Of a stretch of DNA of 32,000 bases, positions 1 to 32,000 are shown one piece after another; positions within the stretch are counted from its first letter, which is position 1; each line of letters opens with the position of its first letter. The DNA is taken from assembly GCF_000014785.1 (NCBI RefSeq), contig NC_008340.1, positions 1,920,001 to 1,952,000 on the forward strand. Reading direction: 5' to 3'. The position numbers and the translations under genes were made by a program. The DNA is from Alkalilimnicola ehrlichii MLHE-1 (GTDB taxonomy: Bacteria; Pseudomonadota; Gammaproteobacteria; Nitrococcales; Halorhodospiraceae). The notes under the pieces were generated by a model that was not told where the DNA came from, ran no database searches, and saw only the letters and a program-made list of their open reading frames with translations.

Positions 1-77
1 TCCTGCTGGAGCGCTGGCTGTTCTTCGTCGAGGCCCGGCACGTGGTCCGTCACTACAACGTCCGTACCGCCGTCTGA
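1..77 (+). CDS. 3' end of a DMSO-reductase-family membrane anchor subunit (DmsC-like); partial, start lies outside the window
   Basis: The frame starting at nt 3 reads LLERWLFFVEARHVVRHYNVRTAV, with TGA at 75-77. From memory, the ERWLFF.EA motif is typical of the C-terminal helix of DmsC-family anchors. Only 24 residues are visible. Confidence 0.45.
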   Translation, partial: LLERWLFFVEARHVVRHYNVRTAV

Positions 78-167
78 CTTAAGGGGCACTACGCCCCCGT
101 CGCGGTCACCCCAAACGGGCCGCGGCGGGTCGCACGGCCGGTTCGATCGATTGCGGAGGTAAACACC

Positions 168-758
168 GTGGGCAAGATCAAACGTGGCATCCGCTATATA
201 CTGCGGCCGCCCACCAAGCTGGCCACCTGTGCGGTCATCTCGGCCGTGGCCATTGTCGTCCTCGGCTTTTTCGCGTCGGTGAACGCCTTTGTCGCCTTCA
301 CCAACACCTCGGAGTTCTGCGCCTCCTGCCACAGCATCGCCCCCGCGGTGGAGGAGTGGCGGGAGAGCAGCCACTACGCCAACGCCCACGGGGTGCGCGC
401 GGAGTGCGCCGACTGTCATGTCCCGGACACCCTGGGCGCGACCCTGGCGGCCAAGGTTCGGGCGATCAATGACATCTACCACCACTTCGCCGGCACCATT
501 GACACCCCTGAAAAGTTCGAGGAACGCCGGCCGGTGCTGGCGCAACGGGTCTGGGACGCCATGGAGGCGGACGATTCACTGGCCTGCCGTAGTTGCCACA
601 GCTGGGACAGCATGGACCTGGCCCAACAGTCCGGTCGCGGCGGCCGCAACCACCGCGAGGCCATGGAAGAGGGCAAGACCTGCATCAGCTGCCACCAGGG
701 CGTGGTGCACAAGCTCCCGGGCGAGGACGAGGACCCGGGCTTCGACCTCGGTCTTTGA
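168..758 (+). CDS. NapC/NirT-family membrane-anchored tetraheme cytochrome c (quinol dehydrogenase type)
   Basis: 196 aa with an N-terminal TM helix (LATCAVISAVAIVVLGFFASV). Four CxxCH heme motifs: CASCH, CADCH, CRSCH, CISCH. GTG start at 168 follows GGAGG at 155-159. Confidence 0.85.
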   Translation: MGKIKRGIRYILRPPTKLATCAVISAVAIVVLGFFASVNAFVAFTNTSEFCASCHSIAPAVEEWRESSHYANAHGVRAECADCHVPDTLGATLAAKVRAINDIYHHFAGTIDTPEKFEERRPVLAQRVWDAMEADDSLACRSCHSWDSMDLAQQSGRGGRNHREAMEEGKTCISCHQGVVHKLPGEDEDPGFDLGL

Positions 759-821
759 CCTCCCCGATCCACCGGGCCCGGGTCGCCGGAACGCGGCCCG
801 ACCCCCTCCCAAAAGGGATAG

Positions 822-2363
<1,542 letters not shown>

Positions 2364-2375
2364 GAGGTGCCCGCC

Positions 2376-2840
2376 ATGACCCGCCCGATGACCTACCAGA
2401 CCCTGGTCGACGAGGCCCTGCAGCAGGTGCCCGAGGTCTTCCCCTGCGAACTCATGGAGGCCCTGGAGGCCGGTGAAAGGCCACTGCTGTTGGATGTCCG
2501 GGAGCCGGACGAATTCCGGGCCCTGCACATCCCCGGCAGCCTGCACGTGCCGCGGGGGGTGCTCGAGCCGGCGGCCGAGGAAGGTTATGAGGAGACCGAG
2601 CCCGAGCTGGTGGCGGCACGCGACCGGGTCGTGATCCTCATCTGCCGCTCGGGCCGGCGCAGCGCCCTGGCCGGCGTCAACCTCCAGCGCATGGGCTTCG
2701 CCCGGGTACGGTCGCTCAAGCTCGGCCTGAAGGGCTGGAACGCCGACGGCGGCCCCCTGCAGGACCACGAAGACCGACCGCTGGACGACGACGAGGCGGA
2801 GGCCCGGCTCGACGCCGGGGCTGAAGGTGGGGCGCGGTAG
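2376..2840 (+). CDS. Single-domain rhodanese-like sulfurtransferase
   Basis: LLLDVREPDEFRALHIPGSLHVPRG plus the active-site loop CRSGRRS. ATG at 2376 follows AGGAGG at 2363-2368. Only a 12-nt gap after cysG. Acidic C-terminal tail. Confidence 0.8.
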   Translation: MTRPMTYQTLVDEALQQVPEVFPCELMEALEAGERPLLLDVREPDEFRALHIPGSLHVPRGVLEPAAEEGYEETEPELVAARDRVVILICRSGRRSALAGVNLQRMGFARVRSLKLGLKGWNADGGPLQDHEDRPLDDDEAEARLDAGAEGGAR

Positions 2841-2888
2841 CCCCTTCGTGGTCAACCGATCAATGTGAACCAGTACGGAGTAGCGCAC

Positions 2889-3356
2889 ATGGGTATCAGC
2901 AGACGCCTGTTCTTGAAGGGGACCGCGGCCGGCGGCGCCCTGGCGGCCGCGCTCGGCAGCGGCCTGATCACGCTCGGCCAGGCCGTGGCCGGCCAGACCC
3001 GGCCGGGCTTCGCCAGCAATGACATCGACCAGGCCATCCAGGCCCTGTACGGCGATCTACCGCTGGAGGACAGCGATGGGGTGGTCGTGGAGGGCCCGCC
3101 CGGCGTCGCCGACGACGGTGGCCAGGTCCCCATCACCGTCCGCGCGGGGATGAACGAGGTGGAGAGCATCAGCCTGTTCGCCGCGGGCAACCAACCGCCG
3201 CTGCTCGCCAGCTACGACTTCCCCCGCCCCTGTCCCGGCACCTTGGCCACCCGCATCCGGATGGCCGAATCGGCCGATGTAGTGGCGGTCGTCAAGGCGA
3301 ACGGCACCCTCTACCGGGGCGCCAGCTTCGTGCGCATCGGCGCGGCCGGTTGTTGA
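2889..3356 (+). CDS. soxY: Thiosulfate-oxidation sulfur carrier protein SoxY
   Basis: Tat-type signal MGISRRLFLKGTAAGGALAAALG. About 155 aa, with a C-terminal Gly/Ala-Cys arm (...VRIGAAGC-stop). soxZ lies immediately downstream. ATG at 2889 follows GGAG. Confidence 0.8.
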   Translation: MGISRRLFLKGTAAGGALAAALGSGLITLGQAVAGQTRPGFASNDIDQAIQALYGDLPLEDSDGVVVEGPPGVADDGGQVPITVRAGMNEVESISLFAAGNQPPLLASYDFPRPCPGTLATRIRMAESADVVAVVKANGTLYRGASFVRIGAAGC

Positions 3357-3375
3357 ACCAAACCAGGAGGTTCCC

Positions 3376-3663
3376 ATGTCCAGCATCCGCATGCGCAGCC
3401 GGCTGACCGGCGATACCTGCGAACTCCGCGCCATGATCAACCATCCCATGCGCACCCAGGCGCGGGATGGCGTAGACAAATACATCCAGACCCTGGTGGT
3501 GGAACACAACGGCGGGGAGGCCGTACGCGCCCGCTGGGGCAGCGCCATCGCCGAGAACCCCTTCCTCTCCATGGAGATCAGCGGCGTGAGCGAGGGCGAC
3601 ACCCTCACCCTGCGCTGGGAGGACACGGACGGCGACTCCGACACGGCCACCGTCACGGTCTGA
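3376..3663 (+). CDS. soxZ: Thiosulfate-oxidation carrier complex protein SoxZ
   Basis: 95 aa, MSSIRMRSRL..GDTCELRAMINHPMRTQ...NPFLSMEI, which matches the SoxZ length and N-terminal pattern. AGGAGG at 3364-3369. Paired with soxY. Confidence 0.8.
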   Translation: MSSIRMRSRLTGDTCELRAMINHPMRTQARDGVDKYIQTLVVEHNGGEAVRARWGSAIAENPFLSMEISGVSEGDTLTLRWEDTDGDSDTATVTV

Positions 3664-3667
3664 CACC

Positions 3668-4378
3668 ATGGGCGATACCGCGCTGCACCTCGTCGCCGCG
3701 CCCGCCCTGGAGGCCACCGGCCTGCAGGTGGCGCGCGGCGGCCGGCCATTGTTCCGGGGCCTAGGCTTCCGGCTCGCCCGGGGCGGGCTGCTCTGCGTGC
3801 GCGGCGCCAACGGCAGTGGCAAGACCACCCTCCTGCGCACCCTGGCCGGCCTGTCCCGCCCGCACCGAGGCCGGATCCTCCGGGCGGGCCGCTGCATCCG
3901 CCAGGCGGCCAACGACCACCGCGGCACCCTGCAGTACCGCGGCCACCGGGACGGCCTGCGCGGCGCGCTGACCGTGCTGGAGAACCTGCAGTGGCAGGCG
4001 GCGCTCTATCACCACCGCCCGGATCGGGAGGCGGTGCGGACGGCCCTGGCCGGCATGGGCATGGCCCGGCATCTGGACACCCTGGCGTCTCAGCTGTCCC
4101 AAGGGCAGCGCCGCCGGGTGGTGCTGGCCTCGCTGGCACTCTTCCCACGGTGCCGGTTGTGGCTGCTGGACGAGCCCCAGGCGGCGCTGGACGTGGAGGG
4201 GGCAGAGCGCTTCCACGCGCTGCTGGCCCGCCACTGCCAGGAGGGCGGTGCCGTGGTCGCCTGCAGCCACCAACACCTCCGGATTGGGGGCATTCCCTGT
4301 GATGAACTCTGGCTGAGCGATCCCGCCCCCGCCGGGGCACGGAGCGCCGGCGATCGGGTGACGGGTACGGAGGCATGA
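3668..4378 (+). CDS. ccmA: Heme exporter ATP-binding protein CcmA
   Basis: Walker A GANGSGKTTLLR, ABC signature LSQGQRRRV, Walker B LWLLDEP. First gene of the ccm run. Starts 4 nt after the soxZ stop. Confidence 0.85.
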   Translation: MGDTALHLVAAPALEATGLQVARGGRPLFRGLGFRLARGGLLCVRGANGSGKTTLLRTLAGLSRPHRGRILRAGRCIRQAANDHRGTLQYRGHRDGLRGALTVLENLQWQAALYHHRPDREAVRTALAGMGMARHLDTLASQLSQGQRRRVVLASLALFPRCRLWLLDEPQAALDVEGAERFHALLARHCQEGGAVVACSHQHLRIGGIPCDELWLSDPAPAGARSAGDRVTGTEA

Positions 4379-4387
4379 AGGGCCTAC

Positions 4388-5056
4388 ATGTTCCAGGCAT
4401 TCATCGCGCTGCTGCACCGGGACCTGACGCTGGTCATGCGCCGGCGCCAGGACGCCCTCTACGGCATGGCCTTTTTCGTCATCGTGGTCAGCCTCTTCCC
4501 GCTGGGGATGGGGCCCGAGCCGGCGCTGCTCCAGCGCATCGCCCCGGGTGCCATCTGGGCGGCTGCCCTGCTGGCGAGTCTACTCACGCTGGAGCGGCTG
4601 TTCGCGGACGACTGCGGCGAGCACACCCTGGAGTCGCTGCTGCTCGCCCCGCAGCCTCTGTCGTTACTGGTACTGGCCAAACTGGTGGCGCACTGGCTCT
4701 ACGCGGGCCTGCCGCTGGTGGTCATCGCCCCCCTGCTGGGCCTGCAACTCGGACTGGCGCCGGCCGTCCAGCTCACCCTGGTCGTCAGTCTGCTCCTGGG
4801 CACCCCGGTGCTCACCCTGCTGGGCGGCATCGCCGCCGCCCTGACCCTGGGTGCGCGCGCCGGGAACGGGCTGATGGCGCTGGTGCTGCTGCCGCTCTTT
4901 GTCCCGGTGCTGATCCTGGGCAGCGGCGCGGTGGAGCAGAGCCTGCACGGCGCCAGCCCGCAGGGCCACTTGCTGCTGCTGGCCGCGCTGCTGGTGCTGG
5001 CCCTCAGTCTCGCCCCCGCGGCCATTGCCGCGGCGCTACGCATCGCGCTCGATTGA
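4388..5056 (+). CDS. ccmB: Heme exporter membrane protein CcmB
   Basis: 222-aa polytopic membrane protein located between ccmA and ccmC. N-terminus MFQAFIALLHRDLTLVMRRRQD is typical of CcmB. Confidence 0.85.
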   Translation: MFQAFIALLHRDLTLVMRRRQDALYGMAFFVIVVSLFPLGMGPEPALLQRIAPGAIWAAALLASLLTLERLFADDCGEHTLESLLLAPQPLSLLVLAKLVAHWLYAGLPLVVIAPLLGLQLGLAPAVQLTLVVSLLLGTPVLTLLGGIAAALTLGARAGNGLMALVLLPLFVPVLILGSGAVEQSLHGASPQGHLLLLAALLVLALSLAPAAIAAALRIALD

Positions 5057-5105
5057 TCATGCCGTTCCCGGCCGCCACCGCCGTCGACTGGCAGGAGTAC
5101 TGATC

Positions 5106-5921
5106 ATGTCGCGGATACGCTGGTTCAAGTTCGCCGCCCCGGCTCACTTCCACGCCCTGACCGGCACCCTGCTGCCCTGGCTGTGGGCCGCCGCCCTGGC
5201 GTTCACGGCCACCGGGCTCTACGTGGGGTTCGTGATCGCCCCACCCGACTATCAGCAGGGCGACAGCTACCGCATCATGTGGCTGCACGTCCCGGCCGCC
5301 TGGATGGCCATGCTCGCCTATTTCCTGATGGCCGGGTACGGCCTCATTCACCTGGTCTGGCGTATCAAGCTGGCGCGCATCATGGCCTCGGCCCTGGCCC
5401 CCACCGGCCTGCTGTTTGCATTCCTGGCGCTCTGGAGCGGGGCGCTATGGGGCAAGCCCACCTGGGGCGCCTATTGGGTCTGGGACGCCCGGCTCACCTC
5501 CTCGCTGATCCTGCTCTTCCTCTACCTGGGCTACCTCGCCCTGGACAGCGCCTTCGAGGACCGGGAGCGGTCCGGGCAGGCCGCCTCCCTGCTGGCGGTG
5601 GTGGGGGTGATCAATCTGCCGATCATCTATTTCTCGGTGCAGTGGTGGAACACCCTGCATCAGGGGGCCTCCATCACCCTTTCCGAGGCCCCCACCATGA
5701 GCGCCAGCATGCTCGCCGCCCTGCTGCTGACCACGGTGGGCTGCTGGGCCTATACCGCCGCTGCGGCCCTGCACCGCGCCCGCAGCATGGTCCTGGAACA
5801 GGCGGGCAACAGCCATTGGGTACGCCGGCTGCGCCAGGGTCACCGGCCCGCCGCCGCCAGGGGGCGTCCGGCCCGCCTGGCGGCCACGCCCATCGGCGAC
5901 CTGCTGGGGAGGCGCCCATGA
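5106..5921 (+). CDS. ccmC: Heme exporter / heme lyase subunit CcmC
   Basis: Trp-rich heme-handling motif WGKPTWGAYWVWDARLTSS. ATG at 5106 follows CAGGAG. The ORF-track start at 5025 overlaps ccmB and is rejected. Confidence 0.9.
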   Translation: MSRIRWFKFAAPAHFHALTGTLLPWLWAAALAFTATGLYVGFVIAPPDYQQGDSYRIMWLHVPAAWMAMLAYFLMAGYGLIHLVWRIKLARIMASALAPTGLLFAFLALWSGALWGKPTWGAYWVWDARLTSSLILLFLYLGYLALDSAFEDRERSGQAASLLAVVGVINLPIIYFSVQWWNTLHQGASITLSEAPTMSASMLAALLLTTVGCWAYTAAAALHRARSMVLEQAGNSHWVRRLRQGHRPAAARGRPARLAATPIGDLLGRRP

Positions 5922-6064
5922 TCGAGTGGCTGCACATGGGGGGCCACGGCCTCTACATCTGGGGCGTCTACGGGCTGGCGGCCCTGCTCCTGATCCTCGA
6001 GATTCGGCAGCTCCGTGCGCGCCACCGGCGGGCCCTGGCATCCCGGGAGGAGGACGAGACATGA
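5918..6064 (+). CDS. ccmD: Heme exporter small membrane protein CcmD
   Basis: 48 aa with a single TM (LYIWGVYGLAALLLILEI) and a basic tail. ATGA start/stop overlaps with both ccmC and ccmE. Canonical position in the operon. Confidence 0.7.
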   Translation: MIEWLHMGGHGLYIWGVYGLAALLLILEIRQLRARHRRALASREEDET

Positions 6065-6537
6065 AGCCGCGCCACCGCCGACTGACCCTGATCGCCCTGG
6101 TGCTGGGGGGGCTGGGCCTGTCCGCGGGCCTCGCGCTGACCGCCTTTCAGGACAACCTGGTGTTCTTCTTCACGCCCTCGGAGGTCATGGCGCGGGAGGC
6201 ACCCATCGACCGGCCCATCCGCATCGGCGGCCTGGTCAAGGCGGGCAGTGTCGAGCGCGAGGCGGCGAGCGCCCGCGTCCATTTCAAGGTCACCGACACC
6301 GCCGAGTCGATCACGGTCAGCTATGACGGCATCCTGCCCGATCTCTTCCGCGAGGGTCAGGGCGTGGTGGCGCAGGGCCGCCTGGGCGCCGACGGCCGGT
6401 TCCACGCCACCCAGGTACTGGCCCGCCACGACGAGACCTACATGCCCGCCGAGGCCAAGGAGGCCCTGGACCGTATCGGCCAGGGCAATGGCACACCCGG
6501 CCCGGACGGCCATCCGGAGACCACCACCGCTTACTGA
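6061..6537 (+). CDS. ccmE: Cytochrome c-type biogenesis heme chaperone CcmE
   Basis: N-terminal anchor MKPRHRRLTLIALVLGGLGL, FFFTPSEV, and the heme-binding His context VLARHDETYMP. Confidence 0.9.
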   Translation: MKPRHRRLTLIALVLGGLGLSAGLALTAFQDNLVFFFTPSEVMAREAPIDRPIRIGGLVKAGSVEREAASARVHFKVTDTAESITVSYDGILPDLFREGQGVVAQGRLGADGRFHATQVLARHDETYMPAEAKEALDRIGQGNGTPGPDGHPETTTAY

Positions 6538-6551
6538 CCGGGAGGGCCGAG

Positions 6552-8552
6552 GTGATTGCTGAAACCGGACAACTGGCCCTGGCATTGGCGCTGGCCCTGG
6601 CCCTGGTTCAGGCGGTGCTGCCCCTGGCCGGTGCCGCCCGCGGGGACCGCCGTTGGATGGCGGCTGGCCACTGGATGGCCTGGGGGGTGTTGCTATTCCT
6701 GGCCACCGCCTACGCCTGCCTGACCACCGCCTTTGTCCAGTACGACTTCAGCGTGGCCTATGTGGCCCAGCACGCCAACCTGGCGCTGCCACTTCACTAC
6801 CGCGTCACCGCAGTCTGGGGCGGCCACGAGGGCTCACTGCTGCTCTGGGTGCTCATCCTGGCACTCTGGACCGTCGCGGTCAGCCACTTCAGCCGCAGCC
6901 TGCCCCGGACCATGGTCGCCCGGATTATCGCCGTGTTGGGGGCGGTGACCGTGGGCTTTCTCGCCTTCATGATCTTCACCTCCAACCCCTTCGACCGCCT
7001 GATCCCGGCACCGCTGGACGGCCGCGATCTCAACCCGCTGCTGCAGGACCCGGGGATGATCTTCCACCCGCCGCTGCTCTACATGGGCTATGTCGGGTTC
7101 TCGGTCACCTTCGCCTTCGCCATCGCCGCCCTGCTCAACGGCCGGCTCGACGCCGCCTGGGCCCGCTGGTCCCGGCCCTGGGCCGCGGTGGCGTGGGCCT
7201 TCCTCACCCTCGGCATCGCCCTGGGCAGCTGGTGGGCCTATTACGAGCTCGGCTGGGGCGGCTGGTGGTTCTGGGACCCGGTGGAGAACGCCTCGCTCAT
7301 GCCCTGGCTCACCGGCACGGCGCTGATCCATTCGCTGGCGGTCACCGACAAACGCGGCGGCTTTCGCGTCTGGACCCTGATGCTGGCCATTGTCACCTTC
7401 GGTCTGACGCTGCTGGGCGCCTTCCTGGTGCGCTCCGGGGTAATCACCTCGGTGCACGCCTTCGCCACCGACCCCGAGCGCGGCACCTTCATCCTCGCCT
7501 TCCTGGTCCTCAGCATGGGGCTCGCCCTGGCCCTGTACACCTGGCGCGCCCCCCGGGTGGGCCCGGGCCCCGCCTTCGGCTACCTGTCGCGGGAGTCCGG
7601 CCTGCTCGCCAACAACCTGCTGCTGGCGGTGGCCACGCTCACGGTGCTGCTGGGCACCCTCTATCCGCTGGCCATGGACGCCTTGGGCGGCGGGCGCATT
7701 TCGGTGGGGCCGCCCTATTTCGAGGCGGTCTTCACACCGGTGATGCTGCCGCTGCTGGTCCTCATGGGGCTGGGGCCGCTGCTGCGCTGGAAGCTGCATG
7801 CCCCCGGCGAGCTCGCCCGCGCCATCGCCGGCATCGTGGTCGCCGCCGGGGTCATCGGCGGGCTCTGGCCGCTGGCCCTGGGCGCCTGGTCGCCGCTCAC
7901 CGCCCTGAGTACCGTCATCGCCAGCTTTATCCTGCTGGCCATCGCCCTGGACCTGCACGGCCGGCTCCGCCCGGCGACACCGGGCTGGATCGGGCTGCGC
8001 CGTCGGCTCAAGGGGCTGAAGCCGCACTACCTGGGCATGCACCTGGCCCACGCCGGGGTGGCGGTCTTTCTCATCGGGGTGGCGATGGTCAGCACCTACG
8101 AGGTAGAGCGGGACGTGCGCCTGGCCCCGGGCGACGAGGTGACCGTAGCCGGTTACACCTTCACCTTCCTCGGCACCCACGAGCGGGTGGGCAGCAACTT
8201 CCTGGCCGACACCGGGCGGGTGACCGTGACCCGGGACGGTCAGGCGATCGCCCGGCTGCATCCGGAGAAGCGCCACTACCCCAGCCAGTCGATGCCCATG
8301 ACCCAGGCCGCGCTCGACCGCGGCCTGTTCCGCGATCTCTATGTCTCGCTCGGCGACCCATTGGACGACGGGGCCTGGGTGGTGCGCGTCTACTACAAGC
8401 CCTACATGACCTGGCTCTGGGGCGGCTGCCTGTTCTTGACCCTGGGGGCCCTGCTTGCCGCCACCGACCGGCGCTACCGACTGGTGCGCGCCCCCCGGAC
8501 CCGACCGGCCCGCCCGGCAGGAGCGCTTCGCCCCGGGGAGGCGTCATGCTGA
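6552..8552 (+). CDS. ccmF: Cytochrome c heme lyase subunit CcmF
   Basis: 666-aa polytopic protein. WWAYYELGWGGWWFWDPVENASLMPW is the WWD-type heme-handling motif. GTG start at 6552 follows GGAGGG. Confidence 0.92.
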   Translation: MIAETGQLALALALALALVQAVLPLAGAARGDRRWMAAGHWMAWGVLLFLATAYACLTTAFVQYDFSVAYVAQHANLALPLHYRVTAVWGGHEGSLLLWVLILALWTVAVSHFSRSLPRTMVARIIAVLGAVTVGFLAFMIFTSNPFDRLIPAPLDGRDLNPLLQDPGMIFHPPLLYMGYVGFSVTFAFAIAALLNGRLDAAWARWSRPWAAVAWAFLTLGIALGSWWAYYELGWGGWWFWDPVENASLMPWLTGTALIHSLAVTDKRGGFRVWTLMLAIVTFGLTLLGAFLVRSGVITSVHAFATDPERGTFILAFLVLSMGLALALYTWRAPRVGPGPAFGYLSRESGLLANNLLLAVATLTVLLGTLYPLAMDALGGGRISVGPPYFEAVFTPVMLPLLVLMGLGPLLRWKLHAPGELARAIAGIVVAAGVIGGLWPLALGAWSPLTALSTVIASFILLAIALDLHGRLRPATPGWIGLRRRLKGLKPHYLGMHLAHAGVAVFLIGVAMVSTYEVERDVRLAPGDEVTVAGYTFTFLGTHERVGSNFLADTGRVTVTRDGQAIARLHPEKRHYPSQSMPMTQAALDRGLFRDLYVSLGDPLDDGAWVVRVYYKPYMTWLWGGCLFLTLGALLAATDRRYRLVRAPRTRPARPAGALRPGEASC

Positions 8553-9073
8553 GGGCCGGGCTGCCACTGCTGGTGCTACTCTCACTGGCCGCCCTGCTCT
8601 GGGTCGGCCTGGGGCTGAACCCGCGGGCCATTCCCTCGCCGCTCATCGACCGCGAGGCGCCCGCGTTCCACCTGCCCGATCTACAGGACCCCACCCGCAC
8701 CGTGAGCCGGGACGACCTGCTGGGCCGGGTGACGGTGGTGAATGTCTGGGCCAGTTGGTGCACCAGTTGCCGCCAGGAGCACCCGGTGCTGCAGCAACTG
8801 GCGGACCGGGGTGTGCACCTGATCGGCCTGAACTACAAAGACGACCCGGCGGCAGCCCGGGAGCTGCTGGCGGAGGCCGGCAACCCCTACGCCCGCACCG
8901 CCCGGGACGGCGACGGCCGGGCCGGGATCGACTGGGGGGTTTACGCCACGCCGGAGACCTTTGTGGTGGACCGGGAGGGCGTGGTCCGCCACAAGCACAC
9001 CGGTCCGCTGACCGCCGAGATCGCACGGGAACAGATCCTGCCCCTGATCCGCGAACTGGAGGCCACCCCATGA
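8546..9073 (+). CDS. ccmG: Thiol:disulfide interchange protein CcmG/DsbE
   Basis: Membrane anchor, thioredoxin motif WASWCTSC, and the GVYATPETFVVD motif. This is only the last 175 codons of the 6653-9073 ORF. ATG at 8546 overlaps the ccmF end by 7 nt. Confidence 0.9.
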   Translation: MLRAGLPLLVLLSLAALLWVGLGLNPRAIPSPLIDREAPAFHLPDLQDPTRTVSRDDLLGRVTVVNVWASWCTSCRQEHPVLQQLADRGVHLIGLNYKDDPAAARELLAEAGNPYARTARDGDGRAGIDWGVYATPETFVVDREGVVRHKHTGPLTAEIAREQILPLIRELEATP

Positions 9074-9573
9074 AGCGAGCGCCAATGCTCGACACCCGCG
9101 CCGCCCACCTGGCCGCCCTGGGGCTGATCCTGCTGGCGCTGCTGGCGCCGCCGGCGGCCGCCATCCCGGTGGGCACCCCGCTGACCTTCGACAACGAGAC
9201 CCAGGCGCAGCGCTACCAGACGCTGATCCGCGAGCTGCGCTGCACCGTCTGCCAGAACCAATCGCTGCTCGACTCCAACGCCGCCCTGGCCCGCGATCTC
9301 CGTCGCCAGATTTACGAAATGGTGCGCGACGGCCACAGCCGACGGCGGATCGAGCAGTTCATGGTCGACCGGTACGGCGACTACGTCCTTTACCGCCCCC
9401 CGCTGCGGGCGGCCACCTGGCTGCTCTGGGGCGGCCCCTTTCTACTGCTGGCCCTGGGCGCCGGTCTCTATCTGGCCGTCCTGCGCCGGCATAGCCGGGG
9501 GGGCGGCCACACCGCGCCGCTGACCGCAGAGGAACGGGCACGGCTCCAGGCAATCGACAGGAGGTTGACATGA
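9070..9573 (+). CDS. ccmH: Cytochrome c-type biogenesis protein CcmH
   Basis: Signal peptide, LRCTVCQNQSLLDSNA (LRCxxCQ motif), and a C-terminal TM. ATGA overlap with ccmG. Confidence 0.88.
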   Translation: MKRAPMLDTRAAHLAALGLILLALLAPPAAAIPVGTPLTFDNETQAQRYQTLIRELRCTVCQNQSLLDSNAALARDLRRQIYEMVRDGHSRRRIEQFMVDRYGDYVLYRPPLRAATWLLWGGPFLLLALGAGLYLAVLRRHSRGGGHTAPLTAEERARLQAIDRRLT

Positions 9574-10457
9574 TGGCCTTCCCCCTCACCACCATGGTGC
9601 TCTGCCTGATCGCCATTGCCCTGCTGCTCATCCCGCTGCTGCGCGGGGACTGCGCACTCTGCCGCGATGGGCAGTGCCAAACCGGCCCGGATACGACCGA
9701 CCCGGACGACCCGGCCGACGCCAATCTCCGCATCTACCGCCAGCAGGTGACGGAACTTGCCGCCGAGCGCGACGCCGGCCGCATCGACCCGACCCGCTAC
9801 CGCGAGATCCAGGCGGAGCTGGCCCGGGACCTGCTGAGCCAACCGTCCGCCCCCGCTGAACCCGCCGCCCCGGTGGGTGGTGGCCGGCGCTGGGCGGTGG
9901 CCGGTCTGTTGGCGGTACTGGTGCCCACCGTCGGCCTGGCCACTTACGTGCACACCGGTGCCGGCAACGAGGGCCTGCAGGCCTCGGCGGCGCGCGCCCA
10001 CCCGGACCAATCCCCGGCGGAGGTGGTCCAGGCGTCGCTGGCCACCCTTCAGGCCCACCTGGAACGCCACCCGGAGGACAGCGACAACTGGGTGCTGCTG
10101 GGCCGCACCCTCACCGCGCTGGGGAAGACCGAACAGGCCCTGGAAAGCTACCGCGCGGCCCTGCGCCACGGCCAGGACAACCACCCGGAGCTGTTGGCCC
10201 GCTACGCCGACCTGCTCGCCGGCAGCCGGGACGGCCGGCTGCGGGGCGACCCGGAGCGCCTGGTGCGCCGGGCGTTGGACATCGACCCCGACCACCGCCT
10301 GGCCCTCTGGCTCGCCGGCAGTGCCGCGCTGGAACGGGGTGATGCCGCGGTGGCCCGCCGCCATTGGGAACGGCTACTGGCGCTGCTGCCGGCGGAGAGT
10401 GACGATGCCGGGAAGATCCGGGAGAAGCTCCGGGCCCTCGACGGGCCACGGGGCTGA
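9570..10457 (+). CDS. ccmI: Cytochrome c-type biogenesis protein CcmI (CycH), TPR-containing
   Basis: N-terminal TM helices followed by TPR-like repeats (NWVLLGRTLTALGKTEQALESYRAAL...). Last gene of the ccm run. ATGA overlap with ccmH. Confidence 0.75.
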   Translation: MMAFPLTTMVLCLIAIALLLIPLLRGDCALCRDGQCQTGPDTTDPDDPADANLRIYRQQVTELAAERDAGRIDPTRYREIQAELARDLLSQPSAPAEPAAPVGGGRRWAVAGLLAVLVPTVGLATYVHTGAGNEGLQASAARAHPDQSPAEVVQASLATLQAHLERHPEDSDNWVLLGRTLTALGKTEQALESYRAALRHGQDNHPELLARYADLLAGSRDGRLRGDPERLVRRALDIDPDHRLALWLAGSAALERGDAAVARRHWERLLALLPAESDDAGKIREKLRALDGPRG

Positions 10458-10476
10458 GCGCCGCCCGCCCCCGGGG

Positions 10477-11163
10477 TCACTCCCCGGACAGACAATCACC
10501 CATCGCGTGGGGATTGGCGGAACGGTCCATGAAGGGGCGCTGCAGCAGATAACCGCCGTAGAGCCGGACCTCCGCCCAGAGAAAGTTACGTTTGGCCTCC
10601 AGCCCCCGAAAGCGGCTGGTGGGCGTGGGCGCCGGGTGGGCGTCCAGGCCCAGATCGCGCGCCATGGCCACCGCCCGGCGCAGGTGCAGCGGGTCGCTCA
10701 CCACCAGCACCCGCCCGAGGTCGTGTTCGGCAACCACGGCGGCCGCCCCGCGCAGATTGTTCCAGGTATCGGCCGAGGCCACCTCGCAATAGGCATCCTC
10801 CGCCGCCAGGCCCCGGGCCAGCGCGTACCGGGCCGCGGCCACCGACTCGGCCAGCGGCTCGCCCGGGGCCTGGCCACCGGTGAAGATCAGCAGGTCCACC
10901 TGGCCCGCCTCATACAGGCTGAGGGCGTGGTGAATCCGTTCGCGCAGCACCGGCGAAGGGCGGCCGTTCCAGGCCGCTGCCCCGAGAATGACGGCGGCGT
11001 CGGCGGCGGTGTCGTCCTCGCGCTGGCCGAACAGCCAGATGTCCGCCGCCAGCGCCACCAGCACGGCTAACGGCAGCAGCACCAGGAGCATTGCACCCCA
11101 GAGCCCGCGTATCAGGCTACGCCCCGGCACCCGCCATCCATCCGTTGCCTCACCCCTGGACAC
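10477..11163 (-). CDS. DUF218 (YdcF/ElyC-like) domain protein
   Basis: N-terminal TM. LLIFTGGQAPGEPLAESVAAARYA and VLVVSDPLHLRRAVAMARDLG fit the DUF218 pattern. The true start could instead be an internal Met near 11091. Confidence 0.65.
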   Translation of the reverse strand: MSRGEATDGWRVPGRSLIRGLWGAMLLVLLPLAVLVALAADIWLFGQREDDTAADAAVILGAAAWNGRPSPVLRERIHHALSLYEAGQVDLLIFTGGQAPGEPLAESVAAARYALARGLAAEDAYCEVASADTWNNLRGAAAVVAEHDLGRVLVVSDPLHLRRAVAMARDLGLDAHPAPTPTSRFRGLEAKRNFLWAEVRLYGGYLLQRPFMDRSANPHAMGDCLSGE

Positions 11164-11270
11164 CCCATTATCTCATTACCCCTCCGGGCACCCGCTGCCA
11201 ATACCGTCCCCAGATTACCGCGCCACGCGCCCGGTCGCCATGGGCGCGGACCGCCGCTCCGGGGCGCAGC

Positions 11271-12713
11271 TCACTGAGCAAAGGCCCAACGGAGCACCGC
11301 CTCCTGAATCCCGCGTCCCGCACCGCGGTGGGCATCCGGGTGGTTAACCAGTACCACGGCCACCAACGGCTCCGCCCCCGGCGGGTGGAGGTAACCGGCA
11401 ATGGCCGCCACGTCGTTCAGGTGGCCGGTCTTCAAGTGCATCCGCCCGCGCTCCGGACCGTCCTGGAAACGGCGCCCCATGGTGCCGTCGGTGCCGGCGA
11501 TGGCCAGCGAGGAGACGAACTCCGCCATCCACGGCCGCTCCCGCGCCACCGTCAGCAACTGCGCCACCTGGCGCGCCGTGATGCGGGTGTCACGGGACAG
11601 GCCCGCGCCATTGTCAAAGACTATGCCCGCGGTATCGATGCCGTGGGCGTGCAGCACGTCCAGTACCGACCGGCGGCCCTTTTCCGAGGTCGCCGGCGCA
11701 CCGTAATGCTCCGCCCCCAGGGTCAGTTTCAGATGCCGGGTCATCACATTGTTGCTGTACTTGTTCACCAGCCGCAGCAACTGCCCCAACGGCGGCGACT
11801 CGTGCACCACCACCGGCTCGGCGCCGGGGGCGGGCCCCCGGCCCTCGCGCCAGCCCCCGGCAAAGATCCCGCCCCATTGCCCCCAAAGCAGGGTAAACAA
11901 CTGGTGGACATAGTCCTCCACCGGCAGCACGGTGCGGACCAGGCGCCACTCATCACAATGGCTGGGGTACCGCCCCTCCAGCAGCACCCCGGGCAGGCTG
12001 CCGCCGGGCTGCTCGACCACCTGGAAGGCGATCCCGCGCTGGAACCCGCCGCAGCCGCTCTGGCGCAGGCCCAGTCGGTTGTCCAGGGTCAGCCCCGGCA
12101 GCGGGGGGTCGGCCACCACGCGCGGGGCGCCGCCGGTGGTAGGCTTAATCTCGAAACTGATGGCGTTGAAGTTCACCAGCAGCGGGTGCGGCGGTTGGTT
12201 GTAGGCCCGGTGTGGCCGCCCGTCAAAGGCCCCCGGGTCCTCGGGATAGAGGTTGAAATAGCTCAGGTCATAGACCAGATCGCCGGTGATCTCCCGCACC
12301 CCCTGGCGCCGCAGGGCCCCGGTGAGCTTCCAGAACTCCTCGGTCACCAGGAAGGGGTCGCCCCCGCCGCGGATCAGCAGATCCCCCTCCAGGACCCCGT
12401 CCCGGACAGGACCCAGGGCGTACAGCTCGGTCCGCCAGCGGTAATCCGGCCCCAGGCCCTCCAGGGCCGCAAAGCTGGTCACCAGCTTGAGCACGGAGGC
12501 CGGATTGCGCGCGGTATCGACCTGGTGGGCCAGCAAGGGCTCCGGCTCGCCCACACGCTGCACCCAGATACTCACCTGTTCCCGGTCCACGCCCAGGCGG
12601 TCGACCGCCTGGGCCAGCGCGTCGGGCAGCCCCGCCGCCACGCCACTCCCCGGCACCAGCAACAGCCAGAGGCCGCACAGCCAAAGCCCGCACAGGACGC
12701 GTTGTCTCACCAT
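11271..12713 (-). CDS. dacB: D-alanyl-D-alanine carboxypeptidase/endopeptidase (PBP4)
   Basis: Signal peptide. SxxK (ASVLKL), SxN (YSNN) and KTG (LKTGHL) motifs in the correct order. 480 aa. Confidence 0.85.
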   Translation of the reverse strand: MVRQRVLCGLWLCGLWLLLVPGSGVAAGLPDALAQAVDRLGVDREQVSIWVQRVGEPEPLLAHQVDTARNPASVLKLVTSFAALEGLGPDYRWRTELYALGPVRDGVLEGDLLIRGGGDPFLVTEEFWKLTGALRRQGVREITGDLVYDLSYFNLYPEDPGAFDGRPHRAYNQPPHPLLVNFNAISFEIKPTTGGAPRVVADPPLPGLTLDNRLGLRQSGCGGFQRGIAFQVVEQPGGSLPGVLLEGRYPSHCDEWRLVRTVLPVEDYVHQLFTLLWGQWGGIFAGGWREGRGPAPGAEPVVVHESPPLGQLLRLVNKYSNNVMTRHLKLTLGAEHYGAPATSEKGRRSVLDVLHAHGIDTAGIVFDNGAGLSRDTRITARQVAQLLTVARERPWMAEFVSSLAIAGTDGTMGRRFQDGPERGRMHLKTGHLNDVAAIAGYLHPPGAEPLVAVVLVNHPDAHRGAGRGIQEAVLRWAFAQ

Positions 12714-12779
12714 GACCTGTCACCGCCCGTTGTGTTACGCGATTGTTCCCGTTGCCCGGAATTCTAGTCGGTTTCCAGG

Positions 12780-12785
12780 TATAAT
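12780..12785 (+). promoter_or_regulatory. Possible -10 element (TATAAT) for the helicase gene
   Basis: Perfect TATAAT lies 41 nt upstream of the ATG at 12826. I found no convincing -35 at 16-18 nt spacing, so this is weak. Confidence 0.25.
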
Positions 12786-12825
12786 CCGCGGCCCTGCGCT
12801 CACCCCAGACCCGACGGACTCTACC

Positions 12826-14877
12826 ATGCTGGATCAGGATCAGGCCCGGGTGGTGGCCCACGAGGACGGACCGGCGGCGGTACTGGCCGGTGCCGGCTCC
12901 GGCAAGACCCGCTGCACCACTGAGCGTGCGGCCCGCCGGCTCACCGAGCGCGGCCTGCCCGGGTCGGCCATGGTGCTGCTGACCTTCACCAATAAGGCCG
13001 CCGGCGAGATGCGTGAGCGGCTGGCCGCACGCCTACCCAAAGGGGTGGACCTGCCCTGGATCGGGACGTTCCACAGCTTTGGCAGCCGGTTGCTCCGTGA
13101 GCACGGCCAGCGCATCGGGGTGCCTGGAAACGCCACCCTGATGGACGCCGAGGACAGCCGGCGGATGCTCGACGCCCTGCTGGCCGGCCCCTTCCCCGAC
13201 CGCACCCGTCGCCAACGCGCGATGGAGGCCCAAGACGCCCTGGCCGCCGCCGGCCTGGACCCCACCGAACCTGACCACCTGGCGCCCATGCGCGATGCCC
13301 TGGAGGCCATGGGCTTCGGCCCGGGCGCCACCGCCCGACTGGTACAGCGCCTGCGCCGTTACGATGCCGAGAAGCGCCGGGCGGCGATCATGGATTTCGC
13401 GGACCTGATCCTGCTGCCGTCCCGGCTGCTGCGCCAGGCCCCGGACCTGCGCGCTCGGCTGCGCGAGCAGCTGCGCGACATCACCGTGGACGAGGCCCAG
13501 GACACCGACGGCGCCCAGTTCCACCTGCTCTCCCTGTTGATCCCCGAGAACCGCACCGTGGTGCTGGTGGGCGACGACGATCAGGCCATCTACGAGTGGC
13601 GCCATGCCCGTCCGGCGAACCTGCGCCGCTTCATCGAGGAACAGCAGGCCCGGGTCTACCGGCTGGAGCGCAACTACCGCTCCACTCCGCCCATCGTCGA
13701 CGGCGCGGTAAGCCTGGTCCGCCACAATCGCCAGCGTCTCGAGAAACGCCCCTGGGCCGTCAGGGGCCCGGAGCAAGCCGCGCCGGTCACCCTGGTCCGC
13801 CACACCCGGGCCGAAGAGATGGCCGAGGCGGTGGTGCAGGATATCCGCTCCCGTCTGCGCGCCGGGCTCAGTGCCGACGAGGTGGCCGTGCTCTACCGCA
13901 AGAACCGGCTGGCACGGCCGCTGGAGGGGGCACTGCTGCGCCACGGCATTCCCTACCGGGTCAAGGCCGGCATGGACCTGCTGGGGCACGCCGACGTGCG
14001 CATGATGCTCGCCGCCGGTCGGCTGGCCGCCAACCGCCGGGATGTCCGCGCCCTGTCCCGGCTGGCGGACCTGATCCCGGGGCTGGGGGCACGGGGGGTC
14101 AGCCGGCTGATCAGCAGCGCCGGCGACCCGCTCACCGCCGCCGGGCAACTGCCACCCCAGGCGGCCCAGGCCGTGGAGCGACTGCGCCAGGCCCTGGACA
14201 ATCTCTTCCGGCTCGGCCCGCAGGCCCTGAGCCAGTGGTGCCTGCAGACCCCTGTGTTCGCCGAGTGGTTGAACCACCGCGCCCGGGCGGCGCTCAAACG
14301 GGACGGTTCCCGCGCCGCCCCGGAGGCCCTGGATCGCGCCCTGAAGCCGGCCCGCGCCCGGCTGGGCGCCGTGCAGCGGGCCATCAACCGCCGCCTCGCC
14401 GCCCTGGACCGGGAGTCGGCGCCGGCGCAGCGCTGGACGAACGCCCTCGAGATCGCCGCCAGCGCCAGCGATGACAGCAGCGGCGAGGATGCCTGCGTCA
14501 CCCTCTGTTCGGTACACGGGGCCAAGGGGCTGGAGTGGCCGGAGGTGCACGTTTTTGGCTTTACCGAGGGCCTGATGCCGCTGGCCCGCGACGGCCGGGT
14601 GGACAACCTGGAGGAGGAGCGGCGGCTGGCCTACGTAGCCATCACCCGTGGCCAGGACCGCGTGGTCCTGCACCATGCCGACCGCATCGACCGCGGCGAC
14701 GGCCAGGGCGTCGGCGCCGCGGCACTCTCGCCCTTCCTGGAGGAGCTGCAGACCGGCCCGGAGGTGGCGGTGATCGACAACCGCGCCGCCGTCCGCGAGG
14801 CCAGTGAAGTGCTGGGTGGCGAGCCGCCGACCAGTCCCGAGGACTGGCTGGCCGCCATGCGGCGGCAGGTGCGCTAA
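12826..14877 (+). CDS. UvrD/Rep/PcrA-family superfamily-1 ATP-dependent DNA helicase
   Basis: Motifs AGAGSGKT, TFTNKAAGEM, GTFHS, VDEAQDT, VGDDDQAIYEWRHA, LERNYRS, VHGAKGLEWPEV, YVAITRG. The ATG at 12826 is used; the upstream part of ORF 12487-14877 is antisense to dacB. Confidence 0.85.
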   Translation: MLDQDQARVVAHEDGPAAVLAGAGSGKTRCTTERAARRLTERGLPGSAMVLLTFTNKAAGEMRERLAARLPKGVDLPWIGTFHSFGSRLLREHGQRIGVPGNATLMDAEDSRRMLDALLAGPFPDRTRRQRAMEAQDALAAAGLDPTEPDHLAPMRDALEAMGFGPGATARLVQRLRRYDAEKRRAAIMDFADLILLPSRLLRQAPDLRARLREQLRDITVDEAQDTDGAQFHLLSLLIPENRTVVLVGDDDQAIYEWRHARPANLRRFIEEQQARVYRLERNYRSTPPIVDGAVSLVRHNRQRLEKRPWAVRGPEQAAPVTLVRHTRAEEMAEAVVQDIRSRLRAGLSADEVAVLYRKNRLARPLEGALLRHGIPYRVKAGMDLLGHADVRMMLAAGRLAANRRDVRALSRLADLIPGLGARGVSRLISSAGDPLTAAGQLPPQAAQAVERLRQALDNLFRLGPQALSQWCLQTPVFAEWLNHRARAALKRDGSRAAPEALDRALKPARARLGAVQRAINRRLAALDRESAPAQRWTNALEIAASASDDSSGEDACVTLCSVHGAKGLEWPEVHVFGFTEGLMPLARDGRVDNLEEERRLAYVAITRGQDRVVLHHADRIDRGDGQGVGAAALSPFLEELQTGPEVAVIDNRAAVREASEVLGGEPPTSPEDWLAAMRRQVR

Positions 14878-14890
14878 GCCGGCAGCGGGG

Positions 14891-15961
14891 TCAGTGGCCG
14901 CGGGCCCGGTCGCTCATCATGATCGCCAGCCAGCGGGTCCCGGGCTGCGCCTCCAGCGCCAGCTTGGCGATCATGGTCAGGGGAATGGACAGCAGCATCC
15001 CCACCGGCCCCAACACCCAGCCCCAGGCCATCAGTGAGACCAGCACCACCAGCGGCGACAAGCCCAGGGTATGGCCCATGAAGCGCGGCTCCAGCACGCT
15101 ACCGATGACCACATTGACGGCCACGTAGAGGGCCAGGGCCAGCAGCCCCTCCATCACCCCCAGACCCAGGAACGCGATCAGGACTGCCGGGATGGCGGCG
15201 AGAATCGATCCGACCGTCGGGATGAAGTTGAGCAGGCCGGCAAGGATCCCCCAGAGCACCGGGAAATCCACCCCGATCAGCGCCAACCCCACCCCGACCA
15301 GTAGGCCGGTGGCCAGGCTGGTCGCACTCTTGATGAAGAGATAGCGATAGACCGAGCGCAGGAACCGGCGCGCCCGCACCCCGCCTCGGCGGGAGCGGGG
15401 GAAGGCCGCCCGCAGCTTCCCGGGCAGGTGGGTCTCCTCAAGCAGGAGGAACATGAAGGCCAACAGCACCAGGAAGGTGGTCGCGGTGAACTGGCCCACG
15501 CCCCCCGCCACCGCCCGCGCCAGCCCGGTCAGGTCGGCCAGCGCCGGCAGCGGCGGCCGATCCGGCAACAATTCGGCCGGGACCCCGCGCCCCGCCAACC
15601 AGGCCATGGTCTCATCGAACAGGCCGAACAGGCGCGCCTGGTAGTGCGGCGCCTGGTGCGCCATGCTCTCCACCGCCCCCTGAAGGGCCAGAAAGAGCAG
15701 GAAGAAGGCCAGCCCGACGGCAACAAACAGCGCCAACACGGCCACCGACCCCGGGACCCCGCGCCGCCGCATCCAGGTCAGCGGCGGCGCGCAGATGATG
15801 GCCAGGAAGGCCGCCAGCAACAACGGGGTCACCACCCCGGCGGCGGCCTTCAGCCCGGCCAGCAAAACCACCAGCGCTGCGCCCCCCAGCAGCCAGTGCC
15901 AGGTGGACAGCGTCTGATCCGGCGCCGCCAACGGCGGGAGCGCCTCGTTCTCAGTGTTCAT
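14891..15961 (-). CDS. AI-2E family (PerM/YhhT, UPF0118) membrane transporter
   Basis: Polytopic protein of about 356 aa. The C-terminal region NFIPTVGSILAAIPAVLIA...PRFMGHTLGLSPLVVLVSL is typical of the family. The ATG at 15961 (MNTENE...) overlaps the kinase stop by 11 nt. Confidence 0.8.
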   Translation of the reverse strand: MNTENEALPPLAAPDQTLSTWHWLLGGAALVVLLAGLKAAAGVVTPLLLAAFLAIICAPPLTWMRRRGVPGSVAVLALFVAVGLAFFLLFLALQGAVESMAHQAPHYQARLFGLFDETMAWLAGRGVPAELLPDRPPLPALADLTGLARAVAGGVGQFTATTFLVLLAFMFLLLEETHLPGKLRAAFPRSRRGGVRARRFLRSVYRYLFIKSATSLATGLLVGVGLALIGVDFPVLWGILAGLLNFIPTVGSILAAIPAVLIAFLGLGVMEGLLALALYVAVNVVIGSVLEPRFMGHTLGLSPLVVLVSLMAWGWVLGPVGMLLSIPLTMIAKLALEAQPGTRWLAIMMSDRARGH

Positions 15962-18026
15962 CCCGGGTGGCATCCAATTGCTCCAACAGCTCCCCTTCAT
16001 CCGCCATCCGCGGCTCGCTCAACAGCCAAACCCGAAAGCGGCTGCCCTCCCCCTCCTGCGACTCCACGGTGATCTGCCCGCCGTAGCGGCGGATCAGCCC
16101 GTAGCTGATGGACAGCCCCAGTCCGGTGCCCTCCCCCTCCACCCGCGTGCTGTAGAAGGGATTGAAGATATGATCCAGGGCCTGCTCAGGGATGCCCACC
16201 CCGTTGTCGCTCACGCTGATCACCACACCACGGTCATCCCAGTCGGTTGTCGCCACCCGCACCCGGCCGCTGCGGTCCGCAACCGCGTGCAGGGCGTTGA
16301 GCAGCAGGTTGACCAGCACCTGCTGCAGTTCGCGGGGGCTGATGCGTACCGTGCGGCAGGCGCCCAGCCAGGTCTCCACCGCCACCTCGCGCCGGCGGGA
16401 CAGATGCCCGATCAGATCCACCGACTGCTGCACCACGGTATTGACATCGGTCTCGCTGACAATCCCCACATAGTCCCCCGGCCGGGAGTACTGCAGCAGG
16501 TTGTCCACGATATCGCGAATCCGGTAAACCTGCTCGATGATCAGGTCCACTTCGCGCCGCACCGGCTGGACACCCTCCCCGAGTTCCTGGATAAGCACAT
16601 CCATATTGCCCAGGATCACCGCCGTCGGATTGTTGATCTCGTGCGCAACACCCGCGGTCAATTCGCCCAGGGCGGCCAGCTTTTCCGCCACCACCAACTG
16701 CTGGCGGGTCCGGCGCAGCAGCCGGATGGTGCGCTCCAGTTCCTCGTTACGGGCGCTGAGTTCGGCGGTGCGCTCCTGCACCTTCTCCTCCAGCCGATCC
16801 GCCGCCTCTTGGATCTGCTGGTTACGGGCCTGCAGCAGGTCCAGCATGCCATCGAACTCCCGGGCCAACACCCCCAGTTCGTCCCGGCTGCGGATCGGCC
16901 CCACGCGCAGGGCCTGTCCCGCCCCCGTGGCCCGGACCACGCGGGTGATCCGCTCAATGGGGCTGAAGATCGACTGCGCGCCGCTGATGGCGATACCGGT
17001 CCCGAGCACGATCAGGACCAGGAACAGCATACCCAGCGCCTGCAGGCCGTGGGTGATCTCGCTGCGAAAGGGCGCCTCGAGGAAGCCGGCGTAGAGCATC
17101 CCCACCCGTTCGCCGTGGACATCCACCACCGGCTGGTAGCTGGACATGTACCAGTCATTGACCACGAAGGCGCGGCCGATCCACACCTCCCCCTCGCGCA
17201 GGACCCTGTCCCCCACCTCCCGCGAGATGCGCGTACCCAGCGCCCGCTCACCGGGCGCGATGGGCACGTTGGTGCTGATCCGGACATCGTCCAGGAACAG
17301 GGTCACCGTGCCCGGGCGGCCATCGGGCAGGCTGCCTTCGGGATAGGCCACATCCCGGATCGCGTCCACGAAATCGAAGTTGCCGTTCAGTAACAGCCCA
17401 CCGTCGAGCAGCGCCAGGACCGCACCGTCCGGACCGCGCACCGGATAGGCCGCACGCAGGAACATGGCCCGGTTCTCGACCTCGCGATCGGTGGGCTCGG
17501 CTCGCGCGGTCTCCAGGATCGGCAACCGCAGCCGCTCGGCCAGGGCTTCCGAGTGGGCGCGCAGCCGCTCCGGGCCGTAAATCTCGATCTCGCTGACCGG
17601 CGAATCGCGTAGCGCCGCCCGCAGGATCGGATGGACGGAACGCTCCGCGGGAGCGGGCAGGGCCTGCGGGTGGAGTGCGCGCCCATCCGGGCCGCGCAGA
17701 TTGAGGAAGGTGAACCCGAAACGCGCCTTCCAGTCGCTCATCGCCTCTTCCAGCGCCCCGGTATCACCGGACTCAAGCGCCAGGCGGAACCCATGCGATT
17801 CACCGAGCCGCGCGAGCCGGTCCAGCTGATCGTCGGCCAGTCGCTGGAAGGCGTCATTGGCCACACTCAGGTCGGTGCTGACCTTCATGGTCAACTGATC
17901 GTCGCTGATCTTCTGTACCCAGTAGCCCACCAGGAAGAGTGTGGCGGGCATCAGCAACAGAACCGGGAACAACACCAGGAACAACAGCTTGTACCGGACC
18001 GACAGGGCGGGCAGTCGCCAGCGCAT
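15951..18026 (-). CDS. Membrane sensor histidine kinase with a large periplasmic sensor domain, HAMP/coiled coil, HisKA and HATPase
   Basis: Two TM segments flank about 290 aa. H-box AGVAHEINNP; N/G boxes LLLNALHA, DNGVGI, GTGLGLSISYG. The periplasmic stretch RISTNV..G.RALGT....YMSSYQPV.D..G..VGMLYAG resembles Cache-type sensors from memory, unverified. Start taken at MRWRLP (18026). Confidence 0.85.
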   Translation of the reverse strand: MRWRLPALSVRYKLLFLVLFPVLLLMPATLFLVGYWVQKISDDQLTMKVSTDLSVANDAFQRLADDQLDRLARLGESHGFRLALESGDTGALEEAMSDWKARFGFTFLNLRGPDGRALHPQALPAPAERSVHPILRAALRDSPVSEIEIYGPERLRAHSEALAERLRLPILETARAEPTDREVENRAMFLRAAYPVRGPDGAVLALLDGGLLLNGNFDFVDAIRDVAYPEGSLPDGRPGTVTLFLDDVRISTNVPIAPGERALGTRISREVGDRVLREGEVWIGRAFVVNDWYMSSYQPVVDVHGERVGMLYAGFLEAPFRSEITHGLQALGMLFLVLIVLGTGIAISGAQSIFSPIERITRVVRATGAGQALRVGPIRSRDELGVLAREFDGMLDLLQARNQQIQEAADRLEEKVQERTAELSARNEELERTIRLLRRTRQQLVVAEKLAALGELTAGVAHEINNPTAVILGNMDVLIQELGEGVQPVRREVDLIIEQVYRIRDIVDNLLQYSRPGDYVGIVSETDVNTVVQQSVDLIGHLSRRREVAVETWLGACRTVRISPRELQQVLVNLLLNALHAVADRSGRVRVATTDWDDRGVVISVSDNGVGIPEQALDHIFNPFYSTRVEGEGTGLGLSISYGLIRRYGGQITVESQEGEGSRFRVWLLSEPRMADEGELLEQLDATRDEH

Positions 18027-18043
18027 ACGTTGGCCGCCGAGAA

Positions 18044-19489
18044 TTAAAGGCGGCCCTCCTCCTGCCAACGGGCGAGTTTGCGGTCCAGCGTCTTGCGGGC
18101 CACTCCCAACCGGCGCGCGGCCTCCGACTTGTTACCGTCACAGGCATCCAGCACCCGCAGGATATGCACCCGCTCCACCTCATCCAGCGGCGTCCAGGCG
18201 TTCCCCGCTGGGGCATCCGGCAATTCCGGCCCGCGCTCGGCACTGTCGGGCACCGGGATGGCGGCACCACTGATGCAGTCTGCCGCCGGGCAGCCCAATA
18301 ACAGGGCGCGCTCAATGACATTGCGCAACTCGCGGACGTTGCCGGGCCAGGGATAGCGGTGCAACGCCCTTAGGTCATCGCGACCGAGGGCTATCGGGGG
18401 CACACCCAGCTCGGTCGCCAGGGTCTGGACCAGGTGCTCGGCCAGCGGTTGAATGTCCTCCGGACGTTCCCGCAGCGGTGGCAATTCGACGCTGACCACG
18501 TCCAGCCGGTAGTAGAGGTCCTTGCGAAACCGCCCTTCCTGGACATCCTCGGCGAGCTCCCGGTTACTGGCGGCCACCACCCGGACATCCACCGGCACCT
18601 CCCGGTCACTGCCCACCGGTCGCACCCGGTGATCCTCCAGCACGCGCAGCAGTTTGGCCTGCATGGCCAACGGCATCTCGCTGATCTCGTCGAGGAACAG
18701 GGTGCCGCCCCGGGCGTGGGAGAAGAGCCCCTCCCGGGCCTCCTGGGCCCCCGTGAACGCGCCTTTGCCATGGCCGAAGAGCTCGCTCTCCATAAGCTCC
18801 GGAGCGATGGCGCCACAGTTCACCGGCACGAAAGGGCCCTCGCGGTCGCTCCAGCGGTGCAGCGCACGGGCCGCCAACTCCTTGCCGGTGCCGGACTCGC
18901 CGCGGATCAACACCGTACTCGGTGCCACGGCCAGGCGGCGGAGCAGCTTGCAGACCTGCTGCATGACCTGGCTCTCGCCCACCAGCCCCATCTCCGGGCG
19001 GGTGGCCGCCAACTGCCGGTGCAGTAGGAAATTCTCCCGCTGCATGCTGCGCCGCTCGAAGCAGCGGTCGATGGCGGTATAGAGCTGATCCATCCGGAAG
19101 GGCTTGAGGATGAAGTCACTGGCACCGGCCCGCAGCGCGGCAATGGCGGTCTCCAGATCGGCATAGGCGGTAATGAAGATGACGTCGGTGGGGTCCCCTT
19201 GGGCCCGGACGGCCTCCACCCAATCGACCCCACTCACTCCGGGCAACCGGATGTCGGAGATGATCAGGTCGTAATGACCCTCCTCCCGCGCCGCCTCCGC
19301 CTCCTTGACATTGGCCGCCACCCGGACGTGGCGAAAATGACGCACCAGCGCCCGTTCCAGGAAGTTGCGCACCCCGGGCTCATCGTCGATAACCAGCACA
19401 GAGGCACTGGCCGGAATCCGCCGCGGTCCACTCAGATCGGGACGCTCCTGGTAATCGGCTATGCCGAGGTTGGTTCCCTGTTCAGACAT
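18044..19489 (-). CDS. Sigma-54-dependent response regulator (NtrC family): REC + AAA+ + Fis-type HTH
   Basis: REC domain (VLVIDDEP...DLIISDIRLPG), Walker A GESGTGKE, the sigma-54 contact loop GAFTGA, and the C-terminal HTH GNKSEAARRLGVARKTLDRKL. Confidence 0.9.
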   Translation of the reverse strand: MSEQGTNLGIADYQERPDLSGPRRIPASASVLVIDDEPGVRNFLERALVRHFRHVRVAANVKEAEAAREEGHYDLIISDIRLPGVSGVDWVEAVRAQGDPTDVIFITAYADLETAIAALRAGASDFILKPFRMDQLYTAIDRCFERRSMQRENFLLHRQLAATRPEMGLVGESQVMQQVCKLLRRLAVAPSTVLIRGESGTGKELAARALHRWSDREGPFVPVNCGAIAPELMESELFGHGKGAFTGAQEAREGLFSHARGGTLFLDEISEMPLAMQAKLLRVLEDHRVRPVGSDREVPVDVRVVAASNRELAEDVQEGRFRKDLYYRLDVVSVELPPLRERPEDIQPLAEHLVQTLATELGVPPIALGRDDLRALHRYPWPGNVRELRNVIERALLLGCPAADCISGAAIPVPDSAERGPELPDAPAGNAWTPLDEVERVHILRVLDACDGNKSEAARRLGVARKTLDRKLARWQEEGRL

Positions 19490-19609
19490 TCACCACCTTG
19501 CGTTGTCATCGCGCCGAACCCGGTTGGTCCGAATATTATACCGTGCCGCAGTCAGGAATGTGTGCCCCCAGCCCCGGGCAACAGCGAAGAGGGTTTGCAA
19601 GCCCTTATG

Positions 19610-19626
19610 CTATTATTTAATAATAG
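19610..19626. promoter_or_regulatory. Perfect 8-1-8 inverted repeat CTATTATT-T-AATAATAG in the cysB / response-regulator divergent region; candidate LysR-type (T-N11-A) operator over the cysB -10
   Basis: The arms are exact reverse complements. It contains T(19611)-N11-A(19623). A candidate promoter, TTGCAA (19595-19600) with an 18-nt spacer then AATAAT (19619-19624), overlaps it. This is the most AT-rich spot of the region. Confidence 0.45.
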
Positions 19627-19650
19627 ACCTACGCTTTAGTGGGTGCCGGT

Positions 19651-20631
19651 ATGAAACTGAATCAGTTGCGCTACATCTCCGAGGTGGCCAAACGGGGGCT
19701 GAATATCTCCGCCGCAGCGGATGCCATGTACACCTCCCAGCCCGGCGTCAGCAAACAGATCCGCTTGCTGGAGGACGAGCTGGGTGTGCAGATCTTCGCC
19801 CGCAGCGGCAAGCACCTTACCCACATCACCCCGGCCGGCCGCGCCATTCTGGAATCGGCGGACCGGATCCTGGGGGAGGTCCAGAACATCCGTTCCATCG
19901 CCGCCGATTTCGTCGATGAACAGCGCGGCAGCCTCAGCATCGCCACCACCCACACTCAGGCCCGCCATGCCCTGCCGCCGGTGGTGAGCCAGTTCCGCAC
20001 CCGTTACCCCAACGTCAGCCTGCACATCCACCAGGGCACCCCCATGCAGATCGCCGAAATGGCGGCCCGTGGCCAGGTGGATTTCGCCATCGCCACCGAG
20101 GCCCTGGAGCTGTTCGAGGACCTGGTGATGCTGCCCTGCTACCGCTGGAACCGAAGCGTGATCGTACCGGAGGGGCACGAGCTGGCCGAGGTCGAACCGC
20201 TGACCCTGGAGGCCATTGCGGAGTGGCCACTGGTCACCTACGTGTTCGGCTTCACCGGCCGCTCCAAGCTGGACGAGGCCTTCGACGCCCGGGACCTGGA
20301 GCCCAACGTGGTCTTCACCGCCACCGACTCGGAGGTCATCAAGACCTACGTCCGCCTCGGACTCGGGGTCGGCATCATCGCCACCATGTCCTTCGAGCCC
20401 GAGCGCGATCAGGGCCTGTTGGCGCTGGATGCCGGCCACCTGTTCGAGGACAGCGTCACCAATATCGGCTTCCGTCGCGGCGCCTATCTACGCGGCTACA
20501 TGTACGAGTTTATGGAGTTGTTCGCCCCTCACCTCACCACCGAGGTCGTCGAACGGGCGCTGCAGACCCGCACCAAGGAGGAGCAGGAGGCCTTTATCAA
20601 CGAGCTGCAGCCACTCATCCGCCAGGTCTGA
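19651..20631 (+). CDS. cysB: LysR-type transcriptional regulator, CysB/Cbl family
   Basis: MKLNQLRYISEVAKRGLNISAAADAMYTSQPGVSKQIRLLEDELGVQIFARSGKHLT is the highly conserved CysB N-terminus. 326 aa. The ATG at 19651 is preferred over the GTG at 19639. Confidence 0.85.
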   Translation: MKLNQLRYISEVAKRGLNISAAADAMYTSQPGVSKQIRLLEDELGVQIFARSGKHLTHITPAGRAILESADRILGEVQNIRSIAADFVDEQRGSLSIATTHTQARHALPPVVSQFRTRYPNVSLHIHQGTPMQIAEMAARGQVDFAIATEALELFEDLVMLPCYRWNRSVIVPEGHELAEVEPLTLEAIAEWPLVTYVFGFTGRSKLDEAFDARDLEPNVVFTATDSEVIKTYVRLGLGVGIIATMSFEPERDQGLLALDAGHLFEDSVTNIGFRRGAYLRGYMYEFMELFAPHLTTEVVERALQTRTKEEQEAFINELQPLIRQV

Positions 20632-20650
20632 GCACCGCCTCTGCACAAGA

Positions 20651-20685
20651 GAACGCCGGGCCGGTACCAAGCCGGCCCGGCGTTC
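20651..20685. terminator. GC-rich hairpin between convergent cysB and the 249-aa gene; probable bidirectional terminator
   Basis: GAACGCCGGGCCGG (20651-20664) and CCGGCCCGGCGTTC (20672-20685) form a perfect 14-bp stem with a 7-nt loop. The flanking U-tract is weak (ATTGGTT). Confidence 0.55.
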
Positions 20686-20698
20686 ATTGGTTGCGATC

Positions 20699-21448
20699 TC
20701 AGTGACTGGTGGGCTTTTGTGTGCTGGACCCACTTGAGCGACGCCCGCTGGCAGGCCGTGCCGCCCGCCCCGCCCCCTTGGCTTCGCTGGCCCCGCCACT
20801 CGCAGTCTGGCCTCCAGTGCCGGCCCCACCCTGGCCGGACCCCCCTTTATCGCCATCGTCACCACCCGGCTTACGGCCGGTCCCGGCCTTAGGCGCCTGC
20901 CGGGCGGTCTTGCGCGGCGCCTTCTCGGCCGCCGCCGGTGGCGGTGGCGGGGTGACGCCCTGCTCCTCGGCCAACTCCTCGACCTGGTGCATGAGCGCCT
21001 TCTGGCTCTTCATCATGGTGTCCACCATGTTGCGCCAGACATCGAAGAACTCCTCCTGGGCATCATCGCTCTGCAAGGGTAGATCGGGACGGTTCAGGTC
21101 CAGTCGCCGGGCCTGCTCGAACCACCGCTCCCAGAGTGCGGTCCGGGCCTCGAGCCAATTCTCCATCAGGTTGCAACTGGTCTCGTTCATGTCGCTCAGC
21201 GGGCGCGGGGCCTGCTCGCCTCCCATGCCGGCGTGGCGGCAGAGGCGGATCCACTCCGCCTGCACCTTAAGCGCGTCCTGGACCAGGTTTTCCATGGCAT
21301 TGAGATTCTCCTGCCAGGCCTGGTCCAGGTTCTCCACATTCTGCCCCGACCGGCTCCACTGCTGGCCGAACTCCAACCACTGCTGCCAGCTCTTCTGGGC
21401 CATCTCCATTAGGTTCGACACCATTTCCGCCGATTCGCGGTTCGCCAT
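20699..21448 (-). CDS. Hypothetical protein: Trp/Gln/Glu-rich helical N-terminal region plus a Gly/Ala/Pro/Lys/Arg-rich disordered basic tail
   Basis: 249-aa ORF with GGAGGA 7 nt before the ATG. Codon usage looks native. 9 Trp in the first ~160 aa (SWQQWLEFGQQW, LWERWF). No signal peptide or TM. I recognise no family. Confidence 0.6.
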   Translation of the reverse strand: MANRESAEMVSNLMEMAQKSWQQWLEFGQQWSRSGQNVENLDQAWQENLNAMENLVQDALKVQAEWIRLCRHAGMGGEQAPRPLSDMNETSCNLMENWLEARTALWERWFEQARRLDLNRPDLPLQSDDAQEEFFDVWRNMVDTMMKSQKALMHQVEELAEEQGVTPPPPPAAAEKAPRKTARQAPKAGTGRKPGGDDGDKGGSGQGGAGTGGQTASGGASEAKGAGRAARPASGRRSSGSSTQKPTSH

Positions 21449-21672
21449 GACATCCTCCGGCGCTACTTGCGCAATGTGTTACTCATGCTGTCCATTTCGC
21501 TACCCATCAACGGGCATTCCCCAATAGCGTCAACCATTCGTGGAGATTTTTCTTGGCTCTTGACTACGCTTAGGAGTTAACGCGACCACCCATCTTGGCG
21601 GCAGTATAGGAACGCCCCCCGGGCTTTACCAGAACCTCAGTGGGGCGATCAGCTATTAGCATAGAAGCGCTC

Positions 21673-23022
<1,350 letters not shown>

Positions 23023-23072
23023 TCACCCAACGCCCGGCCCCGTGGACCATTCGGGGGCAACCGGTCCGCCCC

Positions 23073-23091
23073 CCGCACGCTTTCGGTGCGG
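23073..23091. promoter_or_regulatory. Inverted repeat CCGCAC-N7-GTGCGG, a possible NtrC-type enhancer site upstream of the nirB sigma-54 promoter
   Basis: The GCAC-N7-GTGC core spacing equals that of the NtrC consensus TGCACCA-N3-TGGTGCA. It lies about 70-80 nt upstream of the -24 element. The flanking positions do not match the consensus. Confidence 0.3.
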
Positions 23092-23153
23092 ACCACGCCC
23101 GCGACCGGATCACATTTCATCGTATGCCACCGTTTTATTGGTATATTTTGTTC

Positions 23154-23169
23154 TGGCCGAAATCTTGCT
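23154..23169 (+). promoter_or_regulatory. Sigma-54 (-24/-12) promoter for nirBD-nasA
   Basis: TGGCCGAAATCTTGCT. GG at 23155-56 and GC at 23167-68 have the exact consensus spacing (TGGCAC-N5-TTGC). It sits in an AT-rich pocket 184 nt upstream of the nirB ATG. Confidence 0.65.
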
Positions 23170-23182
23170 TATCTATCGTTGA

Positions 23183-23268
23183 GGCGCGTGCAGCGCCCTG
23201 GGCCAATGGCGGCCCGCGGCGAACACCACAACGGGCCGAGGACGGCCCACCCCGGATAAAGGCGTCCG
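23183..23268 (+). promoter_or_regulatory. nirB leader RNA: series of alternative hairpins ending in a hexaloop hairpin that overlaps the terminator
   Basis: Hairpins: GGCGC/GCGCC (23183-97); GGGCC-AATGGC-GGCCC (23200-15); GGCCCG (23211-16) pairing with CGGGCC (23232-37); GGGCCG-AGGA-CGGCCC (23233-48); CGGAT-AAAGGC-GTCCG (23253-68). Confidence 0.5.
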
Positions 23269-23315
23269 ACATCACCCCCCATCAGGGGCTGACCGTCGGA
23301 CGCCTTTTTTGTTTT
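23258..23315 (+). terminator. Intrinsic terminator inside the nirB leader (attenuator)
   Basis: AAAGGCGTCCGAC (23258-70) pairs with GTCGGACGCCTTT (23295-307). There is an inner CCCC/GGGG stem, followed by TTTTTTGTTTT. It lies 38 nt upstream of the nirB ATG, so it is not a terminator of a preceding gene (serS is divergent). Confidence 0.75.
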
Positions 23316-23352
23316 CGCGGAATCGGGCCACGGGCCCGGGAGGTCAAAAGCG

Positions 23353-25788
23353 ATGCAACGCGAACGATTGGTACTGGTAGGCAACGGAATGGCCGGGGTC
23401 AAGACCTTGGAGGAGTTGCTGGCGGTAGCGCCGGAGCGCTACGAGATCACCGTATTCGGCGCCGAACCCCACGGCAATTACAACCGCATCATGCTCTCCC
23501 CACTGCTCTCGGGCGAGAAGACGGTGGATGACATCATGCTCAACCGGCCCGAATGGTATGCGGAGAACGGAATCACCCTCCACACCGGCTGCCCGGTGAC
23601 CGAAATCAACCGCCGGCACCGCGAGGTGATCAGTGGCGATGGCCGGCGCACCCCTTACGATCGCCTGCTCCTGGCCACCGGCTCCAACCCCTTCATCATC
23701 CCCGTGCCTGGCAATGACCTGCCCGGGGTACTCGCCTACCGCGATATCGGCGACGTGGAGGCCATGCTCGAGGCCAGCCGCCAGCATCGCCACGCGGTGG
23801 TTATCGGCGGCGGACTGCTGGGCCTCGAGGCGGCATGGGGGCTGCACCAACAGGGTATGGCGGTCACCGTGGTGCACCTGGCCCCCCACCTCATGGAGCG
23901 TCAGCTCGATGCCCTGGCCGGAGGCATGCTGGAGCAGTCCCTGCGCGAACGCGGTGTCGAGTTCCGCCTGGAGGCGCAGACCCAGGCCCTGCTGGGCGAC
24001 GACCGCGTGGAGGCGGTCCGCTTTGCCGACGGCGAGGAGATCCCCGCCGACTTGGTGGTCATGGCGGCCGGCATCCGTCCCAACATCCACCTGGCGAAGG
24101 CGGCGGGCATCCTCTGCGAGCGTGGCATCGTGGTCAACGACACCATGCAGACCTTCGACCCGCGTATCTATGCCGTGGGCGAGTGCGTGCAGCACCGGGG
24201 CCAATGCTACGGCCTCGTTGCCCCGCTGTTCGAGCAGGCCAAAGTCTGTGCCAACCACCTGGCCGAGGCCGGCTTCGCCGCCTACGAAGGCTCGGTGACG
24301 TCCACCAAGCTCAAGGTCACCGGCGTGGATCTTTTCTCCGCCGGCGACTTTTCCGAGGCCGAAGGCACGGAGGCCATCGTCTACCAGGACCCGGCAGGCG
24401 GCATCTACAAGAAGCTGGTTCTGCAGGAGGATCGCATCCGGGGCGCCGTGCTCTACGGCGACACCAGCGACGGCGCCTGGTACTTCCAGTTGCTCAAGGA
24501 CGGCACCTCGGTCAGCGATTTCCGCGACAGTCTGCTCTTCGGCCAAGCCCACCTGGGTGACGCCGGCCACGGTGGCCAAAGCCATGCCGAGGCCATGCCC
24601 ATGGACGCCCAGGTCTGCGATTGCAACGGCGTGTGCAAAGGCGACATCGTCAACGCCATCCAGGAGCAGGGGCTTTTCAGCCTGGAGGAGGTGCAGTCGC
24701 ACACCAAGGCCTCGGCCTCCTGCGGCTCCTGCACCGGGCTGGTGGAGCAGATCCTGCAATCCACCGTGGGCGGCGGCTACGCCGAGCCCAGGGTCAAACC
24801 CCTCTGCGCCTGCACCGACCACAGCCACGACCAGGTGCGTAAGGCTATCCGCGAGCAGCACCTGACCTGTCTGCAGCAGGTCTTCGACACGTTGGAATGG
24901 AAGACCCCGGATGGCTGCGACAAGTGCCGCCCGGCGCTCAACTACTACCTGATCTCCACCTGGCCCGAGGAAGCGCAGGACGACGAGATGGCGCGCCTGG
25001 TCAACGAGCGCATGCACGCCAACATCCAGAAGGACGGCACCTACTCGGTGGTGCCCCGCATGTGGGGCGGTACCACCACCCCGGCGGAACTGCGCAAGAT
25101 CGCCGAGGTGGCGGAGCGCTACGACGTACCCACCGTGAAGGTCACCGGCGGCCAGCGGATCGATCTGCTGGGCGTGAAAAAAGAGGACCTGCCCGGCATG
25201 TGGGGCGAACTCGCGGAGGCGGGTTTTGTTTCGGGCCACGCCTACGGCAAGGCCCTGCGTACGGTGAAGACCTGCGTCGGCTCGGAATGGTGCCGCTTCG
25301 GGGTGCAGGACTCCACCAGCCTGGGCATCGCCCTGGAAAGGATGTGCTGGGGCGCGTGGACGCCCCACAAGGTCAAGCTGGCCGTCTCCGGCTGCCCGCG
25401 CAACTGCGCCGAGGCCAGCATCAAGGATCTGGGCGTGGTGGCCATCGAGTCCGGCTGGGAGATCCTGGTGGGGGGCAACGGCGGGGTGAAGGTGCGCGCC
25501 TGCGACACGCTCTGCCGGGTCGAGACCGCCGAGGAGGTGATGGAGTACGCCGCGGCCTACCTGCAGCTCTACCGCGAGACGGGCCGCTACCTGGAACGGA
25601 CCGCGCCCTGGATCGAGCGCGTCGGCCTGTCGTGGGTCCGCGAGCAGGTGGTGGACGACGACGTCAACCGCAAGCGCCTCGCCGAGCGCTTCGAACGCGC
25701 CCAGTCCATCTACCGCAAGGACCCCTGGGCCACCTTGGCCAGACAGGGCCAACGCGACCGTTTCCAGCCACTGCGCCAGGTGGGCTGA
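23353..25788 (+). CDS. nirB: Assimilatory NAD(P)H nitrite reductase large subunit
   Basis: 811 aa. FAD/NAD folds (LVGNGMAGV, VVIGGGLLGLE), BFD-like [2Fe-2S] motifs (CDCNGVCKGDI, CGSCTG), and the siroheme/[4Fe-4S] cysteine cluster (TCVGSEWCRFG ... SGCPRNCAEA). GGGAGG lies 9 nt before the ATG. Confidence 0.93.
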   Translation: MQRERLVLVGNGMAGVKTLEELLAVAPERYEITVFGAEPHGNYNRIMLSPLLSGEKTVDDIMLNRPEWYAENGITLHTGCPVTEINRRHREVISGDGRRTPYDRLLLATGSNPFIIPVPGNDLPGVLAYRDIGDVEAMLEASRQHRHAVVIGGGLLGLEAAWGLHQQGMAVTVVHLAPHLMERQLDALAGGMLEQSLRERGVEFRLEAQTQALLGDDRVEAVRFADGEEIPADLVVMAAGIRPNIHLAKAAGILCERGIVVNDTMQTFDPRIYAVGECVQHRGQCYGLVAPLFEQAKVCANHLAEAGFAAYEGSVTSTKLKVTGVDLFSAGDFSEAEGTEAIVYQDPAGGIYKKLVLQEDRIRGAVLYGDTSDGAWYFQLLKDGTSVSDFRDSLLFGQAHLGDAGHGGQSHAEAMPMDAQVCDCNGVCKGDIVNAIQEQGLFSLEEVQSHTKASASCGSCTGLVEQILQSTVGGGYAEPRVKPLCACTDHSHDQVRKAIREQHLTCLQQVFDTLEWKTPDGCDKCRPALNYYLISTWPEEAQDDEMARLVNERMHANIQKDGTYSVVPRMWGGTTTPAELRKIAEVAERYDVPTVKVTGGQRIDLLGVKKEDLPGMWGELAEAGFVSGHAYGKALRTVKTCVGSEWCRFGVQDSTSLGIALERMCWGAWTPHKVKLAVSGCPRNCAEASIKDLGVVAIESGWEILVGGNGGVKVRACDTLCRVETAEEVMEYAAAYLQLYRETGRYLERTAPWIERVGLSWVREQVVDDDVNRKRLAERFERAQSIYRKDPWATLARQGQRDRFQPLRQVG

Positions 25789-25839
25789 CGGCGTCAGCCC
25801 ACACCCTACCCACGTCATGCTACCGACAGGAAACAGACC

Positions 25840-26238
25840 ATGAGCAACCTGGCAACAGACTATCCCGCTGAAACGACGCCGGCGCATCACGAGGACTGGC
25901 TGCCCATCGGCCACCTGGACGACATCCCCCGTCAGGGTGCCCGGGTGGTCGCCCGCCCGGAGGGCGACGATATCGCCATCTTCCGCACCGCCGACGACGC
26001 CCTGTTCGCCATCGGCAACCGCTGCCCCCATCAGGGCGGGCCGCTGGACCAGGGCCTGGTCCACGGGCACCGGGTGACCTGCCCGCTACATGGCTGGCGC
26101 ATCCAACTGGAACAGGGCGAGGCCGTCGCCCCGGATCAGGGCTGTGTGCCGCGCTTCCCGATCCGTCGGGACGACCGGGGAAACCTGTACGTCCGCCTTA
26201 CACCCGTCGACGCCGTAAAGGACGCACCGGAGACCTGA
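25840..26238 (+). CDS. nirD: Nitrite reductase small subunit (Rieske-fold NirD)
   Basis: 132 aa with CPHQGGPL and CPLHGW motifs. Located directly after nirB. Confidence 0.85.
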   Translation: MSNLATDYPAETTPAHHEDWLPIGHLDDIPRQGARVVARPEGDDIAIFRTADDALFAIGNRCPHQGGPLDQGLVHGHRVTCPLHGWRIQLEQGEAVAPDQGCVPRFPIRRDDRGNLYVRLTPVDAVKDAPET

Positions 26239-26241
26239 GCC

Positions 26242-28956
26242 ATGAATACAAGCATCCAACCCCCACGGCAGCCGGGCGAGGTGCACACCACCTGCCCCTA
26301 TTGTGGCGTCGGTTGCGGCGTGCTCGCCCGGATGGACAAGGACAACCGGGTGCATGTCCGGGGCGACCCGGAGCACCCCGCCAACTTCGGCCGCCTCTGC
26401 TCCAAGGGGGCGGCCCTGGGCGAAACCACCGGTCTCAATGGCCGGCTGTTGCACCCCCGGGTCCATGGTCAGCGCACCGACTGGGACACCGCGCTTGCGA
26501 CCGTGGCCGACGGCCTCAACCGGGTCATCCGGCGCGACGGGCCCGAGGCGGTTGGCTTCTACGTCTCGGGCCAGCTCCTCACCGAGGACTACTACGTCGC
26601 CAACAAGCTAATGAAGGGCTACATCGGCTCGGCGAACATCGACACCAATTCCAGGCTCTGCATGGCCTCTTCGGTCGCAGGCCACATTAGGGCCTTTGGT
26701 GAGGATCTGGTGCCCGGCTGTTACGAAGACCTGGAACGCGCCGACCTGGTGGTCCTCACCGGTTCCAACCTGGCCTGGTGCCACCCGGTGCTCTATCAAC
26801 GCCTGGAGGCGGCGCGGGCAAGGCGTCCCGGCATGCGAGTGGTGGTGATCGACCCGCGCGAGACTGAGACCGCCGCGCAGGCCGATCTCCACCTGCCCCT
26901 GCGCCCCGGCAGTGACGTGGCACTGTGGAACGGACTATTCCGCCGTTTGGTGGAGACCGACCAGATCCACCGCGATATCCGCCCGGAGACGGAAGCCGCC
27001 GACAGCAACCTCAAGCGAATACTGCACGAGGCAGGCGACGCCGACGCCGTCGCCAGCGCCTGCGACTTGAATCCCCGCGCCCTGCACCTGTTCTACGACT
27101 GGTTCGCCGGCACCGAACGCACGGTCAGCGTATACTCCCAGGGCGTTAACCAGTCCAGTCAGGGCACCGACAAAGTCAATGCGATCATCAACGTCCACAT
27201 CCTTACCGGACGCCTGGGGCGTCCCGGTTGCGGCCCCTTCTCGGTAACCGGTCAGCCCAATGCCATGGGCGGTCGCGAGGTGGGGGGCCTCTCTAACCAG
27301 TTGGCCGCCCATATGGGCTTTTCTCAGGGGGACCGGATTCGGGTTCAACGCTACTGGGACTCGCCCCGAATCGCCCGACAACCCGGCATGAAGGCGGTAG
27401 AGCTATTTCGTGCCGCCGCCCAAGGCCGCGTCAAAGCGCTCTGGATTATGGCCACCAACCCAGTGGTCAGCCTTCCCGACGCCGACCTGGTGAAACGCGC
27501 GCTCGCACGCTGCGAGCTGGTCGTGGTTTCCGACTGTATCGCCAACACGGATACGACCGGCTATGCCCACGTGCTTATGCCCGCTGCGGCCTGGGGTGAA
27601 AAGAGCGGTACGGTGACCAACTCAGAGCGGTGCATCTCACGCCAACGCGCCTTCCGTACGCCGGCCGGCGAGGCCCGCCCCGACTGGTGGATCATCAGTC
27701 AAGTAGCCCGCCTGATGGGGTTTGATCGCGGCTTCGCGTACGGGAGTCCGCGGGAGATATTCGACGAGCACGCCCGACTGACCGCGGTGCACAACCCTGG
27801 CCCCGGAATGGGCGGCCGGACACTTCACCTAGGGGCGCTGGCCGGAATGAACGCCAAACAGTGGGACACCCTGCAGCCTGTTCAATGGCCGTGTCCCGGC
27901 CCGGGCCTCGACACCGCCGGGCCAGGGCGGGGCACCCAGCGCCTTGCCACCAACGGAGGACTGCCCACGGAGGATGGCCACCCCCGCCTGCACCCGGTGT
28001 GCGCCGAAACACCAGGAAACACGCCAGATGCCCGATTCCCGCTTGTTCTCAACACCGGGCGGACGCGTGATCACTGGCACACGCTCACGCGCACCGGCCT
28101 GTCCGTCAGTCTGAGCACCCATCAGCCGGAACCCCGGTGCGACCTGCACCCCGAGGACGCCACACGCTTCGGCCTGGCGGACGGCCACCTGGTGCGGGTA
28201 CGCAGCGCCTGGGGCAGCGTTCTGCTGCGAGCCCGATACCAGACCGGTCAGCGCCGGGGCGAACTCTTCGTGCCCATGCACTGGAACGACTGCTATGCCG
28301 CGCAGGCGCGCATCGGCGCGGTGGCCAACCCGATCACCGATCCGATATCCGGTCAGCCAGAGTTGAAACACACCCCGGTCGCTGTGGAGGCCGTGCCCGC
28401 CGCGGCCTACGGCTTTGTGCTCAGCAGGGCGGACGACCTGCCGCCACCCGAGACGGCCTACTGGGTTCGGATCAACGGGCACGCTCATCAGCGGTTCGTG
28501 TTCGCCTCCACCGAGGCCCCTGACAGCTGGCGCGATTGGGCGGGCCGTTGGCTTGGTACGGAGGGGACCGTGGTGGAAATGGCCGACCGTGCCCGGGGCG
28601 TCTACCGATTTGCCCGGCTGGTGGACGACCGGCTGGTGGCGTGCCTGTTCATCGCCGCCGACCCCGCCGCCCTGCCCGGCTGCGACTGGCTTGCAGGGCT
28701 GCTGGACAATAACCGCCCCCTCGGCGCCGAGGAACGCCTCGCTCTGCTGGCCGGCCGCCCTGCCGGTGAAGCCGAGACCGGCGAGACCGTCTGCGCCTGC
28801 TTCGGTGTCGGCGAGAGAATCATCGAATCCGCGGTGGCCGCCGGGGCTCACGATACCGAGGCGGTGACCCGCCACTGCAAGGCGGGGGGCTACTGCGGCA
28901 GTTGCCGGCCCGCGATCAACGCCATCATCCAACGCCTGGCGCGCAGTGCCGCCTGA
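26242..28956 (+). CDS. nasA: Assimilatory nitrate reductase catalytic subunit (molybdopterin oxidoreductase) with a C-terminal BFD-like [2Fe-2S] domain
   Basis: 904 aa. N-terminal [4Fe-4S] motif TTCPYCGVGCGV...C. No Tat signal, so cytoplasmic. C-terminal CAC...CGSC (28789-28953). Starts 3 nt after nirD. Confidence 0.9.
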   Translation: MNTSIQPPRQPGEVHTTCPYCGVGCGVLARMDKDNRVHVRGDPEHPANFGRLCSKGAALGETTGLNGRLLHPRVHGQRTDWDTALATVADGLNRVIRRDGPEAVGFYVSGQLLTEDYYVANKLMKGYIGSANIDTNSRLCMASSVAGHIRAFGEDLVPGCYEDLERADLVVLTGSNLAWCHPVLYQRLEAARARRPGMRVVVIDPRETETAAQADLHLPLRPGSDVALWNGLFRRLVETDQIHRDIRPETEAADSNLKRILHEAGDADAVASACDLNPRALHLFYDWFAGTERTVSVYSQGVNQSSQGTDKVNAIINVHILTGRLGRPGCGPFSVTGQPNAMGGREVGGLSNQLAAHMGFSQGDRIRVQRYWDSPRIARQPGMKAVELFRAAAQGRVKALWIMATNPVVSLPDADLVKRALARCELVVVSDCIANTDTTGYAHVLMPAAAWGEKSGTVTNSERCISRQRAFRTPAGEARPDWWIISQVARLMGFDRGFAYGSPREIFDEHARLTAVHNPGPGMGGRTLHLGALAGMNAKQWDTLQPVQWPCPGPGLDTAGPGRGTQRLATNGGLPTEDGHPRLHPVCAETPGNTPDARFPLVLNTGRTRDHWHTLTRTGLSVSLSTHQPEPRCDLHPEDATRFGLADGHLVRVRSAWGSVLLRARYQTGQRRGELFVPMHWNDCYAAQARIGAVANPITDPISGQPELKHTPVAVEAVPAAAYGFVLSRADDLPPPETAYWVRINGHAHQRFVFASTEAPDSWRDWAGRWLGTEGTVVEMADRARGVYRFARLVDDRLVACLFIAADPAALPGCDWLAGLLDNNRPLGAEERLALLAGRPAGEAETGETVCACFGVGERIIESAVAAGAHDTEAVTRHCKAGGYCGSCRPAINAIIQRLARSAA

Positions 28957-28970
28957 GTGATCACGTCAGA

Positions 28971-28987
28971 TGCACCACTCTGGCACG
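28971..28987. promoter_or_regulatory. Possible NtrC-type enhancer site TGCACCA-CTC-TGGCACG upstream of the nrtA sigma-54 promoter
   Basis: The left half matches the NtrC consensus TGCACCA exactly; the right half matches 4 of 7. It lies about 100 nt upstream of the -24 element. A second isolated TGCACCA occurs at 29015-29021. Confidence 0.3.
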
Positions 28988-29078
28988 CGTTTATCGCAAC
29001 CCGCCATAATGCAGTGCACCATAAAATGAACCTCGGCTTGCAGGCTCTTTAAAACAACAAGTTACAGAGAAATCCTTT

Positions 29079-29094
29079 TGGCACTAATATTGCT
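29079..29094 (+). promoter_or_regulatory. Sigma-54 (-24/-12) promoter for the nrtAB-ATPase unit
   Basis: TGGCACTAATATTGCT is a perfect TGGCAC-N5-TTGC. It sits in an AT-rich region 166 nt upstream of the nrtA ATG. Confidence 0.75.
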
Positions 29095-29106
29095 TACTAG
29101 GAGATA

Positions 29107-29192
29107 GGATGCAACGGTGCATCCACCTTTCATAAGCCCGCACGGTGGGCGGCAGGTCACGAGTGCCTGCCAATGTGGATAAAGGCGTCCAC
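29107..29192 (+). promoter_or_regulatory. nrtA leader RNA hairpins, including a hexaloop hairpin that overlaps the terminator
   Basis: Hairpins: GGATGC-AACGGT-GCATCC (29107-24); GGCAGG...CCTGCC (29151-71); GTGGAT-AAAGGC-GTCCAC (29175-92). Confidence 0.5.
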
Positions 29193-29235
29193 GCACAACG
29201 GCTCAAAGAGCCATGGTGCGTGGGCGTTTTTTTTT
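29184..29235 (+). terminator. Intrinsic terminator inside the nrtA leader (attenuator)
   Basis: CCACGCAC (29189-96) pairs with GTGCGTGG (29216-23), extended by GCGT/GCGT with G-U pairs. There is an inner GGCTC-AAA-GAGCC stem, followed by a run of nine T (29227-35). It lies 24 nt upstream of the nrtA ATG. Confidence 0.75.
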
Positions 29236-29258
29236 GCGATTGATAATGAGGTTTGACA

Positions 29259-30662
29259 ATGGACAAGGACCATGAAAAGCGCCTGAACCGGCGCAGCTTT
29301 CTGAAGACCGGGGGGCTCCTCAGTGGCGCGGCACTGATGGGCATGGTAGCGCCCGGCGTGCGCACCGGCGCCTGGGCCGGGGGAAGTGACGGCCTGGAAG
29401 TGACCCGGGTAGCCCTGGGGTTCATTCCGCTGACCGATTGCGCCCCCCTGGTCATTGCCCGTGAAAAGGGCTTCTTCCAGGCGCACGGCCTCGACGTGCA
29501 GGTGTCGAAGGAAGCCTCCTGGGCCAACATCCGTGACAAGGTCTCCGTCGGTGCATTGGATGGCGGCCACATGCTGGCGGGCATGCCCATCGCCTCCACC
29601 CTCGGCGTGGGCGCCACCCGCACCCCCATGGTCACCGGCTTCAGCATGGACCTGAACGGCAATGCCATTACGGTCTCGAACGCGCTCTACGACCGCATGA
29701 TGGAGGCCGATCCCGAGGCGATGCAGGAACGCCCCATCACTGCTCGGGCCCTCAAAAAGGTCATCGACCAGGACAAGGCGGCCGGTCGGGCACCACTGAC
29801 CTTCGCAATGGTCTTCCCCGTCTCCACACACAACTACGAGCTGCGCTACTGGATGGCCGCCGCAGGCATCAACCCCGACGAAGATGTCCGGCTGGTGGTC
29901 ATCCCACCACCGCAGATGGTGGCCAACCTGCGGGCCCGGAACATGGATGGCTACTGTGTGGGTGAACCTTGGAACATGCGCGCCGTAGACATGGGGATCG
30001 GCAAGGTGCTGGTCACCAACTATGAGATCTGGAACAACAACCCGGAAAAAGTGCTCGGCCTAACGGAAGAATGGGTTGAGAAACACCCCAATACCCACAG
30101 AGCCTTGCTGCAGGCATTGATCCAGACCAATAAGTGGATGGACGAGCCCGAGAACCGCGAGGAGGTCGTGGACATCATCTCCCGCCGGGCCTACGTCAAC
30201 GCACCACCCCATGTGGTGGGCATGTCTATGAAGGGCACACTGCAGTTCCAGCGGGACGAGAAGCCGCGCCCGTTCCCGGATTTCAACGTCTTCCACCGAT
30301 ATGCCGCCACCTACCCGTGGCGCTCCCACGCCGTCTGGTTCCTGACCCAGATGGTGCGTTGGGGTCAGCTACGCGAGCCGGAGGATCTGCTCAAAGTCGC
30401 CGAGCGGGTCTACCGGCCCGACCTTTATCGTGAGGCCGCCCGTGCCGTGGGCGAGCCCTACCCCACCATCGATTACAAAAGCGAAGGCACGCGGGATAAG
30501 CCTTGGACCCTCCAGGAGGCCAGCCACCCCATTGAGATGGGGCCGGACCGCTTCCTCGATGGCCGCACTTTCGACCCCCGGGATGTCATGGCTTACCTGG
30601 AAGGCTTTGATGTGCACTCCCGGGCCCTGAGCCTGCCGCAACTGGCCGAATTGAACGGCTGA
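29259..30662 (+). CDS. nrtA: Nitrate/nitrite ABC transporter periplasmic substrate-binding protein (NrtA/CmpA/NasF type)
   Basis: Tat-type signal LNRRSFLKTGGLLSGAALMG. The conserved GFIPLTDCAPLVIAREKGFF and YCVGEPWN motifs are present. ATG at 29259 follows GAGG. Confidence 0.88.
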   Translation: MDKDHEKRLNRRSFLKTGGLLSGAALMGMVAPGVRTGAWAGGSDGLEVTRVALGFIPLTDCAPLVIAREKGFFQAHGLDVQVSKEASWANIRDKVSVGALDGGHMLAGMPIASTLGVGATRTPMVTGFSMDLNGNAITVSNALYDRMMEADPEAMQERPITARALKKVIDQDKAAGRAPLTFAMVFPVSTHNYELRYWMAAAGINPDEDVRLVVIPPPQMVANLRARNMDGYCVGEPWNMRAVDMGIGKVLVTNYEIWNNNPEKVLGLTEEWVEKHPNTHRALLQALIQTNKWMDEPENREEVVDIISRRAYVNAPPHVVGMSMKGTLQFQRDEKPRPFPDFNVFHRYAATYPWRSHAVWFLTQMVRWGQLREPEDLLKVAERVYRPDLYREAARAVGEPYPTIDYKSEGTRDKPWTLQEASHPIEMGPDRFLDGRTFDPRDVMAYLEGFDVHSRALSLPQLAELNG

Positions 30663-30672
30663 GGAGACGCTC

Positions 30673-31608
30673 ATGGTTGCCAACACTTACGATATCAGCG
30701 CCTCTACCGCCGACAGGCGGTCTGAGGAGGCCACCACCAGGCCTTTGGCCCGTTCCGCCGCTGCCGACACACGGCGTCCCACCGCGGACGTAGCACCCGT
30801 AGAATGCCGGCGCTGGGAACAGATGGTCGCAAGCCTGCAAACCGTTACCCGGTTGGTCACGCTACCCACCCTGACCTTCCTGATCGTACTCGCGGTTTGG
30901 GCAACGACCCAGAGCACCGTTGCGCCGGACCTGCCCACCGTGGGCGAAACGTGGCAGCGGGCCGTCACGCTTTTCTCCGACCCCTTTTACGACTATGGCC
31001 CCAACGACATGGGCATCGGCTGGCAGGTGACCTACTCGCTGGGCCGGGTGCTCGGCGGGTTCTTCCTGGCGTTGCTCGTGGGCATTCCAGTCGGGCTGAT
31101 GATGGGCACCAGCGAAGTCTGTCGGCGCGCCTGGGGGCCACTGATCCAGATCCTGCGCCCGGTCAGCCCGCTGGCCTGGCTGCCCATCGGCCTGCTGCTC
31201 TTCCGGGCGGTGGACCCCTCGGCCATCTTTGTGATCTTCATCACCAGCATATGGCCCATCATCCTGAACACCTCCGCGGGCGTACAGGCGATTCCACGGG
31301 ACTACATGAATGTCTCCCGCGTCCTTCAGTTGAACCGCCTCGAGATCACCCGAAAAATCCTGCTGCCGGCGGCACTGCCTCACATGCTCACCGGCATGCG
31401 CCTCTCCCTAGGTATCGCCTGGATGGTCATTGTGGCCGCGGAGATGCTCACCGGTGGGATCGGTATCGGCTTTTTCGTCTGGGACGAGTGGAACAACCTC
31501 AATGTCGCCTCGATTCTCGTGGCCATTCTGGTCATCGGTCTCGTGGGCATTGCCCTGGATACCGTCATGAATCTGGTCCAGCGCCGCCTGGACTACACCC
31601 AGCGCTGA
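30673..31608 (+). CDS. nrtB: Nitrate/nitrite ABC transporter permease (NrtB/NasE type)
   Basis: Polytopic BPD-type permease, with the EAA-like loop region ...VLQLNRLEITRKILLPAALPHM. GAGGAG lies 6 nt before the ATG at 30673. There is a ~50-aa hydrophilic N-terminal extension. Confidence 0.85.
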   Translation: MVANTYDISASTADRRSEEATTRPLARSAAADTRRPTADVAPVECRRWEQMVASLQTVTRLVTLPTLTFLIVLAVWATTQSTVAPDLPTVGETWQRAVTLFSDPFYDYGPNDMGIGWQVTYSLGRVLGGFFLALLVGIPVGLMMGTSEVCRRAWGPLIQILRPVSPLAWLPIGLLLFRAVDPSAIFVIFITSIWPIILNTSAGVQAIPRDYMNVSRVLQLNRLEITRKILLPAALPHMLTGMRLSLGIAWMVIVAAEMLTGGIGIGFFVWDEWNNLNVASILVAILVIGLVGIALDTVMNLVQRRLDYTQR

Positions 31609-31625
31609 ACAGGGGAGAAGACATC

Positions 31626-32000
31626 ATGAATAGCTACCTGAGCCTCGAAGGCATCGACATGAGTTTCGACACCCCGCGCGGCAAGTTGGAGGTGTTGCGC
31701 AGCGTCGATCTACGGATTCAGAAAGGGGAGTACACATCGATCATCGGCCATTCCGGCTGCGGCAAATCCACGGTACTGAATATCGTGGCCGGTCTGCTGC
31801 AGGCGACCCGCGGGGGGGTGCTGCTGGACAACCGGGAGGTGAACAGCCCCGCCCCGGACCGCGCGGTGGTATTCCAGAATCACTCGCTGCTCCCCTGGCT
31901 GACGGTCTACGACAACGTGCGCTTGGCCGTGGACAAGGTTTTCGCGACAGATAGCGCCGTCCGGCGCCACGAACGCACCATGGAGAAGCTCGAACTGGTG
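31626..32000 (+). CDS. Nitrate/nitrite ABC transporter ATP-binding protein (NrtC/NrtD/NasD type); 3' end truncated by the window edge
   Basis: MNSYLSLEGIDMSF..., Walker A GHSGCGKST, and VVFQNHSLLPWLTVYDNV. Follows nrtB after 17 nt. Confidence 0.85.
   Translation, partial: MNSYLSLEGIDMSFDTPRGKLEVLRSVDLRIQKGEYTSIIGHSGCGKSTVLNIVAGLLQATRGGVLLDNREVNSPAPDRAVVFQNHSLLPWLTVYDNVRLAVDKVFATDSAVRRHERTMEKLELV

What the first reader, a model, noticed from the sequence alone, without database searches (positions are those of the whole stretch)
23154..23352. nirB leader: sigma-54 promoter, a chain of mutually exclusive hairpins, then an intrinsic terminator just before the start codon
Seen in sequence:
- A well-spaced -24/-12 element, TGGCCGAAATCTTGCT.
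- Four GC segments in which neighbours are complementary. GGGCC (23200-04) pairs with GGCCC (23211-15). GGCCCG (23211-16) pairs with CGGGCC (23232-37). GGGCCG (23233-38) pairs with CGGCCC (23243-48). Only alternating subsets can therefore form.
- A small hairpin, CGGAU-AAAGGC-GUCCG (23253-68), whose 3' half is also the 5' arm of a strong terminator (23258-23315, followed by a T-run).

The terminator lies between a promoter and the gene it serves, so it must act as an attenuator.

Established knowledge: assimilatory nas/nir operons of Klebsiella, Azotobacter and Pseudomonas combine NtrC/sigma-54 activation with ANTAR-domain antitermination (NasR or NasS/NasT) at a leader terminator. ANTAR proteins recognise hairpins with hexaloops carrying A at position 1 and G at position 4. 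Both AATGGC (23205-10) and AAAGGC (23258-63) satisfy that rule.

Inference: this is an unannotated antitermination leader, and its multi-segment alternative pairing looks more elaborate than a simple two-hairpin ANTAR site.
Basis: partly seen in the sequence, partly recalled or inferred. Interest (0 to 1): 0.6.

Follow-up and report, generated by a model that had tools for sequence, protein, structure and literature searches.

The report
Nitrate-sensing antitermination leader before nirB
The stretch in front of the nitrite reductase gene of Alkalilimnicola ehrlichii is an ordinary, unannotated example of a well-known switch: a nitrogen-starvation promoter, then an RNA leader that stops transcription unless a nitrate-sensing RNA-binding protein (NasR type) holds the stop signal open.

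Summary
The window comes from Alkalilimnicola ehrlichii MLHE-1.

The region reads, in order:
- a sigma-54 -24/-12 element (23154-69);
- P1, a hairpin with an AAUGGC loop (23200-15);
- a middle hairpin (23233-48);
- P2, a weak hairpin with an AAAGGC loop (23253-68);
- a -33 kcal/mol terminator whose 5' arm begins in the P2 loop, followed by a U-tract ending at 23315;
- nirB-nirD-nasA.

A covariance model built only from leaders of other bacteria picks 23200-23268 as its best hit in the whole window (32.3 bits). A second copy of the same design sits before nrtA (29079-29235). The combination of promoter, two hairpins and T-run occurs twice in the window and never in 400 shuffles.

The genome encodes a NasR-type NIT+ANTAR protein about eight genes after nirB. 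So this is a new member of the known NtrC/sigma-54 plus ANTAR antitermination class.

The "mutually exclusive" pairing is real on paper. It was seen in none of the other leaders compared, and a barrier of about 16 kcal/mol makes it unlikely to form during transcription. It probably reflects two hairpins sharing one stem sequence. A three-hairpin layout is shared with three related leaders.

The parts
23075..23089 (.). Possible enhancer (NtrC-type) site, GCAC-N7-GTGC, about 65 nt (80 nt start to start) upstream of the -24 element.
   Evidence: There are only 2 such matches in the window against 1.7 expected, so the site is suggestive by position only.
23154..23169 (+). Sigma-54 type -24/-12 promoter, TGGCCGAAATCTTGCT. 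The inferred start of transcription is near 23180.
   Evidence: 2 matches against 0.59 expected. The Rfam narK model aligns its own promoter part to this element. Relatives have TGGCAC-N5-TTGC at the same relative place.
23183..23197 (+). Hairpin at the 5' end of the leader, GGCGC-GUGCA-GCGCC (-9.1 kcal/mol). It is not part of the ANTAR site.
23200..23215 (+). P1: GGGCC-AAUGGC-GGCCC. Hexaloop with A at position 1 and G at position 4, and a C:G closing pair.
   Evidence: -9.4 kcal/mol. Aligned as P1 by model R2. P1 shows covariation across the family.
23233..23248 (+). Middle hairpin: GGGCCG-AGGA-CGGCCC, which can also be read as GGGCC-GAGGAC-GGCCC. It has the same stem as P1. It is positionally homologous to the A1/G4 heptaloop hairpin just 5' of P2 in related nirB leaders.
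   Evidence: (-11.2 kcal/mol).
23253..23268 (+). P2: CGGAU-AAAGGC-GUCCG. A weak hexaloop hairpin (-4.4 kcal/mol) with a U.G closing pair. Its loop and 3' arm form the start of the terminator's 5' arm.
   Evidence: The 14-mer GGATAAAGGCGTCC occurs only here and in the nrtA leader.
23258..23315 (+). Intrinsic terminator. The 13-bp base (23258-70 paired with 23295-23307) carries an inner stem and is followed by UUUGUUUU.
   Evidence: -33 kcal/mol. At equilibrium P2 has probability 0 once the terminator is transcribed.
23325..23343 (+). Hairpin after the terminator, GGGCC-ACG-GGCCC (a third copy of the same stem), abutting the ribosome-binding site GGGAGG (23338-43).
23353..28956 (+). The genes under control: nirB (23353-25788), nirD (25840-26238) and nasA (26242-28956).
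   Evidence: NCBIfam; nirB and nirD pass the curated cut-offs, while nasA matches the assimilatory nitrate reductase models only below cut-off and its name comes from the database records. (names in Alkalilimnicola ehrlichii MLHE-1).
29079..29235 (+). Second leader of the same design, upstream of nrtA. It has the sigma-54 element TGGCACTAATATTGCT (29079-94), P1 GGAUGC-AACGGU-GCAUCC (29107-24), two linker hairpins (29136-50 and 29151-71), P2 UGUGGAU-AAAGGC-GUCCACG (29174-93), and a terminator with a U9 tract ending at 29235.
   Evidence: The fold z-score is -6.1. (16.5 bits, third-best hit in the window)..

Best explanation
This is the leader of the nirBD-nasA operon of Alkalilimnicola ehrlichii MLHE-1, and it combines two controls.

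(1) Promoter control. Transcription starts at a sigma-54 promoter (23154-69), presumably activated by an NtrC-type enhancer-binding protein when fixed nitrogen is scarce.

(2) Default termination. The ~135-nt leader RNA normally ends at a strong intrinsic terminator (23258-23315), 38 nt before the start codon.

(3) Antitermination. When nitrate or nitrite is present, a dimeric NIT+ANTAR protein of the NasR type (ABI57054, encoded about eight genes downstream) binds the hexaloop hairpins P1 (AAUGGC) and P2 (AAAGGC). P2 on its own is weak (-4.4 kcal/mol), and its loop and 3' arm are the first 11 nt of the terminator's 5' arm. Holding P2 closed therefore prevents the terminator from forming, and polymerase reads through into nirB.

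The same design precedes nrtABC at 29079-29235, so both transcription units answer to the same two signals.

Shown here: the sequence elements, their folding energies, family membership by an independent covariance model, covariation of P1, and the presence of the NasR-type gene.

Inferred: the start site, the identity of the activator, protein binding, and the nitrate response.

The middle hairpin most likely acts as a structural spacer, or is a decayed or duplicated ANTAR hairpin. Its ability to swap arms with P1 is most likely a by-product of the two hairpins sharing one stem sequence.
For: - Gene context: nirB/nirD/nasA followed by nrtABC, with serS divergent upstream, so no co-directional gene needs this terminator.
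- Source organism identified by exact protein matches.
- Rarity of the promoter pattern: 2 hits against 0.59 expected, both in front of hairpin pairs.
- Composite test: 2 observed, 0 in 400 shuffles.
- Energies: P1 -9.4, P2 -4.4, terminator -33 kcal/mol. P2 has probability 0.95 before the terminator is made and 0 afterwards.
- Independent model: R2 was built from ten leaders of other bacteria that lie upstream of nrtA-like or nirB genes. Its top hit in the window with filters off is 23200-23268 (32.3 bits, E 7.6e-5). The nrtA leader ranks third. In a 1.5-Mb search the window hit has E 0.0036.
- Covariation on 14 aligned members: 95% of cells paired; 4 of 5 P1 pairs change on both sides; 0 of 500 shuffles reach the observed score.
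- In all 16 family members examined, the terminator's 5' arm starts within 3 nt of the first base of the P2 loop, and a U-tract follows.
- Relatives with a NasR gene next to nrtABC/nirBD/nasA have the same promoter-hairpins-terminator layout upstream of nirB.
- A. ehrlichii encodes a 431-aa NIT+ANTAR protein, ABI57054. It matches the K. oxytoca NasR structure 4AKK over its full length, E 9.5e-50.
- Literature for the mechanism: NasR and the two-hairpin motif with A1/G4 (PMC7496416, PMC12591593); the NalA/NasT leader of nirBD with a sigma-54 promoter (PMC10783516, PMC12830290, PMC4253122).
Against: - There are no experimental data for this organism: no mapped start site, no 3' ends, no binding assay.
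- The -24 element is TGGCCG, not TGGCAC. The putative NtrC site is not statistically distinguishable from chance.
- No Rfam family reaches its gathering score. narK RF03032 scores 15.8 against 43.2 bits, and P11 RF00625 scores 12.1 against 70.
- A first model built from Rhodocyclales nirB leaders did not recover the site.
- P2 closes with U.G rather than the C:G preferred in the NasR SELEX experiment (PMC7496416).
- Equilibrium folding predicts that P1 is mostly hidden in an alternative helix, which would work against binding if equilibrium were reached.
- The position of nasR relative to the window is inferred from consecutive GenBank protein accession numbers, not seen in sequence.
- I could not check whether a NasS/NasT pair also exists elsewhere in the genome.
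Confidence: 0.85

Rival explanations
1. Three-state leader. The arm exchange between P1 and the middle hairpin is functional. In this reading the extended helix (23199-204 paired with 23244-249, plus 23210-16 paired with 23232-38) hides the P1 loop. Antitermination would then need NasR to capture P1 during a short co-transcriptional time window. Alternatively the helix could stabilise the terminated leader RNA.
For: - The alternative is 2-4.6 kcal/mol more stable than P1 plus the middle hairpin.
- P1 has predicted probability 0.00-0.19 here, against 0.84-1.00 in 15 other family members.
- Three GGGCC-N3-6-GGCCC hairpins lie within 140 nt, out of only six in the whole window (2.7 expected).
Against: - It is not conserved. 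The paralogous nrtA leader and the 14 other family leaders modelled show no competitor for P1, and the folds of three related nirB leaders show none either.
- The local hairpins form first during transcription (prefix folds).
- The direct refolding path has a barrier of about 16 kcal/mol. That is far too slow for the second or two before the polymerase reaches the U-tract.
- Identical stems are simply explained by duplication of a hairpin. The middle hairpin aligns with the hairpin next to P2 in relatives.
- No relative closer than ~73% NirB identity exists in the databases to test conservation.
Confidence: 0.1
2. The leader works the same way, but the antiterminator is a NasS/NasT two-protein system encoded elsewhere in the genome rather than NasR, or in addition to it.
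For: - ANTAR proteins of both kinds recognise the same two-hairpin motif (PMC7496416, PMC10783516).
- The leaders used to build model R2 mostly sit next to NasT-type genes in Betaproteobacteria.
- The rest of the genome was not searched for a NasT-type gene.
Against: - No ANTAR gene other than nasR was seen. The window has none.
- The NIT+ANTAR gene lies in the same cluster by accession order.
- The closest relatives with this nirB leader type have nasR adjacent and no nasT in the fetched loci.
Confidence: 0.08
3. The hairpin and T-run form a plain constitutive terminator or insulator, or the 3' end of a stand-alone small RNA. The hexaloop hairpins would then be coincidental.
For: - In Pseudomonas the equivalent terminated leader (NalA) was first noticed as a small RNA (PMC4253122, PMC10783516). 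A stable ~135-nt RNA is therefore expected here too.
Against: - There is no co-directional upstream gene to terminate, because serS is divergent.
- The terminator lies between a promoter and the gene it serves.
- The P2/terminator overlap is conserved in 16 of 16 family members.
- The composite was never seen in 400 shuffles.
- An independent model hits the site.
Confidence: 0.03
4. The sigma-54 match is fortuitous, and the leader is transcribed from another, unrecognised promoter. The ANTAR switch would be unaffected.
For: - There are two mismatches to TGGCAC in the -24 element.
- The enhancer site is not significant.
Against: - No sigma-70-like site was found in 22500-23700.
- The only two pattern matches in 32 kb both precede ANTAR leaders, at 12 and 29-30 nt from P1.
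- The same promoter type precedes nearly all related leaders.
- Known nas/nirBD leaders are sigma-54 dependent (PMC12591593, PMC12830290).
Confidence: 0.08

Closest known systems
Klebsiella oxytoca nasF operon leader with NasR (NIT+ANTAR)
   Same: - An NtrC/sigma-54 promoter.
- A leader RNA with two hexaloop hairpins (A at position 1, G at position 4).
- The second hairpin overlaps an intrinsic terminator.
- A one-component nitrate/nitrite-sensing NIT+ANTAR antiterminator is encoded in the same gene cluster (PMC7496416, PMC12591593).
   Different: - The first regulated gene here is nirB rather than the transporter gene. The transporter genes have their own second leader.
- A 37-nt linker with a stable hairpin separates P1 and P2.
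- P2 closes with U.G.
- The protein is a distant relative of K. oxytoca NasR, matching along its full length with E 9.5e-50.
- I did not have the nasF leader sequence, so I could not align it.
Pseudomonas NalA leader of nirBD with NasS/NasT
   Same: - A sigma-54/NtrC promoter.
- A leader upstream of nirBD with two hexaloop hairpins whose A and G residues are needed for binding.
- A Rho-independent terminator relieved by an ANTAR protein (PMC10783516, PMC12830290).
   Different: - The sensor and the RNA-binding functions are on two proteins there (NasS, NasT).
- Here the cluster encodes a fused NIT+ANTAR protein.
- The weak Rfam P11 hit (12.1 bits) is far below threshold.
Rfam RF03032 narK RNA motif
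   Same: The model's consensus starts with a sigma-54-like GGCaCA-N-UUGCU and ends with an ACGAC-AAAGAC-GUCGC hairpin. cmscan aligns these to the window's promoter and to P2.
   Different: - The score of 15.8 bits is well below the gathering score of 43.2, so the window sequence is not a member by Rfam's own criterion.
- The central part of the model does not match.
Sigma-54/ANTAR leaders upstream of nrtA-like genes in Betaproteobacteria and other Gammaproteobacteria (loci L025, L029, L030, L032, L041, L050, L063, L077, L080, L122)
   Same: - Same order of parts.
- Same loop sequences (P1 AAUGGC/AACGGC, P2 AAAGGC/AACGGC).
- P2 core GGAC-AAAGGC-GUCC.
- A 25-47 nt linker that usually forms its own hairpin.
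- A terminator that starts in the P2 loop.
   Different: - Those mostly sit next to NasT-type genes.
- Their P1 is predicted to be stably formed.
- Their P2 closes with C:G.

Membership tests
ANTAR-target two-hairpin antiterminator leader | Two stem-loops in tandem, each with a six-base terminal loop. | tested here: met
   P1 is at 23200-15 and P2 at 23253-68, each with a 5-bp stem and a hexaloop.
ANTAR-target two-hairpin antiterminator leader | A at loop position 1 and G at loop position 4 in both loops. | tested here: met
   The loops are AAUGGC and AAAGGC. The paralogous leader has AACGGU and AAAGGC.
ANTAR-target two-hairpin antiterminator leader | A C:G pair closing each loop. This is a preference seen in the NasR SELEX experiment (PMC7496416), not an absolute rule. 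| tested here: inconclusive
   P1 closes with C:G. P2 closes with U.G in both leaders of the window, against C:G in 13 of 14 aligned family members.
ANTAR-target two-hairpin antiterminator leader | The second hairpin overlaps the 5' arm of an intrinsic terminator and cannot coexist with it. | tested here: met
   The terminator's 5' arm (23258-70) starts at the first base of the P2 loop. P2 probability falls from 0.95 to 0 once the terminator is present.
ANTAR-target two-hairpin antiterminator leader | Recognised by a sequence-and-structure model built from independent members. | tested here: met
   Model R2 contains no window sequence. Its top hit in the window is 23200-23268 (32.3 bits, E 7.6e-5). 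In a 1.5-Mb search the hit has E 0.0036. A narrower model, R1, failed.
ANTAR-target two-hairpin antiterminator leader | A cognate ANTAR-domain protein is encoded in the genome, typically nearby. | tested here: met
   ABI57054 has NIT+ANTAR domains, lies 8 accession numbers after nirB, and matches NasR structure 4AKK with E 9.5e-50.
ANTAR-target two-hairpin antiterminator leader | Protein binding to the hairpins and signal-dependent read-through. | not testable with these tools
   This needs a gel-shift or anisotropy assay and in vitro transcription, or term-seq.
Sigma-54 dependent promoter | GG at -24 and GC at -12 with consensus spacing (TGGCAC-N5-TTGCW). | tested here: met
   TGGCCGAAATCTTGCT has correct spacing and two mismatches in the -24 hexamer. 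The pattern has 2 hits in the window against 0.59 expected.
Sigma-54 dependent promoter | An upstream binding site for an enhancer-binding protein (NtrC: TGCACC-N5-GGTGCA). | tested here: inconclusive
   GCAC-N7-GTGC occurs at 23075-89, and a site with 2 mismatches at 23043-59. Their counts are no higher than in shuffles.
Sigma-54 dependent promoter | Transcription start about 12 nt after the GC, dependent on rpoN. | not testable with these tools
   This needs 5' end mapping in wild type and in an rpoN mutant.
Intrinsic (Rho-independent) terminator | A stable GC-rich stem directly followed by a U-tract. | tested here: met
   A 13-bp base plus an inner stem fold at -33 kcal/mol, followed by UUUGUUUU. 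The simple scanner missed it because its loop limit is 8 nt.
Rfam RF03032 (narK RNA) | Score at or above the family's gathering score (43.2 bits). | tested here: not met
   The score is 15.8 bits, E 0.93. There are no hits at gathering thresholds.
Rfam RF00625 (Pseudomonas sRNA P11) | Score at or above the family's gathering score (70 bits). | tested here: not met
   The score is 12.1 bits, E 1.8.

The most novel reading that the evidence does not exclude
The A. ehrlichii nirB leader, and the three related Ectothiorhodospiraceae nirB leaders, could be a three-hairpin variant of the ANTAR site.

In A. ehrlichii, two of the hairpins share one stem sequence and can re-pair into an extended helix that buries the P1 loop. 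That would give a third state. It could act as a lock that keeps the operon off unless NasR captures P1 while the RNA is being made. It could also act as a stabilising fold for the terminated NalA-like RNA.
Probability: 0.1. Interest if true: 0.45.

Novelty: new member of a known kind. Interest (0 to 1): 0.2.

Why it matters
- Annotation. The finding adds two regulatory leaders, upstream of nirBD-nasA and of nrtABC, to a haloalkaliphilic arsenite-oxidising, nitrate-respiring bacterium (organism description from my own knowledge). It names the likely regulator, NasR-type ABI57054.
- Prediction. It predicts that nitrate assimilation in this organism needs both nitrogen limitation and nitrate or nitrite.
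- Family picture. The comparison shows that linker hairpins between P1 and P2 are common in this class. It also shows that a three-hairpin layout recurs in one clade.
- Limits. Nothing here changes the known mechanism. It does not open a long-standing question.

Tried and rejected
- Rfam at gathering thresholds gave no hit. At permissive E-values there were only weak narK and P11 hits.
- The simple terminator scan missed the terminator because its loop is longer than 8 nt.
- Model R1, built from nine nirB leaders mostly from Rhodocyclales, was dominated by lineage-specific sequence. It recovered only P1, at 12.8 bits, among many false hits. I replaced it with R2.
- MAFFT mis-aligned leaders with very different linker lengths. 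I trimmed the stems to 5 bp and dropped two sequences to get a usable seed alignment.
- An exact look-up of NirB for its contig failed. Look-ups of nrtB and nasR returned only short read-assembly contigs. The position of nasR therefore had to be inferred from accession order.
The metagenome scan and the 5.8-billion-protein search also found nothing closer than ~73%. Conservation of the arm-exchange pairing in close relatives therefore could not be tested.
- I considered and rejected a terminator for an upstream gene (serS is divergent) and a bidirectional terminator (no T-run on the other strand, no convergent gene).
- I considered the middle hairpin as a third ANTAR site. Read as a hexaloop, its loop is GAGGAC, with G rather than A at position 1. 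This is left open.
Full report
**Observation.**
- TGGCCGAAATCTTGCT lies at 23154-69, with the GG-to-GC spacing of sigma-54 promoters.
- The four GC segments are 23200-04, 23211-16, 23232-38 and 23243-48.
- The small hairpin CGGAU-AAAGGC-GUCCG lies at 23253-68.
- The large hairpin has its 5' arm at 23258-70 and its 3' arm at 23295-23307. It is followed by UUUGUUUU ending at 23315, 38 nt before the nirB ATG at 23353.
- RNAfold gives -33 kcal/mol for the large hairpin, -4.4 for the small one, -9.4 for GGGCC-AAUGGC-GGCCC and -11.2 for GGGCCG-AGGA-CGGCCC.

**Context.**
- NCBIfam identifies nirB (23353-25788) and nirD (25840-26238). The next gene (26242-28956) matches assimilatory nitrate reductase models only below their cut-offs, and database records name it as such.
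- They are followed by a nitrate ABC transporter: a binding protein (29253-30662), a permease (30673-31608), and an ATPase that runs off the window.
- The upstream gene is serS on the opposite strand. No co-directional gene needs a terminator here.
- Exact protein matches place the window in Alkalilimnicola ehrlichii MLHE-1.

**Chance.**
- TGGC-N7-TTGCW occurs twice in 32 kb on both strands (0.59 expected), at 23154 and 29079.
- Pairs of A..G.. hexaloop hairpins with stems of at least 5 bp, no more than 60 nt apart, also occur exactly twice. They start 29-30 nt and 12 nt downstream of those two matches.
- Requiring promoter, hairpin pair and T-run together gives 2 in the window and 0 in 400 dinucleotide shuffles.
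- The 14-mer GGATAAAGGCGTCC, the core of P2, occurs only at these two places.

**The second site.** The site at 29079-29235, upstream of nrtA, is a full paralogue.
- Its promoter is a perfect TGGCACTAATATTGCT.
- P1 is GGAUGC-AACGGU-GCAUCC.
- Two linker hairpins follow.
- P2 is UGUGGAU-AAAGGC-GUCCACG.
- The terminator is a 16-bp stem with a U9 tract. The fold z-score is -6.1.

**Family membership.**
- Upstream regions of NirB relatives from genomes and metagenomes show the same order of parts in many lineages: a sigma-54 element, a hexaloop hairpin, a linker, a second hexaloop hairpin and often a terminator.
- One well-defined group has P1 loops AAUGGC/AACGGC, P2 GGAC-AAAGGC-GUCC, linkers of 25-47 nt that usually fold into their own hairpin, and a terminator starting in the P2 loop. 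It lies upstream of nrtA-like genes, and once upstream of nirB.
- I built a covariance model (R2) from ten of these leaders, using no window sequence.
- With filters off, its best hit in the whole window is 23200-23268 (32.3 bits, E 7.6e-5), with P1 and P2 aligned as such. The nrtA leader ranks third (16.5 bits).
- In a 1.5-Mb search the window hit has E 0.0036.
- On the 14 aligned members, 95% of cells pair. Four of five P1 pairs change on both sides. No shuffle of 500 reaches the observed covariation score, and slid controls collapse. That alignment is fitted to the model, which favours the structure.
- P2 is conserved in sequence rather than covarying.
- Rfam gives nothing at gathering scores. 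The weak hit to the narK motif aligns its promoter part and terminal hairpin to the window's promoter and P2, but at 15.8 bits against 43.2 it is not a member.

**Trans factor.**
- The window has no ANTAR gene.
- The closest relative's locus, from an Ectothiorhodospiraceae metagenome-assembled genome, has a NIT+ANTAR gene directly upstream of nrtABC-nirBD-nasA.
- Searching with that protein finds a 431-aa NIT+ANTAR protein of A. ehrlichii MLHE-1.
- Its accession, ABI57054, is eight numbers after NirB (ABI57046). That places it about three genes beyond the window's end, which is an inference from accession order.
- It matches the K. oxytoca NasR structure 4AKK over its full length, E 9.5e-50.
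- Other relatives with such a gene have the same cluster and the same nirB leader layout.

**Mechanism.** The published systems are the K. oxytoca nasF leader with NasR and the Pseudomonas NalA leader with NasT.
- Both combine an NtrC/sigma-54 promoter with an ANTAR protein. The protein binds two hexaloop hairpins carrying A1 and G4, and the second hairpin excludes a terminator (PMC7496416, PMC12591593, PMC10783516, PMC12830290).
- Here P2 has probability 0.95 before the terminator's 3' arm is made and 0 afterwards. The default outcome is therefore termination, and a protein that holds P2 closed gives read-through.
- The steps from protein binding onward are inferred.

**The "chain of mutually exclusive hairpins".**
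- It is real on paper. A nested fold pairs the 5' arm of P1 with the 3' arm of the middle hairpin, and the 3' arm of P1 with the 5' arm of the middle hairpin. This fold is 2-4.6 kcal/mol better than the two local hairpins.
- Predicted P1 occupancy is 0.00-0.19, depending on which flanks are included.
- This is an outlier. In 15 other members, including the paralogue, P1 occupancy is 0.84-1.00.
- The local hairpins form first in prefix folds.
- The best direct refolding path has a barrier of about 16 kcal/mol. That is far too slow for the second or so before the polymerase reaches the U-tract.

**Origin of the shared stems.**
- An alignment with three related nirB leaders shows that the middle hairpin sits where they have a hairpin with an A1/G4 heptaloop. 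That hairpin lies 3-5 nt (ACC or ACCC) before P2.
- All four leaders have a further hairpin 14-17 nt upstream. In A. ehrlichii this is the canonical P1.
- The identical GGGCC/GGCCC stems are therefore most simply explained by duplication or turnover of a hairpin, with cross-pairing as a by-product.
- A third copy of the same stem, GGGCC-ACG-GGCCC, abuts the ribosome-binding site at 23325-43. Three of the six such hairpins in the window lie in this one leader. I cannot explain that clustering further.
- No relative closer than ~73% NirB identity exists in the searched collections, so conservation of the cross-pairing cannot be tested.

**Verdict.**
- The finding is a correct recognition of an unannotated but ordinary NasR/ANTAR antitermination leader behind a sigma-54 promoter.
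- It is a new member of a known kind. Minor peculiarities are a long structured linker, a U.G-closed P2, and a three-hairpin layout shared with a few relatives.
- Confidence in the mechanism class is about 0.85. The functional three-state reading gets about 0.1.

Noticed in passing
window 29079-29235: A second complete sigma-54/ANTAR/terminator leader lies upstream of nrtA. It has a perfect TGGCACTAATATTGCT promoter, P1 loop AACGGU, P2 loop AAAGGC, and a terminator with a U9 tract.
   Followed up: yes
window 23325-23343: After the terminator there is a third small hairpin with the same GGGCC/GGCCC stem (loop ACG), ending at the first G of the ribosome-binding site GGGAGG. Three of the six GGGCC-N3-6-GGCCC hairpins in the window lie within 140 nt here.
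   Followed up: partly
window 29157-29166; L167 ~11630, L001 ~6050, L163 ~6660: The 8-mer ACGAGUGC is shared by the loop region of the second linker hairpin of the window's nrtA leader and by the nrtA leaders of three NasR-containing relatives. Those relatives also keep a CGCC-AAUGG(C/U)-GGCG hairpin but lack a T-run. The function is unknown.
   Followed up: no
L029, L034, L041, L057, L063, L065, L068, L077 (about 110 nt upstream of nirB): The Rhodocyclales nirB leaders have two hexaloop hairpins (second one AUGGC-AACGAC-GUCAU) but no U-tract terminator. Instead a conserved GCGCUGAAA...UGCACC...GGUGCGCGCAACGUUGGAG follows. This suggests a different read-out, such as translation or Rho.
   Followed up: no
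window 15951-19489 (- strand): A histidine kinase and a sigma-54-dependent response regulator lie 3.7 kb upstream of the nirB promoter. The regulator resembles AtoC/NtrC but scores below the NtrC cut-off (404.7 against 558.6 bits). It shows that sigma-54 is in use in this organism. Whether it acts on these promoters is unknown.
   Followed up: no
window 22932-22960 (+ strand): A terminator-like hairpin plus T-run on the + strand overlaps the start codon of serS, which is on the - strand. On the serS mRNA it would be a hairpin containing the AUG.
   Followed up: no
window 23183-23197: The hairpin GGCGC-GUGCA-GCGCC lies right at the predicted 5' end of the leader. It was not seen in the related leaders. 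It may protect the 5' end.
   Followed up: no
L001, L164, L167 (nirB leaders): The hairpin next to P2 has a seven-base loop (AACGGUA, ACCGAUA, ACCGGUC) that keeps A1 and G4. L001's P2 loop is GACGGC, with G at position 1. These are natural departures from the hexaloop A1/G4 rule.
   Followed up: partly
cluster look-ups: A second A. ehrlichii assembly (XQQ accessions, 3.19-Mb contig) shares identical SerS and sigma-54 regulator proteins. It is not listed for NirB, NirD, NasA or NasR. The nitrate-assimilation cluster may therefore differ or be missing in that strain.
   Followed up: no

Follow-up and report, generated by a model that had tools for sequence, protein, structure and literature searches.

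Two sigma-54-preceded leaders, probably attenuators of the ANTAR type, upstream of the nirBD-nasA and nrtABC genes of Alkalilimnicola ehrlichii MLHE-1

The window that we analysed is a 32-kb stretch of DNA from Alkalilimnicola ehrlichii MLHE-1 with a G+C content of 68%. Pfam searches assign its genes as follows.

168-758: napC
879-2363: cysG
between cysG and the histidine kinase gene: rhodanese, soxY, ccmABCE and further ccm genes, and a uvrD-like helicase
15951-18068, minus strand: sCache histidine kinase
18044-19489, minus strand: NtrC-family regulator
19639-20631: LysR regulator
21673-22947, minus strand: serS (SerS is ABI57045)
23353-25788, plus strand: nirB
25840-26238, plus strand: nirD
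26242-28956, plus strand: nasA
29259-30662, plus strand: nrtA, periplasmic nitrate-binding protein of an ABC transporter (NMT1_2, E = 1.6e-98; the MLHE-1 protein is ABI57049/WP_011629443)
30673-31608, downstream of nrtA: nrtB (BPD_transp_1)
from 31605, start only: nrtC (ABC_tran)

The nrtA gene is preceded by a leader (29079-29258) in which a promoter, two hairpins with hexaloops (P1 and P2) and an intrinsic terminator follow one another. About 6 kb upstream, a leader of the same design (23154-23310) stands before the nitrite/nitrate reductase genes. The elements of the two leaders, all on the plus strand, are listed below.

23154-23169, plus strand: sigma-54-type promoter of the nirBD-nasA unit (TGGCCG-N5-TTGCT)
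23199-23216, plus strand: P1 of the nirB leader, UGGGCC-AAUGGC-GGCCCG, 6 bp with a C:G closing pair, -10.9 kcal/mol
23253-23268, plus strand: P2 of the nirB leader, CGGAU-AAAGGC-GUCCG, 5 bp, -4.4 kcal/mol
23258-23310, plus strand: intrinsic terminator of the nirB leader, T-run at 23305-23310, -33.0 kcal/mol
29079-29094, plus strand: sigma-54-type promoter of the nrtA unit (TGGCAC-TAATA-TTGCT), by reading of the sequence
29107-29124, plus strand: P1 of the nrtA leader, GGAUGC-AACGGU-GCAUCC, 6-bp stem with a C:G closing pair
29136-29150 and 29151-29171, plus strand: two linker hairpins of the nrtA leader
29174-29193, plus strand: P2 of the nrtA leader, 7 bp, with the core GGAU-AAAGGC-GUCC at 29177-29190
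29181-29235, plus strand: intrinsic terminator of the nrtA leader, -33.7 kcal/mol

Transcription of the nrtA unit is predicted to start at about 29105, and a sigma-54 element 25-30 nt upstream of P1 is also found in many orthologous leaders. P1 of the nrtA leader (-9.1 kcal/mol) exposes the hexaloop AACGGU, with A1 and G4. Most of the 49-nt linker that separates it from P2 (fold of the whole linker -22.1 kcal/mol, z = -3.0 versus shuffles) is filled by the two linker hairpins, which may serve as a spacer that brings P1 and P2 together. In P2, a 4-bp GGAU/GUCC helix is lengthened by U:A, G:C and U.G pairs (-7.8 kcal/mol), and we presume this hairpin to be the antiterminator half of the leader and the site of ANTAR binding. 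In the terminator, an outer stem of 16 bp (29181-29196 with 29216-29231) leads to an internal loop topped by an apical stem of 5 bp; a run of nine T occupies 29227-29235, and P2 overlaps the terminator at 29181-29193. In the nirB leader, the same 4-bp helix of P2 is lengthened by one C:G pair, the 36-nt linker folds into a hairpin or hairpins of its own (z = -2.1 versus shuffles), and P2 shares 23258-23268 with the 5' arm of the terminator. This leader has a proper P1 besides its P2, which was the only one of the two hairpins named in an initial annotation of this DNA.

What that annotation had read in the sequence is borne out here, with one distance corrected by a single nucleotide. The sigma-54 promoter TGGCAC-TAATA-TTGC is present at 29079-29093, the upstream A1/G4 hairpin GGAUGC-AACGGU-GCAUCC lies at 29107-29124, and the leader terminator with nine T is found again, refolded as 29181-29235 at -33.7 kcal/mol. 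The 14-mer said to be common to both leaders and to fold as GGAU-AAAGGC-GUCC, GGATAAAGGCGTCC, occurs exactly at 23254-23267 and 29177-29190. Its distance from the -12 element was given correctly for the nirB leader (85 nt), but for the nrtA leader we count 83 nt where 82 had been stated. In both leaders, the 5' arm of the terminator is made up of the 3' half of the P2 loop together with the 3' strand of P2 (AAAGGCGUCC...), and the overlaps at 29181-29193 and 23258-23268 bear out the earlier claim that the P2 hairpin and the terminator are mutually exclusive. With -33.7 and -33.0 kcal/mol for the terminators against -7.8 and -4.4 kcal/mol for P2 (nrtA and nirB leaders, respectively), the terminator is the default fold; by these energies, P2 could win only if something stabilised it, and this applies to both leaders.

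The two leaders stand out from the rest of the window. The pattern TGGC-N7-TTGCW has only two matches in the 64 kb made up by both strands, at 23154 and 29079, and for the 14-mer with up to two mismatches allowed, chance alone would give 0.13 matches. Hexaloops with A1 and G4 number exactly two per leader, AACGGU and AAAGGC before nrtA and AAUGGC and AAAGGC before nirB. When we searched both strands with a descriptor that combines two A1/G4 hexaloop hairpins, spaced by at most 70 nt, with a T-run behind them, it matched only these two leaders, compared with 0.01 matches in shuffles. Apart from the promoter, P2 and the terminator tract, they have no common word longer than 8 nt, and a recent origin of the nrtA leader by duplication of the nirB leader was therefore rejected. 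The identity of the 14-mer is due to a double constraint, as protein-binding loop and as terminator arm, that acts across the whole family of leaders described below. The pair that closes the P2 loop is U.G in both window leaders and C:G in 57 of 63 family members; a U.G-closed P2 also occurs in Skermanella-type leaders adjoining nasT.

Searches for other signals gave little. NtrC-like sites are not enriched over shuffles in the window (38 matches, 31 expected), and two NtrC-like dyads, at 23074-23090 and 28971-28987, are within what chance would produce. Neither the window nor seven orthologous loci had a match to any Rfam family at its gathering score, and a permissive search returned mostly noise; against the narK RNA (RF03032), the leaders score 13.8 and 15.8 bits, below the gathering threshold of 43.2 bits. 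The initial annotation had called the two units independent, and each does have its own promoter and leader. However, no terminator was found on the plus strand between the nasA stop (28956) and the nrtA promoter, so that the nirBD-nasA and nrtABC units are perhaps not fully independent, and the nrtA leader probably also acts on transcripts that arrive from nirBD-nasA, either ending them or letting them pass conditionally.

A scan with NrtA, limited to one genome per species, yielded 80 related loci, with the closest NrtA proteins in an Aquisalimonadaceae MAG (77% identity) and in Thioalkalivibrio (74%). In about 50 of these 80 loci, which span Alpha-, Beta- and Gammaproteobacteria, nrtA, nirB or a porin gene is preceded by the two-hairpin motif, and in about 30 of the 80 the same layout stands at the same distance before nrtA. 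The shared layout was observed in Kordiimonas and Emcibacter (Alphaproteobacteria), in Thiobacillus, Gallionellaceae, Methylophilaceae and Azoarcus (Betaproteobacteria) and in Thioalkalivibrio and Thioploca (Gammaproteobacteria). It consists of a sigma-54 promoter, a P1 with a variable stem and an AAHGGC loop, a P2 of the form GGAC-AAHGGC-GUCC and a terminator 3' arm GGACGCC-UUUUUU, with P1 and P2 separated by linkers of 2 to about 68 nt. The window 14-mer is the P2/terminator consensus of this family, GGACAAAGGCGUCC, with one C-to-U change. A search of relatives for the 14-mer, as proposed in the initial annotation, thus has a divided outcome: the exact form is absent from the 80 related loci, in which the conserved form has C for the window's U, whereas the consensus that differs by this one change is found family-wide.

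We aligned 27 leaders of other genomes, leaving out the window sequences, and built a covariance model from this alignment. Conservation and covariation, which had been suggested as a check on orthologous leaders, are both found in it. P1 is paired in 100% of cells, a percentage that is partly circular because the leaders were chosen by the hairpin descriptor, and support for the helices comes mainly from the way in which the stems vary, together with strand bias and gene context. In four of the five P1 pairs, both partners vary; the P2 core of 4 bp is conserved, with some exchanges of G:C for A:U. The covariation score of the alignment is 0.60, compared with 0.18 in shuffles and at most 0.125 in slid controls. 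True covariation is seen in P1 and, within the 4-bp core of P2, at the outer pairs. The initial annotation had instead pointed to the pairs that flank the 14-mer, C:G in the nirB leader and U:A plus G:C in the nrtA leader. These pairs are complementary, but as covariation they do not hold up, since the position is paired in only 7 of the 27 orthologues and lies inside the terminator arm, and they are weak evidence for a functional helix.

Run on the window with filters off, the model matched both leaders over its full length, at 23195-23270 (24.9 bits, E = 5e-5) and 29103-29193 (20.3 bits, E = 7e-4), and the next best match in the window scored 8.5 bits (E = 0.47). Across all 81 sources (1.43 Mb), it gave 63 matches at E <= 0.1, 62 of them on the nrtA strand. 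Ten more matches came from further loci, including one in the nasR-nrtA intergenic region of Thioalkalivibrio paradoxus. Matches precede nrtA-like genes, nirB and a gene for an Alginate_exp-type porin. Loci with two leaders are a minority that recurs (L009, L060, L032, L034, L044 and L004); L009 and L060 have the order of the window, leader-nirB followed by leader-nrtA, and L032 has three leaders. The view in the initial annotation that two attenuated units are a less common arrangement is thus right as to frequency, yet the arrangement recurs in six loci, and multi-unit NasT regulons have already been published (PMC4724949). The order in Thioalkalivibrio differs from that of the window, with a single leader in nasR-leader-nrtABC-nirBD-nasA.

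In the related loci, the leaders keep company with ANTAR genes. An ANTAR gene lies within 10 kb in 58 of the 80, mostly directly upstream of the leader, and clustering of open reading frames groups a family of 190-200 aa, present in 52 loci and usually directly upstream of the nrtA leader, which by Pfam combines a receiver (REC) with an ANTAR domain and is of the NasT type. Genes of the NasR type, with NIT and ANTAR domains, occur in L001, L002, L005, L034 and Thioalkalivibrio paradoxus. Loci in which a NIT-ANTAR gene replaces NasT at the same position come from Thioalkalivibrio (ALE10 and ALJ24) and from MAGs of Methylophilaceae and Azoarcus. In A. ehrlichii MLHE-1, a regulator gene is linked to neither leader. 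No ANTAR gene was detected in the 32-kb window by tblastn with six NasT queries and one NasR query, and the best match of an ANTAR HMM to the six-frame translation of the window had E = 2.5. When NasR and NasT proteins of relatives were used as queries, no A. ehrlichii MLHE-1 protein appeared among the best 120 matches listed, which reach down to about 42-60% identity, and a metagenome scan returned nothing closer than 70% identity. Matches to a candidate regulator were rejected where they came from Thioalkalivibrio paradoxus, from other strains filed as A. ehrlichii that have a different locus, or from an unrelated sample. The supplements of Ramesh et al. 2012 and the literature that we searched hold no mention of A. 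ehrlichii together with ANTAR.

The sequence elements, the competing folds, the conservation and covariation of the hairpins and the association with ANTAR genes in relatives fit a single scheme, in which we infer the binding protein, the inducer and the dependence on NtrC. Both leaders are very probably nitrate/nitrite-responsive attenuators of the ANTAR (NasR/NasT) kind placed behind sigma-54 promoters. On the nrtA leader, sigma-54 RNA polymerase would start at about 29105, probably with an activator of the NtrC type under nitrogen limitation. The nascent leader would fold by default into the -34 kcal/mol terminator, and transcription would stop at the nine-U tract (29227-29235). With nitrate or nitrite present, an active dimeric ANTAR protein, either a NIT-ANTAR protein of the NasR type or NasT released from NasS, would bind the hexaloops of P1 and P2. 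P2 would thereby be stabilised and 29181-29193, the 5' arm of the terminator, tied up, allowing read-through into nrtABC. The nirBD-nasA leader (23154-23310) would work likewise, and because both leaders would work alike, transport and reduction should answer to the same regulator. The proposal of the initial annotation that the two leaders share a motif through which an ANTAR-type antiterminator controls them is thus supported by the covariance model, by the conservation of the motif before nrtA and nirB and by the linkage to ANTAR genes.

Several other readings of the region were weighed against this one. The hairpin at 29181-29235 might be a mere 3' terminator of nirBD-nasA, with the hairpins before it incidental and nrtABC transcribed from a promoter elsewhere, constitutively or under NtrC alone. 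It probably does end nirBD-nasA transcripts, there being no other plus-strand terminator from the nasA stop (28956) to nrtA. However, it lies downstream of the sigma-54 promoter at 29079-29094 and so must act on transcripts begun there as well, many genomes without an upstream reductase operon have the succession of P1, P2 and terminator between nrtA and an ANTAR gene, and the match to the covariance model spans P1 to P2 and not the terminator alone; we consider this reading highly improbable. Nor do we expect the terminated leaders to be mainly small RNAs that act in trans and not attenuators in cis, the role first ascribed to NalA in Pseudomonas. Termination would let stable, structured leader RNAs of about 125-130 nt build up, and the nirB leader of Pseudomonas does have an RNA name of its own, NalA. 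Yet where NalA was tested, it proved to be a NasT-dependent attenuator in cis (PMC10783516), and only the protein-binding loops and the terminator are conserved in the leaders, with no candidate seed region, which leaves a small-RNA role hardly credible.

Control by something other than an ANTAR protein, such as another RNA-binding protein, a riboswitch or a leader peptide, would require that the motif was kept while NasR/NasT was lost or had never been present. The window has no ANTAR gene, no ANTAR protein of MLHE-1 is among the matches listed, and P2 has an atypical U.G closing pair in both copies, all of which such control would accommodate. We nevertheless regard it as very unlikely, because both leaders keep every feature of an ANTAR target and match a model trained on leaders that adjoin ANTAR genes, the U.G variant also occurs in Skermanella-type leaders adjoining nasT, there is no match to an Rfam riboswitch, and two terminators of -33 kcal/mol would silence the whole pathway if they had no antiterminator. 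The leaders might also be orphan ANTAR targets, served by an unlinked, divergent ANTAR protein or by another RNA-binding protein with an altered specificity for the loop-closing pair, which we think unlikely. The points behind that reading are the lack of a linked regulator, the lack of a close MLHE-1 NasR or NasT among the matches listed and the U.G pairs of P2.

Reading the leaders as nitrate/nitrite-responsive ANTAR attenuators gives an account of how the nitrate-assimilation genes are regulated in A. ehrlichii MLHE-1, a soda-lake bacterium, and is a matter of annotation rather than of discovery. It predicts that a single RNA-binding regulator induces the uptake and the reduction of nitrate jointly, in addition to nitrogen control through sigma-54. 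The leader with a sigma-54 promoter and two hairpins is a large proteobacterial RNA family without Rfam curation, and the roughly 60 leaders collected here, with a working covariance model and a consensus (a variable P1 with an AAHGGC loop, then GGACAAHGGCGUCC), could seed an Rfam family. The same set can be used for mapping nitrate regulons in Proteobacteria, including candidate nitrate-inducible porins. To our knowledge, the alginate-export-type porin of this regulon has not previously been linked to nitrate uptake.

The general motif to which the leaders conform was defined by Ramesh et al. 2012 as two A1/G4 hexaloop hairpins of which the second overlaps a terminator, with the terminator blocked when the protein binds (PMC3369931). 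The window leaders have in common with that motif, as found in the targets of EutV, AmiR and NasR, stems of 3 bp or more, A1/G4 hexaloops, a linker of variable length and the overlap of P2 with the terminator; they differ in that the loops of the nitrate subclass (AAHGGY) are much more constrained than the general motif. Between P1 and P2, EutV tolerates 5-12 nt (PMC3369931), a range that the window linkers of 36 and 49 nt exceed by far. A SELEX consensus for NasR, together with its binding to nasF P1P2 RNA, confirms the motif, and a C:G closing pair was selected (PMC7496416). P1 conforms to this closure in both window leaders and P2, with U.G, in neither, though C:G closure is a preference and not part of the 2012 definition.

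Among individual systems, the nasF leader of Klebsiella oxytoca, which NasR controls, is the closest parallel to the nrtA leader. It precedes the gene for the nitrate-binding protein of an ABC transporter (nasF corresponds to nrtA) and has two A1/G4 hexaloop hairpins, with P2 overlapping an intrinsic terminator. Since the product of nasF is an NrtA-type binding protein, the founding example of the mechanism has its counterpart in the nrtA leader. According to Lin and Stewart, the nasF promoter is reportedly also dependent on sigma-54 and NtrC. Klebsiella has one leader for a single nasFEDCBA operon, whereas in the window the reductase genes precede the transporter genes and are served by a separate leader; the window also differs in the U.G pair that closes P2, in its long and structured linkers and in a regulator gene that is not adjacent.

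The nirB leader is the counterpart of NalA, the leader of nirBD in P. aeruginosa and P. putida that is governed by NasS/NasT. NalA likewise has two hexaloop hairpins with essential A1 and G4 and a Rho-independent terminator, and its read-through depends on NasT; in Pseudomonas putida, NasT was shown to bind this two-hairpin leader, with A1 and G4 essential (PMC10783516). Sequence homology to NalA is too low for any Rfam family to match the window, and the nasST genes of Pseudomonas lie within the nitrate-assimilation region. NasT of Paracoccus binds the leader of nasA (PMC3795266). The NasS-NasT regulon of Bradyrhizobium resembles the arrangement proposed here in that one ANTAR regulator serves several separate nitrate/nitrite units and lies far from some of its targets; it differs in counting denitrification genes among those targets and in having its units at distant loci, whereas the two units of the window are adjacent. 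None of the peculiarities of the window leaders, whether the U.G pair, the unlinked regulator, the gene order or the gap in Rfam, puts them outside the known class. The mechanism is already known in the nasF leader and NalA, and the two leaders are ordinary members of that class.

The interval that separates the stop codon of nasA from the sigma-54 promoter of nrtA (window 28957-29078) contains no intrinsic terminator on the + strand. Transcripts of the nirBD-nasA unit are therefore expected to enter the terminator of the nrtA leader and, reading from the sequence, should be subject to the same antitermination there. NtrC-like sites also lie upstream of both promoters, and shuffled sequence yields such matches at least as often as the window does:

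23074-23090, NtrC-like site CGCACGCTTTCGGTGCG, which forms a perfect GCAC-N7-GTGC dyad; distance to the nirB promoter downstream, about 80 nt
28971-28987, NtrC-like site TGCACCACTCTGGCACG; distance to the nrtA promoter downstream, about 105 nt

When the nirB leader (window 23180-23250) is folded to its energy minimum, the hexaloop hairpin P1 does not form. Its strands are paired downstream, 23200-23205 with 23244-23249 and 23210-23216 with 23232-23238, and the same fold contains a separate element:

23183-23197, separate 5' hairpin of the nirB leader

This alternative pairing may act in the modeled structure as an extra layer that masks P1 in the free RNA.

Several orthologous leaders from other genomes (L-numbers denote comparison loci, in their own coordinates) have three consecutive A1/G4 hexaloop hairpins versus the usual two, and the additional one might be an alternative P1:

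L023/L024 8557-8650, three-hairpin leader
L028 6114-6212, three-hairpin leader
L043 9812-9880, three-hairpin leader
L046 6385-6464, three-hairpin leader
L049 6491-6575, three-hairpin leader

The two-hairpin leader with its terminator, of the type seen in the window, was also observed upstream of a gene for an Alginate_exp (PF13372) outer-membrane protein of 400-450 aa, the hosts being Parvibaculum/Tepidicaulis-like Alphaproteobacteria and some Gammaproteobacteria:

L008 8621-8663, porin-gene leader
L016 8552-8618, porin-gene leader
L023 8557-8629, porin-gene leader
L064 5674-5740, porin-gene leader
L054, L056 and L062, also with a porin-gene leader

The placement of these leaders before Alginate_exp-family genes suggests that the NasT regulon includes a predicted nitrate/nitrite-inducible porin.

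In two strains filed as A. ehrlichii (GCA_003399715.1 and GCA_003399765.1; L085/L086 8077-11293), nasT, nasS and a NasR-type gene adjoin. With nasT and the NasR-type gene side by side, one locus encodes two predicted ANTAR regulators that differ in architecture. The trio is flanked by MFS-nirB-nirD-nasA on one side and by nrtABC on the other, both on the strand opposite to the regulators. The nrtA leader of these strains, whose linker is structured and about 85 nt long, gave no match with model R1, a covariance model built from 27 leaders of other genomes.

Elsewhere, the first genes of the window (168-2363) are one for a NapC/NirT tetrahaem cytochrome and, after it, cysG. CysG is the sirohaem synthase that supplies the cofactor of NirB, and its gene lies 20 kb away from the nir genes. 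The roughly 1 kb between a LysR gene and serS (20699-21640) contains long ORFs on both strands, of 249 and 272 aa, neither with a Pfam match.

Both window leaders bear a weak + strand likeness to the Rfam narK RNA (RF03032), scoring 15.8 bits for the nirB leader (23155-23268) and 13.8 bits for the nrtA leader (29080-29141), below the family's gathering score of 43.2 bits. The narK RNA may be a related nitrate-gene leader.
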